In this document: positions 1 to 64,000 of the stretch, one piece after another | Position numbering within the stretch: position 1 is the stretch's first letter | How the letters are laid out: the number at the start of each line of letters is the position of its first letter | DNA from: Marsupella aquatica | Taxonomy: Eukaryota > Plantae > Marchantiophyta | DNA: 64,000 nucleotides | Reading direction: 5' to 3' | Assembly (NCBI GenBank): GCA_973895155.1 | Contig: OZ316898.1 | Span: forward strand, 4,823,079 to 4,887,078 | The notes under the pieces: model-generated | Told to the model about the DNA's origin: nothing | The model's database searches: none | Seen by the model: only the letters and a program-made list of their open reading frames with translations | Made by a program: the position numbers and the translations under genes

Positions 1-3000
1 TCTTCAGGGGAAGAGAGTGGCAGTGCAGATGGAAGGTGGGGTGACAGGCAGAGCAAAGCAAACGGTAATGTCGAAGCACAAAGAAAGGAACCTTTAGAAA
101 GGGGCGAGTCGTGGGGGAGTAGCTTAGAAGTGGGAGATGTTGCAGCAACGAATAGAAACGGGTTTGGGGAATCTCCCCCTGATGCCTCAATTGCAGCATC
201 CGTGACACTCACAGGAAAAAATGATATACATGATTAATTCATTCAAAAAATGGCCTTGACCGTCACGAATTGGCTAGGGTTCGTCCAGAACCCCTCTCTG
301 ATTTATTCTTCAACATCGATGACTAGAGAGCTTCTTACGCTATCTTATGAATACAATTCGCAAGCTAGCAAGGGACTGTTAAACCACAACTTCCCCTATA
401 AAGGTAAGGGCTACCCGTAACCAGTACCTCTTACCTGTGGCTCTCATTGTAAAGTGAAAAACTGTAGCTCTCATTGTAAAGTGAACAGGTTCTGGAATGG
501 GTTTCGAGCTCCACAAAAGGTGGTGAGTGCAAAACTTTTTATTGGTAAGCGCTCCACAAAAGGCCCGCAGCCTCATTGTGAAGTTTTTCAGGTTCAAGAA
601 TGGGTTTTGAGCTCCACAAAAGTTGGTGAGTGCAAAACCTTTTTTGCAAGTGCTCCACGAACAGTGCAGAGTGTTCCACCGTTTATGGTGAGTAGTGCGA
701 CATGGCATGGGGCTTTTATGGTGGCGGTTGTGGTTTATAGGGGTTCCAAAGTCTTAATCGCCGTTCTTCATGTACTCATGTGGAGAAAACCTTGATTTCA
801 TAGTTTGGGTGGATCTATGTGTTCTGGTCCCATTAGCTCATTGTGGATATCCTATAGTAGAACTGGCCCAATGTCAGTGATAAGTGATGAGTGAAAGTGT
901 TGTGGAGTGGATCACAAGTGAGACGGCCAGGCAGTGGGAGTGGACATTAGTGGCAACTGATTTTCAAGAAGTACACCAGCTGCAGGGAGGGCAACGGTTT
1001 GGGCGTGGAAAAGGGACACAGTTGCACCTTTAGGTCATGGTTACTACAAAATGTCATCATAATCTAATGGTTAGCGAGGCGAGGCTTCCATACACAATGA
1101 ATGTGAAAGAATGAGCTTGCAAAGTCTAGTTAGATAAATCAGGTCTTCCTCCAAGCCGGTGAAGGTCCGGCCACCTACAGTGTGGAACCTGTCTTGGGTT
1201 GACACCTAAAGATCCTCGTGAACCTTTCCCCCCTGAGCTTGACTACTTACTACCTGATGAACTTATGACATTGCCGCCTGGCTACCTTGTCACCCAGGTA
1301 TGAGGGCCAAGCCACTGCCGACTATAAGGAAAGGTTTCGTAGAGAAATTGTAAGGTTGCTTGAGGACAAAACGACATGGCCTGTCTAGGTGTAAACAGAA
1401 ACGATCGCAAATTTGATGATTAATCTGATTCGAATTGAGTAGGCAAGCTAATATGGGAGGAATTGGTGGCAATCCTGGAACGGAGTACTGTGCACTGTAC
1501 TTGAAGGAAATGCGATTAATCAAAGGCATCGGAGAACATCTGTGTAATCTTGCATCCCAAATGTGGACCTTCCATTTAGTTTGCTTAATAAAACAATTTA
1601 TGTCAAAATATCCATGGCTGATGACTATCATGATGTGTTAACTCGAAAGCATCTCAATTTTCGTTTCAAGTTCTGTAAACAAACATTGCTGGACGGACCA
1701 CATGGATTATTATTACTTTGCACGTCTGGAGCTTGTCTGATCATCCTTGGCACACAGAGGAAAGCCAATTTTGTCATCTTTCAATTTCATCTCATGTCCT
1801 ACGACCACTTCGAGGTGTCAAACGTCATGCCGCTTTCAGATGCTTAGCAACAATTCATCGTTTTGACGGAGGGACAACCCAAATAAGGAGTGATTTTTTT
1901 TTCACTTGTAGACACTTCTACTGCTTTCGGTTACTGCCCCATCTAACTGTAGGCATGAGCGGTGTTTCGTGCACTAGATTTGCGGTGAAACCTTGACCTG
2001 ACTTAATTGCAGATAACAAAAGAAGTTACTGACGTTCAATTGCTCTGTACCTAGGTTGTAGACTAAACCGTCTTAAAAACTTCTGATAACAAACTTCCTT
2101 GCTTGCAAGCTCCGAAATAACAAGTACGAAGGCTAAGTGAGTCCTGTCTTTGCGGGACCATGAGAGCCAAGCATCGACGATACATGTAACACTAAAAAGC
2201 GGATAAGTGCGTCCAGGTTAGGTTAATTTAGTTCATGGTGCTAATTGACATTGAAGAAGCTTCAGATCTATATGCAGAAAGCGCAACGTCAAAAATGTCT
2301 CAGAGAAATTTGTATATATACAGAGTAGATGGACTCAAAAGTACAATCAAGTGTCTTCACAACTTGCAACTTGCAACTCGTCTAATATTGTATAGATCAA
2401 TCCAGCACAGTGAAACAAAGGCCAGGCAGGACAGGGTCCCAATGAAGGACTTCAACTAGTGATGAGATGAGTTTATCTATAATCACAGACAAACCTTGCA
2501 CAGCCAGCTTCCGGTCAAAGTCAAAAGAGACACCTTCCGTGCTTTTCCTGCTGGATTTGTGAAGTGAGGCCACGATGCAATCAAATACGTTTCTTGTAAC
2601 TCGCAAGCTAGTACAGAAAGCAGATGGCAATGAGCCATCTGACTCAAGTTGAAAACACTGCATTTGGTCAGGACTGCAAAGGCTTTGATGATTAATCAAT
2701 ATATACTATCAAGGATGGTTATTCTTGACTGTCAGTTGTGTTCTTTTGAACATCTGGAAAGATAACAAGGAAACAGAGAGAGCGAGGGAAAATCTACAAC
2801 TAATCTCACAATGTCATTGATAAAACAAGTACGAGGGCTGCTAAGACTATTCCAGCGGATTCTGGATCGCAATTAGACTGTACTAGTGCCTGCACAAATA
2901 CTCTACAGCTTCAATGGGTGGGAAGAAAGAAGCCACATGAAGTCAAGACAAGAGTCGAAAGGAACGGTGACAGAGACCTAAGCCCCTCTTGTCACAGGTC

Positions 3001-3348
3001 TTCCAAAAAGGCCTCACCCGCCTCACCCAGCTATTCTTTCTGCATATCAAGGCCTTTCTCTTTGTTCATTTGAGCACTTGCCACCAAAGTGACCAGGCTT
3101 AGACATGAAGGTAATCAGCGAGGTGGACACTTCAGGCCAGCTGGGTGGAACTGGATTGGCATAATATCCTCACATCTACAATGTGGATTACAACACATGC
3201 CGTAGGATGGATAATGAACACGGTCACTGAGACTTCATTGCTGCAATGTCCCGAACAGTCCACACCAGTAATGATACAACCTTACCATGGGCCAACGTTG
3301 AGCGACTTGACACAACTGAATGATGTTGCCAAGCAGACGGAAGCTCTC

Positions 3349-5823
3349 TTATAGAGCCATCTCTGCTTGGAGAGCTGCAAGCTCATCATCCTCGGTATTG
3401 GCGGGCTGCCTCTGGGGAGGTGTCGGGGTAGGACGAGTATGAGTGGGAACAGGAGGTAAAGGAGTGGATGGAGTGGTGGCCGGCCGCAGAAGTTCTTCCT
3501 CGAGTTCGGCCCCTTCAAGTTCCTCCAATTCAGCCTCCAGCTCATCCTGTGTAGCGAAACATGTAACGAGTGAGCATTGACCAAACGTCTCCTGACAAAA
3601 ATCGACATTTAATTCACTACTTCTTTGGGATACGTGACTATCGTTGACAAACCATATAATACTTTTAGTAAAAGCAAACGAGAACGAATAGAACATTACA
3701 TCATCAAAGTCAGCCGCTGCGCCAATAGGTGTGGACAGAGCTTCTTGGATTTGCTTCATATTCTCTGTCTGCTCGTTGATTTCATCCATAGTCTTATCCA
3801 CATCGTCAATATTTCTGCAGACGAAAAGAATTGAAAGGGGTCCTGGTTAGAAAAACTCAATAGGAATGACTTGCATACAGAAAAATAGACAAAGGCGTCG
3901 TTCTTTCATTAGAGTACTCAAGGTAGCCGGCTGCCAACAGCCTCGGCGGAATTTTCCAGTTTGGAGTTTGAACACATACGTTGCCTTTTGCATAGCTTTC
4001 ATTGCTGTCGCACCACTTCGTAAGGCGTCCACAGTTTCAGTGGTGGCCTTGGCCCCTTCCAACATGATCATCTGCATTAATTTCACAATTCCACCAAGAA
4101 TAAGAGTCACCTACAAAATCACCATCAATAACAAATGAGAAAGGAAAGGTTCACGAAAATCACCCCAGGAAGAGAAAAATATTATCTAGTGCCATTTCAA
4201 TCATCAGCCCTCAAAGAACCTCAACGATTGACAAGGTACACCCGCTAAAAGATACAAATGGCAAACCTTTCTTACCTGGTCATGAATACGAAGCTGGAAG
4301 TTACCCAGTTGCTCCACCTGGACTTCATATAGCTTTTTTTTCTTCAAGCACTGAATTGCAGCTGGATGTCCAAGGCAACCAAACCCTAATCGTTACTTGA
4401 GACCTACTTAACCAAAAACTGAGACCCAAGTCGAGCTCCAGCTCGTACATCACCTCCCATATTCTTACTTAAACTTTGCAGCAATAACGCAAGAAAATAA
4501 TTTTCTACAAAGCACCAGATAATCCTCGATATAACTGCAACAATTAAAGTAAAAATGTCCAACCATTCAGCAGACTTTCGCAGTGTGCCAGTAAAATAAC
4601 CAAGCGAATTCTACGTGAATTCTTTTGCGAGTCTTTGGAACTTTGTGATCCATGAATCAGAATGACAGTTCTAATAGCCAAGACAGTTGCTTGTGAGCAT
4701 GTGATAGGAACGCACCTCGCTTATTCTTAGCTCGGGTGTAATCCCTGGCCTTTTCTATCTCAGTTGCAATCTTCTTCTGGAGCACCTTTTCTTTCTTTTC
4801 AAGCATCTCAAGGGTCTGCATGCAAGAAATTGTGCATTAGAAACTATCCTGCTTTAGCTATACTCCACTCCTCAGTCATGCTTTTCACCTGTCATTTCCG
4901 ACATGCTTCCACAGGGTCCCCGTCCAAAACCAAGCGGAATCATCCTCTTTAAAGATACTCATGGCCGCAATCCATAATCGTTCGGCCCCCCATCCTCTCG
5001 ATCTATATGTTTTCCGATAAAACAGCCTCCCGATGGTGTGAATTCTGTTAGCCCCTCAGGAAATGAACATGAGCGCGAAAAAAAACTCCCGTTGAAACAT
5101 AGAACGGACTTTGAATGACCCAATCACTTTTGCACTCTTAGCAGAGCTTCCGCGGCAATGTGACAAACAGACGCTCTTCGTGACGACGATCGAGAAGAAA
5201 TTTGAGTGCTGCCTGAATCTTCAATCCCACCCTTCCCAGATTCACACCCATCTCGGCAGACCCCTAGAAAGTTGATCCCTAGAAAGCGAAGATAGCTTCG
5301 GAGCAGGCCTAGGAGACATCATGACATCTCCGGCGAGCAACCGCCAGGCCCTCGGATTTTTGCATCAAAATAAAGTAAAATTCGTTGCTCCAAAGCCAAA
5401 TTCACAATTCCGGGGGGAGACGAATTTGGCCAATCGGAAACACTGGGGAAGATTATAACAAGGTTGAAAGGATTGTCCTTAAAGGCCCAATTTAACAATA
5501 CAATCTGATCAATGATACATAAGATTTGACCCGTCACGAGATCGGGAAAAGGGTCGGCAAACGTTCAAACACCAACCTTCTAAATCTGTTGGAAGGTCAA
5601 CAAACTATCGACGCTGAGGCAGAATAGAAGGAACTCACCACGCAAAACTTTAAGGGCAAACAAGGTCGGTCGAAGCTCAACGGCACCAAATCGACAAACC
5701 AGTCAATCGCAACAACGACCGAATCAAAGTCAGTCAGTAGTTGCTGCTCACCTCATTGAGTTTATCTAACGTGGAAAGAGTCGAAGGTTCCTCCCTCGGT
5801 CTACCAAAAATGCGGCTAAACAT
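3349..5823 (-). CDS. VPS32: ESCRT-III core subunit SNF7/VPS32 (CHMP4 family), 6 exons, 220 aa
   Basis: Exons read by hand with GT..AG boundaries: 5823-5752, 4815-4716, 4361-4276, 4071-3980, 3814-3700, 3546-3349 (stop TAA). Total 663 nt, in frame. Translation MFSRIFGRPREEPSTLSTLDKLNE/TLEMLEKKEKVLQKKI...KNKR/AAIQCLKKKKLYEVQVEQLGNFQLRIHDQ/MIMLEGAKATTETVDALRSGA...DDVDKTMDEINEQTENMKQIQEALSTPIG...DELEAELEELE...DDELAALQAEMAL is the typical plant SNF7 sequence. Confidence 0.96.
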
Positions 5824-6490
5824 CTTGCCCTTCCCTCTCTCCGTCTGTCTGCTCCCACTTCCTTCCGCTCTGTCTTCTAAAACCTGGATCCACCAAGCAC
5901 AATCGCTCGAAACCTAGTGCAGATCAACGCAAACAAGCCCTTTCCCACGACCGGCCCGACAACCGTCCCAATCCGCTCCAAATTCTCCTCCTCGTCCTCC
6001 TCGTCCTCCTCCTGCTCCTGCTCCTCGTCGTTCTCTTCCTTCCTCTTTCATCCACCCTCCGCTACCGTGTGCCTCCCTACCTACGCTCCAGCGTGACCGC
6101 TTTCCCAATTCAAAAAATCCGCCACGCGCAATGAGCATGCCCCCGAATCTGCTCGTCCTCCTCTTCGTCCTACAGCAGTGGCCACCGACTGACTTACCTC
6201 CGCAGAGAAGAAACGGGACGAAGACTTCCGCCGAAAGAATCACAGGAGGCACAGCGCGGCCAGCAGAGATCGATGAGATGGCGGAAGACGGAGGAGATGA
6301 TGTGGAGCAGCACGAAAGTGCAAAGCGACGAGGAATGTGAGACACGGAGAGAGCCCACTACTCGACTGTTGCACATCTGATGATGTTGTCGACCCAAAGC
6401 AAAGGAAGGGTCGACGAAAAAGCGTCCAAAAGGAAAGAAGAAAATGGAATTGCAGCGAAATGAAAGCGTTGAAACGAAGCAAACCCTAAG

Positions 6491-6545
6491 AGCACTGTAA
6501 TCGCATGTCATTCGCGTAACAGCACTGTAATCGCATGTCATTCGC
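6491..6545. repeat. 25-bp direct duplication upstream of VPS32
   Basis: agcactgtaatcgcatgtcattcgc at 6491 and 6521. Confidence 0.85.
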
Positions 6546-8496
6546 ATAAGAGCACGCCACTGTAACGACCGACCTCTCCATACGAGAACGGCCCGGCCGC
6601 CCGCACCGCCTCGTTACAGTAGCAACGCAGTGCGCGCAGCCGTGTGCTGTGGACAGTTACTTATGTGACTCTGGTTACTTCACCCCGAAAATCTTATTAA
6701 AAAGTGGCTATGAGAAGCTGAAGTTGGGGTCTAGGGTCTAGAGTGAAAACTCTAGAAGGTGAATTCTAGAGCCCCACCAGAATGTATTTCCAAAATATGA
6801 TCTAATATGCTGATTTTTGCCATTGTGTCTATTAACTAACGTTCAAAAAATGGGCATACAGGCTCGTCTGCACTATAAGTTGTTATCTACATCACATACA
6901 TGACATATGCAGTAGACTGAAGCAATACGTCTTCATTTATCTGGTAACATTCTTTACAGATTTAGATCATGCTTGTGAATAAGGACAGACATGGGGAGCT
7001 TGTTCTGTGCATACCCACGTGTGTTTGGGCTAATTGAACAAACTTTGTAAGTTGCCATCCAAACTCATTTGAGCGCCTATCAAGTTTTCATTAAAATTAA
7101 TTGTCTACTGTGTCTCATGGATCCTCTCATTTCAACAGTGATAGTCACAAATTACTAGGTAAGTCGTTGCCTTTCAACCTAGGGGGCAACTTACTGGTTA
7201 AATTGGTTTTGGGGAGCAGTTGGAGATTTTGTGCAGATTTGGGGGCAATTTAATTAAAAAGTGTGTGTCAACTCAGACCCAATTTTGATCACCCTGAGTG
7301 TCTATAAAATGGATGTCTGAAATTGGAGCTCCCACAAACCAAAATGTATGAAAATTACTCTCATTTTCACTTTTGTACATTTACGGTAGAGAGGCAATGA
7401 GCATAGTTTCACAATGTCGCATGCAAATATGATATATTAGTATCTTAATAAAATTATATTCATATGTATGTCAGAGCGGGAAGCTTGGATGGACATAAAT
7501 GTTTGACTTACTGCCAAATGGACACAAATGTATCGCTCAAAATTCACACTTGTTTCCATAGATGACTATTTAGCATGCATTTGACAGGTACTAGAAGGCT
7601 TTAGTGGATTCCTCTAGTATTCTATCCATGTAGGAGCCTCCATTCTCATTCAACTGAGGGAGCTGGGTTCCTTTGGTTACCATGGTTACCATGTATATAA
7701 CCTATCACACCTCCATAATATCATGACATTGTAAGGTTCTGGGAGTATGGTGACACTATTAAGTTTCCAAGTAGCAATGTCAAACTTTTGTGTCCATCCA
7801 AACTTCCAAGTAATATATATTATGTGTGCAAATATGTGTGCAAATACAGAACACCGGGTGATATAACTGAAATAGGCTGCAGGCAATAAGAAGACTGTCC
7901 ATAGCTCACATTTCAGTCAAAAGTGTAAATGTTGCCATTGGAGTGAATTTCAACATTTTGAGCGATTCCATCCGGGCTTCACGAACAACGTCTTGGTCCA
8001 CGGGAGCCTTAGTTTCCCTCTATTGTATCCCCAAAAAATCATTTTGAATCTTTGAGCAATTTTTGGACAACACAAGGTTTGGACTTAAAGGATTTTCCTT
8101 AGTATAGAAAATCTTCCAAACCTTATGTTGAACTCAAAGGATTTTCCTTAGTATAAAAAATCACATTTTTTGGGTCTCAAGTTGCTAGGTCCATCCAAGA
8201 ATTGACGCGTCGAGTTCCATGTGACCCATCTCCTCCCTTCTCGACTCCTGTCTCGACACGCAGCGGGCAGGGTCAGGGTCAGGAACCAGGGCGGGCAGGG
8301 CAGGAGGGCCCGGAAGCCCGGAAGCAAGGAACAAAGGTCGGTCAGTCAATGGGAAGGCGGGGCGACCATTTCTTCCTCTCACGCTCTTTTGCTTCTGACT
8401 CGTCGCCCTCTACAGCAGTGTCCATTCCTACGTCCCTGTCTCGTCAGCTTGTGGCACTACTCAACTGACGGGAAGGCAGGCAGCCCGGGGAGACTC

Positions 8497-9070
8497 TCCT
8501 GGGGACAGGGCAGGCAGGTAGCCATGGCAGACATCGATTCAGCCAAAAGGGCAGCTCGGGCACAGATAGTTTTACGGACAGGGCAGGCCGGGCAGATATC
8601 GATGTAGGCACGGTCGAGATCGATTTATGGACGGGGCAGGCAGACGTCGAGTTGGGGACCGGGCAGACATCGATGTAGGGACGAGGTACATAGGGAAGTA
8701 CGGGCAGGAATAAATTTAGGTTCAGGGCAGGACGGGCAGACATTGATTTAGGGACAGGGCAGGCCGGTAGAGATCGATTTAGGGGCGGGATGGGTCCGGC
8801 AGACATCGAGTTGAAGAATAGGCAGGCCAGGCAGACATCGATTTAGGATAGGGTAGGAAGGGCAGACAACAATTTAGAGAAGGGGCAGGCCGGGCAAACA
8901 TCAATAATTTGCGGACGAGGCAAGCCGGGCAAACATCAATAATTTGCGGACGAGGCAAGCCGGGCAAACATCAATAATAATTTAGGGATGGGGCAGGCTG
9001 GGCAGACATCGACTTCGGACGGGGCAGGCCGTGTAGACATCGATTTAGGGACAGGGCAGGCGGGGCAGGG
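8497..9070 (+). repeat. G-rich degenerate tandem array, ~30-36 bp unit (consensus ~GGGACAGGGCAGGCCGGGCAGACATCGATTTA), ~15 copies
   Basis: Recurrent gggcagacatcgatttagg / ggggcaggccgggc. Exact 35-bp duplications at 8889-8978. Probably TE-derived. Confidence 0.8.
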
Positions 9071-10422
9071 ATCGAGCCAGCCGACCTTTTTGTCGCCCTG
9101 TTTCTTGTTCGTGTACACTGTACAGTATCTATCATCCCAAGCATGGGGTGGGGGTTGGCGAGCGGGCAGCACAGGCAGACCGCAGACACCGAGCATCTGG
9201 AGCCTGGAGGGGCCCGGAGGGCGGGCAGACATCGAGTTGGCGATTTACCCGCCCTTTGTGCGCCTTTCATCCGTTCAACAATCGCGGGTTTCGCGGTGGC
9301 ATGGGCGTTTTCAATTCTCAACACGCACTCACAGAGGCGAAACCTTGTGTTTGTTGCTGCTGACCTTCTTCTTCTACTCTTCTCCTCTTCTCTTCTCTCT
9401 CGCTCTCTCTCTCGCTCGCTCTTCGGAAGGTGCGCCACCAAGGTAGGGAGAAGGACGAGAGGAGGGTAAGGAATGCGAGCTCGAGCTGCTGCTGCAATCG
9501 AAAGACTACGAGCAAAATAATCAAAGGACGTCGTCGGACAGACAGATTGCTCGGACCGACTCTCACTGTACTTCTTCTTCGCACCGACCGACAATCCGAG
9601 ACCTGCGCCACCCCCGTCTTCGATTCTTTGGATTCTTTGGATTCTTTCGATTCTCTCTTCGGGGTGCCTGTCTTCGCGGATTGCTGCGGTGGTGAACAAA
9701 ATCCGCAGCCTCTTCCTCCCATTCCCGTCGTTCCATGGGCTGCACCCACATTTGTCTCGGACGAGGTGTTTGGTAGACCTTCTTCACTGATCCGAACGGA
9801 GGAGAAACAAGCAGCAGAGTGCGGAGGAGAGTGGACGAAACGCGGAGGGCGAAGAAGGTCAGATTTTGCGGATTGGCAATTGGGCGAAGCTTTGAGGAGG
9901 GATGGCTTCGTGGAGATAGATAAGCTGTCGCAGGGCAGAGTAGGGCAAAAGTTGCGCAGGCAGGGGGAGTGTCCGAGGTGTGCTGGGCACCGGGGCTATT
10001 TTTTGCAAACTGAGAAAGGAAGCGGAGGGACTGAGAAAATTCGCACCGTGGCCACTGCTCTCAACGCCGGACGGTGATGTAAGACGCTCATAGTAAGTGT
10101 GGCTCGTCATCCATTCGTAACTACTATCATCTGGGTGTCTGCTCAGTTTTAAAGACATTTTCTCAGTGTCGATGGAGGATGGATTTTGAATGCAAGGACT
10201 CGGGCAATTGGCTTGTATTTTGTGTGTGGAGGGGAGGGGAGGGGAGGGGAGAGTCTCAAGAGAAACTGAGAAACTGATGACTCCGGCGATGGGGTTTGAG
10301 TGCGTCTTCCCATTCAGCAAGGAGGGATTGTCAGCGAGCATTTAGTTCGTCAGCCTGTGACCTTCAGACAGCTGATCTTGGACACGGTGGTGATTGCTTT
10401 GGGGTTTCGTGGCGCAGGAAAA

Positions 10423-13202
10423 ATGCAGGAAAGGCAAGAGAAATCTTTCACTAATGGCACAAAGACTCTCGTGAAGAAGGAGGGCGTGTCATCCGTGAAG
10501 TCTAATGGGGCGGTGAAGAGGGAATCCGACTCGCATGGGCACAAGAAGGTACTTAAGCGATTACCCTAAAGGTTTTTCGGTTCTCTGTCTCTTCTGTTCC
10601 TTCTTTGTCGTCGAAGTTGCACGTCTTCAAATCAGAAAACTTCGACCACACAATGTTCGTTGAGGTAACGGTCAAGGGGAGGCTGAGGTTTTAGCCAACT
10701 AATGGAATGTTTAGCCGTTCTCTCTTTCATAGCAGAGGGTGAGAACAATAAGTGCGAATGTGGCCTGACGATCGTCGCCTGCAATTGTCCGTCCACTGGT
10801 TCCCCTTGTCTCCTGTGTCGTTGGGCGCAAGAGATTGGTATCCTTACTCGTCATGCAAATTTTGGAAATCAGCGTTTAGGGTTTGCGTAGGGTATCGACT
10901 CCCGGACAAATTTGGGTAGAGTTCTTGCCATTATGGTGGTCAAGAGGGTAATTATTCCTCACGGAGCAAAATTATTCAGACCTTATTGGCACGGTTTCTT
11001 AATTTTTGCAAACGAACGAAATCCACCTGGAACAGATTGTAGGGGCCGTTTGGTGAGTTGATTCTCAGAATGTGGAAGTAGTCCCGCTGTTCAAACCTAG
11101 CTTAGGGTTCCTGTCTTCTTGTCTTCGAGTGCAGGACCTGCCAGGGAAGTCTTCAGCAAATGGATACAAAACTGTCGTGAAGAAGGACCCTGCTACCTCC
11201 ACAAAACCCAATGGGACGTTCACGAAAAGAGAGCTGGAAAATAGCGCAGAAAAGAAGGTGACGATCTTCTGCGTAGTCGCATCAGTTCATTTCTGAATTG
11301 TCTTACGTTTAATCCGCATTGCTGCCAACAATCACGTAAAGAACTTTGGGTTGTGACGACGACACTGTAATGAAGGGAAATAGTAGTCGAGGTTCTTTCC
11401 GTAAGGGTCTCTGTGACAGAAGGTCACATGTTAAGCCTTTTGACTTTTGCTGCTTTCTGACTGTTTGTTGACTATTACGTTAATATTCTGTTCGTAGGAA
11501 TTTTCTAAAATTTCTTGTGAAACAGCGAGACAATTAAATTCATTACGGTAGCCTTGGCTTTTGAACGCTACAAGAAATCGCAGATTTACATGCTGAAGGT
11601 TTGGGGGCGACTGATTGCTGCGCAGATATTGGAGTGGAAGTAATTCATTTGACTTTCCTCGTTCCTAATAGTCCGCGTATCTTTTGTATCTTTGGTGCAG
11701 AAAGAAGCTTCATCAAGTGGCGTGAAAACAGTTGTGAAGAAAAGTGTCACCGTCAAGAAGGTTACCTCTGTGAAGACTCAAGAAACGAAGAAGAAAAAGA
11801 AGGTTTTCAGCTTGCCGGGACAGAAACATGAGACCCCAGAAGAGGTTGGTTCCGTCTACAACCCAACCCATTTCGGACCTACCTAGTACTTGCTTTGTAT
11901 GAGACAAGATGATTGAATCCATACAGTTTAGACAGATTAATGCATTTAAAGTGAGACCGTATGTTTCTGAAACAAGGACTTGTTGGTTTGCAGCGTGATC
12001 CTTTGAGGATTTTTTATGAGAGCCTTCATGAACAACTACCAGAGAGCGAGATGGCTGAAGTCTGGTATGTTAGCCAGAGATTATCGTCTTGTGCTCCCTT
12101 CAATGACACGTGCATTGATCTCCTGAAGAGCTCCTTGTTTCAATTAATGTTGAAGATAATTGATCAATGTCAGGATTCAATCTTCATAAATATTCCATTT
12201 CTCGTTGTGGTTTTTATGTGTCCTTGGACGTTGTGGGTGTTCCCATCTAGTTCAAGTGCTTGCAATAGTTCCCTGTTGAATCGCAATTGATCCATTTCGA
12301 AGTGTTATCTGAAAACCGCCATTCAAACACATGTTTTTCTCTAATTGTTGTCGTAGACTTCTTGTCGTCTGACCTCTAACTAGTATCCAGAGGTTTGGTC
12401 ATTTAGCTCCCAGTTCGTGTGATCGGGAGCTTAGCAAATAGAATACCCTCTTGGATATCTGGAGAATTTAGTCGACCTTAATCGTAGTTCAGAGTAGTCC
12501 CCAAGGAGGCAGATACGGTTGTACAGCTTTTGTGTCTTTGAATCGTCCGTCCCTTGTGTAGTGTAGAGTGTTTTCACTAGCAATATCTGGTAGATCGTCG
12601 ACCAGGGTGGCCAGAGAGATAATAGTCTGAAAAGTTATCTCCCTAACCTTGGCAGTTGTGTTCAACCTACGTGTCGATAAACTTTGCCGCAGTGCGGCAT
12701 TCACGACTAGTCTGTCGCGAGACCTGAAGTTTGTGTGTCGTAGGCCAACATGTCCAATCTACACGACGCTCTTGGTTTGGTTATATGGGCGATAAGTGGT
12801 GCTTTGTTTTCCAGGTGCTAGGTGCTAGTTGCTAGTTGCTGGTTTTGTTTGATTCATTCGGTTTTCTTTGATTGTACTAACCATAGCGTCTGATGCTTTA
12901 GGATGATGGAGCATGGATTGTTAGAAGCTGCGGATTCTAAAAAGGCTTTGGAGCGAAAGCAGAGGCGTGTCCATCATGAGAAGAACGGCACTCCAACGAA
13001 GTCGGCACCATCCAGGGATATCAGTAGCAAACCAGGAAGCAAATCTGTGTCAGGAATTAAATCAGTATCAGGAAGCAAAGCTTCTGTAGCAAACGGTAAA
13101 AGCAAGATTGTAACTGAGCAGAAAGGGAAAAGGAAGCGAGAGTACTCTAGCGATGATGACGATTTTATTGCAAAGCCTGTGAAAAGGAAGTCGAAATCAT
13201 AG
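10423..13202 (+). CDS. Conserved uncharacterised Lys-rich, probably nuclear, plant protein (LPGQKHETPEERDPLRIFYESL...SEMAEVWMMEHGLL core), 5 coding exons, ~254 aa
   Basis: Exons 10423-10548, 11135-11257, 11701-11844, 11994-12064, 12902-13202, all with GT..AG boundaries and frame-consistent (765 nt). The core motif resembles a conserved plant hypothetical protein family (recognised from memory, no search run). Basic NLS-like C-terminus (KRKRE...KRKSKS). The start codon is inferred just after the acceptor ggcgcag at 10417. A non-coding 5' UTR exon probably lies around 9340-10090. Confidence 0.85.
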
Positions 13203-14072
13203 TGATTTTTATTCATACGCAATGTTTGGACTGGATCTCATCTTACAGGAGACGACTATCTGAGGTTCTAGCAGTTCCTAGTCCGTCAGAAATTTATTAC
13301 TGGACCAGTACTGACTCATGTCAAGATGTCCAAGTTCCTGATTGCAGAGGTTTTGTCGAAGTCAAAACACTAGAGTCTGTTGGGGGGCCATTTGCTGTAA
13401 GATCATCAAGCATTTTTCTGGCTAGTCAGTCATTCCCTTACAAGTGTTTTGCCCTCTACCTTGAATATATTCCAACGGGAAGTTTGAGAGTCTGAAGTTG
13501 GTGCTACATTCACTAACTTAGCACACCAGAGTCTGCCGTTAGGGGTGCATGGGCTGACTAGTCACCTTCTCAAATCCCTTGGACAGATTCCCGCCTACTC
13601 CGAATGTTTTCAAGGGGATCAATGAAAATTGCTTTAATCTCCCTTCTTCGCCTCCTGTGTTCACATTCTTGATTTGATGTGTAATTGATGGTATTTGATG
13701 TCCAATTAAGTACTCTCTTTCACAGAAAAACAAGTTAAAGAATTCCTTTAATCGAAGTCAGCGCGCTTAGCAAATGAGAGTGCTCTCGACCAAAAAGCAC
13801 TATATTGAAAAGCACTAGGCATCGATAACAGATAGAAAACTTGATAATGTGCGTCAATTTTATTGTTGTCAATAAAATTTAGGTTGGTGGATGTGATTGT
13901 TAAGAGGATTCCAGCACTTCTATATATGCCTAATCACTCCCTCTGTTTGCCTCTACTATGGGTGTAATTCATGCACACAACCTTCAAACCAGGCATACCA
14001 TTTGTATTGGACAGATAATCTATAATCTATTCCAAATGACAATTGGTTTGAGCTCATGTTCAACATAGGCGG

Positions 14073-14360
14073 ACCCATTTGTGGTGGACTCATGATCTGC
14101 AATCTTTTCCAAATGAGGACTTATTTGAGTTCATTTACAAGCTGCAAGAAACTAACAAATAAGAGTACACATCTGGTAGAAGATACTAACAAATAAGGGT
14201 ACACATCAACCTATGCGTACCCATTTGTGGTGGACTCATAATCTATAATCTCTTCCAAAAGAGAATTATATGAGTTCATTTACAAGCTGCAAGCAACTAA
14301 CAAATGATGGTACACATCTAGTGTGGTACACACCTAGTGTAAGGAACTAACAAATAAGGT
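14073..14360. repeat. Tandem duplication, ~146 bp x2
   Basis: acccatttgtggtggactcat...gagttcatttacaagctgcaag.aactaacaaat at 14073 and 14219. Confidence 0.85.
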
Positions 14361-16315
14361 TACACATGTAATGTAATTAAATCTGCGAGTGGGACAGAGA
14401 TGTATTCTAAGGGGGCAAGTCTTTGCAAAGACACTAGCACCCATGGTGAAAGATTGAAGGTAAATGGCTCAAACTTGAGCATGCTATAATCCCCTGTCAA
14501 ATATGTGTGATCAAAACAGATAGCATGGGTCCAATGGGTGTTTGCCCCTTGAATTTCTCTTACATGGGCCCCTGTTGCTGGCAAAACAATTGAAATGAAA
14601 TGGAATGTCGTGGTAAAGGTACCCTAGCAGGTCCAAAGATATTATTAGTCTAGGATTAGAATCCTATGACTAATTGTTTGATAGGGCTTGTTTACGGAGT
14701 TGTCCTTATGCAGTTTGATTTTGTACTGTTCCTGATCTGGATGTGGATAAAATCAGCCCATTAAAAACTGTCAAGTAATCATGCCTTGTCTCCAAATTAC
14801 ATCAAATCTTCTTTTCATGTTTTGCATGGGCAATAAACCCGTGTTCCCGAAAAAGCAATACGAAAAGGGGCATTGTAGCAAAAGAAAAAATCTTCAGGTC
14901 AAAGTACTATTTGACTCTATGGTTGAGATTGTCCAGATTATTTTACGATTTATGGTCGAGAAAGCAGGATAACTTTTTGTATACCCTTTCCTCGGTGAAA
15001 TCAAAAGTGGTCCGGTATTACTCCCTTTGCACGACAATCAAGCAAGGTTTTCTTGTCTACTGGGATAACCCTACTCGTGGTGCCTTGTAGGGTAGAAGTT
15101 TTAATCCAACAAGAACATTACACCTGTGCTTGGAAGTCCCTTTTACTATCCTATCACCCAAACTCGTTGACATTACCAACCTGTCGCCCAAAACCTATTT
15201 AATTGTCAGGTTGGCCCCCCATCTTGTGCATGGATCGGGTTAACTAGATTCTACTAACCCCAGATGGAAATAAATTTGGTGGCGGACGCATGGAAGCTCC
15301 CAATTCACCTTTGCTAACCCCATCCAGCCTTGCATTCACCCTGGACCATATATGCCATCCAAAATTCAGGGAGGTATCAACTGTTGTGTATGAGCAAAAC
15401 CATTGTGTTTTGGCCGTCCCCATTTCCCCCACTTTTACAGTTGGAGTGGACTAGCTTGGACAATTCATGAGTCTAAATACATGAGCCCCCAGACTAATTA
15501 TGCATATCTCGGGGTAGTCCAATCTGGTTAAGCCAACTGGCAGAGCCTGATAATTAAATTAATTTGGGGGCAAGTTAATAATTTGAGTAGTTTGGGAGAC
15601 CTTAAATTAAGAAAGGGTTTTGAAAAGAAAAGGTCTACTGCAGCAAAGACAAGAATGAAGATTGAGAGTTTAGGGTTTAGGATATGTAGTTATAGAAATT
15701 CACCAGTGGGGAAGAGATGAATATCTAGGTGAATACACTGTATCTACATCACATGTATTGAATACAAAACGAATCACAAATACAGTGCGTCACACTTAGT
15801 TGCTACTCCCTAAGGACATTAGGCCAAGTATAAACATACAGTGCTGATACTTACTCCTCTTAGTTGATAAGTACTTATGAATGAGATGTAATTATTTTTA
15901 TGATTAAGGCATCTATTTTGAGTATAATGGTAGGAGATGAACTTCCACCAAAATTTATTTATCAGTGAGAGAGAGGAAAGAAGTACAAAGAGGACAAACA
16001 CCTAACAAGTAAAAAGAAAAGCAAGTGCAATAAAAGAAAAGCAAGTGCAATAAGTGAAAAGTTTCAAACACTACATCAATGCAAACTCAATTACTAGTGT
16101 ACACATTGGAAAATGTGACAAGAATTAATGGTTCACATCCATTGTATTAAACTAAATTGCAAGTAGGACAATAATGTACTCTAGTGGGCGCAGAGGCACA
16201 ATAGTGCTCACTATGAGGGATCCACACAGTGTATGAGGGAGATATTTATAATTGCAAACCCCTCTTTTGTTGTTTATTTTCCTAAAGGTTAGGCTTAAAA
16301 AAGAAAAAAGAACTA

Positions 16316-16680
16316 CTGTCTCCCCCGAAACAAGGCCCTGGGCGTCATGTTTGAAAGTGTAAAAAATAGCGTGTCAAGACAAAAAGTAATTTGATTCCTT
16401 GGATAGAAAGCCCGAGCTCAGTGTTTGAAGTCAGGGCCTTGGATTTGAAAAGAAACTGCTTTGAGTTCTAGCGTGGGATCTTTACCTTCAAACTAACAAG
16501 ACAAACCAGGCCATAAGCCAATTTGAAAGCTCTGCCTCAAAACACAAGGCCCTATTGGATCCTTGCCAAACTTACTGTTTGAAACCCAAATAAAAGGCCC
16601 AGCCATTCCTATTTGAATAGTCCACCCTAGGGCAGACTATTCAAATACAAGGCCTGGGTCATATTTTCAGGGGAAGAGGG
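16316..16680. mobile_element. Tc1/mariner(pogo)-like MITE
   Basis: Ends TA-CTGTCTCCCCCGAAA and TTTTCAGGGGAAGAGGG-TA (imperfect TIR, TA flanks). Internal repeats of aaggccc/tttgaa, and a 13-bp hairpin tatttgaatagtc...gactattcaaata. Confidence 0.5.
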
Positions 16681-19600
16681 TAGGACCAATGAAGCATAGA
16701 GATCCATTTTAGAAGAGTCACCATCTCTTTGGGAGCATGGAGATAATGATTAATTTTGGTTAATCCTCTAATTAGGTCAAACTAGGGCAGTTCCTCTACT
16801 CTAGGATGGAACGGCTTCAAACTTTGTCAGCATTGTCAAAAGACAATTGTCTGACTTGGAAAGGATTATTGGCTAGAGCAACAATGAAAATCAATGTTGA
16901 CATTTTTATGGCTTGTTTGAACGCCTTCAGAGTCTCATTGACATCAACTTACATCTAACCACACAAAATCTGCAGAAAGACTAGATTCAATACTGGTCAT
17001 TGGGTTTCTTAGTTGCTCTACTTGGCTGACCTTATGATTTGCAAAACCAGGATTGTACTCTCCTCTCCTCTCCTCAGCCCCAACTTGCTCCTTTCAGTCA
17101 CAATTGAGGAATGGTCCAGACTGTGCATGCTTGGACCCCCTGTCCCTCATCCTACCCTAAAGCCTGTCTATGCCATGTGCTGCCACCCTAACCCATAGAA
17201 TCATGGCTGGGCTTAGGTTAAGGCCGCCCCTCTAATTATGCCTCATTGTTTGTGCGGGTGTTTGTGATGACATGCAGGTTTGGAACTGCACATAGAGCTC
17301 CTCTCCCTTTCCTGGACCATTGCCTGCCCACACTCACCCCTCAGCGCCTGGCAGTTCAAGCTTCCCAGCCCTAGCTTGTCCCCTGACCCAGGACTGGGCA
17401 ACCAGTTAAGGAAATCATTTCATTCAAGTTCAGGACAAGATTTCTTAAGGCGGGTAAATGAAATGCAAAATGGGGAAATGGGGACCAGCATAAAATCCCC
17501 ACTTCACATTGGCCTTCTTGAATTGAGATCTTTTTGGGCCCTTCCCTACTTGCCCACCTCCAAAGCCAAGAAGACCTTGACCCTCTCCCTTTACTATCTT
17601 AGGCCTTTGCCTCTTGGGTTCTGCTGCGGCACCTGAATCGTGTAAGGACAACACTTTCTGAAATGAAACGTGTAACTATTGAGAACGCTTGTGTAATAAC
17701 AACGCTTTTCACAATGAAAACACTCTCACAACAAGAACACTGCTTGCATGACAACACTTTAGTAACAATAATAATTTAGCAAGTACAACACCTTTGTATA
17801 ATGAACAAGACTTTGGTAATACTAATGGAAGTAGATGTTAATAAAAACTGTGTTGGACCACCTGATGGCATGTAATGGAGGTGCCCATTATGAATGCATG
17901 CATTTGAAGTCCACCCATTTCCACTATCACTCATGGCAATGATGACACTCAAAATAGAATCCACATGTCACATATTATGGAGGGGAGAATTGGACCCAAA
18001 AATGGAGACAACAGCAATCAAGGAAGGGCCAAGTCCGATTGAAAAAATCATACACCAATTTTCATCTCTTGCAGCATTTGTCATGTCAAAACTGAAATTG
18101 TGTTACAATCCAAGCTTTGGCAAAGGATGTTGATCCCAGCCTGCAATTTTCCAAGAGCCCAGGAAAGACAATTAGGAAAGCAAGGGCCTGATAATCCCAT
18201 ATTCACACACCAATCAGTTTTAACTACTTGAGTATTGTTCTCCATAAAATTTGGATTGAATCTCTTGTTAGCCTCTATGGTAAATAGCGCAATGCACATA
18301 AAAGAAACAGCAGTACTCTGCCACACGGCACCCACCCACACCCACGCATTGGATGTATTTCCATAACATGATAAACCCAATTGTTCTTTTATGTCGCTTA
18401 GTGTTGTTCCTTTTATGTAGCCAGGTACATTGTAGGCCGTTGCTTTTTGATGTACAGTTATCCGGACACTCGCATTAGCTCCAGATAACTGTCCATCAAA
18501 TTTCTTTTCCTGTTTAGGAGTCCTTTCCAGCGTGTTGGTTACCCTTTCACAATGGGCCTACCCCAGATGCCTCTCAGGAAGGCTTTGCAAGTACAAAAGG
18601 GTAAAAATTTATTGGCCACTTGTGTTTTACCATACCTGACTCACAGGTCCATATAATCTGCCTCCTGGCCCAAAAAGGTGATAGGATAGTACATTTAACA
18701 GTGTACTGGCAGAATGGGAAGAGATCTAGAGGTCCTTTCAAATACCACCTTAAGAGGTGGTTTAAAGTTTAGCCAGAACTACACTGTATACATAAGTATC
18801 TTGGGGCCAATCTTGGAGGTCCAACACCAGTCCATGTAGGATTGAGAGATTTATTGATCTCTTAATTTTGCGTAAAGCCAAAATGGACCGTTTACTTGAT
18901 ATGAACCTTTAACTTGATATGAAGAAATTCTTGAAAGTGTCTAGTCCTCTATTATCCTGCCTTTCTCATAGAACCGTCTCACTCCACAGCTTTACCCCAT
19001 TTTGGGTTGCATGGTCTTTGTGTAGTGTGTTTATATTCTCATATAAAAACAAGTTCAATACCTGTATGGTGCAAGATTAGCAAGGGTGAGGCATGGGCTG
19101 GGAGGCAAGGGAGGTATTCATGGCCGATCACTGCTAAAAACAACCTTTCAGCAAAAGGGCCAAGATTTTTTTATGCCCAGATGATCATTCATAAACAAAC
19201 AACCAACCAGACTAGGATGAGCAATTTTCTTTGTCAGTAACATTAGCTACTAAGTTAAAGTACATCAATTTTTGAGGTTTTGAGACCACCTATTAGAATG
19301 TATAGATTGCTTTGTGTAGATTAGCGAGAGCAAGGCACTGATGGGGAGGCCGAGGCCACCCAGGGAGGTGTTGCCGATCAAGGTGATATAAACACAAGTT
19401 TTCTAGCGAATGGCCAAGATTTTTACTTGTAGAGATTAGTATTCATAGAATAACAATCGACCAGGCCAGAATGAGCTAACTTGGATATTATAATATGTAG
19501 GTACAGTGGATAGATTGGTTTTGGTCACAACGGGAGTTTGATTCAACCACCCATAACCAGGGAAAAGATACTATACACCATAAACAGTATACTGGAAGAA

Positions 19601-20404
19601 CTGTACATGAATTCAGCATGACATCGCCGTACACCAGACCACACATGCAGGGCGGAAATGTGATGACTGTCATGTCATGTCATGTCATGTCATGGGCCCG
19701 CATGCGAGGCACACTTTTATTACCCGACAGTACACCCATGTTGCCCGCCCTCTTGGCACCCACCTCCTGCCCCGCAGTGCCCGCGGGCAAAACCCTGAAA
19801 CAAAAAAGACTATGCGCATGTTTCTTTAGATAATTACTCCCATTAATCCCATGCGTGCATAATGCCATGCGCGCATGCATGGCGCGCCGCTACGTGCCCC
19901 AGTCCCATAGGACGGGACCAATCACCCAAACTACTGAAGTACTGAACTGACCGGCTGACTGGACGCTTGGGCTGCATCGAATCATGGTTACAACCGCGGT
20001 CAACGGAACTGACAGCTTTGATTGCATGCAGCGTATGTGGACTGTACAAGACTGCCCCTTATACGACTCAGGCTCCATGCATGCACTTACCGCGCCGCGG
20101 AGCTCGATCTATTGTACCGTATTTGTACGATATCAATGCACAGCCTGACTCTGACGCAGGTAGTCCGGATGAATACGTAGGAAGTTGTTAGTTAGATACT
20201 GTACAATAAATACATAAATACGTACGTATTATCCCGGATTCACAGGTATGAGAATCTTCTACATGGTGTTTATGATATCGACGTAGATGTGTCCTGTAGA
20301 TATTATCCCGAATGCATACGGATGAAGGAATTGTATTGTACGAGACCAATGCCTGTATTAAACTATTGCCGAGTATTAACGCAAGGCATGGTAAGGGCGA
20401 GACA

Positions 20405-20986
20405 CAGACGGCTTGGCCCGGTTTGACCTTGCCCGTCAAACTGGCCGAAAATCTTTGGCAAATCGGCAACCCGGCACCCGGGTTCGAGAGCAGTCCGGGC
20501 CAGGACAAGTTCGGGAGACGTTCGGGCCGGGTCCGGGCCACGTTCGGGCGAGGTTTGGGGGAGGTTGGGGGAGTTCGGAGGGGTTCGGGCGAGGGGGAGT
20601 TCGGGTGAGGTTCGGGGGACCAAGAGTTCAGGGTAGGTCGGGGGAGTTCGGGGGAGGGTTGGGGGAGTTTTGGGGGAGTTCGGGGGAGTTTGGGAAGGGT
20701 CTGGGTTCGGGTCCGGGGGAGTCCGGGACTCTAAACCCCGCCCTCCTTCCCCCAGCCCCGACCCCAGACCCGGCCCCGACCGGCTGCCACCCCGAACCGG
20801 GGTCCGGGGGAGTCCGGGTTTGGGTCTGGGGGAGTCCAGGAAGGGTCCAGGGGAGTCTGGGTGAGTTCGGGAGAATATTGAGGAATATCCGTCAAATTGG
20901 TCATTTTCGAACCGTCATTTGACAGTTTGACGTGCCCGGCAAGCCGTCAACTTGCCCGTCAGGTTAAACTGGGCGGCTTGGGTCTG
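20405..20986. mobile_element. Non-autonomous DNA transposon (hAT-like MITE) with G-rich internal repeats
   Basis: Imperfect TIR CAGAC...GCCCRGTTTRACCT at both ends. Subterminal CCGTCAA/TTGACGG motifs and internal GGAGTTCGGGG repeats. The flanking 8-mers gcgagaca / gccggtca only partly match. Confidence 0.45.
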
Positions 20987-21988
20987 GCCGGTCACTCCCT
21001 GATTTATTAGGTTTTACTTTTCTCATGAGTGTGCTGTAAAAAGAAAGATATGGAGGGCCCGCACGAAGGTGTTTTGGGTCCATCACCAATGGCAGAAAAA
21101 CAGTTTTTCTGGGAACGGCCATGATTTCTTACTGCGCGGATGACACTCAGAACCAGACCACCGGGCAGAATAGGCAGGATTAGATAAAACTGTGTACAAT
21201 ATTGCTAATAGAGGGGATTGAAACCTACTTTTAAAGGCTACTCTCTAAAGTGAAAGTGAAACCTCTAGAGACAGTGACTCTAAGGGGATAACCAGAAAAT
21301 AGAGATGGGGAAAATATGAAACTGAAAATAACAAGTATTTTCCTTTGGCATATCTATCTCCGTTTGAGGAATGGGTAATCAGGCTAGAGTAGCAAAGGGT
21401 TGGAGGTCTTTTAGTAACACCCCAAGAGCAAAAGGCATGAGTTTTTGGGGGACTGACTAGACATCTCCATAAACTCATGGATTTTTGTATGGGTTGATGC
21501 CTCTAACATATAAAAAAAATTTAACATCCATTCGGTTGCCAAAGTTTTTCCTCTAGAATCTTTCCTTTTGTGCTGCTGTTGTGCGGTCATGTAACTTTTT
21601 GTCAAGAAAGTGTAACCAGTTATGCATGGTTTAGCAAGATTGCAAATAGGTTCCATTTCAAAAACTTTTTGTAAAACTTGCACTAAGGGAGCTATGATTC
21701 TAACCTTTGCAAATAGGTGTATTGGCTAAGTGAGTTTGGCATAGGAATTAGGATAGGTCTTCAGGTGGCTTCAAGAGGTGTCGGGAGCCCATTGTTTCCT
21801 TTTATCCTCTTTGAGATTAAATTTGGACAGCATCATGAATGGGAATTTCTCCAAGAACTTGGGGGCCCATTCAGGTATCGTGTTTGTGTATCTATGGCAA
21901 GAATTGGGCCAAGTAAATGCTCAGTTGCATGGCTTTCCTTTTTAAAGAATATTTTAGACAGTCTCTAAAGGCGGTTCCAACATTTGGG

Positions 21989-22141
21989 AACTTTGGCTCC
22001 TTCATTGGAGGGATTTGCATTCATTGAATTTCATTCAAACAACTTTGGCTCTTCATTGAAGGCATTTGCATTCATTGAATTTCATTCAAACAACTTTGGC
22101 TCTTCATTGAAGGCATTTGCATTCATTGAATTTCATTCAAA
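21989..22141. repeat. Tandem repeat, 51 bp x3
   Basis: aactttggctcttcattgaaggcatttgcattcattgaatttcattcaaac repeated. A degenerate fourth copy lies near 22235. Confidence 0.9.
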
Positions 22142-22504
22142 AGATGTTTGGTCGAGTCTATCTTCCTAAGAACTGAAGCCCTCCAATTTTTCTTTGCTGA
22201 AAAGAAGTCAACAGACATTTTATAATTTTTAGTCCCTCATTTGAGGGATTTGCACTTATTCAATCTCATTTCAATCTAGAGTTTATCTATGGTATCTAGA
22301 GTCTATCTTTAGAACAAGAAGTGGCCCTCCAATTTGCTTTGGTGGAAACAATTACAAGTGTCTCGACGTAGTGTGGACCCACCCTCAAGCAGATGTCTCG
22401 TAAGGAATGACTGTCGAACCTGCGACAATCATGATGTCATGGAATATATGTAAGAGTTAGGTGAGCTGCAAGAGGGCTGTGAAGTTGGCACACAAGCCCC
22501 TTCA

Positions 22505-22650
22505 TTGCTTGAGGGACCCCAAAATGAATTGCCTTACTTGATAGTACCCCTGAAATTCTGGGTATGGTGATTCAAGGTCAATCAACCGGTCTGGATCACT
22601 CAGGGGTCCTATCAAATAACACTTTTCATTACGGGGTCCCATCAAGCAAA
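22505..22650. mobile_element. Foldback MITE, copy 1
   Basis: ~50-bp imperfect inverted arms (ttgcttgagggacccc... / ...ggggtcccatcaagcaa) around ttcaaggtcaa...ggtctggatcactcagg. Homologous to 28229-28383. Confidence 0.65.
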
Positions 22651-25600
22651 TCCCTCTTCTTTGTTCCAATGGGGAAACTTCAGGATTGTTGGCTTGTTTG
22701 TCTCATATAATTCATTCATGTGTTTGCTAATCAAACAATTTTGACCAACATAGCTAAACTTCCAATGATTACCACTAGGTCTGGGGTTCAAATCCCTTAA
22801 ACCACAACTGCCCTTCAAAAGCTACGGGTTACCCGTAGTTACCATTAAAAGTAAATTTTCCTGAAATTGTGGAGCAAACTGGCATGCTAGAGGAGAAAAG
22901 TGATTGAAATATGGAAAAAGGGGAAGATCTTGGACACTTCCCCTTATATATAGGGGAAGTTGTGGTTTAAGGATTCTTTGCAAAGGAGGGGAGGGAGGGA
23001 GTAAGACCGAAACCACAAGTGACAATTTTCTCTCATAATTAAATCACCCAAGCCTGTTATTTCTGCTAAAATGAATGCAGGAAAAACTCAAAACAAAAAT
23101 TCATTGGGAAAACTTGCTTACAATTGACTTGAAATGAAAATATAGACCAAGAAATCTAAATAATATCCACTCAAAGAAGAATTGACACAAAATTGCTACA
23201 CCGGACTCGTCTGGCAACTATCAAAACATCAAGGCTTGTCTAGGCAAGGGGTGAATTTTGAGTAGACCTAGCAGCAATTTAGAAAGTATTGGTTTTAGAA
23301 AGTATTTCACTTATCCATTCATTGTTTACAGTTTCAATTGCACTTATGAATAAGCTCAAATCCTAGAATTCCCCATTTCTTTTGAGTAATGAAAAATTGC
23401 AGTATTGGGTGGATTCTATATATAAAGGGTTGCACTTACAGAGGGGCAACTGCTACAGAGCCATCCCGGTTTGCTTAGGACCTCTATGAAATATTAACTA
23501 TATCCTACTCCAGAACGTAACATAAAGCCAGAATATTATCCTTCTGTCCATAATGTATTCACTGAAAAGTCAGTATTTACCCCAGGATGCTTCTACTATT
23601 ATTAGATTTCACTAGGAAAATTTCTTTCCATGGTCCACAAAGTAGTGTACTAAGAATAGAGAAAGGTTTGCCGTGAAGCCCCCATGGATTTACAAAGCTT
23701 GGATGGATTGACCCAGAACATCAAATATTGCTGGATAGCACTCTTTCCAGTATAGGGGTTCCTTAATGTTTGTAGCCTGTTTTCATTAGTTTGCGTGGCA
23801 AGTTGCTGTTCATGCATAAACTACTCAGGGCATCCTTCAAAAAGCCAAACTTCCATGGACAGTTGGCTTATAATATTTAACCATTTTTGCACTCATAGGC
23901 AGTGGAGCAAATGATTTTTGAAGAATCTCAAACTTTGTTAGTTAGAAGATACATCATCGAGGGCTCTGGAAATATTTGAATGTAAACAAAGATCCAAAAT
24001 AGTTTGCTCAAAAGCATCATTTTACAGTTGGTGGGGTGCTTTGAAAAATTACTCAGGGCATCCTTCTCAAAAGTGAAATGTCTTTCCAAAAGAAACCCTA
24101 CAATGTGAATCTACACTAGCGCCTAGCAGGAATTGAGTAACTAAAAGGAAACGTGTTACACAGTCCATGGGGGTGGGCACAAACAGACCTATTGGTCCAT
24201 TTGAGCTTAATCATTTTTCCGTCCAGAACTTTTAATAATTCTTTGCATTCATTCTTTCATTTTGAAACTAAGATGGCACTACTCTAGAGTGGAGTCCTGC
24301 CGTCCCAAACAGCGACACCAGATGACCAGACTCGTATGGTGACTGACACGAGACTGCCCCCTCCCAGTTGCCCGCCCTTCCGCCTTCCTTGACTATTCTG
24401 GCCTCTGGGCACTCGGTGCCCGGGCCAAGTACGCCGTGTTATTACCCTACACAGTAGTTGATGCACGGTCCAGCACCGCAAAAATGTTCTATTGAGCTGG
24501 CTCTTCAAAAAAAGGTCACTTTGGGGAAAACTTTCTGACTGGCATACCGGGTAATGGGAACGTCCTCGTAAATTTTCCCCGCACTGTTGCTTTTTTGTTG
24601 TAGGTATCTCACAATCACGGTCTTACGCGAATCTTCATCGCATCTACTCTACCCCAGATTTTTGCAGGCTCATAATTTCATGTACGAGGCATGACTGTTT
24701 TCCATGTCATGCTATGCTGACCGCTGCTAATGATGACGTGCATGGGGCAGCATCTCCACCGGTCCTCTCCCTCACAGTCATGTACGGTACCGTGCTGTCC
24801 CTCTGCCCTGTCGTTATCGTCCCGTTCATTCCGCCCCTTCCACTCTTTGCGAATGACCAAACCGAACCGAACGATCAGCGCTTCAACAGACAGCACCGGG
24901 CAGCGTAAGTTTCGTGCCAAATTCAGCGTGCAATGATTTGTCGGTGTTTGTCGCTGCAGATGGAGTGAGGCTCTCGATTGGATGGCGTGGCATGACACAG
25001 CATTGCATCGCATGTGTGCACGACTGCGGTGCTTTGTCGTCATTCACCGTACACATGTTTCAGGCTCTCCGTCCAAAATCTGTGGCATCAACATTCAACA
25101 GAGACAGACAACAACATCATTCTCATGATGATCCAGTACGAATACTTATATTTTATTCCAGAAAATAACGCCAAAAATATTGTTCTCCTGATTTAGTTTT
25201 AGAGCTTTAAGAAAGAGCCTATACACTGACAAGTCAGTGTTTATATCCCTATACTTAGAATGTTCTTACAACACGATAGTCTCTAGGTTTAGGTTTCACA
25301 AGCACTCTACCTTGGGGAGTATCAGGGGCGCTCCATCCCCTGGGTAGAAAAGTTAATGTTTTTCACCTTTCCAATTATGGGGCAATGACACAAATAGTAT
25401 TATGCATTGTTTTAGTATATAGTAATGCCTGTTTAGAGGGCATTAGGAGATTGAAGCCACCAAAACCAGGTTTTCACTATCGGACAAGATGTGTCCTTGT
25501 CCGACAGGACAAATGATAAATCGTCCATAGTTTGGGAAACACTACCTGGATACCTTTGAAGGCCTGAGATTTACTAATTACCAACATGGAAAAGAGGTGA

Positions 25601-28228
25601 TCTAAATCCTGGCCGGACCATTATTTACCAATAATACACTAAAAAATAAAAAATCACTAAGATCACTAAGCTTGAAAATAACCTAATATATCAAATAAAG
25701 ATGCTTGGACTATTAAATATGCACTCTAGAATTATTCTCAACACTAAGTAGAGTTGGTCCCAGGGTACTCAAATAACAGGTACTCAAATTTTGGATAATT
25801 ATTATTATGTTGCTCACCCTGATATTCTTTCAGTAACGAGGCAGACATTCGATTAATCGTCTTCTGACTCCTCGGAGGGTGAATCCCCCACTCGGGCAAA
25901 AAAATCAGAGAATAATTTTCCTGTATGTTAATGTCAGTACTTATTTATGTATCACAATACCCGGAATGACACTAGGATAATGGTTTTCTGCGGCTTTGGG
26001 TTTTCTGGCAAAGAATAAGAGACCGAGTTATTTAATATTTATTTATTACTTGCACTAATCGGACAAACGACTCTAGGATAATCACCGTCTGGCTCCTTGA
26101 GGGGTAACTCCGTGGTCAAAGAATCCTAGAATGATTTTCTTTTGGCCGCGGGCAAAGGGATGGATGCCAGCAGGAGAGCAGCGATACGATAGTGATGATG
26201 ATTCGTTCTTGATGTACAATGTCGTGTCTTTCCCATGTGATGGATCGGATGGGAATGTGGGATGGGATGCGATGGGATACGATGCGATGGGATGTGATGG
26301 GACGGGTTGAGGGGATGGGATGGACGCAACCTGATTTGACATGACATGTATGATGACGCGCAGGATGCGTGCATTTTGGTCGCGTTGACATGACCATGCA
26401 TGTCTTTAGTTGGACGGGCTCAAGTTATTCTCTTGCTGTCATTACTGCGGTATCGCTGTCGAATCGACGGTGGAACTAGTCCAGCGACGGGGACGAGCGC
26501 TGTGGATGGGGCTCCTTTCCATTTCTTTGCTTTCCATTAATGGCGTGTGTTGTTGGGAGACAAACATCACTTTGCGTGGCATGGCAAAAATGCATGCTCT
26601 ACTAGGATTTAGGGTCCAGTAAAAGCTTGCATCATGCCTATTGATATTGGTGATGGCTTTTGGTCATAAAAATAACCGGAAAGGCTTCATTTATGGATTT
26701 CAATGCCTCATTGGTACGGGTCATATGGGTGATGGTTTTCTCTCATAAAAAATGGCGTCACGTTTTCCCCAGGGTTAGTTTTATCTCCATAGTGACTTAC
26801 AAGGTAACTAATCATTCCTTGATCAAGTTTTGAAGTTTTAGATCCCCTATTGTCCATTTTTAGAATTATTTTTTGGCTTGCCTGTTACTGGGGGGGGGGG
26901 GGGTCGTTCAGGAAGAAGAGTGACTTTTGGGAAAATAAGACATTACAAAATAGAGATGAATGCTTTGGTGGGACTCAAACCACAAGTTTTTAGTCTGTGT
27001 GACTCATCATCAAAAACACTTGTTTGGTGTGACTCCTGCCATGACATCGCCACAGTGGCTCTTGTGGGGAGAATACATGAGATACTTGCAAGATTTAATA
27101 GAAACTTCCTATCTATTTTTCTACAGTCACTTAAGACCATTTGATCTGCTGTGTTGACCTACGCTGAGTAGATAGGTCAAGCTCCCCATACTTGGCCATT
27201 GTGGCACTCCCAAGCAGCAGCCTGTGTCCACCTACACTTGAGCTTGGGGATGCCAAAGGCAGAAACAACCGAATACCCAATCAGAATGCAATGGCTCCAA
27301 GCCCAGAAGCACTCATGTCACTACAGATGTTGCTTTCCTCCTTGCAGGAATCAGCCTTTCCCACTACTATTGGCAGAAGTTAAGGTATGTGGGAGACTAG
27401 GTCTCTGGTAGGCAGCTTCCCTTTTTGTAAGGCAAGTCCTTAGTTCCTTATATTAGACAAAGTCAAGCTTCATTTTAGTCTCCTATACTTTTGACTCTCA
27501 ACTCAAGAAATCCAAATATGTAATTAACAGAAAAAAATGTTTTGACGTGGAAAACCTTTATCAATACCAAATTATATGGTTATTGTTTAATGCCTGGGTC
27601 TGTATCCACACGAGTTAGATCTTTGAATTTTAATTTAAACTTTTAAATTCTTTAATAAATATTCGAGTAATTGTAGCGAATTTTAGGGGAATCTTATGTG
27701 AAGGTGGACAACTAAACATTATAAAAATTAAAAGGGAAAACCCAAAATTTTCCCAATGTCATATTTTATCACAGCCAAACCTATTTGCGGCTTTAGTTAA
27801 TATAAAACTTTAGGTCACCTTTGCCTACTATACAGGAGTCGCGTACATGGGCCAGGTACTCCTTTGTAGGTTCACATCCTGAACACTCATCCATGTACTG
27901 TACACTACTTTTCGTACTATGGTCCCATACAAGAACTGTCACTTGTGCCCTGAAGTGATCCAAATCTGTTTTTGTTTGCAGTTTTGTGAAGTGTTGTGTT
28001 GAAGCTTACGTTTGGAGTCTTGCTGACAATGTTTGTATTCTATTAACCCTCAAACACAGGTGTCGAGGGTTCCCTTTGATCTTCAATAATGGCAGAGAGA
28101 ATCTCAGCCTCTTGTTACTTCAGGGTAACCCCTCAAGTTGAAAAGAAGAGTTGAAAGCTGCAGGGACTCCCACTCACCTACTTTGGCAGCCTTGAGTATT
28201 ACCAGTGCAAGCCAATTTTGGTGATCAG

Positions 28229-28383
28229 AGGGTTCTGCTTGATCAGACCCCAAAACAAATTGCATTACTTGATAGGACTCTTGAAGTTTTGGGTACATTG
28301 ATTCAAGGTCAACCAACGGTCTGGATCACTCAGGTCCTACCAAGTAACACATTTCATTTGGGGTCTGATCATGCTAGAGCCCT
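28229..28383. mobile_element. Foldback MITE, copy 2
   Basis: Arms agggttctgcttgatcagacccc... / ...ggggtctgatcatgctagagccct. Same core as 22505-22650. Confidence 0.65.
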
Positions 28384-31300
28384 TTTTCATTAGAGCCATT
28401 TTTCATTGATTTATTCATTGATTTATCAAGGTAATAGGGTCGGGCTTGTATGAGAGGGACAGGCAAAAAGCACTTACTCTGAGCGGGAGTACCCATAACT
28501 AATCCCTTATGGCACTGGTCAATGCATATCCCCTTGCAACCAATGGCACATAAAGTCTGGTCAATGGGTGTTTTATGGGCACAACTGGTGTCCCAACTTT
28601 TCCTTATGGCCTCTATTTTGAGACGCCCTAATGAGAAAGTAGGTTTCCTCCGGCAGGTTCAAGTACACGGGTTCAAGTTCCCCAAAGAATACCATCTCCT
28701 TTGAGCAAGCATTCTATATATTGTGAGTCTTTGTAAGTTCATTCTGGTCAATCTTAGCTTCGAAGTTTTGATATACTCTTAGAATACCAATCTTAGCTTT
28801 GAACGTCATATCCACTAACCGCACCGTAAATTTTTATCATAAAGCTACACTCAAACTTCTATCTTCCATGCCTTCGATGCTTGACTTGTTCTAAAGTGTA
28901 TCTTTTGGATATTATGATGCTTTCCATTGCGGCATTGCTCTGGAGCGGTATTTTGTGACACTTCCGAACATTACCTCCCCCTGACGAGAAACAGCCGAAA
29001 TTGTAGGCTTTCAAAAAATACTCTTTCGATAGAGTTCATTAAAATAGTAATTTGTTTTACTGATCCTGAAAGTCTGTAGTCAAATTTGTTAGAGAATGAG
29101 CGTGCTGTGATTTGGAAGAATGTGGTGCGTGGGTGGGTATTAAGATTTGCATTTAAGAGGGGCGAGGGATAAAATCACAAAAATATTTTTAAAATAGGAG
29201 GGGGGAAGGTATGACCTGGGGAGGCCATGATCCTAATGCAATGTCGCCAAGGTCACCATATTGCACGAGAAAGGTATATCATAAATATGGTATGACATAC
29301 GATGACGTAGTATACAGCACTCCACAGGGAATTATTATCATGATAATTTTCTTGCTTCCAAATACCACACAACTTAGGAACAGGTCAAAACAATGCAGGC
29401 ATTCTTGCTTTCCATTGCTGAGTTTTGTTCTTTCCTGCCCAAGCTCCTATTAATACACAGTGGAGCGCGACAAAGTGTCCAAGATTTCCCTATTTTTTCC
29501 ACATTCCACTCATTCTCTCTTCTTGGATGCAAGTACGTACCAAAATTTCAGAAAAGGTTAATTTTAATGGTGAACCTGGTGGGTGCTAGTTGGCAGTTTA
29601 AGAAGTGTAAACCTTCAAGGTTAAAAAATTAATCAGTAAAAATAAATGCAAAGAAAAAAATACACAAAGTTTGAAAGATGAGACTCACTGGATATTTGAC
29701 ATTGTGTTTTGAATGGCGAGTGGTGAAGTGAATTGGAATTGTCATTGGATAATGAATTTGTTTGGAGTGGTGTAACATGTCCAGACTCATGGTCTACAAT
29801 GGATCAAAATGATGTTAGATCTAGGTCAAACTAATGAGCCCTGTAAACGAAGATATAAACAAATATACTTACAAATTAAGTGATTTAAACTAAATATGTC
29901 TTGGTTTATGTTTTGCTTGGATAGCTAGCTAATATATATTTAACGCATGGTATCAAAATGGAAAGCTACACATCAATAACATTATTGGTGCTGTCACATT
30001 GATGGCCTGAATACATGTCATGGGCCCCAAGAGTGTCGCACTGCTATAATAACAACTAATATCACCTTTCTAGTGCCAGAACAGTGATTCTTCCATCCAT
30101 CCCTCCATCCAGGAAAATCTGAACCTTTACTAAAAATCATCCATGCACAGCCATATTTATTGGGAATCTGTGTTATTCGCATTTATCACCCACCGGACAA
30201 TTTAGTGACGTGACCAAACAGGACGGATGTGGGTGTGCAGGCCAGTTATGAGTGTCAGCTATATTGAGGGAGGTATTCAGGGGACATAAATGTCTACTAA
30301 AGATGGTGCAGATGTGCATGTGCGGTCCCCATAATGGTGGAGCTTTTCGAATGTTTCTCATTTCCAAAAATATGTAGCTGTTTTCCATCCGTCCCTCCAC
30401 CCAAACATTCCCCTTAGCTGTTCTCCATCCGTGTTTCACATCCCTTGCTTTCGCATACCCTTCTTTGTTTGACAATTACTATCCCCTCCTTTCACCATAA
30501 TTGTCCTCTCAAGTTAAGGTTTAGAACATCTCCAGATTTCCCAGTGAAAGTGTTAGAATCTTTAATTGGCTCAACAAATTTACTTGGTGAGTCCCATTGT
30601 AGCTTACCATGGTCAGGGTTGCTTGTCTAGTTGCAATGATCAACCATCCTTGGTGTATTCACAATATGCATGGTTGACAAAATCCATGTCTTGGTAACGT
30701 TTGTTATAGTCTGCATGGTAGGACCTTTGTTCAGAGTGACCAAACTGAGGGGAAATTTCCCCCCTTGTTTGCTCCCATTCATTGGTCTCCAGCCTTAGGG
30801 ATCCTGTTGTCCGGTTAGGTGATATTTGTTCTTTGGCTGATTGATATAAATCACAAGGCAAGATTTTAGAACTTGCATGTCCTGCTTGATTTAGAGCGGT
30901 GTTTTTTAGAATGATCACTATGGCTTGCTGGTGATCGATTGGTTACTACTCTTGTGATTTGTCCCTGGCTTGTGTCCGTAAGAATGTCAATAAGAATATG
31001 GGTGACAAAATCATTGGTGGAGCCTTACCAAGGCCACTTAGAACTTGCCTGGAGAACTCACTTGGTGAATAGTGGAGCCTAGAGGTTGCACAAATTCTTT
31101 TTGGTGGTAGATTTCCTTGGTTACTTCAGGATCAGAAACTTTATGGGGACTTAGGAGGGGGTGTCAGAAGTTTTTGTGGACTCTGTGTTTCTGATGCTAT
31201 ATGTGGACAGTGGCTTTGCTTTGAATTTAGCTTCTTGAATGATCCCAAACATAAGTTGGTATTTGTATTTGAACTCCCAAGGTTCAAACTTTGGGACTTT

Positions 31301-31732
31301 CGGCTCTCAGGGGTTCTTGTCTGCTTCAAGTGCAGCTTGAGGAGTTAAGTACACCCTAATCTGAAACAAACTACATTCCACAATTACAAACAATGCAGGT
31401 AACCACACCATTCTGGTAGCTAAGGTGTCTACCCTTGTTAGATGAATGATATGAGGATGTGATTGCTGCAGCAGAGTATTTGCACCCCAGCACTTGAGTC
31501 CATTAGAAATTAACTGGTCTTGCCCAGGGGACATTTCACTTGAGGACCCATTTTGCCATTAAATCCACTAATCAGAGTACCTAAAAGTTTAAACCGCAGC
31601 CTCATATTGAAATGAAGATCTCCAAGTTCACACAAGTAAGTTGAGCTGTCTATGTGTTTCCAATTCTTTGGATTTCCAATTTGATATAGATTATTGAATC
31701 ATGATCTCCATATTCTAGTTGGTCATTGATTG

Positions 31733-31908
31733 TGTCGTGACATATAGTATTGTAGCCATAGTGTATCAAAAACATACAAGTCACCGGCAAGGCATATGTG
31801 CAAGCTGCTAGCAACCAACATGCATAGAAAAAGTCCAATCACATTCACAAGTGCCAAGAAAAAGCAAATGAAGTGGTATGTACGTAGTGGAGATGTAAAC
31901 CTCTGTAT
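31733..31908 (-). repeat. Split direct repeat unit A (176 bp), 3' terminal copy
   Basis: Direct repeat of 32270-32445 (offset 537). Ends the element in ...CACGACA. Confidence 0.97.
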
Positions 31909-32267
31909 ATAAAAGGCGTAAGAGAAACAATTGTACTGAAATCAAATCGAAAACCGGCAGGATGCCAAGATCGGCCGGGAGCATCTAACGAATCACTGTG
32001 TGAATCCCGTGTACGGAACCGACGAGCACTGTCTGAGCTCTGTCAACAGCGATTCAAGAAGAACTGAAAAATCCACAAAGAAAGACATGCCCTAAGCAAG
32101 CAAAGTCCTGGCGTCACACTAACAAGCACATTTGCTTCAAGAACGGCCCAGACTTGCTACAAGAACATGTCGCTAACTCAGGTAGTACACTAGCCCTAAC
32201 TACATACCTAGCGGGCAGACGAGGGACATGTCGATGTGCATAAGAGGCACTGTCCCTCGGCATGACA
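31909..32267 (-). repeat. Split direct repeat unit B (359 bp), second copy
   Basis: Direct repeat of 41149-41507 (offset 9240). Confidence 0.97.
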
Positions 32268-32269
32268 GC

Positions 32270-32445
32270 TGTCGTGACATATAGTATCGTAGCCATAGTG
32301 TATCAAAAACATACAAGTCACCGGCAAGGCATATGTGCAAGCTGCTAGCAACCAACATGCATAGAAAAAGTCCAATCACATTCACAAGTGCCAAGAAAAA
32401 GCAAATGAAGTGGTATGTACGTAGTGGAGGTGTAAACCTCTGTAT
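32270..32445 (-). repeat. Split direct repeat unit A (176 bp), inner copy
   Basis: Matches 31733-31908 with 2 substitutions. Separated from B by the dinucleotide GC (32268-32269). Confidence 0.97.
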
Positions 32446-32452
32446 CCCCCCC
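32446..32452 (-). promoter_or_regulatory. Polypurine tract (G7) for plus-strand priming
   Basis: GGGGGGG on the minus strand immediately abutting the inner A repeat, ~30 nt after the polyprotein stop. Confidence 0.7.
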
Positions 32453-32494
32453 AGACCACAGCCAAAAGGAGGGCTGAAGAAAATTCAGGTAGCA

Positions 32495-32645
32495 CGTGGA
32501 GCACAAGAAGGGCAAAACCATAACCCTTGTGGCACCTGGGTAAGTTCAGGCCGAAGGCAGAAACGATGGTACCCTCCATTGCAATTGTCACACAACAGCA
32601 TCTGGTCAGCATCATCAATTCGCAAACACACCTTGCAAGGGTAGT
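32495..32645 (-). other. PHD finger at the C-terminus of integrase
   Basis: DYPCKVCLRIDDADQMLLCDNCNGGYHRFCLRPELTQVPQGLWFCPSC is a C4HC3 finger with the hallmark W before the last Cys pair. It is in frame with integrase across the TAG at 32887. Confidence 0.95.
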
Positions 32646-32886
32646 CCACAGGTGGAATCCAAGTAGAAGTCACAATGGTGGGATCTAGGTTAGGCAGATG
32701 ACAAGGGGCGCAGTTCTTGGCATTGTCAGCAATTGTGCGCCCATCTGCCCCTTGTAACTCTAGCACTCCAGACGGTTGAATAGCTTTAACCCTGAGAATA
32801 GTACGACTGGTAGAGGTGTCCAGGGTGTCGTTAGCTTGCCGCTGCAAGTACACAAAATCTCCCACATCAAACTTCCTGACCTTGGG

Positions 32887-33825
32887 CTAAAAAGTGCCAC
32901 CTCGTGTGTGTGCATAACGCAGTGTGTCCCTGTGCTGTGCAATGGTCAAATTCTCCATGGCCATGGGCATAACCCTCCTGAATAGGGCAGCCCTCTCAGA
33001 GATCACATCAGACCAAGTCACAGCTGAATCCAAGTCCACCACCTGAAGCATGTGAGCAGCAATAGCAGAAGGTGGAACTGGGTGACGACCAAACAACAAG
33101 AAGTAGGGAGAAAAGTTAAATAGTGATGCATGTCTGGACATCCTATACCCCATGGCAATGTAGGGTAAGGCCAGGTCCCAATCCTCCTTGTTTTTGGTGA
33201 GGCACATCTTCCGGAGACCCTTCTTGCATGTCTGAACCATGCGCTCTGCCAAGCCATCTGCTTGTGGGTGATCTCGTGATGTCCGGCGATGATCAATGAG
33301 GGCCTGATCAAGCAGCTCCTGGAACTCTCCTCTAAACTCTGAGCCCTGGTCAGTGAGACATTCTGCACAAGCTCCAAAGCGGCTGAGAACTTGTTGCAGG
33401 AATGCCTGGCTGGTGCTACGGGAGGTCTTATCCGGCAATGCCACAAGTTCTATCCACTTGGAGAAATGCTCTATCATGATCATGATGTAGAGATTACCCC
33501 GAGATGTGAGGGGTAATTCTCCAGCCAAATCACATGACCAGCGATAAAACATGCCCTGAATAGGGAGTGGATGAAGTGTGGGTTGCCGAGATGTGAAAGA
33601 AGTCCTCACCCTATCACACTGTTCACACCGGGCAATAACATCTCGAACCTGGCCATGCATGCCTCTCCAATGATAATGAGGGACCAAGAGGCTGTAAGTC
33701 CTCTTAACGCCAAAATGACCAAGCTCAGAATGTACCTTACGGATAAGGCCAACCCTCTCATGAATGGGTGGAACCACCACTTCCCTGTCTGGCAAGCAGC
33801 GCACAAGATGATCTCCCTTCCACAA
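32887..33825 (-). other. DDE integrase with HHCC zinc-binding N-domain
   Basis: HSELGHFG...CEQC; WSCDLAG (D), LTDQGSEF (D), DGLAERMVQT (E); SPYFLLFGR (GPY/F-like). Confidence 0.95.
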
Positions 33826-33989
33826 GTAGCGCTTGGACCTTTGCTGAATTCAGTCTCTCTGGGCAGCAGTAACATGTGTGGGGTACTCCCCATGCTGCAG
33901 AAATCTCAGAGTGTCGTTGTCCTCCCATATGTCCACCACAGGTTGGTCAACAACATAGCATGGCAGCAAAGCAAGATAAGTCGATGCAT

Positions 33990-35463
33990 GAAATGTAGGC
34001 AGGATGGAAACCTGGTCAAAATCTTGCCGTGCATCTGAGGAATCATCAGAGGTAATCAAAGGGCTGCGGGACATAGTGTCAGCATTCTGATGTGTCACAC
34101 TAGGCCTATGAATTACCTCAAAATCATACTCCTGGAGTATGAGCGCCCAACGAGCAAGCTTGCCAGTAAGCTTGTCGTTGGTCATCAACCACTTCAAGGG
34201 CTGGTGGTCGGTGTAGAGAACAAACCTGGTCCCATAGAGGTAGGGCCTGTAATGTATGACAGCCCACACAACAGCAAGGCATTCACCCTCATAAGAAGAA
34301 TAATGACTCTTTGCCTGATTGTTGCTCCTGGATGCAAGGGCAATGACGTACTCTTTACCTTCCTCATCATGCTGGCCCAGAATGGCACCAATCCCAAGGG
34401 CACTCCAATCTCTGTGTAGCACACAGACCTTGCTGAAATCAGGTCTTCTCAGCACCGGGTATTCTGAGAGCTTCTCCTTCAAAGTGACAAATGCTGCCTC
34501 AGCATCTGTACTCCATGTCCAAGTCACATTCTTTTTCAACAAAGCATACAATGGGTGTGCAATGGTACTGAAATCTTTGATGTAGATCCGGTAGTAATTG
34601 CACAACCCAATAAAACTCCTCAAAGTGTGAACATCGGTAGGAATGGGCATTTCCAAGATGGATACCACCTTGGCCCAGTGAGCCATGGTTCCATTTGGAA
34701 GAATGCGATGCCCAAGATATACTACTGATCTGACAGCAAATTCACACTTCTTGGGGTGTATCTTTAGGTTCACCTTCTTAAGCCTCATGAATAGCTCCTC
34801 AAGGTCAAGTAGATGCTGGTCAAATCCTTTGCTATGGACCAACACATCATCAATGTAGCATTTCAGAAACTCAGCACCTTGAAGAACCTGATCCATGACT
34901 CTTTGAAAGAATATGGGCGCATTCTTCAAGCCAAATGGCATCACCAACCACTCCCATAGTTGGTTACTACCATGGAAAGCTGTTTTCTTGCGGTCCTTTG
35001 CAAGCAGCAAAATCTGGTTAAAGCCTTGCCTTAGATCCACAAGAGTGAAGATGTATGAGTCTCCAATGCTGTCAAATAGCTCCTCTGGCCGTGGCATGGG
35101 GTACCTGTCCTGGGGTGTGACCAGGTTCAGTGGCCTGTAGTCCTCACACATGCGCTTCTCTGTCCACAATCCACTGGAATCCTTCTTTGCTGGCATCACT
35201 GTAGCTGCTGCAAAATCTGATGTAGATGGCTGAATAAGACCAGCTTCATAGAGCTCTTGGCATCTCTCATCCACCAGCTGCCACTCATGCTTACTCAAAC
35301 GGTGTCTCCGCCTGAAGATAGGTGTTTCATCAGCCAACTCAATGGAGAACTGCATAGTCTTGCACTTACCCAAGTCCTTCATAGAGAAAGCAAACACATT
35401 CTCATGCTTGAGGAGCAAATTCAGCAGTTGGTCCTTCTGTCTTTTACTCAGGTGGTTGCCCAT
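33990..35463 (-). other. Reverse transcriptase and RNase H domains
   Basis: RT: KRMCEDYRPLN, DLRQGFNQI, VMPFGLKNAP, CYIDDVLVHS, YLGH. RNase H: DWSALGIGAIL, YSSYEGECLAV, YTDHQPL, HQNADTMSR. Confidence 0.96.
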
Positions 35464-35819
35464 GATGAATGTGTAGTTGGCACACTAGGAATAGGACCTG
35501 ATGTACTCGTGCTTGAAGAGCCAGAAGTGCCAGCCTCTCCACTGTCCAAGCTGCTAGCATGCTGCTGATAAGGTGATGAGGCCTCTCCAAGGCCTGCTGT
35601 ATCTGTTGCTCTGGTCTGATCCACACCATGAAACTCAGAAATAATGTCAGCCACATTACAAGGGACCTCCTCCCCCCCAACACTTGGACTGAAGTGGTGA
35701 GTGTTGGACAGAGGTAAGTGCACCTGGTCTGGATGCCATGTAGCAGCACCATGGAGTGGTAGGGCTGGCACTCCTGATGCTGGATGAATGTACATCTGAA
35801 AAAGGATGCAAGTGACCAG

Positions 35820-36740
35820 AAGCCAAGTGAGAGCATTAAGATCCATTACCTTGCCAAGTAAAGCAATCCTGGCCAGCCTGGTGATTTTGGTGTGACCTGT
35901 AGTACCGGGTTGGAAGCCCATAGCCCGTTCTCTCTCCTCAGGACTAGGTTCATCCCATGTACCGGTAGAATGTCGATAAACCAGGCCAGGACCATCACCC
36001 TGAAAAGCATGTGCACCTAGAAAGGACACAAAAGTAGGCCAAGCAGCACGGGGCTGTCCAATGGTATTAGCTGGATACCAAGGTGCTGGCTCTTGCCGTG
36101 TAACCGGTTGGCAAGAACTGTCAGGATCCAAAATCTGGTCCACTGTGAGGTTAGTGTCTCTGGATGTGTGGTGAAGAGCTAACTCCAACAAGGAAGGTGG
36201 TGCAAGGTTAGTCCAAAAGTTACGAAGACGATGTGCATAAGAACCACAGTGCACTGCATCAATGAGAAGGGGTGGTCCCAAGTAGTGCTGGACCACATTG
36301 AAATCCTCTTTGACCTGGAGATGGAGTATTCTCAATGATATAACCAACAGCAGGATAAAGGAATTGAGCCCAGGTGAGAATCTGAACCAATGCTGTGAAA
36401 AGGCCAGAACGAGAATCATGCAGTCTAGCACCGTGACCAGCAGCTGAAAACCCTTGGCATTCCCAACCAGCTATGATCAAATCAAGGGAGCCAAGAAGGG
36501 TTAAGTGCCGGTGCTGGACAAGCTGGATGTCTGGAGGGAAGAAAGAAAATGCGGACTTCCATGCACTATGTGGAAACTGCTGGGGAAATCGCTCAGAAAA
36601 TTCCAGCAGACGGGATTCAGCCACTTGCCTTGCACTTGGATCAATGTCCACGTAGATGTACTGCTTCACCACCATGCCAGACTGTAGGAGAGCTTCCAGG
36701 CCTGTAGAAATGCCACCAAAAAGCTCAAGCAATGTAAGGC
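35820..36740 (-). other. C5 cytosine DNA methyltransferase domain (DNMT3-like, non-permuted motif order)
   Basis: Motif I LLELFGGISTG, II YIYVDID, IV IIAGWECQGFS (catalytic Cys at 36457-36459), V DSRSGLF, VI YIIENT. After the frameshift: VIII SYAHRLRNFWTNL, IX PEERERAMGF, X ARIALLGKVMD. Confidence 0.9.
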
Positions 36741-37079
36741 CATCTGAAGGAGGAGTCCATTTAACTGGTGCGCTCAAGATTGGGGCTATTGGCTGTCCAT
36801 TGTGCTGCCCAAGGTCTTCAAACTTGCGCAATGCAGCCACCAAAGGTCCATGGGCTGCTTGGAGCCGTTGTACCACCTCTGGTTGATGATCCATGTTGCT
36901 GGAAAGTGCTGCTATACGTGCAGCAGCATGTGCAGCAGCCACCTCATCGTCATCCTCCTCAATCCAATCTTGCAATGGGTGGTTGACATAGGTAGCTGTG
37001 TGCACTGCTTTCAACACATAGTGGTGAGCCATAGGTGTATGGGCACCATGCAAATCAAGTGGAATGTAGCCCAAGTGTG

Positions 37080-37460
37080 AGCCATCCGTATGCCAATCAA
37101 CTCTGTAGTATGCATGCTCATGCCAATTGTCAATGGTAAAACCTGGTGGGAACAAAGCCTCCTGGCCAATGAGCACATCATACGTAGTGGCATTGGTAAC
37201 CAAACATCTGACTGGGAAATGCAATTCCTGATCTGTACCTCCATTAAAAGTGAGAGTGAGTAAAGTAGAACTCTCACCCAGCACATCCTCCACAGTGCCA
37301 CTAGCAGTCTGAATGTGCCACCTGGATTGCTGTAAATGATCAGTCAACAGTCCCATCTTCTTGGCAAACTGAATGCCCAATATCACTGGTTGAGCACCTG
37401 TGTCTAGCATGACCACCTGAGGAGTGTGACCCTCCAACTTGACCACTGAATTCCTGTTGT
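37080..37460 (-). other. Retropepsin aspartic protease domain
   Basis: VMLDTGAQPVILG catalytic motif (D at ~37403), flap IQTASG, and YDVLIG closing motif. Confidence 0.88.
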
Positions 37461-38579
37461 CAACAATGGCAATGGTGGTGGAAACTGAAGTCCTATCACT
37501 AGGCACCACTCTCGGCAAATGATGAGGTACCTTGTGAAGGGAGTTAGTATCCATGGTCTTTCCACTCAACAACATAGCCAGGAAAGATGGAGCAGCATGA
37601 CCAGAATCAAGTGTAGCTCTGGTCACACAATCAGCAGCAATCGGTACTGGGGCAACCAAACCAGTGGAAACATGTAATGGAGAAGAAGAAGGTCCACTAT
37701 GTACATGAGATTGGACCTCCAAAACCGGTGTCACAGGGGCTGATGAAGAATGCAGTGAACCCTCTAGCGCTCTGATGACAGCTCTAGCATCCAGCTGTAA
37801 ATCATGGCAACTGAAAAGTGGAGTTGTAAGAATCCTTTGTGCCATACCGGAGGTGAAATGATCAAGCAGCTCAGGAGAAACAACTCCTTGTGAAATGTTA
37901 GCAGCACCTGGTGGTGGAATGGATGTAGTTGTAGCTCCCTCCCCCCTCGCCAACAAGGTGCGCTCTTCAGCAAGTGTGAGTGGCTGAAAAGATTTGGGCA
38001 GGACAGCCCGAGCTCCCCTAGCTCTAGTCATAGGACCAGCAGCAAGACCATCAACCTGTACAATGCGGCGTGTGGGAGCAATACGGGAGGCAGCACTGGC
38101 CTGCTGGTAAGCAAAATAGGAAGGGCAGAATGAATCTGAAAATTCTGCTGTAAGGCCAGGCTGTGTAGCAGAGGATAGCACACACTCACCCATATGAGCA
38201 TCAAATGGCAAGCCATAGAAAGAGCGGGGTATGGGTGTTGAACTGTCAGTGGTGCCTGGGCCAGGGATGGGTTGCACATGACCAACCGGTTGAGAAGGAC
38301 CAGCAGAGGCAGTTGACTTGCCTTTGATGTTGGCAAGTTGGGCACGTAGGGACTCAACCTCATGAGTCAGAGACTGGAGTTGAGTTGCCTGTGCGTTGTG
38401 AGCCTCCTTCTGAGTTGGTTGCTTCTGTTGCTGCTTGGGCGGTTTGTTGGCACTGGATGCTTTGCCACTGGAAGGAGGAGCAGTTGATGCAGTAGGAGCC
38501 CTCCTAGCTGGTGGGGGAGTGGAAGCAGGAGCAGGAGGAGGGGCCTGCTGTCGTAGCTGCTTCCTCTCTGGGAATTTGG

Positions 38580-39834
38580 CAAAACAAACTGCCTCCAAGT
38601 GACCCACCTTTCCGCAAAAATCACAAGACAGGTCCTCAGCAACAATATCACAGTCATTAGCCTTGTGATTGGGGTTACCACAGTAGTTGCAAGATGGCAG
38701 CATGAAAGCAGCATGGGCTGGCTTGGTCTTGGAACCATACTGTGGCACACGGGAAGGAGTGGTCAGTGTAGGGGCAGCAGCCTGGTACCTGGATCGCGGT
38801 GGACGTGCAATACTGGCCTCATAATGTGCATGGGCCAACTCAAGTTTCTCAGCAGTGTCATAGATATTGAGCAGGGTGTAGCTATCTCCAAACTCTGAGA
38901 ATACTTGCTGCAACACTTGCGAATGGAGAGCTGGTGTCCCCTCCAATGCGCGAAGATAGCGATGAGCAGTTTCCAGATCAGTGATGCTCTGGGTGTCCTC
39001 CTTCAGCTTGAGAAGCCGGCGATACATCATCTTCAATGTTTCATCGCGCTGCCTCACAAAGGTGGCCAACTGCATGATTTTATCAGCACTCTTGATTGGG
39101 AATTCCAATTCAAGAACCTGGAAAAACTCAGCCACTGGATCAGCAAAGGTAGGGGAATCAATGGTCGGAGAAATGCCTGATGTAGCCTGTGCCAAGACAG
39201 TGGGAGTAACTGGCGCAGTGGTGGAAACTAAAGTAGGAGGGGAAGTGGCAGGAGCAGCAGCATGGGCTGCAATGGCATTCTGTAAGGCCAATTGTGAGGC
39301 TGCCGTAATTGCACTGGCATAGGTAGGGTTAGGCAACTGTGTGACAGCAAGCAGCCGTTGAGAGTGCTGCTCATACACATCCAACGCCTCATGGTGCACA
39401 TACCTGGCTAGCTACTTAAATGCAAAAGCATTTGTGAAATTGCTGCCATACTTCAACTCCAATTCATAAACGACAGTGTAGAAAGTGGATTTGAACTCAC
39501 GTAAAGAGACAGTGCCTGGCCGCCCGCTGAAGCGCTCAATGCGGCCAGATGAGTGGCTAGCATCCATGCTGTATGTCGGTGAAGCTGGAACAACCACTGA
39601 TGCAGAAGGGGTAAATGGCAATGAAGTGATAGCAGGCTTTGAAGTAGTGGTGAAGCGACCGCCAAATGTAGCAGAAGGATTGCGTGGTGTGGGTGCTGCT
39701 GCTGCTGTCTGCTGATGTCGTCAAAATTGCCGAGGCTCCAATGAAATTGGCACCAATGGTCGTGGATCACTCCGTAAATGGTACCTGGATGTTGGTGGCG
39801 ATGTGCTACTACCTCCTGGCTCCTCTGCTGACAT
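38580..39834 (-). other. Gag region with two CCHC zinc knuckles
   Basis: CNYCGNPNHKANDC and CDFCGKVGHLEAVC (CX2CX4HX4C). Upstream capsid-like helical region (ERFSG...FVRQRDETLKMMYRRL). Confidence 0.85.
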
Positions 39835-41136
39835 GCTGTGGTGTCCTTGCTGGATCGACGGTCTGATGTGTATGCCGGGCCTCAACCTTATGTAGATGAC
39901 ATGTGGCGGCAGCAAAGAAATTGGGAAAATATGGGAAAATATGGGCCCTATGCAACGGTAGTCGAATACACTGGGCCCCTCTTAAGTGTATACACATTTG
40001 GGCCCCATTGTGGACCCGGAAACTGCAGCCAGACCGGTCGAGTGTGTATACACACTCGTAGCACACGGCCCTATGCAGCGCTAGTCGGACGGCTATGGAA
40101 AAGTCGAGGAGTCACTATGGCCGGCGAGGGAAAGAAACGGGAGGGCACGATGCCCTATGTACATACTGCGGAGCACAAAAGGCGTAAGGAGGAAAAGGCA
40201 AGACGCAGCGTGGCAAAGGCGAAGTAAAGAGATGGCGAAAAGGGCGAAAAGAAAAGCATCGGGCCCCCATAGAGGGCTGCGAACTCCCCCCTCCTCTCGT
40301 GCAATGTAATTTGGGCTCGTGCCCTGGCAGGAGCACTCCCGAGAAGGGAGTCGACTTAACTCCCCTCCCCCTTTAATGCTTCATAGGGCCTCGTGCCCTC
40401 TCCTCTCGCAGTCTCGCTTCAACTCCTCCCCTTCGTTAATGCTGAATGGGGCCTTGTGCCTGGCAGAAGTGTGAGTCCCAAGAGGAGGGAGTCGAATGTA
40501 CTCCCTCTCCTCCTTTTAATGCAGCATAGGGCCTCGTGCCCTCTCCCTGCGCTCCTGCCTTCGCTCCCCCTCCCCCTTCTTTAATGCTGCCTAGGGCCTC
40601 GTGCCCTCTCCTGGTGCTCCTTCCCCTTCCTCTGGCAGTCTGGCTGCTTAGAAATGGGCGAGGCAAGGGCACGATGCCCTATGCACAGCCTGCACACCAA
40701 AGCGGAAGGAGGTCGAGAGAAAGAGAAGAAAACAGGGCCCCCAAAGGCGAAAACGTAAAGAGGAGGCCGGGGTGGAAGCGTGTCGAAATGAGGGCACACG
40801 GCCCTATGCAGGCGTCTCGCTGCAACCGAGGCAAAACTCGCCGGCAGCTGTGGCCGGGAATGCGAAAATGGCCCCAAAAACACAAGCGGCAACAAGCGGC
40901 AACAAGCGGCAGTAACAGTAAGAAGGAGCAAATGGGGTCGCGGATGCAACCAGAAAATGAACTCTGGACCTCCTCGGGAGCATTGATATGTGTATACACT
41001 TAAGTATACACATAACAACATAAACCCATAACTTTCAACTCGTCGCTCCGATGTTTGTCGAAGAAATTGCAATGGCTTCACCAGAAATTATCAAAATCAT
41101 CACGAGCAAGCTTCTTTCCCTCACTGCCAACTCGGG

Positions 41137-41150
41137 AGTTCTTCTTGAAT
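41137..41150 (-). promoter_or_regulatory. Putative self-priming primer-binding site
   Basis: Minus-strand ATTCAAGAAGAACT directly at the inner boundary of the 5' B repeat. It is the perfect complement of AGTTCTTCTTGAAT (41305-41292) inside B. No TGG-type tRNA PBS is adjacent. Confidence 0.7.
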
Positions 41151-41507
41151 AAAAGGCGTAAGAGAAACAATTGTACTGAAATCGAATCGAAAACCGGCAG
41201 GATGCCAAGATTGGCCGGGAGCATCTAACGAATCACTGTGTGAATCCCGTGTACGGAACCGACGAGCACTGTCTGAGCTCTATCAACAGCGATTCAAGAA
41301 GAACTGAAAAACCCACAAAGAAAGACATGCCCTAAGCAAGCAAAGTCCTGGCGTCACACTAACAAGCACATTTGCTTCAAGAATGGCCCAGACTTGCTAC
41401 AAGAACATGTCGCTAACTCAGGTAGTACACTAGCCCTAACTACATACCTAGCGGGTAGGCGAGGGACATGTCGATGTGCATAAGAGGCACTGTCCCTCGG
41501 CATGACA
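41149..41507 (-). repeat. Split direct repeat unit B (359 bp), 5' end of element
   Basis: Matches 31909-32267 with 7 substitutions, all transitions. Confidence 0.97.
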
Positions 41508-43174
41508 ATTGAAAGTTGTGGAGCTTCCCCTTTTATGGGCATAGTAGCTTCAAAGACTCCCCATTGCATAGCATTGAATTGAAGTTTTTCACATGTTCAG
41601 GCACACGTTCCCATTGTCCAATGCTTATGTAGAGTGAGTCCAATCGTAGCCCATTAAGCTCACAATGTCCTAAGCACGGATGATCACTTTCCACCTGAGT
41701 TTTTAACTCACATTGAATGGCCCTTTCCAGTAAGCCAGATTCTGTCATCTTCTCCTTATTAGCCAAATGAGGCCTCCCATAGAGCGGACCAGCTTTTTCA
41801 AAGATGACATGACAGGGTGCAAGTTCTAATTAGCAGCTTCTCGATGTGGACTAACAACACGATAATTCATTACATAAGCCTCATTATGATATCAGAACAT
41901 TACTAGGTACTTGTCAAGCAAGTCCCAAGGTACTTATGAAATAAGTCCCTATATGCATGCAACTTCTGCTTTTGGGGATGATGGAAGAAACTCAGGAGTT
42001 TATTGAGTATAGAGTGTGCACAGAGCCTGAGAACCAGACCAGATATATACTGTGATAAGTAGAAGAAGATATCTTTGAATACATCATTCTATGGGAGAGC
42101 CATGTCCCCAACAAAGCTAGAGGAAAATTGTAGGCAAGAAAAACATGTTGAGGAGTAGCCAATGCAACTTCAGGAGGCCACAGTCAATGCTTAGGAAAAC
42201 AACACAACCAAAGTTTTAAACAAAGTCAATACTCTGGCTGTCTTAGAATGATACAAAATTTACACAAGTGACTTTAAGAAGATGCTTCAAATCACCTACA
42301 GTAGGCTATGTCCAAAAGAAGAGGAGAAAGTAAAGATGGTTCCTTCCTTTCCCTGTATGGCCTGGTCAGTGTTACTTTTGTTACCTCTTTTGGGGCAAAC
42401 CCTATGAGACCATTGCCCGCCTACAACATTTACTGTTAGGTGATTGGGTCAAGCTTCAGGTGGAGTACTACAATTGGGTTGGTGACGATTGCATTGCGGA
42501 CAACTGTTTTCCACGAGGTGCCACAAATACCTCTTGTCCGGCGTCATCACTCTGTCAGAGCCTCATGTTAGGAAAGCTAGTGAGTACTCTAGGGCAGCGC
42601 GCTCTTTGGTTTCCCTCTCACCTGCCTATGCATCTGAAGATATCATTGCAGCCCTCGAAACTCATCATGCCCCGAGGGCAGCTGAGGTTCCAACGGGGTT
42701 CCAGGCTTTGTAAGGAGTGTCTTGCTGGAGGATTAATTAGTTTTCCCTATCTCAGGAAATTTTGACTTCTGTCTTCCTTCTTCTGCCGTGACTTTTAACC
42801 AACGGCATGTATGGGATAGGTCGCAGCATTTGCAGGATTGCTTTCTTCCAAATGACTTAGCATCCTGGGGGGCCTGGATTTTCTCAGATTTTCCAAGTGT
42901 GTGCCCATGTTGTGGGCCATTGCAGGGGGGAGTATCTCTCCTGCAGTTGCTCAGATCTTTAGAGTTAGCCTACTTTTGGCCCTGGCCAAGAAGCCTGTGG
43001 GTGATCAGCCTCTAACTTGCAATTGGGGAGGTTTCATAACGGAGATTTAGTCAATTTTTGCCTTAAAACTTGGTCACAGTTTTCATCTCACTTTTTCTCT
43101 CACCAATATAGTGTGGCCACCCATGAGATTGTGAAACTTTAGTTCCTTTGCGGTTGTGAGGGACTCTTGTGCAT

Positions 43175-43428
43175 TTTGGCTCCTTGATCTCCCTGGGCTT
43201 TCCCCCTAGTTTTCTTGCCTTTCTTGGGTCCCCTATCTTTAGGATATGGGCATTTGGGCTCCTTGCAAGACTCCTTGATCTCCCTGGGCTTTCCCCTAGC
43301 TTAGTTGCCTTTATTGGGTCCCCTATCTTTAGGATATGGGTAGTTTGGCTCCTTGGAAGGCTCCTTGATCTCCCTGGGCTTTCCCCCTTGTTGTCTTGCC
43401 GTTATTGGATCCCCTATCTTTAGGATAT
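43175..43428. repeat. Tandem repeat, ~90 bp x3
   Basis: ctccttgatctccctgggctttcccc...cccctatctttaggatat recurring at ~43230, 43320 and 43411. Confidence 0.88.
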
Positions 43429-44326
43429 TATCCCCCTGGTTTGGAGCTCCATGTTTGTTGGCACTGTGATATATACTGCAGCCCATGTTCATCGAATAAT
43501 TCTAAGACACCGTAGCAATATCTTACAAATGATCAAAAGCTACCATAATGATGAAATTCAAGTGTATGTTTGAAGCTCGCATTATAAAGTATATTGTGAT
43601 TACTATGGTTAGGAGGCCAAAGGTGCACAAGGATAACTAAGGGGGTTGATTGCGTTAAGACAGAAAGGATCTACTATAAAAGTTAGTATAGTAGGGGAAC
43701 CTCATGCAAGCAATCATTAGAACATATATAGAAAAGGCATAATTCTGTGTAAATCTTAGCCATTCTTGTTCTAAAGAAGAATTCCATGTTGTGAATCACT
43801 CCATACTGATTTGACGATGTCATGCCAGGTAATCCGATAATTTATAAAGTATTTAAATTTGTATTTCATTTTAATTATTATAGAAAATTATGCTCTCGAT
43901 CATATTCCTTGGTAGAGGGCACTCAAAATCTATTGATTTTATCCTCCTCTGGTAGCAGCTCCAGCAGATTTTGAGCGACCATGTTAGTTAATTATTTACG
44001 CAAAAGCATCAAAAGTTATCTTCACAAACCCTGATCTTATCAGTCACAATGGTGAATAAACAAAACATAAAATCTTATTTCTCTACAAAAGAGTACTACT
44101 TGAAAAGAACGCCAAGCCTAGATGTACCTCTATGCTGGACACAATGTTCTGGGGATCACATTTTGGTGGTCTATGAGAGTTTTGGGCTTATAATTTGATG
44201 ATTACGAGTCTTAAAATATCTTTAGTTTTTCACTTGCAAGACAACTAGAGAAAGAGGAGACAATAAAAAACTCAAGGCTCACTAATATTTCATATTAATA
44301 TAATGAAATTAATCTAATATAACTTA

Positions 44327-44433
44327 TCTCTCCGCATTCCATGATGAATAACTCAATCAAAATGGTAAACAATTCATTTTCTCTCTCCACATTCCATGAT
44401 GAATAACTCAATCAAAATGGTCAAAAATTCATT
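44327..44433. repeat. Tandem duplication, 55 bp x2
   Basis: cattccatgatgaataactcaatcaaaatggt repeated. Confidence 0.85.
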
Positions 44434-46240
44434 GTCACTTTGATGAAAGGATAGCTTACCTATTCCTCTAGCACATACTCAAAACTTGTTGAGAATAGTC
44501 CAGGTTGCGAAGCCCATCCAAGCATTTTGGAAACATTGTTTACCGCCTTACCGCAAGAGCTTTTGTTGTTACTATTATTATAATTTTCACTGTGATCCTC
44601 TTATACCTTGAAGTTAAGCTTTGATGGACCACACCATGTTACCCCAGGACTCCGATGAAGCAAAACCTTTGAGCCTTGAAAAGTGAACATTATACGTAAG
44701 AAAGATGCTATCTGAATAAAAAGTAAAATATCATAGCATTAACGCAAGTTCCAACAGTACATCTGAGATCTTGTCAATCATGGTGGTCTATGCACAGCCA
44801 GGTTCCCTGTACATTGGAGGTCACGAGGTAGTACTTACATTTAAAAATGGGTATTTGGCAAGAATTGGGACACCGGTGGAGGATGGTAAGGAGATTCCAA
44901 TTAAATACCTTTATCAGAATGACATCAGAGGGTCACTAAGACTCTTAAGAGCAATCTGTCTATCGGCGCTAAAACCAACGACCTCGGTTTTCACGAAGAA
45001 AAAAGTAAAATCGTATTTTAATGACTACTAGGAGAACTTTACCTAGAGTCCTTAAAATCAACCCCATTTCCTCGGTTTTCAAAATAAAAAATAAAAAATC
45101 ATATCCTAATGCGTTTTATGATTTGGGTATGTATGTGAGCAGTCTAGATTTGAATCAGCTCATTATAACAATTTTCCTTTACTGTTACTAAGGTTAGTAA
45201 ACCTGAAACTCTGCTCTTGAGGGGCAGTATAATTGACAATGTTGTAAACCCCTTACTATATACTTATTCCTTTCATGATTTTCCAGTCTGTATGTTTGAG
45301 TGCATTCTTGAATTTAGAATGCCGGGTCAAGATTTGGATCACCCTTTAGTAAGATTCTCTCTACTTCTACACAAATTTCTCAATAAACATAATGGTTTTT
45401 AGGTCTCTTAGTGTATTAAGGTTTTTTCAGAGCCTTACCGACAACAATAGCCCCTCAAAACTCAAGGTGAAGGCTCTCATTTTCGGGGATTAGAAACACA
45501 ATGGTTGTAAATCAAATATCACTAATATACCAATAATGAGTCACAAATTTCTTAACTTACGGATGATAGCTTTTGTGTTATGGATTGATTTTTGGATTCG
45601 CTACGCTTATGGTGTGTTTGGCCCTTTTCTGTAAAAAGTTTACTTATACAAACTTATGGTATGTGTCAATCTTTATAAAAATAATAAAAATTTATAGATC
45701 ATAAATTTAATAGTCTAGAACTTTTTATGTCTGTAATTATAACTTAATAACTATGTCTGTAATTACATTAACGCCTATCAGATTGTGAGATTTGAGAACC
45801 CTAATGACATAATTATGCCACGTATTATCACCGTTGCACTGATCCCGGTGAAGTGAGGAGTCGAGGGAAGGAAAGGAGCGGAACGGAACGGAACGGGCTG
45901 TGGTGGCTGGATGAGCGTGGCGGCGGTGCCGGTACCGGGAAGCTGGTGAATGAGACACCCAGACCGCGCGCACCGGGAAGTTTCACTGCTCCAGAAGTTC
46001 AGCGGGACGTTTGTTTCACGGCCTGCGTGTCGGTCGGTGAAAATAAAAACTCGTTGCCGTGGGAAGCCCCGTCGTCACAGGCGGGCGTCAGCCGGGCAAG
46101 GCAGCTCGCGAATAATAATAATCTGTCCCGGCGGCGCATCATCACTACGACACTACTCCAGCAGAGAAGTCCCGGCGACAAGTTCACCTCTCCTTTCTTT
46201 CGTTTCTCCTCTTCTCTCCTTTCCTTTCTTTCCCTTCCCT

Positions 46241-46275
46241 TTCTATTCTATTCTATTCTATTCTATTCTATTCTA
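46241..46275. repeat. (TTCTA)7 microsatellite
   Basis: Perfect pentamer run. A (GTGAG)5 run is nearby at ~46440. Confidence 0.9.
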
Positions 46276-47157
46276 TATTTATTGATTTTATGGCACGAAA
46301 TCGAAACGCATGGGAGTGTCGATTAAAGTGGAGACAATCGCAATGTGGGAGGCGGGGCGAAACGAAGGAGGAGAAAATGAGGAGATTGATGAAGGGAAAC
46401 TAAGGGAGGTTGTACAGTAGCTGCGCCACTAATATGGCAGTGAGGTGAGGTGAGGTGAGGTGAGGTGGAATGGGCGGGATGCGAGAGGTAGCTGGTGCTG
46501 CTGATCGAGCAGGAGGTGCAGTTCCTGGAGAAGTAAGCTGGAGTAATCGGGAGAGAGGATGGTGTGTTTATAAAAATTAATTCCCACGTTGAGGAGGTGT
46601 GCGTGGCTCCACGACGCAGCAGCAGGCAGGCTCCACGACGCAACCTTGCCACCCACGCGCACGCATCTAGTAGGCCTTTTGCTGATCGAGCTTGAACTCA
46701 TCAAGCGCTCTTTTTTATTATTGCTGAGTTGAGCAAACGAAAGATGAATCTAGTGTCGAGAGATCCAGCCTGCACACCCCACGCTGCTGCGGCTAGCTTT
46801 CGGGCCTCATCGATGGCAGTCGGTCGGAGAGAGCTCGACGAAATCGATCACCATTCGCTCATGATGTAGCTAGCTAAGGGAGCTCGATCAGGCCTGGTTC
46901 AAGATAGGAGCACGGTGGAACTGTAGCTCGAGATTCTGAACCAACTCGTTGTGATCAAGACGGCCTGATGATGTAGGAACGAGTCGAGCTAGATTCGGTA
47001 GGATCGGAGGAGAGATTGAATTGTTTGATCAATCAACCTGGGCACTCGCTGCTCGACATTTCTTCTGTGCAGGTGAGGGCATCCTTTGATGTAGCTGGAA
47101 ATCTGAGTACGGGAGGAAGCTCAAGGATAAAATCTGATGATATTGGAAGAGAGTTTC

Positions 47158-47161
<4 letters not shown>

Positions 47162-47239
<78 letters not shown>
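47162..47239. repeat. (GA)~39 microsatellite in the 5' leader region of the RAWUL gene
   Basis: Perfect GA run. Confidence 0.97.
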
Positions 47240-47242
<3 letters not shown>

Positions 47243-49977
47243 GATGATGCTGATTTAGGGGCCGTGATTAAGTTGAAAGTAGAAAGAGAAGGCATCACTG
47301 CTGTTAATTAGCAAGTACTAGCGGAGAGATCTGGAAAGAAGTAGGGTTCATGTTCATTTGGGAAAGAAAACGGGAGAGAGGTGTGGTACGATGTAGGGAA
47401 GGAAGCGGAGATCTTCTGTAGAAGGGGTAAGATGCGATGCTGTGAAGACGCTCCCCAAGTTAGCTCAGCAAATTAAGGATCCAGAAATTTTGGAATGGAC
47501 GTTAGGACCCGCGTTAGGAAAGATGGTGCAGCTACCCGTGCGACTATCGTAGGAAGAGGAAGCTGATCTGAGGTTCTGGCAATTTTAAAGGTAACGAATG
47601 ATGGTGTTGCTGAGAATATATGGTGGAGAACTTGAGCCGACTGAGGTAGGTTCATCTCCTAAGTGCGGGCGGGAGTGCGGGAGGGAAAGGAAAGGAGCAC
47701 TATGATCGATCCGGATGTAGGAAGGTCTCAACAACCGAGGATCGGCTGAACTCTTATTTGTCGAGTGCGAAGTAAGAACGATTTCGATCTCGTCGGACCT
47801 CTTTGCCGATTTCGTTCAACCCGTGTGGCTCTGAATTCCGATCTGCTCAGGGAGAAACCCATTGAATTGATTTGGCCTTGGCCTGGTGGACTCCAAAAGA
47901 TTGCGTTGCTGCACAGGAAATGTACATGGAAGGCCCGTGAACTCGGTGGAAGCTGGCATGCCGAAAGGTGCTCGGGCTGTTTATGACCAGGGTTTAACCG
48001 AAGGGTTTTTCCTGCGCATTCGGTTTTGTTGGACAATTTTCCTTTCCAAACTTGAGAGACTTGGATGATCATCCAGCCGACCAACTATTTCTCTGGAGGC
48101 GAACGATGATCTCGAGGTGCGAAAACATTGTTGTGCATCACCATCTGCCTTCACTTGCTCACTCACGTGTCTCTTTCCCATTACCAGTCGTTCATGTGAC
48201 TTGGTTCACGTCTAAACAACGCCCGCGAACATTTAGTCATCACTGACTTGATTTTCCTCATCCATCTCTTTCTGTTACGATGGATCATTGGCTCGATGAG
48301 AGCGGCTTACACGACCTTGATTAGAACTCAGGAGATTTCCTTGCCAGGACTACACGGCACGGCACAGCTGTCATGTTCAAGTCATCAGCTGGCAGTCTTG
48401 ACCACTACAGTACCATTACTACAGGACACTCGCCAGCTCCTTCCACATGCTCAATCCAGTCTGAAATCATCCCAACCATCATCTTGCTGAACCAACCTCC
48501 GCAACTGGTTTTACAAATTTGCGTATGCACTCGTAAACCGTGCACACGTACCCGCCGAGTGCTTCGTGGAGCGGATTGTATGTTTCACAAGAAGCTGTAG
48601 GGTAGAGATACGTGTATGGGATATTGGATTCCATCCCGTTCGCACGTGCGCTGTTGGAATGGCCACTTTGGTACTTGTTCGGAAGAATAGGAACTGCGTT
48701 TCGACGAAGTCCTGTTCAGAGTTCGATCCCACAACTGACAGGTTAATTGCTGGTTCGATCCCACAACTGACAAGTTAATTGCGGACAGAAGACAAAGCGA
48801 CTAGCTACTACTGTGTAGTTGGATGTACATAGCTTACTCCATCAATCACCACTCAGGGAGACCAATATCTGTACAATGAGCTCTGAGCCGCATGGCTTGG
48901 AAAGCTGCAGGTAAGGTTTTATGGCACCTGTGGCGCGCTTTGCTGCCAGATTTACGTCGTCAATTGCCTCAAGCTGACTCTCAAAGTTTCGATCTATAGA
49001 TTTCAGATCGATTCAAGGTAGGCCGATCCCCTCACAACTTCCTATCGTCATTCCTAGCCTGCGCCATCCTGATTAAATGTACGTGATAGCTTCATTAAAG
49101 GGTCCAGAAGCTCACAGTTGGATTTGTCTCTCGAAATCGTGGCCACCGGGGTCGGCACTGACAGGTTTGGAAGTGGTTCAAGTTTGGAAATTATACGAGT
49201 CCATCTATTCTTCTGAACCAGCCTGAATCAGGTCGATCATACCTTCGTCACGGTGTCTGACGACACTAAAACCCTCGTACTGCCGATGACCAACCCCTTT
49301 CTTGCTGAAAAGCTTGCTACGAACTGCAGGATACCTGTAAATTCTATGATCTCAAAGTTCATTGACTTGGGTTCCTGGCAAACTAAGACTGGTCGAGCAT
49401 ACACGTCGCACGGGTCCAGTACTTCAAGTGAAAGTATAGGATTCTTGAACACACCTGTCTAACTCATCAAATGCTTAAGATCCACAAGGATACGAGCGAG
49501 GCCTGTGATAATCTGATGAACATGTACCCGCGCGCATGAGGTACGAAGGTCCCTGCTGGCTTGTTATTCGAATACTGACTGATCGATTGACTGTTCAGTC
49601 GTTCAGTATTGATCCCCGCCAGTTTTACATTCTAAACTGAAGCACATCGTAGAGCAGTACTTTGGTCGCTGAAAACCAGAAAAACCATTCGTAGAAGATG
49701 TAGAATGCCATGAAATCATATATCAGGAGCTTGAAATTGTGAATGATCCTGAGAACTTTGTGAACCGCGTGATCGAGTCTTCCCCATCAGTGATGGATTC
49801 ATGTATTGGACATTGTATGATCTGCAGTTGTCAGCTGTCAAAACCATAGTTCTTGATCAAGAACTCGAGCTACATACGTCACGCTGTTGGCTAGCTATGA
49901 AATGTACGCCTGGATGTATTTTCAAGTTGTCATTGTCTGTCCCGTGAACGCACAGGTTTCATTTGATATCTATTTCG

Positions 49978-52900
49978 ATGACGATTTGCCCCTTCAAGCT
50001 GAGACTTTCGAGCTGTGGCGCAGGCTGGTGTTCGTCGACGACGGTCATGAAGAGCAGCAAGTCGCAGCAGAACTTCACATCGACGGTTTATAATCTGTCA
50101 GACTACCTTGAGAATGAACATGTAGAGGAAGGGGCAGGAGTTGTTCTAAGTTCGAGTGGCAACGCTCGAAAGCAGATCTACTTGGATGGTGACTCAGTGG
50201 CGAAGAGGAAATATGAAGATATGACTTCTTGTGGAATTGAAGACGTTGAAGCTGAGATCCATCATGAACAATCGGGTAAGTTCAGTTACTTTAGAGAACA
50301 TAAGAAGAGAAGGCCGCCCGAAGCTGGCAATCCAATGCAATTTCAAACAATTTCTACCACTCCTGTGCAAGTTGAGGGAGTCCAACGGGAGGTCGACGAG
50401 CTTCAAGTTAGGTTGTCAGAGATTTCACGAAGGTCTTGTTCAGTTTCGGGCGTAGAGGTAACTCCAGATATTTGCGGGGGAGAATCCGACTTGACGGCTG
50501 AAAATCAAATGGCAGAAGAAAGCTCAAGATCGAGCAATAATTATGGGTCTTCGATGTTTGAGAGCGCCGCTGAATCGGTTTCAAAGGGACCAATCACGGA
50601 GTTTCGATCCGTTTCTAGCTTAGGAGTTATGCATAGCTTTATGGAGCGCACACACCATGGAGGGAGGGGAGTCAGTGTGATTACATCTAGCGAAGGACCG
50701 GGCCAGATGAGCAGTTTACTTCTTGGGAATGATGGTCACAATACTACGCTGAACGACGCGAACGACGGTCGGGAAGGCGTGAGCAAATCCGAAACAGCAG
50801 CTAGTTATCAGCTTGGATCAGGATCTTCCGAGGCGCCTTCTTTCGTAAAAAATTATACAGCTCCATCCCAGCTTCGGGGAAGAAGCAATCAAGGGTGGTT
50901 ACAACTAGGTGTTGGTAGTAGTTCGGGGCGGCAAACGCCAGCTACACTAAATGTTTACTCGGAGCTCGCTTCGGGTGAGGAAGGTCAGCCTTCGACATTG
51001 AGACAAGACCTCCATGAAGAGAGATCAATTTTCAAGCGGAGGATTACATCGATCGACTTTCCCGTCGCTGCAGACTGTGAAGCAAATAGTAATTATGTCG
51101 TCCCTGAACACTCGAACGCTTCACCAGGTGAATGGCATTTTACAAGGGTCTCGAATGGCATTCCCCCTAAATTTGAAGTGTGCCCCAGTGATCTCTCAGG
51201 TAACCTGAATCCAGCTACGCTTCGGAGTATACCCATTTCTAGTGTGATGAGGAATTTGGACGCTGCCTCGGAAGCGGGAGAAGCTGTAGAACAATCGGAT
51301 TTGTGTATTGGTCGGACGCTTGTCCAAAGAGGCACAGCAAGGCAGGAGCTCGTTTTGGCCCCTCTCAATTGCACAGGGACTGCGGAATGGGAGAACGAAG
51401 GACAGGTGGTGAGCATAGATAAAGCGTTTGAGCTGCGCAGAGATCAAGAAGGCTTTCAAGCTGGCAGGTTTCCTGATCCTAGAGGTGACCGCTTCGGCAG
51501 TGCTTGCCCGCGAGGTCCGGAAATTCACAACGGAGCACGTATCTCGCTATCGACACCAATTACGGGCGTTAATCTTAGATCAGCACCAGCTGCCGCGGCT
51601 GCAGGGCCATCAATGGGCTATGACACTTTCCAATATCACAGAGATAATCCACCTAGCTCTCTCTCCGATTTGCAGCAGAGAAGAGAAGATCCACGTCATG
51701 GCCATCTAGGATTTTCGTGGCTACCTCCACCCGCTGCCGACTCGGCCCCTAAGCTAATACCAACGGCAAACAACTTTCAAGGGTGGATCTCTTCTGAAAT
51801 ACCCTCAACTACGAAATTGACTGCAGCATTGAGCCCCAGTAATGCACGAATGGACAATCCACCCAATCAACAAGCGACGAGAGGTTTGGATGAATGGGGA
51901 ACTTTGTTCAAAGAAGTTGGTCCCAAAATGCTGATTCAATCTTGTCGTGACCTAAGTTCAGAAGGCTCCCCAGCCTTAGTTCAGTCTGCACGTCACGAGA
52001 CGAGTGTCGGATCACAAGAGAATTTGGTGCCTTTCAAACGGGCTATCGAAAACATTCAGAAAGGGCCTCAATGGCCGATTCCGCGAGAAGCCATGAACTC
52101 GATCGCATCTTGGTGCGTGAATGGAAATCTCCAAGGCGTCAGAGGTGAGTCTAGTTTTGAAGGTGACCCTTTGAATCTGAGCGAGAAGCCACCTCAGAGG
52201 CAAAGCTGGCAACCAGCCGGCGGACAGACGTGGCTGCATCATGAAAATGTGACCGCTCTTCACAGACCGGTTCCTGAAACTGCAAGAAAACCCAGGTCGC
52301 AAATGCTTCCACCTGGGTCCATGGGGACGAGTCATGCGGGACTTTGGTTCGTTCTCCAATCTGCAGAGAATCAGTTAAGATCAATTCAACCCTCAGTCTG
52401 CTCTTCAGGGATCGATGTGCTTACTTAATTCTAAACTCACAATTTCTCGTGTCAGTGCGTTGTTTGACATGCATGTGTTTGTTGGGACCATCATGAATTT
52501 TTCGTTCCAACAGTTACAAAACTGTACACGAATGTTCGGTTCTAGCTGCAGCGGTCAAATTGCTGACAACCTTGACCTTTCGCGGTCCTGTTGACAGCCA
52601 TCATTCTTATGCGATATGCGTCAGAATGCAAATTTCGTAAACACGGACGTTTAAGCTACATTCTCATAATGACTCGTAGGAAGTCTTTAGTCATGCAGAA
52701 TGCTGAGTTCCTGTGGACGTATCCGAGCTCAGCTGTCCAGAGTACATGATGGTTAGGCTGATTGGATCTATAGTTTGCAGGCATATTCCAAGTAAGTTAT
52801 GTGGTCCACGATCCATTGCCTTTAGATTCTACTGTTTTCTTGTGCGGATAGATATTGCCTAAAATTTAGTCAACTTACTCGTGACATCTTCCTGCGATCA

Positions 52901-55900
52901 CGAGATGTTGAAATGCATCCATTCCCTGCCGAGAAATGTAGTCTCCCAGATTCTGATTTTGGAAATCAGGAGAGCATCCATGATCAAATTACATGACTGG
53001 GATCCGAGCACTGGGAGAACCTATTTCTAGTGCGAACGCGTAGGTCACCTTTCTAAACACCTGGGACCCTATATGTCTCTGAGATAGATTTGTGCTTTAA
53101 GTTTGGGAGTTGCCGTTCCGAGGAAGATTGCGAATTGCGGTTAATGATTGGAGCGAATCTTGACCGTAATGGCTTGCATCTTGACACTTTACCTTCTAGA
53201 GCCGGGCATTCTTGAACAGCCTGTGTGTCATTACTTTGGCATTTCTATTGGCCACCAAGTCAACAGTTGGGCAGGACTTGAAGTCGATCGAGTAAGTGAT
53301 GTCGTAGTTGATTGAGAGTACGAGTGCTAGGAGTCTCACATTTTGGTAATCATGACAACTAGGGCTTCGTGGGCTCCAAAGGTCATGTTTGCACTCGTCG
53401 AATACCATCTCGTCGATCGTTACAGTCCAAGTTCATGTACGGCACGAGATTTGTCTTTGCTGTAGGACTCCTCTCTAGATAAGTCTGTCCATTCTGGAGA
53501 GAAATGGCGCAAGCCAAGAGTAGGACCTAGAGATGTACGTACTCTCGAGTAATTTATTTCAAGGGTGTGGAAATGTGAGAAATTTCAAAATAGTCTTAAA
53601 CATCTAGATCGTTGGGTATGTTTCTGCTACATAGCTCATTAAAGTCCGATTCTTAGACAAACTCTTAGACAAGAGGCTGTGAGCTGGTGCGCGCATATAT
53701 GTTGGTCCTCAAGGACCTCAACAGCTTCGCCTACTCTATACATACTCCTAGAAGTAATAGACTGTTAAATACTGACATGTTATGAATGCCACTGTCTGAT
53801 TGCATTAAATTGAATTGGCTTTCATCTAGCCGCAGTCCTTTCTGCGGTTCCCCCACATTTCGAATCAAAGCGTGTTGACTGTAGAGCGTTGCATATTGGC
53901 GTCAGTTCAAGTTGCGTAATGATGAATAGTCCCAGACACAAATTTCTTCGATCTCTGGGCTAGAGGAGCCAACAATAATAGTAAGTCGAAGTTGCTGAAC
54001 TGACACCAATAGTCGTGGGTTTAATGTGACAGAAGTACCGAAGGTGGCCTGCCGCAACTTTCCAAAGCTTACCTCCGGATAAAGTAAGTCCAGCGCGCAT
54101 TACTGTCTACAAGTTTTATGACTGCAGAAGTCTTCGTCTGACTCTACTGAATGCATCCAGACTTACGTGTTGTACATTCATCGTTGGTGCTGTAAGCAAC
54201 AATTGTCCACCATAGAGTTGTGCAATGAATGATCGTCTCCAGCCTTTTTGTAACAACGAGATCTATCAATTTTGGAATTATAGTGGCCACAACGAAGAAA
54301 ATGGATTCAAAGCTTTCAGTGCCTAGTTTGACAAATTCGACAGGATGAATATTTCGTTTTCAGAATATATTTGTGTATAGTCAGCACCTCACCATGAAAC
54401 TCGTGTCCCAAGTCACATTGTGTCCACACACCAATCCGGCTTGCAGGGACGGTAAAATGCCGGTTTCCGCGGTGAAGAAGTATCTGGTCACGAAGCTCGG
54501 GCTTACCAGCGAATCAGAGGTTTGTTCCCGACACTTCCTGATAATGTGATCTGTGAGCTTGATTGAGTCTTTGCTAACTGCATACAGAATCGATCTGAAT
54601 CGATATCCATTGATCAACGATTCAAAGCTATAAATGAACAGACACTAGTCAATGATTGCACCGAACCGCGAACGAAGGCTTTATGTTGAGCGGGATGGGG
54701 AGTGTGTTTACAAGGGCGAGAATCAGGTGTCTCAGCGGTCCCACAACCCGGGCGGGACAAACACCTTCGCATCCGTCGATCTAGGCCCTCGTAAGTACCC
54801 ACTTTGTGAAAGACTGAGAAAGTCACCATCGTCTCGCGGTTGTTACTTGAAGTCTTGAACCTACTGACTAGCAGTCAGGGCCGGTCCAACGAGAGCAACA
54901 TCCATCCAGCCTGGGCATTCTTATGAAGACCCGTTTGCATACATGTACTCAAATATTATTAAAATAGGTATCTTCACTTGCTCTACAGTAGTCATATTGG
55001 GTATCCATGACGAATCCTCGTCCGCAATTAGTTAAAATATCTCTGCACGGACGTAGGTATTCGTAACAACTCGTACTTGTGCCATCTGAACGGTGAAATT
55101 CCGATCGTGCAATTCCGATTAATGAAACCTCAAGCCAGTTGGTGCAATTTATCTCTACATCGAGCCCACGGATTGGATGTGTTGACTCTGCTAAGGCCAT
55201 GGCGCGTTATTCAGTGGCAGGTATACATGTAGTTAGGAATGAATCGAACGTCTGACCCTCTTTTCATATCAGTCTGATCTACTCTAAGTAGCAAGAGTGC
55301 TAAGTCTTTCAAAATTGATCTTGTCTTCTGATAGGAACCACAATTCTCGAGAAATGAGTCTGGTATATGCGACCAAGGACATGCAAGCCTCATCTCGAGC
55401 GATTTCGAGCCCAGAACCGTAGAGTTCAGACTTGTACTGCATCCATTGTGGTTATAATAGTGAGTCTTAGTGAGACTATGGGTGACCCAGGCTTAGTTGG
55501 GAATTAGGTATGTTTCTTCGTAGGCCGTCCGTTCTGGTCCCCTTCCCTCCTATCCCTCTCTTTTCTAAGTTATGTCTGGGTGAGTTTCACGTTTCATCAG
55601 ACGGCACAAGGATGACTTCCAACCCCTCTATTTCCTTTCCGAGAAGCCTATGCACAGTTCACTCACCAGTTGTACATTCTGTCCGAAACTTTTCACTGCA
55701 CATAGGTGGATGATTGTGAGATAGACATGCCTTGAAAAGGCTACAGTGTCAAGTAAGGCGGTGTCAGCAACTCCACGAGGCAATCGAATGACAACACTGT
55801 GGCATAGAACTATAGCCTGTCCTTGACTTGTCACGTGCATATTTATCATCCCTTGTAGCAAAAGTTGACCGAGAGCCCCACACCAGATCTTAATCGTTTT

Positions 55901-56866
55901 AGCATGCATCAATGTTGAATCGATCTAACGGTGTTTATAGAGCGGCCGTATTTGGGACGAGAGTGTGACCATCGATTATTGTCTCATCTTATGTCATCAG
56001 GTCAATAGCCTCCGGGAAATCCACTCAAAGTAGAACTGCACAGCTGCTGGACCCGTGCAGATGGACCGGGAAACTGATCCCCCTTTTCGGTATTCTGACA
56101 GTACCGCTAAATAACTACCGGGCAGAACGGCCAATAGATGAATCAGTTCCCAAACTTTCTGTACACATCGTGCTTAGCGTTGAACTACAATCCTCGTTAG
56201 GAATCGGGTATCTATGATCCTGTGTGCAGTTTCCACTGTCTTGAATTTCCATACGGTGACATAACGACGATTCCTACCGTATCGGCCGGTCAAGACAGCA
56301 TGCAGAATTGCCGGAATGCCAGCGGCTGACAATTTCTTAGATAAATCCACCTGCATCGTGTGACATGCAAACAATTTGAGGGATTGCCTGTTCTATGCAC
56401 AGCTCCTTGAGTCAAAAGCTAGACAATGTGCACGCACTGGCAGCATTCCGGAAGGTAGGTTCCCTAGTTTGAGAGACAGCTCAAAGAATCTTGATCGATC
56501 ACAGTCAGAAAGTGGTTCAATTGGCCTTCTCAATCTGTGCGCTTACTTCGTGGTCTCTGATTCTTCTGTGTCCAGGTGGAAATAACATGCAAGGGGCAAC
56601 CGGTTGTGCCAAGTTTGCCATTACAACACGTTCGTGACGTCATCTGGTTTTCGAGCTTGAATGCCAGCAACAACAACAACAAAGAGCAAGCCTCTTATGG
56701 GGAGAGAGAGGAGTCCACACCCTCCGCCTCGGAGCAACGCGGTCGCCTGCCTCCTGCCACCGACCGTGCTGCTGCTGGTGCCAGCATGTTCTCCAAAGAC
56801 ATCCTTATGGTTCTCACGTACCGTAGGCACCCTCGAAGCTTGCAGCTCTCCACGTTGGTGACATAG
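49978..56866 (+). CDS. LAX PANICLE2 / BARREN STALK2-like protein with C-terminal RAWUL (ubiquitin-like) domain, ~936 aa
   Basis: Exons 49978-52373, 54033-54083, 54447-54519, 56576-56866, with GT..AG boundaries and matching phases. The spliced C-terminus GLWFVLQSAENQ/STEGGLPQLSKAYLRIK/DGKMPVSAVKKYLVTKLGLTSESE/VEITCKGQPVVPSLPLQHVRDVIW...ILMVLTYRR matches the plant RAWUL domain of the LAX2/DRIP/BMI1 group. No RING is seen in the long disordered N-terminus, which carries a WLQLG motif as in LAX2-like proteins. The start codon is uncertain; upstream exons at 46.4-48.9 kb (donor cag|gtaagg at 48911) are probably UTR. Confidence 0.82.
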
Positions 56867-58591
56867 CTGTGAAATCAACATATGTGGGCGTCATATTTTC
56901 TCAAATTTGCGAGCCTCATCGTGATAACCCCCGAGAAGTCTAAGTGACAGTAAGTAAGCTTACACACACTGAGAGATCATACAAATGTTCTATACCGTAT
57001 ATATCGATCTGCCAGTTCAACGAGAGCACATGATGATATGTGTTAGAGGTCTAAGGTATACGTCGATCCTTATGACTGCAGAAGCTCCAAGCGGTTCCAG
57101 CTAGCCGGGAGCCAAGTCTTACACATTTGGTACTAGAGTTAAAAGTTCTGAGTGGTATACCTACCAAATGGGAGCAGTACCAAACTCTACCAAATGTGTA
57201 AGACTTGGCATACTGTCTCATGGATCTAGATGTAGATGTAGATGAGAGTTCTTACTACTCTCTGCTCGCGACAATTGATCGATCTGCCAGTTCAGGAAAA
57301 GCAGTAACGTATACGCTCTTTCTATGCATCGATCCATTCAGCTGCTGCGCCTCCATCCGACAACTAATTGAAGCGAACCATTCAGTGGAGTAAAGGCCTA
57401 CAGCGATATATCGAGATGCAGATGACACTGCTGAATGCTTTTCAGAGTATTTTTACTTGATCGATGTAATTGAGAGTACTTCTGCTCTCAGAGTATTTGT
57501 AATTGATCGAATTAGTCGATCAAACGCCCTCGTGCGTATTGTACTATTCATGACTGGTCAGTCAGTAATCGCATCATTAATTAGGAGTAGAAACTGCTCA
57601 GCATGCTAGCTATTAAATTAGACAGTTCTGCAGGTACACCAGTCTTGCTAAGCATGATCGACAAAGTAACCCTTCACTTTCATAATTCGAATCCATTCAG
57701 GATGCATGGTGGAAGGTATGTTACTGTACGTAGGACCTAGATGAAACCTATTTACAGACTTAGCTAACTACATCCGCTAAATGTTTTTCGTTCTAGCAGA
57801 GAAGGATGTAGACTGAGGCCTTCTAATACTTCACAAAACAGTTGTTGCTACGACTTGCTCATCCTTGGTTGACGGAGTGTACGTGAGTAACGCTTTCCAT
57901 TTGACAGTGAGTCGTCGCAAACAGATCGCACTAACTTGCTACTATATATGGTTTTTACATTACTATGTCACCTGATCGAGATATATCCCTGGCCTCTCTC
58001 GTTGGCTAAAATGGTTGTGGATGCTCTCAATCTCAATGTGGCTCAATTTAGTGACTACGGGTTCAATCTCTCCTGTTGAACGTTAACAGGAGATCAACGT
58101 GAGACTGAACTTTGCTTTCCATGACCTTCGGAATTAGGAAGTGTTGTACAGCAGATTGACTGAAATGCATGAAGTTGGAAAGACTGGACTGAGTCAGTAG
58201 CGACTTTTTTCTGGATTAGCAATCGATCTGTACGTCATTGGAGCACTGTCAGTTGTGTACATCGATCTGTCATTTGAGAACTGTCAGTTGTGCATGTAGA
58301 TCTGAGTTTCTTGTCGTTCAAGAAGCTATCTCTTCAGTTGCTTCATTCTCGATCCATGCTTAATCTCTGATATTACTCCCAGGTAGCCTAGTTCATACTT
58401 CCAATCAATACATTCTTCCTGCAGCCAATCATCACCATTTACTCCAAAACTGCTTGTTCGATTTGTATATCTATAGAGGTAAGTTTCTCCGGCAGTGATT
58501 TGCAATTGGCCCACATTACTTCGGATATCGTCGAGCTGGGATCGAAGATACACGGCTGACTAGCTAGGCTGCGCTTGGACGTACCCGTAAA

Positions 58592-58698
58592 TTCATCGTC
58601 TGTCATGACCTCCCTAGCTCCCTTTCCTGGCCTACAGCAGCAAGAAGACACTTACTTAGGACAGGAAGGGAGCTGGGGAGGTTATGACAGACGATGAA
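58592..58698 (+). ncRNA. Long near-perfect hairpin (pre-miRNA candidate or micro-MITE)
   Basis: Arms 58592-58634 and 58657-58698 pair with 2 G-U, 1 bulge and 1 mismatch, around a 22-nt loop. Confidence 0.4.
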
Positions 58699-60131
58699 AT
58701 TAACTAGTCCAAGAACATCTCGCAATTACGACGGATTGAAGCTTCCCGTGAACCTTTCCTCTCAACCTTCATGGTGCTCAATTCCCATCGATTTCTTAAA
58801 AGTTCAATGCTCATCGACCTGGTCCAACTCAAGATATATTCACTGCCTAGAACCTCTTCATCTTGAAATCCGATACAATCCTCAGCAAATTATCTGTTCA
58901 GAACTGTGTACGTGATCAAAAGTCTACGACTATATATTCGAGTGTAGAACTCATCAAGAGAAACCCAAATCACTAAGACCATTGTGGCCAAACTTATGAA
59001 TGTGTTAGACTCTCAACTATATAAATAAAAGAACAAAGGCGCCATGACAGGAGAAGCAGGATCCAAATTAAAGTAAACAAAACCAAATTAATGGAAAGAA
59101 ACAAAGGAAAACAAATCTAATTAAAGGAAAACAAACAAAGGAAAAACAAACGAAATTAAAGGAGAACAAACGAAATTAAAGGAAAACAAAGGAAAAATTA
59201 CGGAAAACCTATGTGCCAAAAAGCCCAAGGAAGAGGCCCTGCCTGACAACGGCCAAAGAAGTAGAACTAGAACTCTTGTTGTAATGGGAGCTAAAGCACA
59301 AAACGAATGGGAGCTAAAGCACAAACGATCAAGGGATGTGAACAAAGAGTGTAGCTGGCTTGTACCCTAATTGATTGATATAGAACGAAATAATGATTCA
59401 GGCACAGGGTGAACCACTGAGCGCTAAACACACTTGTGTGCCCTTGTCTTTCAGTGGTCCAAATTGGACGCTCGTTTGGGATGATGAAGATATAGAAAAG
59501 CAGACAGATTCTGACCTATGGACAGCTCTACCCAGCAACAGGCCAGGTAACAAACTGAGAAGCCTGGTAAAGCTCCAACTGAGAAGGCAAGTACATAGCA
59601 GTGTCACAAAATTCTATTAGAAGAATAGAAGCCCTAGAACCAACCACCTCAACCCAACAAATTGACACTCATCTAACTTTCATGTTTTGTCTTATTCAGA
59701 TTTTGTTTCCCGTATTTAGATTTTAATGTGCCTTAACAAGGTAAATCAATTGTATTAATAAGATTTTGGATTAACTTTTGGACCCCTTGTAATTTTAGTT
59801 AACCTAAAGTATTTTGACTTTATTTTGGCTCCCCTCATAAATGTTTAACTCTTCCTTTTCAATCTCTCCTTAGGGAATTCTATATCTTTCCATGAGAGGG
59901 GGAAATGATTTTAAACAATGTGTACATCTGGCCTACTAAGTTCCCCTCACGTTTCCTTTATAACATTGATGGGTTTTAATTGAATTGATTCTAGTTAAAA
60001 ATTTAATGTTAATTGAATTGATTCTAGTTAACTAGAAGCAAGTGAAAATGTGTACCTTATGTACACCTTAGTACTTTCATGTACTTTCCTGATCATTATG
60101 TGCTTTTCCTGGCATGTATTTTACATTCACC

Positions 60132-60494
60132 ACGAAAAGCAATCTCGACGCTCATAAAGAGCCTCGCGTACTGGACTGCCCACATTCACTGCCCGCTGCC
60201 CATGTTTGTCACCAATGGTGACACTATTTTTCTAAGTGTCACTAGCGTTTGAATGAACCCCACTTTTGGGTGGGGTGATTGTTAAAAGGATCATGCCTTG
60301 CCAGGATTCAACCCCCAGACCTGTCACCTCCCACTCAAACACTCTACCATCGCTTCCCTAACCCGGTGATGACCATTGCTGGTTGTATATGGTATTTATC
60401 CTAATAAGATGGTCGGTTACAGCGGGCAGCAGGGGCGTACGCACGGGCTAATCATTGCTAAGTAGCATTGATTATTCTTGATATTGCTTTTCGT
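60132..60494. mobile_element. MITE-like element with TIR ACGAAAAGCAAT
   Basis: acgaaaagcaatctcga at the left end, tcttgatattgcttttcgt at the right. Inner inverted pair ctgcccgctg/cagcgggcag. No clear TSD. Confidence 0.5.
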
Positions 60495-63400
60495 CCTTAA
60501 TTGCTTTACAAGCTACTCTCTTCTTTTATCATAAATAAATTAGATGAACTAAATATCATTGCAAGACCGAAAAACTGAGGCATGTTCCAAAATGAACATG
60601 CCATATCTGACCTCTCTCTAGAGCCCGTAAGTACATAGCAGAGTCAAAAACTTCTATTAAAAGCCCTAGAACCAACCACCTCAACCCAACAAAAGATAGT
60701 GAATGTTTGACCTCTTTCTAGAGTAACTGGTATATGCTCTTGAAATAAGCCAATGAGGGTCGCGGCCTCAACTTTACAACAAATACCAAAAGATAAGGTA
60801 AAGAGCCTCAAGACCTCCATAGGGTAACAAGCAGCATATATCCACCTCCTCCATAAGCTGAGCTGTCTTGATTGCAATGTGTCCAAGTATGTGGATAGCA
60901 ATCGTAATGTTGTTCCCACCTGGATTTCCAGTAAGATTAGTACGACTACATCCCCAAGGGCTTGACTGCCTACCCTAGAAAAGGCATTCTAAATTAGCCT
61001 TTAGCCTGTTAGGAATATCATTTCAATCCCAAGGTGGAAGCACACAGAGCTGCTCCATATGATATGGTACCCCGAGTCCTGGATTAAGACGGCCACGACA
61101 TCAGGTATGTCATCGTGTGTAGCACTCCTTTCATTCCCATGATTGTGTCTGAGAATATGGACGCCCAGGGGGAGCAAAGACACCCAGGGAATCCAAACCT
61201 TAGATTTATCATACCACCAAAGAACAAAAGGCACCAATCCCACAGGCATACACAAGATCCCAAAGGCAAAAGATACAATAATTAAAGAGATCGGCCTTTG
61301 AGTAGGCTTTCCACCCCCATGCCTCCTTGGAAAATCTGAAAAAAACAGTCATGACTATTTATGACTTCACAGCAGCCTTCAAAATTTAAGTGGGGAGTGG
61401 GTGAGCAGCCCTGCTATTCACTCTCCTTTCATCGCCGTCCCGATCTCCGTCTCAAGCTTGCCAGTTCAGTTAGTCAGAGGGCTGCCTGGTATAATATTGC
61501 TCTTAACATCCCATTCCTATCTAACTGCACTTACCTTTGAATCAATGTTGCATCAGTGGCTTGCTATGATTGGGCTTAATCCTAAATCTTGGTCTGTTTG
61601 ATACTAACCATAAGCTTGCTTGGCCACCAACTCTCATGTATTCACTTGAATTGTAAAAAGGTTGTACCCTCATTTCTAAGCTTATTAGGTGTACATAGCA
61701 AATACTTTAGGTGAACTTAGCATGAGCTCAAGATCAAAACCGCTTGTAAAAAACACATTAGAAATTGAAAATTTGTGATATTAGGTGTCACAGAGTCATG
61801 CTTGAATTTACAATGACTGGATAGTGTGTTGTAAGTAGGAGCTCTATCAGCCCCTCGTCCACAGACCCTATGAGATAAGGAGGACATTTTGTAGAGCTCC
61901 TTCAGCCCCTCATGTGTGTAATTTTTACCATGAACATTGTCTTGGACTAGAAAATGGGCTTGAGACACAATTAAAGACTAATAATACAAGGTTGCCCCTT
62001 TTTATGAAGTGGTTGTCATTCAAATTTGCACTGTCCAAAAAACATTAATCCTATCAAAGAGAAGGAATAAAGACTATATTATATTTAGTGTGCACCGAAA
62101 AGGAATCAAGCACATTCCAACAAGAGGGGAATCAATTGGGACACATGAAAACAAACATACTTGCAAAATTCAATAGGTTTTTGGATGAAATAACAAGGGG
62201 TTTGGGCCAAACTACTCTTGGCTGGGGTGGCATGGTTGTGGGATGCATAATTATATAAGGGGATGATCACATATGACAACATCTTTTACATAACATGTCC
62301 TTGTGTAACGACATCTTTCACAACAAACTAAGGAATCTTTTGTTCAATGTCATTTTCACTCATCTGCCGACATCGTTTGCACAACACCATCTTTTCCGTA
62401 AATTATAGCATGTGTTACTTATCAAAATATTTTAATTAATATCATTAGTTACATTAATCATAACTACTAATTTTATTCTCTCTCCAGTGACCTGTGTTAA
62501 TAGCCTTGAGGACCCATTAATCTTTTTATCACTTTTAAAAATGATTCACCTTTTGAGTTCAACATATACTAGGTGTCCTTTAATTATGCTACAAGACAAA
62601 ATAACAAATTATGCTCCAGGATAAGCCAGGAGAACAAGAAACAAGAAAAGGGCGAGTAAAATTTTATTGGTGGAAGCATTAAGTTTACTTTGTGAAGTAT
62701 TGTTGCGGCTTCAAGTCTATAATGTATGGTCCGAACTCCTTGTTAGGAACTAAGCAACAGATCTTGCAGATTGGAACCCAAGAGAGGAACCCAGATTCCA
62801 ACTAACTGTTTTGTTTGCTGTGCCCAGGCATACCTTCTACAACTACTATAATAAACAATGCCACGATTTTTTGTCCTTCGTCCTGTTATGAAATCCAGAA
62901 TTGGCGGGAATCAAAATTGGCCGTTAGGTATTTAGAGGATTTTTCTATCCATTTGATTAGCACTTGCCCTCTCTGGTGAGGCCTCCCATGCTCGTGCCAT
63001 CATTATGAACCCCTCTCGCGATATACTCATACGGGCATCAATGCTCGCAATGCCTCATCAGCCCTCACGATGCCTTGCCCTGACACCATCCCTTGCCCTC
63101 CCCTTGGTCCCGATGCGCTCGCCGCCCCCCCCCCCCCCGCCCCCGCCCCGACCCCCGCCTTGCCTCGCCCTCCCCTCAGTCCCGATGCGCTTGCCCCTGC
63201 CTCTCGCCCCCCGGCCCGACTCCCTATGGACTGGGCTCCGTGCCTCGTGCAACGCACGGGCATAGAGCTTGTAATGCCATAATGCAAAGTGCAAAATAGT
63301 GTCTAACAACCCAACTGACAACAAGTACATTCAACTGCTTGTTGGCTGCAGGGTTGGCTGGTCAGGCTGTCAAGTTGCAGAAATTCCATCCTTTTATAAA

Positions 63401-64000
63401 AGGAGCAAGGTGATGTTGTGTTATATAATTTAGTGGAGGGGGGATCTAGTGACATGTGATGGTGTTGCGCACATATATTGATGCAAAAACCAGTGCAAAT
63501 CGGGTGGCAAATGGCTGTGTTTGTCGACTGCCAAAACTTGCAAATCTGACGGTTAGCATGGTTGAGAATAGTGGTTTGCCAATATAAGTTCAGGGACACT
63601 GATGACCACTATGACCTGCCCATCACTTGCAGCCTTGATCCCTATTGATTACTTTGGAGGACATGGCGTGAAAAGCGCGGCAGTTGGGGATAGTTATTCT
63701 TAATAACAATTTCTATTAATATACTTTCCTACCTTACTCTTGCATACATGGTTGTTTCTATATACGTTATGAATCTTTGCATACATCCCTGGATATAGGC
63801 TCATATTCTACCTGCGTCCAAAATATTGAAGATCCAACGTCAAGAAAACAAACACTGTAATACCGTATCTCGCCAAACAAAATCAGAAAAAATGTGAGAA
63901 AATCCCCGCCCTATATCATACCATTGTTTTTGGACACCGTCAAATCCATCCATACACCCATTCTATCTCAATTGCCTGCCTTAGTTGCCCTTGAATTTAG

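Follow-up and report, generated by a model that had tools for sequence, protein, structure and literature searches.

A Ty3/gypsy-type retrotransposon on the minus strand of the window (the whole 64,000-nucleotide stretch of Marsupella aquatica DNA analysed here) has its terminal repeats split, in the order B-[gag, protease, Dnmt3-like domain, reverse transcriptase (RT), RNase H, DD34E integrase, PHD finger]-polypurine tract (PPT)-A-GC-B/A, with a 4-bp target site duplication (TSD), ATTG, on both sides. The copy, young but broken, belongs to a multi-copy element of the KnitGypsy-Dnmt3 kind. In our favoured reading, which we hold to be rather probable, the integrase uses an internal CA-GC-TG site, and the ends made by the RT are joined to each other through error-prone end-joining; this joining would most likely precede insertion and yield a 2-LTR circle. 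The repeat layout has been noted once already, in KnitGypsy-Dnmt3; evidence on the mechanism and on the breadth of the clade was not found in the literature searched (the REM1 paper, Perez-Alegre 2005, a Chlamydomonas thesis and Repbase lay outside its scope and may describe related layouts). The sequence-only reading had described this layout, and every one of its coordinates holds. The features are as follows.

31729..31732, plus strand: TSD ATTG on the 3' side of the element; the 4-bp length is supported by sister copies
31733..31908, minus strand: A2, the terminal A copy (176 bp), ending CACGACA, the integrated right end; putative left end of the cDNA
31908..31909, minus strand: B/A seam TTTTAT/ATACAG, junction of the predicted U5 end with the U3 start set by the PPT
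31909..32267, minus strand: B2 (359 bp), containing the predicted R and U5 of the 3' LTR
32264..32273, no strand: internal att palindrome, GACA-GC-TGTC, whose 2-nt spacer occupies 32268-32269; putative integrase cleavage site
32270..32445, minus strand: A1 (176 bp), predicted U3 start
32446..32452, minus strand: PPT of seven G, directly adjoining A1
32485..32886, minus strand: C-terminal part of the integrase with PHD finger (PF00628, E 2.6e-12), behind an in-frame stop in the window copy
32887..33849, minus strand: integrase H2C2 zinc finger and core, D107-D167-E202 (DD34E), from Pfam (H2C2 and rve)
33850..35484, minus strand: RT and RNase H, from Pfam
35780..36740 (limits approximate), minus strand: Dnmt3-like C5 methyltransferase domain between protease and RT (PF00145, E 2.5e-05)
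36259..39720, minus strand: gag (zinc knuckle), protease and start of the methyltransferase, with one in-frame stop near 39412
39721..41136, minus strand: 5' leader with short imperfect repeats, sparsely covered by other copies
41137..41148, minus strand: putative self-priming primer-binding site (PBS) adjoining B1; equivalent pairings occur in the sister family and in the relative L082
41149..41507, minus strand: B1 (359 bp), beginning TGTCATGCC, the integrated left end
41292..41305, minus strand: predicted start of transcription (5' end at 41305) and self-primer (predicted length 11-12 nt), pairing with the PBS
41508..41511, plus strand: TSD ATTG on the 5' side of the element

Between the two A copies there are 2 differences in 176 sites, between the two B copies 7 in 359, and neither pair shows indels; the internal region between A1 and B1 spans 32446-41148. 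In an ordinary gypsy element, two complete and identical LTRs with TG/CA ends are adjoined by the PBS and the PPT; here the PBS adjoins B and the PPT adjoins A. From these positions, which support the earlier prediction, the reverse-transcribed LTR would be A-GC-B, with the TG/CA ends lying inside it. The integrated ends are TG...CA and the TSD is within the 4-6 bp range, as in Ty3/gypsy elements, and the split direct repeats are a trait of the DIRS order (PAT/Ngaro).

Pfam domains were found for protease, C5 DNA methylase, RT, RNase H, H2C2 and rve integrase, and PHD, and the succession protease-RT-RNase H-DDE integrase is the Ty3/gypsy domain order. No match to tyrosine recombinase (PF00589) was obtained in 18 open reading frames (ORFs) of the element of at least 100 aa or in nine ORFs of relatives, nor a match to a chromodomain in the ORFs of the element or its relatives, where a PHD finger is present instead. 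The Dnmt3-like domain lies inside the gypsy polyprotein, which is a trait of KnitGypsy-Dnmt3. It is frameshifted in the window copy; the unbroken domain of L082 has DNMT3A as its best match (E 5e-08), and the best solved relative of the L082 Pol is Ty3 (E 7e-100).

The earlier statement that the PPT abuts A and the PBS abuts B was correct as to both positions; the PBS itself is complementary to B and is probably no tRNA site. It is the exact complement of 14 nt within B (41137-41150 against 41292-41305), and this pairing occurs in both the MFE and the centroid RNA structures; the overall 5' RNA fold is no more stable than shuffled sequences (z -0.94). Because the site adjoining B does not start with TGG and complements a stretch of B exactly, a tRNA primer was set aside. 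Predicted Tf1-like self-primers occur in three families with a different sequence in each, and the pairing suggests that the window element is primed in the same way.

Further copies were taken from public sequencing runs and metagenome contigs. Contigs of five public runs show own-family ends or junctions at many flanks. The flank-B junction of the window locus is mismatch-free in contigs of runs X2 and X3; the A-GC-B junction was found in runs X1, X2 and X3, and the B/A seam in X1, X2, X3 and X4. Many different flanks were seen at both TG/CA ends in four of four runs (for the A2 end, X1, X3, X4 and X6), and none of the 12 joints listed from own-family contigs is an ordinary PPT-B joint. The layout of the element is not an assembly artefact. 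Among the own-family seams the A start is constant and only the B side varies, with an added A or AT or with a beginning at 31912, 31949, 31960, 31961 or 32043; in one contig the A start is joined to internal position 35708. Runs with coverage of the flank carry the insertion, and none showed an empty site; scans of viral contigs gave no matches.

The sister family shows that the layout is family-wide and also that B-int-A derivatives, which the sequence-only reading had proposed to look for, exist: among 47 distinct insertions, 27 end in A-NN-B/A and 20 in a single A. The TSDs are exact in 8 of 18 two-ended copies, compared with 2 of 306 mismatched pairs, and have at most one mismatch in 14 of 18, compared with 19 of 306, with the signal peaking at 4 bp; the four copies that fail the one-mismatch test are L024, L029, L062 and L070. 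In CA-NN-TG, the spacer measures 2 nt in each of 29 copies, and the junction of the PPT with the A start, GGTCTGGGGGGG followed directly by ATACA, is conserved. An identical B/A seam in all copies had been expected, and this was not the case: by classes read by eye, indels occur at 13 of 27 seams but at none of the 29 spacers (Fisher p 1e-5), and they are absent (0/19) from the B end where B meets the PBS. Precise, full-length seams are the commonest class (13/27), and four of 27 have lost 2 nt. Since the seam varies among copies, end-joining fits better than it would with an identical seam. The sister copies were recovered from metagenome contigs built from short reads, and with about 9% divergence between A1 and A2 they are old, so that some of these seam changes may postdate insertion. 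A template jump by the RT would likewise be in keeping with the AT microhomology at the seam. L027 has an inverted internal piece attached to its B end.

The distance between A1 and A2 is 0.089 within a copy against 0.135-0.136 between copies (n=24); between copies, it makes no difference to the distance whether A1 is compared with A1, A2 with A2 or A1 with A2, and each of these values is above the within-copy one. Judged from these distances, A2 is re-copied together with A1 in each copy. Furthermore, the seam variants are scattered over the sister tree and recur in separate clades. Taken with the variation of the seam, this sequence pattern supports the view that the seam behaves like a joint formed afresh at each insertion. 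Late recombination of A1 with A2 is disfavoured as the main source of the copies ending in a single A: they are no older (median end branch 0.073 against 0.095, p 0.47, with L060 and L023 left out), and they lie interspersed among the others in the tree, with 15 changes where shuffling gives 15.3.

On these grounds, the following course of events may be envisaged. Transcription would begin in B1, the RNA would serve as its own primer in the manner of Tf1, and the PBS and PPT would then yield a linear cDNA, [A-GC-B]-internal-[A-GC-B], that lacks TG/CA ends, in keeping with the homogenisation of A1 with A2 and of B1 with B2. The B end would be joined to the A start by an end-joining enzyme. The integrase is predicted to nick 3' of CA on both strands of one CA-GC-TG, and a single step would thereby give two canonical recessed CA-3'OH ends with 2-nt 5' overhangs, since the CA-GC-TG sequence dictates this geometry. 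Strand transfer would then generate the 4-bp TSD observed. One-LTR circles or homology repair may give rise to B-int-A copies as dead ends. The earlier proposal of a 2-LTR circle is supported in part, by a seam that behaves as a fresh joint; such a circle has two identical CA-GC-TG sites, and the second product, B/A-NN-B-int-A, was found in 0 of 20 distinct sister insertions with a visible 5' B. Some asymmetry is therefore needed, and circle-first order is only likely. A symmetric circle predicts the second form as often as the observed one; among copies with matching or near-matching TSDs, the count is 11 against 0 (p 0.001). The site of the left LTR would always be the one used, and our guess is that the integrase commits early, because double-stranded DNA forms at the left site about 9 kb of synthesis earlier than at the right one.

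Genome sequence alone would be compatible both with a circle formed first and with insertion followed by joining. In the latter course, which we consider rather unlikely, there is no circle: the linear cDNA is cut open by the integrase within its left LTR, both new ends are inserted, and the RT-made ends are joined in the chromosome by end-joining (B/A) or by A-A annealing (B-int-A). The same products would result, and this course is compatible with an A start that stays fixed while its partner is a truncated B or an internal point, with the use of the att site on one side only and with the inverted junction of L027. However, a chromosome break would be expected at each insertion, yet the TSD is clean in most copies (14/18 with at most one mismatch). 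It is improbable that the RT itself makes the seam, by an end-to-end jump from the finished right LTR to the left end of the same cDNA without host end-joining. B ends in AT and A starts with AT, an overlap that would suit the 2-nt losses, and a step coupled to the RT could account for the use of a single att site; against this, one-sided losses of 40-134 nt and added bases resemble resection and fill-in, and the commonest, precise seams need no overlap.

A further alternative is that the seam and A2 are copied from read-through RNA, as in models of the PAT/Ngaro type, the layout being inherited rather than rebuilt. The layout is identical to that of the split-direct-repeat DIRS elements (A-coding-B-A-B, as given in PMC5890265). 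However, the A2 copies have no lineage of their own, seam variants recur in separate clades and the PBS and PPT lie exactly at the two sides of the seam, which leaves this explanation very little probability. That an ordinary LTR element was altered here by a one-off rearrangement or an assembly error is practically inconceivable, given the layout in 27 distinct sister insertions and in the relative L081, the junctions in independent runs and the lack of an ordinary PPT-B joint among the joints listed.

PAT, Ngaro and SymbioDIRS share the A-coding-B-A-B layout with the element, and their integration is thought to pass through a circle junction; however, they use a tyrosine recombinase, whereas the element has a DD34E integrase, a protease, TG/CA ends, a PPT and a 4-bp TSD. 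The closest precedent, the absence of which the sequence-only reading had implied, is in the legend of Fig. 4c of de Mendoza et al. 2018 (PMC5890265), where the repeats of KnitGypsy-Dnmt3 of Klebsormidium nitens are said to be arranged as in DIRS, with no mechanism given. Gypsy domains and a Dnmt3-like polyprotein domain are common to both elements, as are, by this legend text, DIRS-like repeats. That paper presents the Dnmt3 gypsy as a lineage acquisition of K. nitens, and its yeast assay of the K. nitens methyltransferase was inconclusive. Its main text contains neither "target site" nor "circular", and the sole "TSD" there refers to a LINE; an att site, self-priming, seam variation, a B-int-A class and a mechanism were not found in the parts of its text consulted or in three supplementary text files (the figures, which may hold details of TSD and ends, lay outside this scope).

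In Tf1/sushi elements and the plant Tcn1 chromoviruses, as described in the parts of PMC6317226 consulted, a self-priming site replaces the tRNA PBS and the domain order is that of gypsy, as in the element; they have ordinary LTR pairs and a chromodomain, whereas the element has a PHD finger and no chromodomain match. According to the relevant parts of PMC1180852 and PMC4372172, the DDE integrases of foamy virus and HIV-1 cleave the palindrome of 2-LTR circle junctions in double-stranded DNA to give integrable ends, as is proposed here. However, that palindrome is the end-to-end joint and the route a reserve one, whereas in the element the palindrome lies within the LTR, the joint is separate and the route would be obligatory. 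Cleavage of minicircle junctions has a precedent in IS2, and in the copy-out paste-in elements IS3, IS30, IS21 and IS256 a DDE enzyme cleaves abutted circle ends with a 1-2 bp spacer and inserts both (PMC3299598, as consulted in part). These are bacterial DNA elements whose transposase builds the junction each time, whereas here the junction is carried permanently and copied by the RT. The suggested kinship with Troyka was rejected: as described in the part of PMC12440569 consulted, Troyka has CG..CG ends, a 3-bp TSD and ordinary LTR pairs and occurs in animals only, and with TG..CA ends and a 4-bp TSD the element has only unusual LTR termini in common with it.

If the favoured reading is true, this would be a natural LTR element that integrates mainly by way of an end-joined circle, with a DDE integrase adapted to cutting both strands at an internal site. 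In retroviruses, end-joined circles have long been regarded as a dead end or a reserve. The question of an obligatory circle precursor would then become testable with a 10-bp site and a small enzyme. Because tools such as that of the survey in PMC6317226, in so far as its text describes it, look for paired TG..CA LTRs, they would miss or mis-cut these high-copy bryophyte and algal elements.

Among wider relatives, DD34E is present in 108 of 120 integrase homologues (12 were not parsed). The core GACAGCTGTC follows a G tract in relatives at 49-56% integrase identity; the same att core occurs in L081-L084, L081 having the same repeat layout as the window element, and L087 (43% integrase identity) ends inside the core. 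The contigs of L085 and L086 stop shortly after the ORF, before an att site would be reached. Three K. nitens integrases, proteins not matched to the elements of PMC5890265 themselves, fall in the branch of the element (93/99 support, not starred) and share DD34E. We consider it an even chance that a gypsy clade of the green lineage (DD34E, PHD, often Dnmt3, self-priming) has uncoupled integration from the RT ends, with an obligatory 2-LTR circle re-opened at the encoded CA-GC-TG in the manner of the bacterial IS3/IS30 minicircles, and that its own methyltransferase may mark one site, sparing it from cutting. The att spacer is decayed in 23 of 58 cases, against 0.28 for all CHG sites (p 0.046), a faint hint that it may carry a special methylation mark.

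The sequence-only reading had claimed a split-repeat layout for the element at 31729..41511 (minus strand), and re-checking of coordinates and order gave an exact match in the window. Read in element orientation, B1 (359 bp) is followed by the internal region, a G7 tract, A1 (176 bp), GC, B2 and A2, with ATTG on either side and the integrated termini TGTCATGCC and GTCACGACA. Since A1 and A2 differ at 2/176 sites and B1 and B2 at 7/359, the two pairs appear to be of equal, young age. Stops and frameshifts disrupt the coding region, in which a zinc-knuckle gag is followed by protease, part of a C5 methyltransferase, reverse transcriptase (RT), RNase H, integrase and a PHD finger. A search of the 18 ORFs of the element detected no tyrosine recombinase, and the nearest named integrase is that of Calypogeia fissa (74%). 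The host genes in the window are represented by a Snf7 exon (3349-3846) and a long exon (49948-52428) whose sole match is an unnamed C. fissa protein (51%). Together the two C. fissa matches point to a liverwort as the probable host.

The element represents a genuine variant of LTR retrotransposition that runs through its family and is phylogenetically broad. From a metagenome scan we took the best 80 of 575 loci of a sister family (69-84% integrase identity), whose repeats have no DNA match to A or B of the window. Exclusion of 19 truncated or unreadable loci left 47 distinct insertions whose 3' end could be read; 27 of them end in A-NN-B|A and 20 in a single A. The latter are the B-int-A derivatives (int, internal coding region) that the sequence-only reading had suggested looking for:

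B-int-A insertions, first half: L006, L007, L015, L020, L022, L024, L025, L031, L032, L034
B-int-A insertions, second half: L037, L040, L049, L056, L066, L068, L073, L075, L079, L080

These single-A copies are dead ends, and they are equal in youth to the full copies. In the 18 sister copies with both ends (L049 was unreadable), a 4-bp target site duplication was exact in 8, versus 2 of 306 mismatched pairs, and within one mismatch in 14, versus 19 of 306; flank identity had its maximum at 4 bp, and exact duplications occur in single-A copies too (L034, L040, L080). The sister A terminus consists of 15-bp tandem units, each ending CACGACA (L026, L044, L057, L060, L064, L065, L071), and the number of units often differs by one between A1 and A2 of the same copy, in either direction. 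At L060, L061 and L062, one copy apparently sits within the integrase region of another.

The two joints of the repeats behave differently. The spacer of the internal CA-NN-TG palindrome was 2 nt long in 29/29 sister copies (GC 10, GT 8, AC 7, AT 4), a dinucleotide mix as expected of methyl-C decay of GC. The B|A seam had been proposed to be identical in every copy; instead, the 27 sister seams, classed by eye with L027 and L039 excluded, comprised 13 exact, 13 with indels and 1 with a substitution. Indels thus affect 13/27 seams versus 0/29 spacers (p 1e-5), and 0/19 at the same B end where it adjoins the primer binding site (PBS). The A1-A2 distance within one sister copy is 0.089, versus 0.135-0.136 in every between-copy comparison, and B1 and B2 have several private indels in common. 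Together with the seam indels, this indicates that the repeats are copied anew together and the seam is remade at each insertion. In L027 (3985-5156), an aberrant joint lies at the seam position, the B end being fused to an internal stretch of the element in inverted orientation rather than to A.

Contigs of the element's own family show ends or junctions in five public sequencing runs (X1-X4, X6); X5 barely covers the LTR. Loose ends whose low agreement reflects many different flanks were found on both sides: 13, 10, 8 and 3 contigs in X1, X3, X4 and X6 at the B start, and 16, 13, 12 and 8 in the same runs at the A end. None of the 12 joints in the own-family LTR comparison is the one that an ordinary TG..CA LTR would make between PPT and B, nor is any of the 15 joints (of 77) listed in another own-family contig comparison. 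The exact seam was found in X1, X2, X3 and X4. In seam variants the A start is constant and the B side altered, either by an extra A or AT or by trimming of B to 31912, 31949, 31960, 31961 or 32043; one contig has the A start fused to internal position 35708. The extra A is the next base of the PBS, and we infer that it fits an 11-nt primer in place of a 12-nt one.

Such a primer may be provided by the RNA itself. Together with the final 2 nt of B, the 12 nt following B1 (41137-41148) form a perfect complement to 41292-41305 within B, and this pairing (41137-41150 / 41292-41305) is present in MFE and centroid folds alike; the 5' RNA as a whole folds no more stably than shuffled sequences (z -0.94). 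A different self-complementary pair lies about 32 nt past the start of a TATAAAA box in the sister family, where 16/17 copies pair 12-14 of the 14 bases (L062 is truncated), and the more distant relative L082 has a third, unrelated pair of 13 nt. In base pairing all three resemble the self-priming arrangement described for Tf1/Tcn1 (PMC6317226). The PBS position and the PPT adjoining A agree with the LTR predicted earlier, so that the predicted cDNA is [A-GC-B]-internal-[A-GC-B], without TG/CA ends. The 5' leader (39900-41170) has far lower contig coverage than the remainder in 4/4 runs, contains short imperfect repeats, and may be hypervariable among copies.

Judged from sequence, the integration mechanism appears well constrained, and integrase very probably uses the internal CA-GC-TG site. 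Nicking of each strand 3' of CA would leave a recessed CA-3'OH and a 2-nt 5' overhang at both new ends, which is the usual product of retroviral integrase 3' processing; such paired nicking with a 2-nt stagger would account for the constant spacer length. The RT-made cDNA ends, now spare, would be joined to one another at the seam. DDE enzymes are reported to cleave internally in 2-LTR circles of foamy virus (PMC1180852) and HIV (PMC4372172), and at IS2 minicircle junctions, where the spacer is 1-2 bp (PMC3299598).

The sequence-only reading had integrase open one site of a 2-LTR circle. Use of the internal site remains very probable, but the circle itself is less secure. It would hold two identical CA-NN-TG sites, and a cut in the right LTR would give B|A-NN-B-int-A; A was found upstream of the 5' B in 0/21 sister loci (20 distinct insertions). 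Since dead-end B-int-A copies are common, selection is not masking dead products. Three explanations would account for this: early commitment of integrase to the site in the left LTR, insertion first with joining of the cDNA ends by the host later, or conversion of second-site products to B-int-A through homology. As a speculation, the element's own Dnmt3 could mark one of the two sites. On balance we lean towards a 2-LTR circle that forms before integration.

The layout has one prior mention, KnitGypsy-Dnmt3 of Klebsormidium nitens (PMC5890265), which the Fig. 4c legend describes as DIRS-like in repeat arrangement with gypsy domains, as in the window element; the available portions of that text contain no mechanism for it. 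The name was not met elsewhere in the literature searched, and titles and abstract openings on gypsy or integrase split direct repeats, permuted or split LTRs and internal att sites held nothing closer. Troyka, suggested as a similar group, was rejected as a relative, its features not matching. Chlamydomonas Gypsy-7a carries a PHD finger too; the legend on it speaks of LTR subparts but gives the element a left and a right LTR.

Named homologues occur in Klebsormidium, Calypogeia, Riccia, Marchantia, Haematococcus and Chromochloris, and the second D to E distance is 34 residues in 108 of 120 integrase homologues (12 were not parsed). In an integrase tree whose backbone is weakly resolved and whose outgroup is one distant row, K. 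nitens proteins group among att-bearing elements. Relatives at 43-56% identity are also encoded by seven contigs in bacterial and archaeal genome bins (L081-L087), which probably entered the bins as contamination from algae or plants. L081 reads PPT-A-GC-B|A-flank; GACAGCTGTC lies about 55-110 nt beyond a G tract in L082, L083 and L084, L087 terminates within this motif, and L085 and L086 stop too early for comparison. In the distant relative L087 (3061-9516) the methyltransferase match lies between RNase H and integrase rather than between protease and RT, which suggests that the domain was relocated or acquired twice. A weak match to the protease-methyltransferase region (E 7e-15) came from the Closterium protein P0125, whose RT family is of copia type (PF07727); this is possibly another retroelement bearing a related domain.

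Follow-up and report, generated by a model that had tools for sequence, protein, structure and literature searches.

A liverwort Gypsy-type retroelement whose integrated copies begin and end at a spaced junction inside its own repeat block

In LTR retroelements, integrase normally acts on DNA ends whose position is set by the primer sites of reverse transcription, and circular forms of the DNA copy are mostly viewed as dead ends. Among the closest described systems, as far as the accessible parts of the sources cited here describe them, is KnitGypsy-Dnmt3 of Klebsormidium nitens, for which the legend to Fig. 4c of de Mendoza et al. 2018 (PMC5890265) reports DIRS-like repeats together with Gypsy domains. 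PAT, TOC, Kangaroo, Ngaro and VIPER share the order A1-ORFs-B1-A2-B2, in which the two termini meet at an internal junction (PMC4157794), and the Ty3/gypsy elements Tf1, Sushi and Tcn1 are self-priming, their primer-binding site (PBS) being complementary to an upstream stretch of the 5' repeat (PMC4600332, PMC6317226). On a palindromic LTR-LTR junction, foamy virus integrase cleaves both strands behind the CA and creates 5'-AT overhangs (PMC1180852; PMC1905944 is a further source on cleavage of retroviral 2-LTR junctions), and HIV-1 2-LTR circles can feed integration (PMC4372172). In IS3/IS911, IS30, IS21 and IS256, finally, a DDE enzyme cleaves abutted ends that are separated by a short spacer and inserts them with a target duplication (PMC3299598). 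Here, we describe a retroelement in a 64,000-nucleotide stretch of the genome of the liverwort Marsupella aquatica (the window) that carries its two termini back to back within a repeat block, and we compare it with each of these systems.

The element measures 9,775 bp (31733-41507), lies on the minus strand, and is bordered by a 4-bp target-site duplication, ATTG (31729-31732 on the left, 41508-41511 on the right); all other features given below for the element are also on the minus strand, apart from the strandless att junction. Its sense order is B1-gag-PR-DNMT-RT-RH-INT-PHD-A1-GC-B2-A2. Self-comparison resolves repeat A, 176 bp, into two copies of 98.9% identity (A1, 32270-32445, and A2, 31733-31908, with two differences between them), and repeat B, 359 bp, into two copies of 98.1% identity (B1, 41149-41507, and B2, 31909-32267, with seven differences, six of them transitions). 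B1 provides the 5' TG end of the element and A2 its 3' CA end, while A1 directly follows a polypurine tract (PPT) of seven G residues (32446-32452) whose position is the same in relatives. The end of A that faces the junction described below (32270-32305 and 31733-31768) contains two or three short sub-repeats, the number of which differs between A1 and A2 in loci L058, L060 and L061; these are possible candidates for integrase-binding sites.

To place this copy in its family we use relatives from a metagenome scan, namely the best 80 of 424, whose layouts were mapped with A/B profiles; nine loci were removed because their flanks showed them to be an insertion already included, and metagenome contigs may be misassembled at repeats. 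Two of these loci (L054 and L070, 47-49%) yielded no att-like site and no A/B repeats. Viral contigs gave only distant reverse transcriptases (27-37%) and were left out of the analysis.

Between A1 and B2 lies an internal att junction (32261-32276), recognised from the sequence, the contigs and the relatives, that reads CATGACA GC TGTCGTG and has its 2-nt spacer GC at 32268-32269. On its right arm att carries the start of repeat A, the same sequence that forms the left end of the element at 31733, and on its left arm the end of repeat B, the same sequence that forms the right end at 41507. The original prediction that the two termini are abutted with exactly two nucleotides, GC, between them is confirmed by the sequence and by the comparison of repeats A and B, as is its statement that GC is absent from the genomic ends, both of which are bordered by ATTG. 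Its description of the junction as a perfect palindrome holds for the 10-bp core, GACAGCTGTC, and not for the whole 16-mer, which pairs at 7/8 positions; nor is either above chance, the window containing 73 perfect palindromes of 10 bp and 34 16-mers in which no more than one pair fails to match, and for this reason we dropped the palindrome per se as evidence. What does exceed chance is that both arms are identical to the termini of the element, and that, of the whole 537-nt repeat block, blastn matches in relatives are confined to att (query 156-187, in 10 of 80 loci, the best 80 of 424).

The coding content is that of a Ty3/gypsy element, with PR-RT-RH-INT order, a DDE integrase, TG..CA ends and a short target duplication; two full LTRs with integration ends set by PBS and PPT are not found in it, its integration ends lying inside A-GC-B. 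The first reading frame (36259-39411) encodes gag with a weak zinc knuckle, an aspartic protease (PF13975) and the N-terminal half of a C5 cytosine methyltransferase (PF00145, E 2.5e-05). An out-of-frame continuation of pol without a Pfam match (35448-36470) lies between this half and the reverse transcriptase and is likely, judging by its relatives, the rest of the methyltransferase: in P0005 and P0065 the matching region shares one ORF with RT. Reverse transcriptase and RNase H (33850-35484; PF00078, PF17917, PF17919) and the zinc-binding domain and core of the integrase (32887-33849; PF17921, PF00665) each end at a premature stop, and a C-terminal integrase piece with a PHD finger at about 32503-32637 (Pfam PF00628, E 2.6e-12) completes the series at 32485-32886. 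No chromodomain was detected in the element. In total, two stops and two frame changes interrupt the reading frames of this copy. The integrase triad is D107-D167-E202, of which the second D and the E enclose 34 residues where 35 are usual; the same spacing occurs in 41 of 43 related loci (from the best 80 of 424) and in 9/9 matched homologues. All three residues are complete in 21 of these 43 loci, this copy and most relatives being decayed. The methyltransferase pieces (36259-36900 and 35448-36470) match 57-68 of the best 80 of 424 relatives, the second of them 68/80. Among named relatives, RT-RH is nearest to a sequence of Calypogeia fissa (82%), followed by Marchantia, Klebsormidium and Closterium, and Marchantia Mp_2g26090 is a methyltransferase-RT relative. 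A methyltransferase capture of the Klebsormidium type thus appears, from these sequences, to reach the bryophytes.

Across the family, integrated copies end at the CA of both att arms, lose the spacer and make a 4-bp duplication, while the joint between B and A varies. When contigs of four runs were aligned on 31909-33100, diverse flanks were seen to start exactly at 32267 and at 32270 in 4/4 runs, with 5-16 contigs per run and an agreement of 0.40-0.48; the A-to-B joint, too, occurs in 4/4 runs, in some with an extra A or AT. All 28 unique 5' ends from the best 80 of 424 relatives begin with B, and none has A upstream (0/28). At the 3' side, 22 unique loci have the form A-att-B-A and 19 have A alone, and three further loci are single cases (in one A2 is truncated, one runs off its contig and one is inverted; all from the best 80 of 424). 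The 4-bp duplication is exact in 12 of 21 unique two-ended loci (best 80 of 424), has one mismatch in six and is absent in three, with L017 and L023 read by eye; a wrong-partner control over 20 loci gave an exact match in 1/380 pairings and a match within one mismatch in 27/380.

These ends bear directly on the idea that the window holds a one-off rearrangement, a tandem insertion or an assembly artefact, in which the palindrome is simply an LTR end next to an LTR start. Tandem and circle-derived LTR structures do occur, and 10-bp palindromes are as common in the window as noted above, but the layout recurs in 22 unique loci with different flanks (best 80 of 424) and in 4/4 runs, and no locus has two full LTRs or a host flank at the start of A on the PPT side or at the end of B on the PBS side. 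The family-wide layout and ends refute this idea, and we give it next to no credence. A second idea is that a tyrosine recombinase supplied in trans acts on the junction in the manner of PAT, Ngaro and further elements with split direct repeats, of which the order A1-B1-A2-B2 is a hallmark (PMC4157794, as far as its accessible text goes). Against it, no tyrosine recombinase match was found in the eight main and 24 further ORFs of at least 85 aa in the element region, an rve integrase is retained in 73/80 loci (best 80 of 424), and the TG..CA ends, the lost spacer and the variable 4-bp duplications all bear the signature of DDE enzymes; we regard it as very improbable.

The spacer itself is constant in length, at 2 nt in 25/25 unique loci from the best 80 of 424. 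Its letters are GC in 8 of these loci, AC in 7, GT in 7, AT in 2 and TA in 1, so that 24/25 are GC or C-to-T decay products of GC (best 80 of 424); the spacers of L005, L021, L035, L036, L051 and L079 were read from the sequence, as automatic anchoring fell on sub-repeats. Each spacer base is decayed in 9/25 loci (0.36), and CHG sites in the same alignment are decayed at a mean of 0.30 (0.12-0.48). Because the rate falls within this range, all variants except TA are most plausibly GC that has decayed since insertion. In run X1, 359 contigs over 32210-32330 have no listed indel and include a C-to-T variant, at 32269; the site is also crossed without a gap by contigs of X11 and X13, which carry other organism labels, but with fewer than 31 letters on a side, and the single contig of X5 falls outside it. 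The conservation of the spacer, a check set beforehand, therefore came out in favour of the original prediction. GC precedes the 5' TG in L036 and L055, 2/28 loci, which is the chance level.

Since related copies begin and end exactly at att, integrase likely cuts the DNA copy there, and we consider it highly probable that integrase uses att. The further suggestion of the original prediction, that a pre-built integrase substrate is carried inside the LTR, gains support from integrated ends that lie exactly at both CAs; cleavage by integrase would, by analogy with that of foamy virus, leave a 2-nt 5' overhang.

The predicted ends of reverse transcription lie elsewhere. A predicted PBS (41137-41148) directly follows B1 and is complementary to 41294-41305, within a predicted self-primer at the putative RNA 5' end (41292-41305) that forms a 14-nt perfect inverted repeat with 41137-41150. 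An inverted repeat of at least 14 nt was reached by 2/300 shuffles, and the primer helix is present in both the MFE and the centroid structure, the leader RNA as a whole folding like shuffles (z -0.06). In relatives, PBS and self-primer each depart from those of the window at two paired positions with the pairing kept, a case of covariation; the 12-nt PBS is immediately preceded by AT in 27/27 loci, and a purine stands immediately 5' of the start of A in 40/42 loci (both from the best 80 of 424). In the standard scheme, the LTR made by reverse transcription spans PPT to PBS. As the PPT adjoins A and the predicted self-priming site adjoins B, reverse transcription would make an LTR of the form A-GC-B with att in its middle: 537 bp long, with AT..AT ends and an internal TG..CA site. 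The B2/A2 joint of the window copy (31908/31909, ..TTTTAT/ATACAG..) consists of these predicted ends joined blunt. A TATA-like box formed at this joint was considered and dropped, as it is not kept in relatives.

Over 23 unique loci from the best 80 of 424 relatives, the B2/A2 joint is blunt in 7, of the same length with a G in 1, and longer by one base in 4; the remainder have lost one base (3), two (4), three (2), seven (1) or about 147 (1). The +A and +AT forms occur within the window's own family. Because this joint is variable, host end-joining can be inferred, and the joint resembles that of an end-joined 2-LTR circle and looks newly made in each cycle. Its types are unclustered on a tree of 42 loci (7 changes for blunt joints against 6.5 when shuffled; 15 against 14.1 for A-only copies), but the tree is nearly a star, with 2/39 branches supported, and hence shows non-inheritance of joint types weakly. 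Comparison of repeat identity within and between elements is no guide here, given the age of the 13 complete loci (83-93%).

We favour, with moderate confidence, a model in which the cDNA ends are first ligated into a two-LTR circle and integrase then cuts att 3' of each CA. RNA would start inside B near 41305 and prime itself at the site after B1; from the positions of the primers, the linear DNA would be [A-GC-B]-internal-[A-GC-B], with AT..AT ends and without TG..CA. Host end-joining would then fuse these ends, often with bases lost or added, as the variability of the joint suggests, and integrase would open the left att, creating 5'-GC overhangs and a 4-bp staggered insertion. The form found in the genome, B-internal-A-GC-B-A, has TG..CA at its ends and a duplication of 4 bp. 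The att on the right would remain uncut and be transcribed, and so be inherited by the next generation. The exact ends with their 4-bp duplications, the presence of a DDE integrase, the fixed primer sites, the fixed spacer, the variable B2/A2 joint and the precedent of a retroviral integrase that cuts both strands of a CA-bounded palindrome all support this model, which is read throughout from integrated copies. If the two-LTR circle were symmetric, the mirror form B-A-GC-B-internal-A should be equally frequent, yet it is found at 0/28 unique 5' ends (best 80 of 424). In the standard scheme the left LTR is the first to become double-stranded, and our preferred reason why the left att alone would be opened is this earlier completion; a mark placed by the element's own methyltransferase is a speculative second reason.

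The same product, with the same sloppy B2/A2 joint, could arise from linear cDNA if the left att were opened, the CA ends inserted within the integrase complex, and the RT ends joined afterwards by the host, with no free circle. Early completion of a double-stranded left LTR would in that case explain the missing mirror forms as well, and two aberrant copies fit: L004 (13516-13545), where A2 is cut to its last 29 bases, about 147 being lost, with the CA end and the duplication CCAC intact, and L032 (7597-15481), whose distal part is inverted with both att ends apparently outside, one breakpoint falling exactly at the end of B2 and the other linking the internal region to A about 15 nt short of its start. 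Such a route would however leave a chromosome break in need of repair at each insertion, and at most seven bases are lost in 22/23 joints (best 80 of 424). We consider it a possible but distinctly less probable account. A different kind of chemistry at att, by single-strand steps, at the strong-stop stage, by IS3-like figure-of-eight DNA copy-out or by a host nuclease, seems unlikely to us. IS3, IS30, IS21 and IS256 do use abutted ends with a short spacer, the two arms of att differ at one conserved position in the window and in relatives, and the two att copies are used asymmetrically; the fixed PPT and PBS and the fixed, templated spacer point instead to an RNA route, and the spacer of IS circles comes from the host flank (PMC3299598, in its accessible text), whereas here it is constant. 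The circle-first model remains the one we prefer; a point against it is that the 19 unique loci of B-internal-A form (best 80 of 424) can be explained with no circle at all.

These B-internal-A copies carry a duplication in 6/7 two-ended cases (best 80 of 424), and could derive from one-LTR circles, from cutting of both att copies, from recombination between A1 and A2, or from assembly collapse; having no 3' R region, such copies would not be expected to propagate. In L073, A2 contains an insert of about 870 bp (13500-14372) with TG..CA ends and a 5-bp duplication, which is likely a solo LTR of another element.

At its widest, our reading is of a streptophyte-wide Gypsy lineage in which integration ends are uncoupled from RT ends, an obligate end-joined circle is opened at a templated internal att, and a built-in rule, by synthesis timing or by a mark from the element's own methyltransferase, picks the left att as the sole replicative cut; we would put the chances of this whole picture at even. 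With its integration ends separated from its RT ends, the element would need both internal cleavage and host end-joining. Whether circle junctions can act as precursors of integration has long been debated, and the element offers a natural high-copy system for that question. It may also serve as a model for the origin of split-direct-repeat layouts from LTRs when no tyrosine recombinase is involved, and its 16-bp site might allow a DDE integrase to insert DNA in circular form. Elements of this kind would escape or be mis-called by finders of paired LTRs.

Elsewhere in the window, an 826-codon open frame on the plus strand (49948-52428) has no Pfam match and is probably a long host exon; its end carries what we take to be a resemblance to a plant RAWUL-like motif. 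Dispersed repeats at 22841-22939/29473-29571 (a 99-nt inverted pair 6.5 kb apart), 368-419 and 22506-22647/28236-28374 are probably the ends of decayed DNA transposons or MITEs, and a 37-nt inverted repeat (92%) with a 41-nt loop at 58588-58702 forms a MITE-like or miRNA-like hairpin.

The repeat layout of this element is already in print, as one figure-legend line in PMC5890265 that gives no mechanism in the accessible text. Within that same text, we found no description for KnitGypsy-Dnmt3 of an att site, a spacer, a duplication, primer sites or a mechanism, and the words 'circular' and 'target site' do not occur in the main text as accessible. The name 'KnitGypsy' led to that paper alone in a literature search, and a search of titles and abstract openings, outside subscription journals and Repbase Reports, returned no other DDE Gypsy with split or permuted repeats. 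An internal templated att, its 2-nt spacer, its separation from the RT ends and a sloppy second joint were likewise not found in print. KnitGypsy-Dnmt3 and the window element are alike in having a C5 methyltransferase inside Gypsy pol, here as PF00145 between PR and RT, and a DIRS-like arrangement of repeats; RT-RH of the window element matches two K. nitens proteins, which are not shown to be KnitGypsy-Dnmt3, at 50% and 44% identity.

With the PAT/Ngaro group the element has split direct repeats in common; that group, as far as described in the source, encodes a tyrosine recombinase, whereas the window element has an rve integrase and 4-bp duplications. The parallel to IS3/IS911 that was drawn in the original prediction stands for the abutted ends with a short spacer and fails for their origin, as the junction here would be copied from RNA and not made at circle closure: IS3-type elements are DNA transposons whose transposase, in the accessible account, rebuilds the junction in each cycle with a host-derived spacer, while the spacer of the present family is constant across flanks. 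As in Tf1, Sushi and Tcn1, the predicted PBS of the element is complementary to an upstream stretch of the 5' repeat, which here would be the RNA 5' end, but those three are described with two full LTRs and integrate by the ends of these, and the window element differs from them in this and in its PHD finger and methyltransferase. The retroviral 2-LTR junction is a palindrome that is cut on both strands after CA to leave 2-nt 5' overhangs, as we propose here by inference. In retroviruses, according to the accessible sources, that palindrome consists of ligated LTR ends and belongs to a side route. In the window element, att lies inside the LTR, would be copied through RNA and is the sole end seen in integrated copies, and the ligated joint is a separate and imprecise one.

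What the first reader, a model, noticed from the sequence alone, without database searches (positions are those of the whole stretch)
32485..32865. Integrase ends in a PHD finger instead of a chromodomain: a chromatin reader paired with a DNA-methylation writer in one element
Seen: a complete C4HC3 PHD at the position where chromoviruses carry a chromodomain. It has acidic residues before Cys1 and in 'DDADQMLLCD', and Tyr rather than the cage Trp before the His. Known: BHC80/AIRE-type PHDs with this pattern bind unmethylated H3K4, and the DNMT3A ADD domain reads the same mark. Inference: the PHD steers integration away from H3K4me promoters; this insertion is in the middle of a ~33-kb stretch with no detected genes. 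With the MTase, the element would re-create an H3K4me0-reader/DNMT3 logic.
Basis: partly seen in the sequence, partly recalled or inferred. Interest (0 to 1): 0.75.

Follow-up and report, generated by a model that had tools for sequence, protein, structure and literature searches.

The report
PHD-tipped integrase of Gypsy-DNMT3 retrotransposon
A broken copy of a green-plant jumping gene ends its integrase with a real PHD zinc finger that likely grips unmodified histone H3 tails to bias where new copies land, and it also encodes a DNA methyltransferase; both add-ons are already known in such elements, and nothing here shows that they work as a pair.

Summary
The PHD is real (32503-32637, minus strand; Pfam E 2e-11). 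It ends the integrase frame, behind a stop in this broken copy. The element (31733-41507) is a Ty3/Gypsy, gag-protease-DNMT3-like-RT-RNaseH-integrase-PHD, with a 4-bp target duplication and split repeats A-coding-B-A-B, the layout reported for KnitGypsy-Dnmt3. It lies in a large green-algal and plant clade where the C-terminal PHD is the rule (57 of 71 relatives picked by RT similarity). The finger is of the KDM5-PHD1/BAZ2/ATXR5/UHRF1 type rather than BHC80/AIRE. The H3 Ala1 and Arg2 pockets are conserved and the H3K4me3 cage Trp is absent (1 of 129), but the Lys4-contacting acids vary. Reading of the unmodified H3 tail is therefore likely, and strict K4me0 selectivity is unproven. The site is intergenic and CpG-poor but not central, and selection explains that equally well. 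PHD-bearing Gypsy elements and Gypsy-DNMT3 are both published. Verdict: new member of a known kind.

The parts
32503..32637 (-). C4HC3 PHD finger, last domain of the integrase frame
   Evidence: Pfam PF00628 E 1.9e-11; model pLDDT 83-91 over the finger and rmsd 1.0-1.6 A to ATXR5, BAZ2A/B and Lid PHDs
32638..32709 (-). conserved linker beginning with the clade motif APCHLP
   Evidence: A, P, C invariant in 70 aligned rows; pN 0.07 with saturated pS against 71 copies of a second family
32701..32883 (-). beta-stranded, SH3-like integrase C-terminal domain; no GPY/F motif seen
   Evidence: five strands in the model; sequence; the SH3 label is inferred from secondary structure and position, not from a fold hit
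32884..32886 (-). in-frame stop between the integrase core and the C-terminal domain (defect of this copy)
   Evidence: open frame in relatives
32887..33849 (-). integrase zinc-binding (H2C2) domain and DDE core
   Evidence: PF17921 E 4e-14, PF00665 E 9e-14
33853..35484 (-). reverse transcriptase and RNase H; stop at 33850-33852, frameshift near 35481
   Evidence: PF00078, PF17917; other copies in public runs differ at 35481
35820..36750 (-). DNMT3-like C5 cytosine methyltransferase, broken by a frameshift near 36304-36318
   Evidence: PF00145 E 2.5e-5; best solved relatives DNMT3A, E 0.009; catalytic Cys, EN and RxR motifs present and 95-99% conserved in 100 relatives
37132..37452 (-). aspartic protease
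   Evidence: PF13975 E 8.5e-7
38600..39834 (-). gag with zinc knuckles; stops at 39721-39723 and 39412-39414
   Evidence: six-frame translation; PF00098 weak, E 0.007; similarity to relatives
41149..41507 (-). repeat A1, 5' end of the element (begins TG)
   Evidence: 359 bp, 98.05% identical to A2; many different flanks beyond 41507 in four runs
32446..32452 (-). G7 polypurine-tract-like run directly before repeat B1
   Evidence: same run in a second family; role inferred
32270..32445 (-). repeat B1 (ends CA), followed by a 2-base spacer and A2: an internal end-to-end junction
   Evidence: 176 bp, 98.9% identical to B2; CA-NN-TG junction conserved in a second family
31909..32267 (-). repeat A2
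31733..31908 (-). repeat B2, 3' end of the element (ends CA)
   Evidence: many different flanks at the B end in two runs
31729..31732 (.). 4-bp target-site duplication, left copy (right copy 41508-41511)

Best explanation
This is the C-terminal PHD finger of the integrase of a broken Gypsy-DNMT3-type retrotransposon, and in working copies it likely tethers the integration complex to nucleosomes through the unmodified start of histone H3, which would bias insertions away from H3K4me3 promoters independently of the element's methyltransferase. Shown: fold, position, conservation, clade-wide presence, absence of the K4me3 cage, integrase-type insertion with a 4-bp duplication. Inferred from homologues: binding of H3 Ala1 and Arg2, with affinity falling as Lys4 is methylated. 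Inferred by analogy with chromoviruses: the tether biases target choice. Inferred from retroelement biology: the protease cuts Pol, so the DNMT3-like domain would act as a separate protein, probably on the element's own cDNA or new copy.
For: PHD hit. Nearest solved fingers bind unmodified H3 (PMC5415848 and bioRxiv 715474 passages). Mapped on KDM5A PHD1, the Arg2 Asp after Cys3 is kept in 119 of 129 relatives, and the Ala1 pocket Trp in 122, Pro in 105, Gly in 91; Trp two before the His in 1 of 129. The window copy has an Asp at the position that aligns with the BAZ2B acidic wall (alignment; numbering inferred). Strong purifying selection: pN 0.17 for the PHD, 0.10 integrase core, 0.13 RT, with synonymous sites saturated, against up to 71 copies of a second family. 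C-terminal PHD in 57 of 71 RT-selected clade members whose integrase end is present. Around 34 insertions of the second family, CHG observed/expected rises from 0.28 at 0-0.5 kb to 0.65 at 6-8 kb, while post-insertion loss is about 15% per copy; the nearest host-gene Pfam hit is 5.2 kb away (6 of 34 loci). A PHD-bearing Gypsy of Chlamydomonas inserts between genes 2.6 times more often than chance (PMC9940879 passage).
Against: No binding or targeting was measured. Lys4-contacting acids are variable: 69 of 129 have an acid at Cys1-2 to -4, 61 at the wall positions, 37 have neither; the window copy has Ala at the position of KDM5A E305. KDM5A PHD1 itself binds methylated K4 fairly well. The flank data have no genome-wide baseline, CpG shows no gradient (0.24-0.35), and loss of harmful insertions predicts the same picture; PMC9940879 leaves that open too. 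14 of 71 relatives lack a canonical PHD (one divergent finger, one partial record), so it is dispensable in some lineages.
Confidence: 0.58

Rival explanations
1. General chromatin anchor: the finger binds H3 Ala1-Arg2 with little regard to Lys4 (UHRF1-like), or binds DNA or a non-histone partner, and only raises integration efficiency; the intergenic location reflects selection after insertion.
For: Arg2 and Ala1 pocket residues are far better conserved than the Lys4 acids. UHRF1 PHD, solved also with H3K4me3, PAF15 and Stella peptides, is among the structural matches. Target duplications show no sequence preference.
Against: 92 of 129 relatives keep at least one acid at a Lys4-contacting position; BAZ2A/B, DPF3 and MOZ, which share the pattern, lose binding on K4 methylation.
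Confidence: 0.24
2. One reading: PHD and DNMT3-like domain act together like ADD and DNMT3A, so that the reader places or activates the writer on K4-unmethylated chromatin at the new insertion.
For: Both domains are ancestral-looking across a 137-row clade (SH-like support 100). In a nested, mostly chlorophyte subclade of 62 rows the DNMT lies directly before the integrase, where it could stay fused to it. The methyltransferase motifs are conserved.
Against: In this element about 1,060 residues, RT and RNase H among them, separate the two. In L082 and its cluster the DNMT and RT-integrase-PHD parts are separate predicted proteins in one frame. DNMT without PHD: 11 of the 14 PHD-less relatives carry a DNMT in the same ORF. 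PHD without a DNMT hit: P0029, L085, L086. KnitGypsy-Dnmt3 DNMT showed no activity in yeast, which the authors call inconclusive.
Confidence: 0.12
3. The finger reads H3K4me1 or K4me3 and steers copies into or near genes.
For: The second finger of the rice H3K4me1 reader EHD3 is a close match (E 2.6e-12).
Against: EHD3 needs two fingers and its single PHDs did not bind K4me1 (PMC13022364 passage). No cage Trp. Flanks are gene-poor.
Confidence: 0.06

Closest known systems
KnitGypsy-Dnmt3 of Klebsormidium nitens / 'Gypsy-DNMT3' of streptophytes (PMC5890265, passages and supplement search; named again in bioRxiv 10.64898/2026.05.21.726589, passages)
   Same: Gypsy domain set, DNMT3-like domain inside Pol, DIRS-like repeat layout A-coding-B-A-B. 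A Klebsormidium protein with protease-DNMT-RT-RNaseH-integrase (P0238) falls in the same clade.
   Different: The paper's text and three supplement files never mention a PHD, but Fig. 4c is not held and may show one. It presents the element as a K. nitens acquisition; here the clade also holds Marchantia, Coleochaete, Closterium and chlorophyte sequences.
Gypsy-7a_cRei and REM1 of Chlamydomonas (PMC9940879 passages; REM1 paper not held, known only from citing passages)
   Same: Gypsy Gag-Pol with a PHD finger; intergenic bias and chromatin targeting already proposed.
   Different: Ordinary LTRs and no DNMT mentioned for Gypsy-7a. The legend lists PHD before integrase, which fits a separate small clade with the PHD upstream of the integrase (P0248, P0335, P0342, P0367); that match is my inference.
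Chromoviruses (MAGGY, Tcn1, Chlamyvir; PMC6317226 passages)
   Same: Histone-reader domain at the integrase C-terminus.
   Different: PHD, not chromodomain; no GPY/F motif seen; split repeats. None of the 120 best RT-RNaseH relatives lists a chromodomain.
KDM5A/B PHD1, BAZ2A/B, ATXR5, WSTF and UHRF1 PHD fingers
   Same: About 40-53% identity over the finger, rmsd 1.0-1.6 A, same Ala1 and Arg2 pocket residues, no cage Trp.
   Different: Single finger on an integrase; N-terminal Asp one place off from KDM5A D292; Ala at the E305 position.
EpiLTRs (bioRxiv 10.64898/2026.05.21.726589, passages)
   Same: LTR elements that join a histone reader with DNA methyltransferases.
   Different: Those have a chromodomain, a DAM and a DNMT4-sister enzyme; this has a PHD and a DNMT3-like enzyme.

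Membership tests
PHD finger | C4HC3 zinc ligands with canonical spacing and core Trp | tested here: met
Unmodified-H3 reader PHDs (BHC80, AIRE, KDM5 PHD1, BAZ2) | no aromatic cage | tested here: met
   Gly two before the His in the window and 118 of 129 relatives, Trp in 1; the cage position itself is recalled
Unmodified-H3 reader PHDs (BHC80, AIRE, KDM5 PHD1, BAZ2) | Ala1 pocket (Pro, Gly, Trp) and Arg2 Asp after Cys3 | tested here: met
   mapped from KDM5A numbering; 105, 91, 122 and 119 of 129
Unmodified-H3 reader PHDs (BHC80, AIRE, KDM5 PHD1, BAZ2) | acidic residues contacting unmodified Lys4 | tested here: inconclusive
   window has Asp at Cys1-3 and Cys3-5 but Ala at Cys3-6; 37 of 129 relatives have neither kind
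Unmodified-H3 reader PHDs (BHC80, AIRE, KDM5 PHD1, BAZ2) | measured binding that falls with K4 methylation | not testable with these tools
   needs peptide binding assays
Ty3/Gypsy LTR retrotransposon | protease-RT-RNaseH-integrase order, DDE core, TG...CA ends, target-site duplication | tested here: met
   4-bp duplication in 8 of 10 two-ended loci of a second family, 7 distinct sites
Ty3/Gypsy LTR retrotransposon | two complete LTRs and a primer-binding site after the 5' LTR | tested here: not met
   split repeats A-coding-B-A-B; the 5' end has A only. A tRNA primer site was not tested, no host tRNA set being available
KnitGypsy-Dnmt3 / Gypsy-DNMT3 | DNMT3-like domain within Pol | tested here: met
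   one open frame DNMT-RT-RNaseH-integrase-PHD in P0089. The DNMT3 label rests on weak PDB hits and motifs; no DNMT tree was built
KnitGypsy-Dnmt3 / Gypsy-DNMT3 | DIRS-like repeat layout on a Gypsy domain set | tested here: met
   29 of 80 related loci show B-A-B
KnitGypsy-Dnmt3 / Gypsy-DNMT3 | RT groups with the Klebsormidium elements | tested here: met
   same 137-row clade as P0238, P0178, P0218 (FastTree only); that P0238 is one of the paper's copies is inferred
Chromovirus | chromodomain at the integrase C-terminus | tested here: not met
Chromovirus | RT placement within the chromovirus clade | not tested
DIRS (tyrosine-recombinase) elements | tyrosine recombinase, no target-site duplication | tested here: not met
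   DDE integrase and 4-bp duplication
Phygy (REXdb) | NCGN target preference | tested here: not met
   window duplication has no CG; no base preference in 58 right flanks (feature)

The most novel reading that the evidence does not exclude
An ancient green-lineage Gypsy clade carries its own chromatin reader and writer as a working pair: the PHD docks the integration complex on K4-unmethylated nucleosomes and the DNMT3-like enzyme methylates the new copy there. In the chlorophyte branch the enzyme has moved next to the integrase, and some members add a second reader-like domain and an adenine-methyltransferase-like domain. The clade would also copy itself through an internal CA-NN-TG end-to-end junction cut by a DDE integrase, a DIRS-like route not worked out for Gypsy elements.
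Probability: 0.13. Interest if true: 0.72.

Novelty: new member of a known kind. Interest (0 to 1): 0.36.

Why it matters
No retrotransposon PHD finger turned up with measured histone binding or proven targeting in the passages I read, though the idea is published. This family is high-copy and the finger is small and intact, so it is a convenient test case. Natural PHD-less and DNMT-less sister lineages give built-in controls for why retrotransposons keep a DNMT3. The breadth of the clade and its split-repeat ends with integrase-type insertion are more surprising than the PHD itself.

Tried and rejected
Complex prediction of the finger with an H3 tail and zinc gave no verdict (score 0.27, mark 0.34, alignment not used) and is not used either way. 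No whole genome is held, so no genome-wide insertion map. No RNA holder was listed. Two scans of viral contigs for relatives found none. The Atlas gave only sub-0.9 leads for the 826-aa ORF. The wide VIA fold search was never run, the machine being busy, so the SH3 label is unconfirmed. dN/dS could not be corrected because synonymous sites are saturated; raw pN and pS are given. The 'intact 0 of 71' line was a pattern error; the corrected count is 18 of 71. In the tree, P0089, P0037 and P0076 are labelled 'noPHD' by a strict pattern but carry a decayed or cut finger; they are not counted as losses. The 45 of 80 loci with a single B repeat are not taken as a second native form: L020 and L054 are one site seen in both forms, so assembly collapse or B-B recombination explains them. 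A tandem-duplication accident as the origin of B-A-B is rejected, because a second family with no detectable repeat similarity has the same layout. A PDB search meant to show the cage Trp position gave no K4me3 reader among the five alignments shown. Literature searches that found no paper on the PHD-plus-DNMT3 pairing; the library lacks most subscription papers, figures and bioRxiv supplements.

Full report
Observation. The minus strand at 32637-32503 encodes a complete C4HC3 PHD finger (Pfam PF00628, E 1.9e-11). It follows a beta-stranded C-terminal domain and a short linker in the integrase frame and ends five residues before the stop. No chromodomain is present. An in-frame stop at 32884-32886 cuts it from the integrase core in this copy. 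Close relatives at 84-85% identity read through as one frame, P0089 from the methyltransferase to the PHD. The position before the His is W, Y or F in 126 of 129 relatives. The cage position is one further back (recalled) and is Gly.

The element. It spans 41507-31733 on the minus strand: gag, protease, C5 methyltransferase, RT, RNase H, integrase, PHD. It begins TG, ends CA and has a 4-bp target duplication. It carries four stops and two frameshifts, so it is dead. Other copies in public runs differ at both frameshifts. The repeats are split: A1 (359 bp), coding region, a G7 tract, B1 (176 bp), two bases, A2, B2. The pairs are 98.05% and 98.9% identical and all nine differences are transitions. 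Both outer ends meet many different flanks in the runs. Depth over the coding part is roughly a thousand times the flank depth, a rough sign of high copy number. De Mendoza et al. 2018 describe this layout and a DNMT3 in Pol for KnitGypsy-Dnmt3 (PMC5890265 passages). The host is a land plant by inference, likely a bryophyte: named relatives are streptophytes, and one run covers the flank in long contigs without differences.

A second family. The 80 best of 425 related metagenome loci (69-84% identity) have the same gene order and repeats with no detectable similarity to the window's. They keep the G tract, the CA-NN-TG junction and the ends. 29 of 80 show B-A-B, 45 a single B, and 6 are cut or lack B. 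8 of 10 two-ended loci have an exact 4-bp duplication, with no base preference. Against up to 71 non-redundant copies (9 duplicates dropped), synonymous sites are saturated while pN is 0.17 in the PHD, 0.10 in the integrase core, 0.13 in RT and 0.20-0.25 in the methyltransferase. The finger has been kept under selection; 18 of 71 individual copies still have it intact.

The clade. A search with the integrase end found 75 proteins, nearly all with integrase and PHD, named ones from Klebsormidium, Coleochaete, Pleodorina, Tetradesmus, Hariotina, Cymbomonas and Pseudoscourfieldia. A search by RT-RNase H, blind to the PHD, listed 120 proteins, none with a chromodomain. I set aside 36 as animal or otherwise outside the clade. 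Of the other 84, 13 are cut short, 57 have the C-terminal PHD and 14 lack a canonical one; 11 of those 14 have the DNMT in the same ORF. A FastTree of 155 RT-RNase H rows (cluster members, most animal rows and short rows left out) gives one clade of 137 rows with SH-like support 100. The DNMT lies before RT in the streptophyte-type lineages and between RNase H and integrase in a nested 62-row subclade. A 14-row subclade with Closterium lacks the PHD, and P0029, L085 and L086 give no DNMT hit. Methyltransferase motifs are 95-99% conserved in 100 domains and the nearest solved enzymes are DNMT3A, weakly.

What the finger reads. By sequence and fold the nearest solved PHDs are WSTF, CHD4, Lid and KDM5 PHD1, BAZ2A/B, ATXR5, MOZ/DPF and UHRF1; BHC80 and AIRE rank lower. 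In KDM5A PHD1, H3 Ala1 sits in a Pro-Gly-Trp pocket, Arg2 binds the Asp after Cys3, and Lys4 meets E305 and the N-terminal carbonyls (bioRxiv 715474 passages). Among 129 relatives the Asp is kept in 119, the Trp in 122, the Pro in 105 and the Gly in 91; Trp at the cage position occurs once. Acids at Lys4-side positions are patchy: 69 before Cys1, 61 at the wall, 37 neither. These rows are related, not independent. The acidic wall goes with unmodified-K4 reading and excludes the cage Trp (PMC5415848 passages); the window copy has Asp at the aligned position. H3 N-terminal binding is thus likely, a K4me3 preference unlikely, and the strength of K4me0 selectivity open. The K4me1 reader EHD3 needs two fingers (PMC13022364 passages).

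Targeting. The window insertion lies in CpG-poor DNA (observed/expected about 0.3 on both flanks against 0.86 in the long exon), 8.4 kb from an 826-codon ORF. It is not central, and 9.8 kb of the gene-free stretch is the element. Around 34 insertions of the second family, CHG is depleted most near the site (0.28, rising to 0.65 at 6-8 kb), more than the 15% per-copy loss seen between repeat pairs, while CpG is flat. Among 121 flank ORFs of 110 aa or more, 6 of 34 loci have a host-gene Pfam hit, none nearer than 5.2 kb, and 6 have a transposon hit. This fits insertion into long-methylated intergenic DNA, but there is no baseline and selection gives the same result.

Mechanism. Most likely the PHD travels with the mature integrase and tethers it to nucleosomes with an unmodified H3 start, biasing insertion away from active promoters (0.58). 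A general anchor with little Lys4 discrimination is the main rival (0.24). The ADD/DNMT3-like pairing (0.12) is weak for this element, because about 1,060 residues separate the domains and each is lost alone elsewhere. It is most plausible in the subclade where the DNMT abuts the integrase.

Prior knowledge. PHDs in retrotransposons, and their possible role in targeting, are in print: Gypsy-7a_cRei (PMC9940879), REM1 and CR1 as cited in PMC8557442 and PMC6673714, and a survey in which PHD and chromo are the commonest transposon fusions (bioRxiv 2021.11.30.470311). Gypsy-DNMT3 is known, and reader-plus-methyltransferase LTR elements were named EpiLTRs in 2026. I saw passages only, no whole text. 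Seven searches found no paper stating the PHD-DNMT3 pairing or the clade's reach into chlorophytes, but Fig. 4c of PMC5890265, the REM1 paper and bioRxiv supplements could not be seen. Three earlier reports of this scan on other genomes reach the same reading; they are not independent support.

Verdict. A real, conserved, probably functional reader on a known kind of element: new member of a known kind, interest 0.36.

Noticed in passing
window 31733-32452 and 41149-41507; L028, L036, L054, L069, L075: Split direct repeats with a G7 tract before B1 and an internal CA-NN-TG junction between B1 and A2, on an element that inserts with a 4-bp duplication. Conserved in a second family whose repeats share no detectable sequence. 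How the cDNA ends are made is unexplained.
   Followed up: partly
P0047, P0061, P0035, P0006 and other long-tailed relatives: After the PHD, 54 relatives have tails over 250 aa; 15 of them carry DPxxGxG and SP(P/W)F motifs about 52-59 residues apart, like an N6-adenine methyltransferase (weak PF02086 hits, E about 0.002), behind a conserved domain that looks Tudor-like by eye.
   Followed up: partly
tree: The DNMT lies before RT in the streptophyte-type lineages and between RNase H and integrase in a nested 62-row subclade that holds the named chlorophytes: one move within Pol, by this tree.
   Followed up: partly
P0175, P0177, P0180, P0183, P0184, P0187, P0190, P0191, P0197-P0202: A subclade whose PHD ends in His instead of the last Cys.
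   Followed up: no
P0077 (Pseudoscourfieldia); P0075: P0077 is the one relative with Trp two before the His, a possible switch to methyl-K4 reading. P0075 has both a PHD and a chromodomain after the integrase.
   Followed up: no
window 31909-41148 against runs X1 and X3: Contig depth over the coding part is about a thousand times that of the flank, so the family is probably very abundant in this host; the 39917-41148 leader is 15-100 times lower, so most copies differ there.
   Followed up: partly
P0139, P0140, P0146, P0148, P0204, P0226: Several annotated Marchantia 'genes' (Mp8g17980, Mp2g26090 and others) are pieces of this retrotransposon clade with its DNMT; four identifiers searched were not found in the paper library.
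   Followed up: partly
L081-L086: Six contigs filed in prokaryotic genome assemblies are eukaryotic retrotransposons of this clade, probably binning contamination.
   Followed up: no
window 3352-4110 (-) and 49948-52425 (+): Snf7 (ESCRT-III) exons, and an 826-codon low-complexity ORF with no Pfam hit and only weak streptophyte leads.
   Followed up: partly
window 44153-44486, 8549-9075, 20533-20884, 43178-43428: A dispersed short repeat with many flanks in the runs (44153-44486, MITE-like) and several degenerate tandem arrays.
   Followed up: no

Follow-up and report, generated by a model that had tools for sequence, protein, structure and literature searches.

Retrotransposons that carry a DNA methyltransferase (MTase) pose a paradox, in that their silencing normally depends on just such an enzyme. 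The first descriptions of these elements date from 2018 and concern dinoflagellates and one charophyte alga (de Mendoza et al.; PMC5890265). The algal element, KnitGypsy-Dnmt3 of Klebsormidium nitens, combines a Gypsy domain set with repeats in the order A-coding-B-A-B, an arrangement that the legend to Fig. 4c of that report calls 'the same as that of a DIRS retrotransposon'. The report presents evidence for purifying selection on the KnitGypsy-Dnmt3 MTase and notes weak conservation of motif X among the K. nitens members (PMC5890265). In the one published activity test of this kind of element, expression of the K. nitens domain in yeast produced no methylation, which the authors judged inconclusive; human DNMT3B failed too in the same assay (PMC5890265). 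For SymbioDIRS-Dnmt3 of Symbiodinium, CG methylation of DNA in yeast is reported, and the hypothesis that a Pol-packaged MTase methylates the element's own cDNA was put forward in the same publication (PMC5890265).

We analysed a 64-kb stretch of DNA (the window) that contains, on the minus strand at 41507-31733, a 9.8-kb Ty3/gypsy-like element with the Pfam domain set and order gag(CCHC)-protease (PR)-MTase-reverse transcriptase (RT)-RNaseH-integrase (IN)-PHD. The element was seen as a single copy within the window, and this is the only copy from this genome that we saw. A flanking host gene with an 816-residue exon finds its closest matches among liverwort proteins (Calypogeia, 54%), which identifies the host as a liverwort and hence a land plant. 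A preliminary description, made from the sequence alone, had named Klebsormidium as a precedent and knew of no land-plant case; the precedent is genuine, and our literature search found no published land-plant example of a Gypsy-DNMT3 element. This kind of element has thus already been described, and what is new is a land-plant member of it. With a probability of about 0.8, we consider the insertion in this liverwort genome to be a defective member of the Gypsy-DNMT3 kind of Ty3/gypsy-like retrotransposons, the MTase of its intact relatives being complete and serving the element.

As far as the published description of KnitGypsy-Dnmt3 goes, the window element resembles it in having a DNMT3-related, non-rearranged MTase in the Pol reading frame of a Gypsy-type element, in its streptophyte host and in its split repeats. 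The host of KnitGypsy-Dnmt3 is, however, an alga and not a liverwort, the window copy is dead, and the kinship is one of shared architecture rather than of alignment. With SymbioDIRS-Dnmt3, as reported, the shared features are a DNMT3-like domain in Pol, split direct repeats and the existence of two domain orders within the family. That element is a DIRS element with a tyrosine recombinase and a DIRS-type RT, whereas the window element encodes an aspartic protease and a DDE integrase and is flanked by a target duplication of 4 bp.

Structure and termini of the element

The features of the element, in its own 5' to 3' direction, are as follows.

41508..41511, minus strand, 5' target-site duplication CAAT, identical to the 4 bases at 31729-31732
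41149..41507, minus strand, terminal repeat X1 (359 bp), starting with TGTC, 98.05% identical to X2
39835..41148, minus strand, leader (1.3 kb) from X1 to the start of gag, with an imperfect tandem repeat inside at 40341-40605
37444..39834, minus strand, gag region with a CCHC zinc knuckle at ~38694-38647 (Pfam zf-CCHC), N terminus placed by alignment to the relative L001
39723-39721, minus strand, premature stop in gag
39414-39412, minus strand, premature stop in gag
37153..37443, minus strand, aspartic protease (DTG; Pfam gag-asp_proteas, 29.9 bits, and Asp_protease_2)
36319..36740, minus strand, N-half of the DNMT3-like MTase with motifs I, IV and VI (PF00145), in the gag-PR frame
36729-36700, minus strand, motif I, LELFGGISTG
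36471-36445, minus strand, motif IV, AGWECQGFS, with the catalytic Cys in GWECQ
36339-36325, minus strand, motif VI, IIENT
36300..36320, minus strand, first frameshift, directly after motif VI at ~36318, with a ~17-nt gap relative to L001
35820..36317, minus strand, C-half of the DNMT3-like MTase with motif VIII, target-recognition region and motifs IX and X, in a frame different from that of the N-half
36236-36204, minus strand, motif VIII, AHRLRNFWTNL
35939-35913, minus strand, motif IX, EERERAMGF
35861-35835, minus strand, motif X, LLGKVMDLN
35470..35484, minus strand, second frameshift at ~35478, restoring the RT frame
33853..35469, minus strand, reverse transcriptase and RNase H (Pfam RVT_1, 1.3e-28; RT_RNaseH, 1.2e-34)
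33852-33850, minus strand, premature stop after RT/RNase H
32890..33849, minus strand, integrase with H2C2 zinc finger and DDE core (Pfam Integrase_H2C2, 2.3e-14; rve, 5.4e-14)
32889-32887, minus strand, premature stop after the integrase core
32488..32886, minus strand, C-terminal extension of the integrase with a PHD finger at ~32637-32503 (Pfam PHD, 2.3e-12), natural stop at 32487-32485
32270..32445, minus strand, internal repeat Y1 (176 bp), 98.9% identical to Y2
31909..32267, minus strand, repeat X2, linked to Y1 by the palindromic junction GACA-GC-TGTC
31733..31908, minus strand, terminal repeat Y2, matching Y1 and ending with GACA
31729..31732, minus strand, 3' target-site duplication CAAT, the same as at 41508-41511

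By Pfam, the element has the PR-RT-RNaseH-IN order, DDE integrase and CCHC gag of the Ty3/gypsy group; the MTase sits between PR and RT, as the preliminary description had proposed. The terminal repeats are split direct repeats and not plain LTRs. Rather than two complete LTRs there is the order X1-coding-Y1-GC-X2-Y2, with X only at the 5' end and Y-X-Y at the 3' end. The element begins with TGTC, ends with GACA and is flanked on both sides by CAAT, a 4-bp target duplication. A run of G directly before Y1 has the position of a polypurine tract; no tRNA-complementary stretch was recognised as a primer-binding site on informal inspection downstream of X1. A relative from Closterium (L006) has the same X-coding-Y-X-Y order and GACA-GC-TGTC junction, and is flanked by a 4-bp duplication of its own, AGGG.

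We considered other readings of these ends. One takes X+Y or Y+X as a plain LTR with a truncated 5' copy, and another a linearised 2-LTR circle; both were dropped because the same order and junction recur in Closterium and the legend describing KnitGypsy-Dnmt3 gives the same order. Assignment to the DIRS-like elements was also ruled out, as Pfam matches the coding region to rve and Integrase_H2C2 and not to Phage_integrase, and the 4-bp duplication is present.

The chromoviruses likewise carry a chromatin-reader module on the C terminus of a Gypsy integrase, presumably steering integration. In those elements, however, the module is a chromodomain and the LTRs are plain, whereas the window element has a PHD finger, split repeats and the additional MTase. 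The best matches of this PHD finger in the PDB are the PHD fingers of WSTF, CHD4, KDM5 and BAZ2. Elsewhere in the window, the other long open reading frames yielded a Snf7 exon and nothing else with Pfam, and an Rfam scan of all 64 kb gave no match.

Identity of the methyltransferase domain

The MTase occupies 36740-35820 on the minus strand, where the preliminary description had located it. PF00145 (DNA_methylase) scores 24.3 bits on the window reading frame (E=2.5e-5), above its cut-off of 22 and beyond chance, and relatives score 26-32 bits. The domain is not in frame throughout, as had been claimed: the N-half shares the gag-PR frame, the C-half lies in another and the second shift returns to the frame of RT. 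We make no use of a mended or consensus sequence; searches took the two pieces of the window MTase one by one, and for the tree they were joined with X at the break. The window copy retains the catalytic Cys, the motif VI Glu, the motif VIII R-x-R and motifs I, IX and X.

Whether judged by sequence, by family profile or by the fold predicted for an intact relative, the MTase is nearest to DNMT3A/B/C. Against the PDB, the two window pieces have DNMT3A/3C as their sole matches above noise, with DNMT3A the best for the N-half. A single-sequence search gave DNMT3C/A/B at 2e-7 to 1e-5 and M.HhaI at 7e-3. The profile built from an alignment of 38 members (A1) matched DNMT3A at 2.8e-24, DNMT3B at ~2e-21, DRM at 1.6e-14, M.HhaI at 9e-9 and DNMT2 at 3e-4, with no match to DNMT1 or CMT at E<=0.001. 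An AlphaFold model of an intact relative's MTase has a pLDDT of 93.3, and in a Foldseek search with this model all matches listed in the top 50 ranks were DNMT3A/B/C (best E 4.7e-18).

Motifs I-X are colinear with those of DNMT3A/3C, which bears out the canonical, non-permuted order and the DNMT3 likeness reported in the preliminary description; the fold alignment of the relative's MTase spans ~332 columns. Plant DRM was rejected as an identity because its motifs are circularly permuted (VI-X before I-V) and those of the element are not; the DRM chains cover only profile positions 68-209. In common with mammalian DNMT3A/3B/3C, the element MTase has the colinear motifs and a DNMT3-specific C-terminal stretch, ERERAMGF ... 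RLAR..LLG. It differs from the mammalian enzymes in being only ~20% identical, in having GWECQ rather than SPCN at motif IV and in residing in a retroelement polyprotein. Nor does it adjoin a PWWP or ADD domain: by Pfam, its neighbours are the protease and RT, and the PHD finger lies at a distance, at the integrase C terminus. A 2025 survey found that the companion domains of DNMT3 differ across eukaryotes.

Across the 38 members of A1, almost no variation is seen in the catalytic Cys, E152, R192, R194 or the motif I glycines. At motif IV, most relatives share the E-C of the window: Glu takes the place of Pro (GWECQ) in the window sequence, L001 and ~76 scanned protein sequences, and ~36 of the scanned sequences keep GWPCQ.

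Relatives and selective constraint

The MTase is found at the same place in six relatives from independent assemblies (L001, L002, L004, L005, L006 and L009). L001 has the layout of the window element in a single frame of 2,515 codons with one stop, and L005 encodes an intact polyprotein of 2,327 residues. Protein databases returned 2,207 matches to the MTase, many of them within polyproteins of 1,600-3,400 residues, and 197 protein clusters reach E<=1e-30 against it. No protein named for Klebsormidium was among the listed matches of the homologue searches and cluster look-ups.

Two layouts occur. The order seen in the window (PR-MT-RT) is that of streptophytes, namely Mesostigma, Closterium and the liverwort. 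The order RT-RH-MT-IN-PHD was found in the chlorophytes Haematococcus lacustris, Chromochloris zofingiensis and Hariotina reticulata and in many metagenome contigs. The chlorophyte elements share the PHD-tailed integrase with the window element and have a homologous MTase (39-48% identity to the liverwort type or to each other), but place it between RNase H and integrase instead of between PR and RT. In a within-family tree of the MTase, the RT-RH-MT-IN-PHD members form one clade (124 rows, SH-aLRT 98) separate from all PR-MT-RT members.

We compared the window copy with L001 domain by domain. Amino-acid identity is 75-83% for the MTase (dN 0.13-0.20), with 75% in the N-half, and 74% for the protease, against 47-52% for the linkers (dN 0.39-0.47). 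The dN/dS of the MTase, ~0.06, is rough because dS is saturated (>2, and undefined in two segments), and we draw solely on how the domains differ from one another. Judged by this contrast, the MTase is as constrained as the protease and under purifying selection in the family. It would thus serve the element rather than being cargo, and the neutral decay that the preliminary description had allowed for is not what the family displays.

Proposed function of the methyltransferase

Intact members encode a single Gag-Pol polyprotein, gag(CCHC)-PR-MTase-RT-RNaseH-IN-PHD. In the mechanism that we propose as the most likely, the MTase would be produced and packaged within Pol. The enzyme may then methylate new cDNA or the DNA of the insertion site. 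The PHD finger of the integrase might anchor the integration complex on chromatin whose H3 tails are unmodified, a specificity guessed from its nearest relatives in the PDB. The DDE integrase would insert the element, resulting in the 4-bp duplication. The element ends may be regenerated from the internal copy, as has been proposed for DIRS-like elements and as the X-coding-Y-X-Y order and GACA-GC-TGTC junction suggest.

An MTase in this position could nevertheless be a catalytically inactive pseudo-enzyme resembling DNMT3L, kept as a scaffold that, for instance, binds DNA or recruits or blocks host DNMT3 or DRM. The replacement of Pro by Glu in the P-C dipeptide of the window, L001 and ~76 scanned sequences would fit such a role, as would the inactivity of the Klebsormidium domain in yeast and the reported poor conservation of motif X in K. 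nitens. However, the yeast assay as published was equally negative for human DNMT3B, ~36 scanned sequences keep the canonical P-C, and a pseudo-enzyme would have no need of the catalytic Cys, motif VI Glu, motif VIII Arg-x-Arg and motif I glycines that are near-invariant in 38 members. We regard a purely structural role as improbable. Catalysis directed at element RNA, an RNA:DNA hybrid or single-stranded cDNA during reverse transcription, instead of at double-stranded DNA, seems to us far less probable still. The location of the MTase within Pol next to RT, its unusual motif IV and the RNA methylation proposed for the SymbioLINE DNMT (PMC5890265) all point that way, but the fold and motifs VIII-X are nearest to DNA-bound DNMT3, the match to the tRNA methyltransferase DNMT2 is much weaker (3e-4 versus 3e-24), and the SymbioDIRS-Dnmt3 domains, DNMT3-like too, are reported to methylate CG in DNA.

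The fusion itself might have been a one-off capture of a host DNMT3 fragment, or a nested insertion or misassembly that mimics one, given that the window holds a single copy whose MTase is flanked by two frameshifts. The relatives refute this on the evidence of their sequences. The same MTase stands at the same place in L001, where the frame is continuous, in the intact L005 and in L002, L004, L006 and L009; the 2,207 database matches include many in long polyproteins; and the frame-shifted segment of the window is still colinear with L001. We accordingly give this explanation almost no weight, and the loss of the domain from other copies that the preliminary description had named as a possible outcome did not materialise.

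For an MTase that serves the element, a bolder reading can be offered, although we would bet against it as a whole. Gypsy-DNMT3 would be an old green-plant retrotransposon lineage, with split repeats, a DNMT3-type MTase, a PHD finger of the H3K4-unmodified type and two layouts, that persists into land plants and whose active copies, including those of the E-C form, methylate their own cDNA or landing site. If so, the pairing of MTase and PHD finger would be the counterpart, in a mobile element, of the ADD-DNMT3 module, and the element would land already marked. The range of Gypsy-DNMT3 would then extend from Mesostigma to liverworts (PR-MT-RT) and into the chlorophytes (RT-RH-MT-IN-PHD), well beyond a Klebsormidium curiosity.

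The streptophyte Gypsy-DNMT3 kind is now placed in a land plant, and its relatives add a wide green-algal spread, two domain orders that separate on the MTase tree, and peculiar termini and a PHD-tailed integrase in common. They provide material for testing self-methylation in lineages with well-studied host methylation machinery. They also call for caution in annotation, in that some bryophyte and algal 'DNMT3' gene models are fragments of transposon Pol.

Decay of the window copy

The window copy carries two frameshifts, both around the C-half of the MTase, and four premature stops; it is therefore dead and unable to make the enzyme. The preliminary description had called the element young and flanked by a target-site duplication. 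The duplication is there on both sides, but youth applies to the repeats only and not to the dead coding copy. The X and Y repeats differ at 9 positions in 535 bp, and all nine differences (9/9) are transitions. The CpG observed/expected ratio is 0.27 in the coding region and 0.58-0.70 in the flanks. Such strong depletion of CpG and a decay confined to transitions are what one would predict for an insertion that is methylated and silenced.

Coding region of the element and its decay

An ORF scan of the window found all long open reading frames (ORFs) near the methyltransferase (MTase) on the minus strand. Pfam searches, together with alignment to L001, a near-intact related locus on an ENA metagenome contig, gave the following features:

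39399-36262, minus strand: ORF of 1,046 residues with CCHC knuckle and aspartic protease, then C-5 DNA_methylase (Pfam)
35463-33853, minus strand: RVT_1 and RNase H (Pfam)
33825-32890, minus strand: Integrase_H2C2 and rve (Pfam)
32865-32488, minus strand: ORF with PHD finger, the finger itself at 32637-32503 (Pfam)
39723-21 and 39414-12, minus strand: premature stops in gag (alignment to L001)
~36318, minus strand: frameshift 1, a gap of ~17 nt relative to L001, right after motif VI (alignment to L001)
~35478, minus strand: frameshift 2, back to the RT frame (alignment to L001)
33852-50, minus strand: premature stop at the RNase H/integrase boundary
32889-87, minus strand: premature stop at the boundary of integrase and PHD tail

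The profile search proposed in the preliminary description returned a DNA_methylase (PF00145) match above the Pfam cut-off (24.3 bits against 22, E = 2.5e-5). The MTase motifs span 36729-35835, downstream of the protease and upstream of the reverse transcriptase (RT), and Pfam order and motif coordinates agree on the location originally proposed. The claim that the domain is in frame throughout has to be corrected. Its N-terminal half (motifs I-VI) shares the gag-protease frame, and the ~17-nt gap places the C-terminal half (motifs VIII-X) in a different one, which ends at the second frameshift. From the gag start at 39834, located by alignment to L001, the reading frame is interrupted six times (two frameshifts and four premature stops), so Pol cannot be produced from this copy.

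The observed/expected CpG ratio is 0.27 in the coding region, 0.39 in the whole element and 0.58-0.70 in the flanks, and TpG/CpA is overrepresented. The terminal repeat copies differ at nine positions, every one a transition and four at CpG. This CpG depletion and bias towards transitions fit the signature that methylation-driven decay would leave on a silenced insertion.

Identity of the MTase domain

The two halves of the window MTase were searched separately and joined with X for the tree alone. Against the PDB, they matched only DNMT3A and DNMT3C above noise, in alignments that take in the DNMT3-typical stretches PVMIDA..AHRARYFWGNL and EMERVFGF...SRLARQRLLG. With a query of 275 residues from L001, covering motifs I-VIII, the matches were DNMT3C, DNMT3A and DNMT3B at E values of 2e-7 to 1e-5, and M.HhaI at 7e-3. 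The profile of A1, an alignment of 38 family MTase domains, ranked DNMT3A (2.8e-24) and DNMT3B (~2e-21) ahead of plant DRM (1.6e-14), M.HhaI (9e-9) and DNMT2 (3e-4); DNMT1 and CMT had no match to it at 1e-3. The AlphaFold model of the domain of L005, an intact relative, has a pLDDT of 93.3, and its Foldseek matches listed within the top 50 ranks are all DNMT3A/B/C (best E 4.7e-18, target TM 0.79-0.83). The DNMT3 resemblance noted at the outset is thus seen in PDB matches, profile and predicted fold alike, and the motif order is indeed canonical, being colinear, unlike that of DRM. Three features hardly vary across A1 and are all kept in the window copy: the catalytic Cys, Glu in motif VI and Arg-x-Arg in motif VIII. 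From these sequence, profile and fold searches, we put at above 0.95 the probability that the domain is DNMT3-like and belongs to a Gypsy-DNMT3 element.

Retention in the family

The source genome is represented by one copy, that in the window. L001 is ~73% identical to it in nucleotide sequence across the entire coding region and forms a single 2,515-codon frame (gag-PR-MT-RT-RH-IN-PHD) with one stop; this sole lesion, at 4124-4126, lies within the MTase, at a site that is a sense codon in the window copy. L005 encodes an intact polyprotein of 2,327 residues with the MTase upstream of RT. Further copies (L002, L004, L006, L007/8 and L009), mostly decayed, have the MTase at the same position. 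A search of 1.84 billion protein cluster representatives gave 2,207 matches at E<=1e-3, 197 of them at E<=1e-30, and many lie mid-polyprotein (1,600-3,400 residues).

A one-off capture of the domain would leave other copies without it, yet all of these loci keep it. Neutral decay of the MTase beside a conserved RT and integrase is likewise at odds with the comparison of the window with L001, in which the MTase (75-83% amino-acid identity, dN 0.13-0.20) is about as conserved as the protease (74%), slightly less than RT and integrase (81-85%) and far more than the linkers (47-52%, dN 0.39-0.47). The dN/dS of ~0.06 is indicative only, synonymous sites being saturated. In these sequence comparisons, the MTase is a stable part of the element family.

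Two Pol layouts

We mapped domain positions in the retrieved proteins using the window domains as queries. The window-like layout, PR-MT(-RT-RH-IN), occurs in ~14 clusters and RT-RH-MT-IN-PHD in ~97. Pfam confirms the latter order in P0007 and P0009; in P0010 and P0014 it finds RT, RNase H, integrase and PHD with no DNA_methylase match, and the MTase was placed by homology searches. A tree of 147 MTase domains, built without an outgroup, puts all RT-RH-MT-IN-PHD members in one 124-row clade (SH-aLRT 98) and all PR-MT members outside it, and the MTase seems to have moved within Pol once. Named PR-MT members come from Mesostigma viride, four Closterium strains and the window liverwort, and named RT-RH-MT-IN-PHD members from Haematococcus lacustris, Chromochloris zofingiensis and Hariotina reticulata. 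This suggests a division between streptophytes and chlorophytes, drawn from few named members, most matches being metagenome or Logan contigs.

In motif IV, both the window copy (GWECQ, 36471-36445) and L001 have Glu in place of the Pro before the catalytic Cys, as do ~76 of the scanned protein sequences; ~36 retain GWPCQ, and S, L and C before the Cys are rare variants. E-C and P-C forms are interleaved on the MTase tree, whose starred branches force at least ten E-C group changes within the RT-RH-MT-IN-PHD layout. The Glu is a trait of the family rather than decay of the window copy.

One polyprotein of 1,974 residues (P0217, Gypsy-MT-PHD) is named 'MAG: reverse transcriptase domain-containing protein [Minisyncoccia bacterium]' at NCBI; its contig is probably eukaryotic (algal) and was assigned to a bacterial genome in binning. 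L002, itself decayed, adjoins a decayed Ty1/copia element at 900-4900 (Retrotran_gag_2, rve, RVT_2), and its contig is eukaryotic repeat-rich DNA.

Termini

The element lacks two LTRs. In coding orientation its order is X1-coding-Y1-GC-X2-Y2, X and Y being two repeat types:

41507-41149 (X1) and 32267-31909 (X2), minus strand: repeat X, 359 bp, 98.05% identical
32445-32270 (Y1) and 31908-31733 (Y2), minus strand: repeat Y, 176 bp, 98.9% identical
40341-40605: imperfect tandem duplication, ~125 bp, 79% identical, within the 1.3-kb leader between X1 and gag

The element ends are TGTC...GACA, and the target-site duplication reported earlier is present as CAAT at both ends, which is added evidence for integrase-type insertion. 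The internal Y1-X2 junction is a palindrome, GACA-GC-TGTC (GC at 32268-32269), as if both element ends had been joined head to tail with a further two bases between them. L006, from Closterium sp. NIES-68, has the same X/Y order and junction (16447-16452) and a 4-bp duplication, AGGG. The junction points to the internal copy as a likely template for the termini, and would be used to regenerate the element ends. The repeat order fits the 'A-coding region-B-A-B' given for DIRS-type elements (de Mendoza et al. 2018, PMC5890265).

A locus of the RT-RH-MT-IN-PHD layout (L003, 2429-16277 of a 214-kb contig) reads Y, 1.26 kb, Y-X, coding, X, and the split-repeat plan may differ between the two layouts. 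ORFs on both strands of the leader at 40341-40605 gave no family match.

Precedent and possible roles

The Gypsy-DNMT3 kind has been known since 2018 from KnitGypsy-Dnmt3 of Klebsormidium nitens (PMC5890265), as the preliminary description noted for Klebsormidium; kinship of the window element with it is judged from shared architecture. The non-seed land plants in that survey were only Physcomitrella and Selaginella, with no liverwort (PMC5890265), and a preprint from 2026 likewise has 'streptophytes (Gypsy-DNMT3)' in its list. A full-text literature search, with subscription journals outside its reach, found neither a land-plant Gypsy-DNMT3 nor a further paper naming KnitGypsy-Dnmt3. What is new here is the host lineage, a liverwort, for a known kind of element. 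We found no description in the literature searched of the 4-bp duplication, the palindromic junction, the PHD tail, the two layouts or the E-C motif.

The PHD finger at the integrase C terminus is nearest, among PDB structures, to those of WSTF, CHD4, KDM5 PHD1, BAZ2A/B, ATXR5, BHC80, AIRE and UHRF1. Most of these fingers read unmodified H3. The finger is present in the window, L001 and nearly all RT-RH-MT-IN members, and is not among the Pfam domains of L005; it might direct integration. The MTase would be packaged as part of Pol and could methylate cDNA or the landing site, as de Mendoza et al. (2018, PMC5890265) hypothesized. CG methylation has been demonstrated in yeast for SymbioDIRS-Dnmt3, from a Symbiodinium DIRS element, and not for the Klebsormidium domain (PMC5890265). 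We predict, with slightly better than even confidence, DNA methyltransferase activity for the intact members of the family; that cDNA self-methylation is the selected function is a more tentative proposal, with the odds somewhat against it.

Surroundings in the window

Two host genes were recognized:

49978-52425, plus strand: DRIP-like E3 ligase gene, exon of 816 residues (homologue search)
3349-3801, minus strand: plant-type Snf7/VPS32 gene (Pfam), exons with a short intron that is read through, product ending ...EDDELAALQAEMAL

The plus-strand exon has no Pfam match; its nearest homologue is from Calypogeia fissa (54% identity, E 7e-182), ahead of a Marchantia paleacea protein (38%) and the DRIP E3 ligase of M. 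polymorpha (35%). These matches place the window in a liverwort without a close relationship to any of the three species. On both strands of a GC-rich stretch (0.55) at 8000-10400 lie overlapping ORFs, 140-240 residues long, without Pfam matches; the stretch also has an internal imperfect repeat at 8692-9010. Short tandem arrays flank the element at 43178-43428 (~90-bp unit), 21989-22141 (~51), 44324-44433 (~55), 14060-14319 (~146) and 466-658 (~103), and two dispersed copies of a 130-bp repeat, 83% identical, lie at 22506-22638 and 28236-28365.

What the first reader, a model, noticed from the sequence alone, without database searches (positions are those of the whole stretch)
41137..41310. 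tRNA-independent self-priming: the PBS is complementary to the predicted first 14 nt of the transcript
Seen: the sequence at the inner edge of the 5' repeat (ATTCAAGAAGAACT, 41150-41137) is the exact complement of AGTTCTTCTTGAAT at 41305-41292. That site is preceded by TTTTC, giving an initiator-like TC-A(+1)-GTT. No tRNA-type TGG PBS abuts the repeat. Known: Tf1/Tf2 of fission yeast prime minus-strand synthesis with the 5'-terminal 11 nt of their own RNA. Inference: the TSS is at 41305, the RNA 5' end folds onto the PBS, and it is cleaved to make the primer.
Basis: partly seen in the sequence, partly recalled or inferred. Interest (0 to 1): 0.82.

Follow-up and report, generated by a model that had tools for sequence, protein, structure and literature searches.

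The report
Self-primed retrotransposon with permuted repeats
A plant-lineage Ty3/gypsy retrotransposon very probably starts copying its RNA into DNA with the first 12 bases of its own transcript instead of a tRNA, a mechanism known from fission-yeast Tf1, here in an unusual family that carries a DNA methyltransferase and has rearranged terminal repeats.

Summary
On the minus strand, AGTTCTTCTTGAAT (41305..41292, inside the 5' repeat) is the exact complement of ATTCAAGAAGAACT (41150..41137, at the repeat's inner edge). No internal 25-nt control window reached that length (0 of 5000).

Five further lineages show the same pairing with largely or wholly different sequences. They come from a Sphagnum-like metagenome contig, three from the liverwort Calypogeia and an ENA contig, and the alga Closterium; RT identity is 41-82%. 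Eleven of 12 paired positions show compensatory double changes, and position 1 is always A. Where the joint is unambiguous, the repeat ends exactly 12 nt before the end of the complementarity, implying a 12-nt primer. Several relatives have a TATA-like box about 31 nt upstream of that A. No candidate PBS starts with TGG.

The TSS and the cleavage remain inferred.

The element is not a plain LTR element. Its layout is L-PBS-gag/PR/DNMT/RT/RH/IN/PHD-G run-B-GC-L-B, with 4-bp target duplications. This matches the published Klebsormidium KnitGypsy-Dnmt3 layout: Gypsy domains with DIRS-like repeats.

Self-priming itself is known, so the finding is a new member of a known kind. The permuted repeats with an internal palindromic integrase site are the more novel lead.

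The parts
41508..41511 (-). 5' target-site duplication CAAT
   Evidence: CAAT lies directly before L1 and again directly after B2. 4-bp duplications occur at the same two positions in L002 GGTC, L004 AGTG, L009 CCTT and L012 GTCA.
41149..41507 (-). L1, the 5' copy of repeat L (359 nt, starts TGTCATGCC, ends CCTTTTAT)
   Evidence: 98% identical to 32267..31909. The 7 differences are all transitions.
41292..41305 (-). 5' motif AGTTCTTCTTGAAT; inferred transcript start at 41305 (A after TTTTC; TCAGTTC fits YYANWYY). The first 12 nt are the inferred primer.
   Evidence: Exact complement of the PBS. Position 203 of 359 in L. The equivalent motif in relatives starts with A after a pyrimidine and has a TATA-like box at about -31.
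41137..41148 (-). Primer-binding site TCAAGAAGAACT (12 nt abutting L1; the complementarity continues 2 nt into L, to 41150)
   Evidence: The 12-nt distance from the repeat end to the end of complementarity recurs in L002, L009 and L004 and is consistent in L012 and L011.
39400..41136 (-). Long leader between the PBS and the gag ORF. It has no conserved ORF and contains a 143-nt tandem duplication (40341-40605).
   Evidence: All three frames carry 11-15 stops. The ORFs at 40581-41081 and 39453-39770 have no Pfam hit and no convincing tblastn match in relatives. Tandem repeat.
36259..39399 (-). ORF with weak CCHC knuckle (gag), aspartic protease and the start of a C5 DNA methyltransferase domain
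   Evidence: Pfam: gag-asp_proteas 8.5e-07, DNA_methylase 2.5e-05 at residues 957-1009, zf-CCHC weak.
35448..36431 (-). Middle ORF (rest of the methyltransferase region), read in a different frame from its neighbours, so this copy carries two frameshifts
   Evidence: Aligns to the stretch between PR and RT in relatives, where it is in frame. Relatives have PF00145 there. No Pfam hit in the window copy.
33850..35463 (-). Reverse transcriptase and RNase H
   Evidence: Pfam RVT_1 1.3e-28, RT_RNaseH 1.2e-34. 82% identical to a Calypogeia fissa protein.
32887..33825 (-). DDE integrase (H2C2 zinc finger plus rve core)
   Evidence: Pfam Integrase_H2C2 2.3e-14, rve 5.4e-14.
32485..32865 (-). PHD finger at the integrase C-terminus, where chromoviruses carry a chromodomain
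   Evidence: Pfam PHD 2.3e-12, no chromodomain hit. PHD is present in relatives.
32446..32452 (-). G run (GGGGGGG), the inferred polypurine plus-strand primer, directly before B1
   Evidence: A run of 6-9 G (5 in L011) sits at or within 2 nt of the start of B1 in every relative examined.
32270..32445 (-). B1, internal copy of repeat B (176 nt, ends GTCACGACA)
   Evidence: 99% identical to 31908..31733.
32264..32273 (-). Palindrome GACA-GC-TGTC joining the B1 end to the L2 start. The two halves are the sequences found at the outer ends of the integrated element, so this is the inferred integrase recognition site.
   Evidence: ACA-GC-TGT is conserved at the B1|L2 junction in L001, L004 (two elements), L005, L006, L009, L010, L011 and L012; it reads AC in L002 and L007.
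31909..32267 (-). L2, the 3' copy of repeat L, with a second copy of the 5' motif at 32065..32052
31733..31908 (-). B2, terminal copy of repeat B. The L2|B2 joint is exactly L end joined to B start (TTTTAT|ATACAG).
   Evidence: The same precise joint is seen in L002, L009 and L004.
31729..31732 (-). 3' target-site duplication CAAT

Best explanation
The region is the 5' end of a 9.8-kb Ty3/gypsy-type retrotransposon on the minus strand (41507..31733). Its minus-strand DNA synthesis is primed by its own RNA. Inferred steps: transcription starts at the A at 41305, which is position 203 of the 359-nt repeat L. The first 14 nt of the RNA pair with the site at the inner edge of L, closing a 157-nt R-U5 loop. 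The element's RNase H cuts after nt 12, as Tf1 does after nt 11. The 12-nt RNA then primes synthesis starting at the last base of L. Shown here: the complementarity, its conservation with covariation, and the fixed 12-nt distance to the repeat boundary. Also shown: the absence of a tRNA-type PBS and the layout L-PBS-coding-G run-B-GC-L-B with 4-bp target duplications. Second layer, inferred: reverse transcription should give a DNA whose terminal repeat is B-GC-L, with plus-strand primer at the G run and minus-strand primer at the PBS. The L2|B2 joint is then the two cDNA ends joined head to tail. The integrase inserts the element by cutting the CA-GC-TG palindrome inside the repeat, which leaves TG...CA ends and a split repeat.
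For: Exact 14-nt complement, with 0 of 5000 control windows as long. The same relation holds in five further lineages whose LTRs show no blastn match (L002) or only a 38-50-nt match (L001) to the window's (not tested for the others), with RT identity 41-82%. Eleven of 12 base pairs show double compensatory changes; pair 1 is invariantly A-T. The 5'/PBS helix closes the minimum-energy fold in all six lineages, with pair probability 0.80-0.98. The L boundary defined by the L2|B2 joint lies 12 nt before the end of complementarity in window, L002, L009 and L004, and is consistent in L012 and L011. TATAAAAGG, TATATAAG and TATATCTC lie at about -31 in L002/L009, L005 and L004. The PBS 12-mers all lack a 5' TGG. 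The Tf1 mechanism (11-nt primer, cut between nt 11 and 12) is described in PMC7175516; predicted self-priming in plant elements is in PMC6317226. For the layout: TSDs flank L1 start and B2 end in five independent insertions, and the palindrome and G run are conserved. The same repeat layout is reported for KnitGypsy-Dnmt3 (PMC5890265, Fig. 4c legend).
Against: There is no direct evidence for the transcript start or the cleavage. The window copy has no TATA box, only an initiator-like TCAGTTC. The overall fold energy of R-U5-PBS is no better than shuffles (z = -0.71), so only the terminal helix is special. The window copy is itself defective (two frameshifts, in-frame stops) and 2% diverged between repeats, so it is a fossil of the mechanism. 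How the L|B joint is made, and why only one of the two possible permutations is seen (11 of 11 3' ends), is not explained by a simple circle model.
Confidence: 0.8

Rival explanations
1. The pairing is real and selected but serves another purpose, such as cyclising the leader for packaging, dimerisation or translation control. Reverse transcription would then be primed by something else.
For: Covariation and folding prove a conserved helix, not priming. Long-range 5' interactions exist in other retroelements (general knowledge).
Against: The 3' arm always abuts the repeat. The repeat boundary, which is set by where minus-strand DNA starts, lies a constant 12 nt from the end of the helix. No alternative PBS is conserved downstream: the window has TGGCAGTGAGGG at +19, but relatives have no TGG there.
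Confidence: 0.1
2. A cellular tRNA, half-tRNA or other small RNA primes at this site, and the match to the LTR is incidental.
For: Most plant LTR elements use tRNA primers, and about 2% use half-tRNAs (PMC6317226). No host tRNA set was available to compare (searches found no tRNA genes).
Against: No PBS starts with TGG. The PBS differs at 11 of 12 positions among lineages and always matches its own LTR, which a conserved tRNA cannot do. Chance match is rejected.
Confidence: 0.04
3. The inverted repeat is a chance match or a by-product of how the repeat was formed, with no function.
For: With up to 2 mismatches the 14-mer is not rarer in the window than in shuffles.
Against: An exact 14-mer at this specific position scored 0 of 5000 in each of five lineages. 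It is conserved with sequence turnover over liverwort, moss-like and alga lineages.
Confidence: 0.01

Closest known systems
Tf1/Tf2 of Schizosaccharomyces pombe and the Tf1/sushi group (also Tj1, Tcn1)
   Same: There is no tRNA PBS. The PBS next to the 5' LTR is complementary to the start of the element's own RNA. A short primer is inferred (11 nt in Tf1, 12 nt here). Both are Ty3/gypsy with PR-RT-RH-IN order (PMC7175516, PMC4600332).
   Different: This family has a PHD finger instead of a chromodomain after the integrase, a DNA methyltransferase between PR and RT, and split repeats instead of simple LTRs. The duplex runs 0-3 nt past the inferred cut. The precise L|B joint suggests the primer is removed, whereas Tf1 is reported to keep it (title of ref. 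61 in PMC6317226). Clade membership was not tested.
Plant elements with predicted self-priming (Tcn1 clade in mosses and club-mosses; TAR lineage of Ty1/copia)
   Same: Streptophyte hosts. Self-priming is predicted from sequence alone, in 12% of surveyed plant elements (PMC6317226).
   Different: Those are chromodomain chromoviruses or copia elements with ordinary LTRs. No DNMT/PHD family or split repeats are described there. Klebsormidium, Marchantia and liverworts are not mentioned.
KnitGypsy-Dnmt3 of Klebsormidium nitens (de Mendoza et al. 2018, PMC5890265)
   Same: Gypsy domain set with a C5 DNA methyltransferase in Pol, and the repeat order A-coding-B-A-B noted by the authors as DIRS-like. 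The host is a streptophyte.
   Different: Sequence relatedness to the K. nitens element could not be checked: no Klebsormidium protein surfaced. In the passages retrieved (search terms did not include PBS), that paper does not discuss priming, PBS, target duplications or the palindrome.
PAT/Ngaro/VIPER tyrosine-recombinase retrotransposons (split direct repeats A1-B1-A2-B2)
   Same: Same repeat topology (PMC4157794).
   Different: Those encode a tyrosine recombinase. This family encodes a DDE integrase, has TG...CA ends and makes 4-bp duplications.
Integrase cleavage of the palindromic LTR-LTR junction of retroviral 2-LTR circles (PFV, HIV-1 in vitro)
   Same: A CA...TG palindrome made of the two integrase-recognised ends is cut internally by a retroviral-type integrase (PMC1180852, PMC1905944).
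   Different: Here the palindrome sits inside the reverse-transcription-defined repeat and is inherited through the RNA. Its use as the normal integration site is inferred, not shown.

Membership tests
Self-priming LTR retrotransposons (Tf1 type, mechanistic class) | No tRNA-type PBS (5'-TGG) next to the 5' LTR | tested here: met
   The sequence after L1 is TCAAGAAGAACT. None of six lineages has TGG at the LTR edge.
Self-priming LTR retrotransposons (Tf1 type, mechanistic class) | The PBS abutting the LTR is complementary to a site inside the LTR, and this is conserved | tested here: met
   Perfect complements of 12-16 nt in six lineages, with 11 of 12 positions covarying.
Self-priming LTR retrotransposons (Tf1 type, mechanistic class) | The complementary site is the very 5' end of the mRNA | not testable with these tools
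   Support is indirect only: an invariant A after a pyrimidine, and TATA-like boxes at about -31 in relatives. Logan contigs gave no transcript ends.
Self-priming LTR retrotransposons (Tf1 type, mechanistic class) | RNase H cut in the RNA duplex releases a short primer | not testable with these tools
   Indirect: the L boundary lies 12 nt before the end of complementarity.
Tf1/sushi clade (phylogenetic group of chromoviruses) | Chromodomain at the integrase C-terminus | tested here: not met
   Pfam finds a PHD finger and no chromodomain. Relatives also carry PHD.
Tf1/sushi clade (phylogenetic group of chromoviruses) | RT/IN phylogeny places the element within the clade | not tested
   No reference Tf1/sushi/Tcn1 sequences were available through the tools. 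The nearest non-family hits carry PF00385 and PF24626 (SH3_Tf2-1), which is only a hint.
Ty3/gypsy LTR retrotransposons | Pol order PR-RT-RNase H-integrase with a DDE integrase | tested here: met
Ty3/gypsy LTR retrotransposons | Two identical LTRs with TG...CA ends and a short target duplication | tested here: inconclusive
   TG...CA ends and a 4-bp TSD are present, but the repeats are split: L at the 5' end and B-GC-L-B at the 3' end.
KnitGypsy-Dnmt3-like elements | C5 DNA methyltransferase inside a Gypsy Pol | tested here: met
   There is a partial PF00145 hit in the window copy. The domain is precomputed in relatives P0005 and L006 and in Closterium proteins.
KnitGypsy-Dnmt3-like elements | Repeat order A-coding-B-A-B | tested here: met
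   compared with the figure legend in PMC5890265.
DIRS order (PAT/Ngaro) | Tyrosine recombinase instead of a DDE integrase | tested here: not met
   An rve integrase was found and no Phage_integrase hit appeared in any ORF scanned.

The most novel reading that the evidence does not exclude
In this family the repeat made by reverse transcription (B-GC-L, bounded by the G-run primer and the self-primed PBS) is circularly permuted relative to the ends used by the integrase. The two cDNA ends are joined precisely (L|B). A DDE integrase then inserts the element by cutting an inherited CA-GC-TG palindrome inside the repeat, always in the 5' copy. That would make it a retrotransposon whose integrase works on an internal junction-type site, as IS-element circles or DIRS-like elements do. 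It would also explain why a Gypsy element has DIRS-like repeats.
Probability: 0.45. Interest if true: 0.8.

Novelty: new member of a known kind. Interest (0 to 1): 0.55.

Why it matters
Self-priming has been demonstrated experimentally for Tf1 and is otherwise predicted from sequence, so well-supported cases outside the Tf1/sushi chromoviruses matter. This one comes with unusually clean comparative proof: full covariation and a fixed 12-nt primer length. It lies in a streptophyte family that carries its own DNA methyltransferase and a PHD finger.

The priming site also acts as a ruler. It shows that the L|B joint is exactly the two predicted cDNA ends joined, while the integrated ends lie at a conserved palindrome. 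That turns the unexplained 'DIRS-like repeats in a Gypsy element' (PMC5890265) into a testable replication model.

Tried and rejected
- **LTR comparison across lineages.** blastn of the window's L and B against L001-L003 and L007-L009 found only two marginal 38-50-nt matches in L001. This was useful, because the lineages can be treated as largely independent.
- **L003.** No inverted pair of 10 nt or more upstream of gag. It is probably a decayed copy and was left out.
- **L009.** The 5' motif has one point mutation in the 5' copy, so it was counted with L002.
- **tRNA genes.** None in the window or in 11 loci, so no direct PBS-against-tRNA comparison was possible.
- **Rfam.** Nothing relevant in the element.
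- **Klebsormidium.** None of the three word-index protein searches returned a K. nitens protein.
- **Transcript ends.** Logan contigs were fetched in the hope of transcript ends, but they are internal fragments.
- **Old Tf1 papers.** PMC1369541 and PMC1563812 are not held.
- **Plain LTR layout.** Rejected because B2 lies inside the target duplication in five insertions.
- **Larger 537-nt LTR with a truncated 5' copy.** Rejected because the 5' flank carries the TSD directly before L.
- **Random opening of a 2-LTR circle.** This predicts two permutations, but only one is seen (11 of 11 3' ends). The L005 tandem array fits unequal recombination between copies.
- **The large HMMER library search** was not run. 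It was not needed and was flagged as costly.

Full report
**1. Observation.** The element lies on the minus strand. TTTTC then AGTTCTTCTTGAAT occupies 41310..41292, and ATTCAAGAAGAACT occupies 41150..41137.
- The pair is the only perfect inverted repeat of 14 nt or more in 41000-41600.
- The 14-mer occurs three times exactly in the window: in both repeat copies (41305..41292 and 32065..32052) and, complemented, at the PBS.
- Of 5000 random 25-nt windows from the element's interior, none has a perfect complement of 14 nt or more in the repeat; the maximum was 10.
- No TGG abuts the repeat.

**2. What the element is.** Pfam on the minus-strand ORFs gives the following:
- a weak CCHC knuckle, an aspartic protease and the start of a C5 DNA methyltransferase (36259-39399);
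- RT and RNase H (33850-35463);
- an H2C2/rve integrase (32887-33825);
- a PHD finger (32485-32865).

This is a Ty3/gypsy gene order with two extra domains. The stretch between PR and RT (35448-36431) is read in another frame, whereas relatives have it in frame and score PF00145 there. Stops separate RT, IN and PHD. The window copy is therefore defective.

**3. The repeats are split, not simple LTRs**. In minus-strand order the layout is:
- CAAT (41511..41508)
- L1 (41507..41149, 359 nt)
- PBS
- leader and coding region
- GGGGGGG (32452..32446)
- B1 (32445..32270, 176 nt)
- GC
- L2 (32267..31909)
- B2 (31908..31733)
- CAAT (31732..31729)

The B1 end, GC and L2 start form the perfect palindrome GACAGCTGTC. 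Its two halves are the sequences at the outer ends of the integrated unit (TGTC...GACA). L1 and L2 differ at 7 of 359 positions and B1 and B2 at 2 of 176; all nine differences are transitions.

**4. Relatives.** The RT ORF finds proteins from the liverwort Calypogeia fissa (82%), many metagenome contigs, and Closterium (about 40-48%). The methyltransferase region also hits Sphagnum magellanicum. DNA around twelve proteins was fetched.
- The G run-B-GC-L-B layout at the 3' end is present in 11 element copies: window, L001, L002, L004 (two elements), L006, L007, L009, L010, L011 and L012.
- The alternative permutation was never seen.
- L005 is a tandem array in which units share one B-GC-L. This is as expected from unequal recombination.
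- Four-bp target duplications flank L1 start and B2 end in L002 (GGTC), L004 (AGTG), L009 (CCTT) and L012 (GTCA).

The integrated unit really is L...B. The layout matches what de Mendoza et al. wrote of KnitGypsy-Dnmt3: repeats as in DIRS, domains as in Gypsy (PMC5890265).

**5. Test of the self-priming idea.** blastn of the window's L and B against L001-L003 and L007-L009 found nothing beyond two 38-50-nt matches in L001, so these lineages are close to independent tests. In each lineage where the 5' end is present, the sequence abutting L is the perfect complement of a site inside L:

| Lineage | 5' motif | PBS |
|---|---|---|
| window | AGTTCTTCTTGAAT | ATTCAAGAAGAACT |
| L002 (L009 has one mutation) | AGTTTTTCTAGAATT | AATTCTAGAAAAACT |
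| L004 | AGTTCTGAAGTGAAT | ATTCACTTCAGAACT |
| L012 | AGTTCTCTAAGT | ACTTAGAGAACT |
| L005 | AACTCTCAGCAGAAT | ATTCTGCTGAGAGTT |
| L011 (Closterium) | ACTGTGCGTATGTT | AACATACGCACAGT |

- The control gave 0 of 5000 in every intact lineage with a defined L1 boundary (five; L005 not run).
- Over the first 12 pairs, 11 positions show changes on both sides that keep the pair. Pair 1 is always A-T.
- Folding each R-U5-PBS stretch puts this helix as the closing stem, with mean pair probability 0.80-0.98.
- The whole window fold is no more stable than shuffles, so only this helix is special.

**6. Primer length.** The end of L can be read independently from the L2|B2 joint. In window, L002, L009 and L004 the joint is unambiguous, and L ends exactly 12 nt before the end of the complementarity. 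In L012 and L011 a one-base ambiguity allows 12 as well.

This is what is expected if minus-strand DNA starts at the 3' end of a 12-nt primer. Tf1 uses 11 nt, cut between nt 11 and 12 (PMC7175516). The duplex continues 0-3 nt into L, so the cut would lie inside an RNA duplex.

**7. Transcript start.**
- The first base of the motif is A after C or T in all lineages.
- TATAAAAGG (L002, L009), TATATAAG (L005) and TATATCTC (L004) begin 31-32 nt upstream.
- The window copy lacks a TATA box but reads TCAGTTC, an initiator-like match.

This is indirect. No transcript ends could be obtained.

**8. tRNA alternative.** No tRNA genes were found in the window or the loci, so no direct comparison was possible. 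No PBS begins with TGG. A conserved host tRNA also cannot match six different PBS sequences that each match their own LTR.

**9. How the whole cycle probably runs (inferred).**
- The G run before B and the PBS after L mark the two priming sites. Reverse transcription should therefore give B-GC-L at both ends.
- The L2|B2 joint is exactly the predicted right end joined to the predicted left end, with no extra bases. This suggests that the primer is removed.
- The integrated ends are instead the two halves of the internal palindrome, with GC lost and a 4-bp duplication made. This is what a DDE integrase cutting CA^GC on both strands would produce.
- Retroviral integrases can cut such palindromic junctions (PMC1180852, PMC1905944).
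- A randomly opened 2-LTR circle would give two permutations. Only one is seen, so either the 5' copy is preferred (for example because it becomes double-stranded first) or the route differs. This part is a hypothesis.

**10. Comparison and novelty.** Self-priming is established for Tf1 and predicted for Tj1, Tcn1, sushi and 12% of plant LTR elements (Tcn1 clade, TAR) (PMC7175516, PMC4600332, PMC6317226). The finding is therefore a new member of a known kind.

It is not shown to belong to the Tf1/sushi clade. It has a PHD finger, not a chromodomain, and no phylogeny with references could be made. I found no paper that links self-priming with this methyltransferase-bearing family or with split repeats.

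**11. Limits.**
- The large HMMER search was not run.
- The contig is not human.

Noticed in passing
window 31733-32445 and 41149-41507: The repeats are split (L ... B-GC-L-B), with a perfect palindrome GACAGCTGTC at the B1|L2 junction and a 4-bp duplication CAAT outside L1 and B2. The same layout is seen in 11 copies from liverwort, Sphagnum-like, Closterium and other contigs.
   Followed up: yes
window 35448-36431 and 36259-36540: A C5 DNA methyltransferase domain sits between protease and RT. In this copy it is broken by two frameshifts; it is intact in relatives such as P0005 and P0121.
   Followed up: partly
window 32485-32865: A PHD finger follows the integrase, where chromoviruses carry a chromodomain. 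This is conserved across the family.
   Followed up: partly
L004 2960-2993; L012 3920-3950; L004 1995-2025: In two lineages a copy of part of the PBS sequence lies just upstream of the 5' motif, forming a local hairpin around the inferred start site (for example ATTCACTTC-AGTTCT-GAAGTGAAT). This is unexplained.
   Followed up: no
L005 1-15825: Two element units lie in tandem, sharing one B-GC-L between them, on a contig whose name ends in _c. It could be unequal recombination or an assembly of circular or concatemeric DNA.
   Followed up: partly
window L1 vs L2, B1 vs B2: All nine differences between the repeat copies are transitions, as expected from deamination of methylated cytosines.
   Followed up: no
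window 40341-40605: A 143-nt tandem duplication (1.9 copies, 78% match) lies inside the long non-coding leader between the PBS and gag.
   Followed up: no
window 49963-52428 (+): An 821-aa open reading frame with no Pfam match.
   Followed up: partly
window 43178-43428: A 90-nt tandem repeat (2.8 copies, 88% match) lies about 1.7 kb from the element's 5' end.
   Followed up: no
L010 4446-5609: One family member is inserted into the RNase H region of another copy in the opposite orientation (nested insertion).
   Followed up: no
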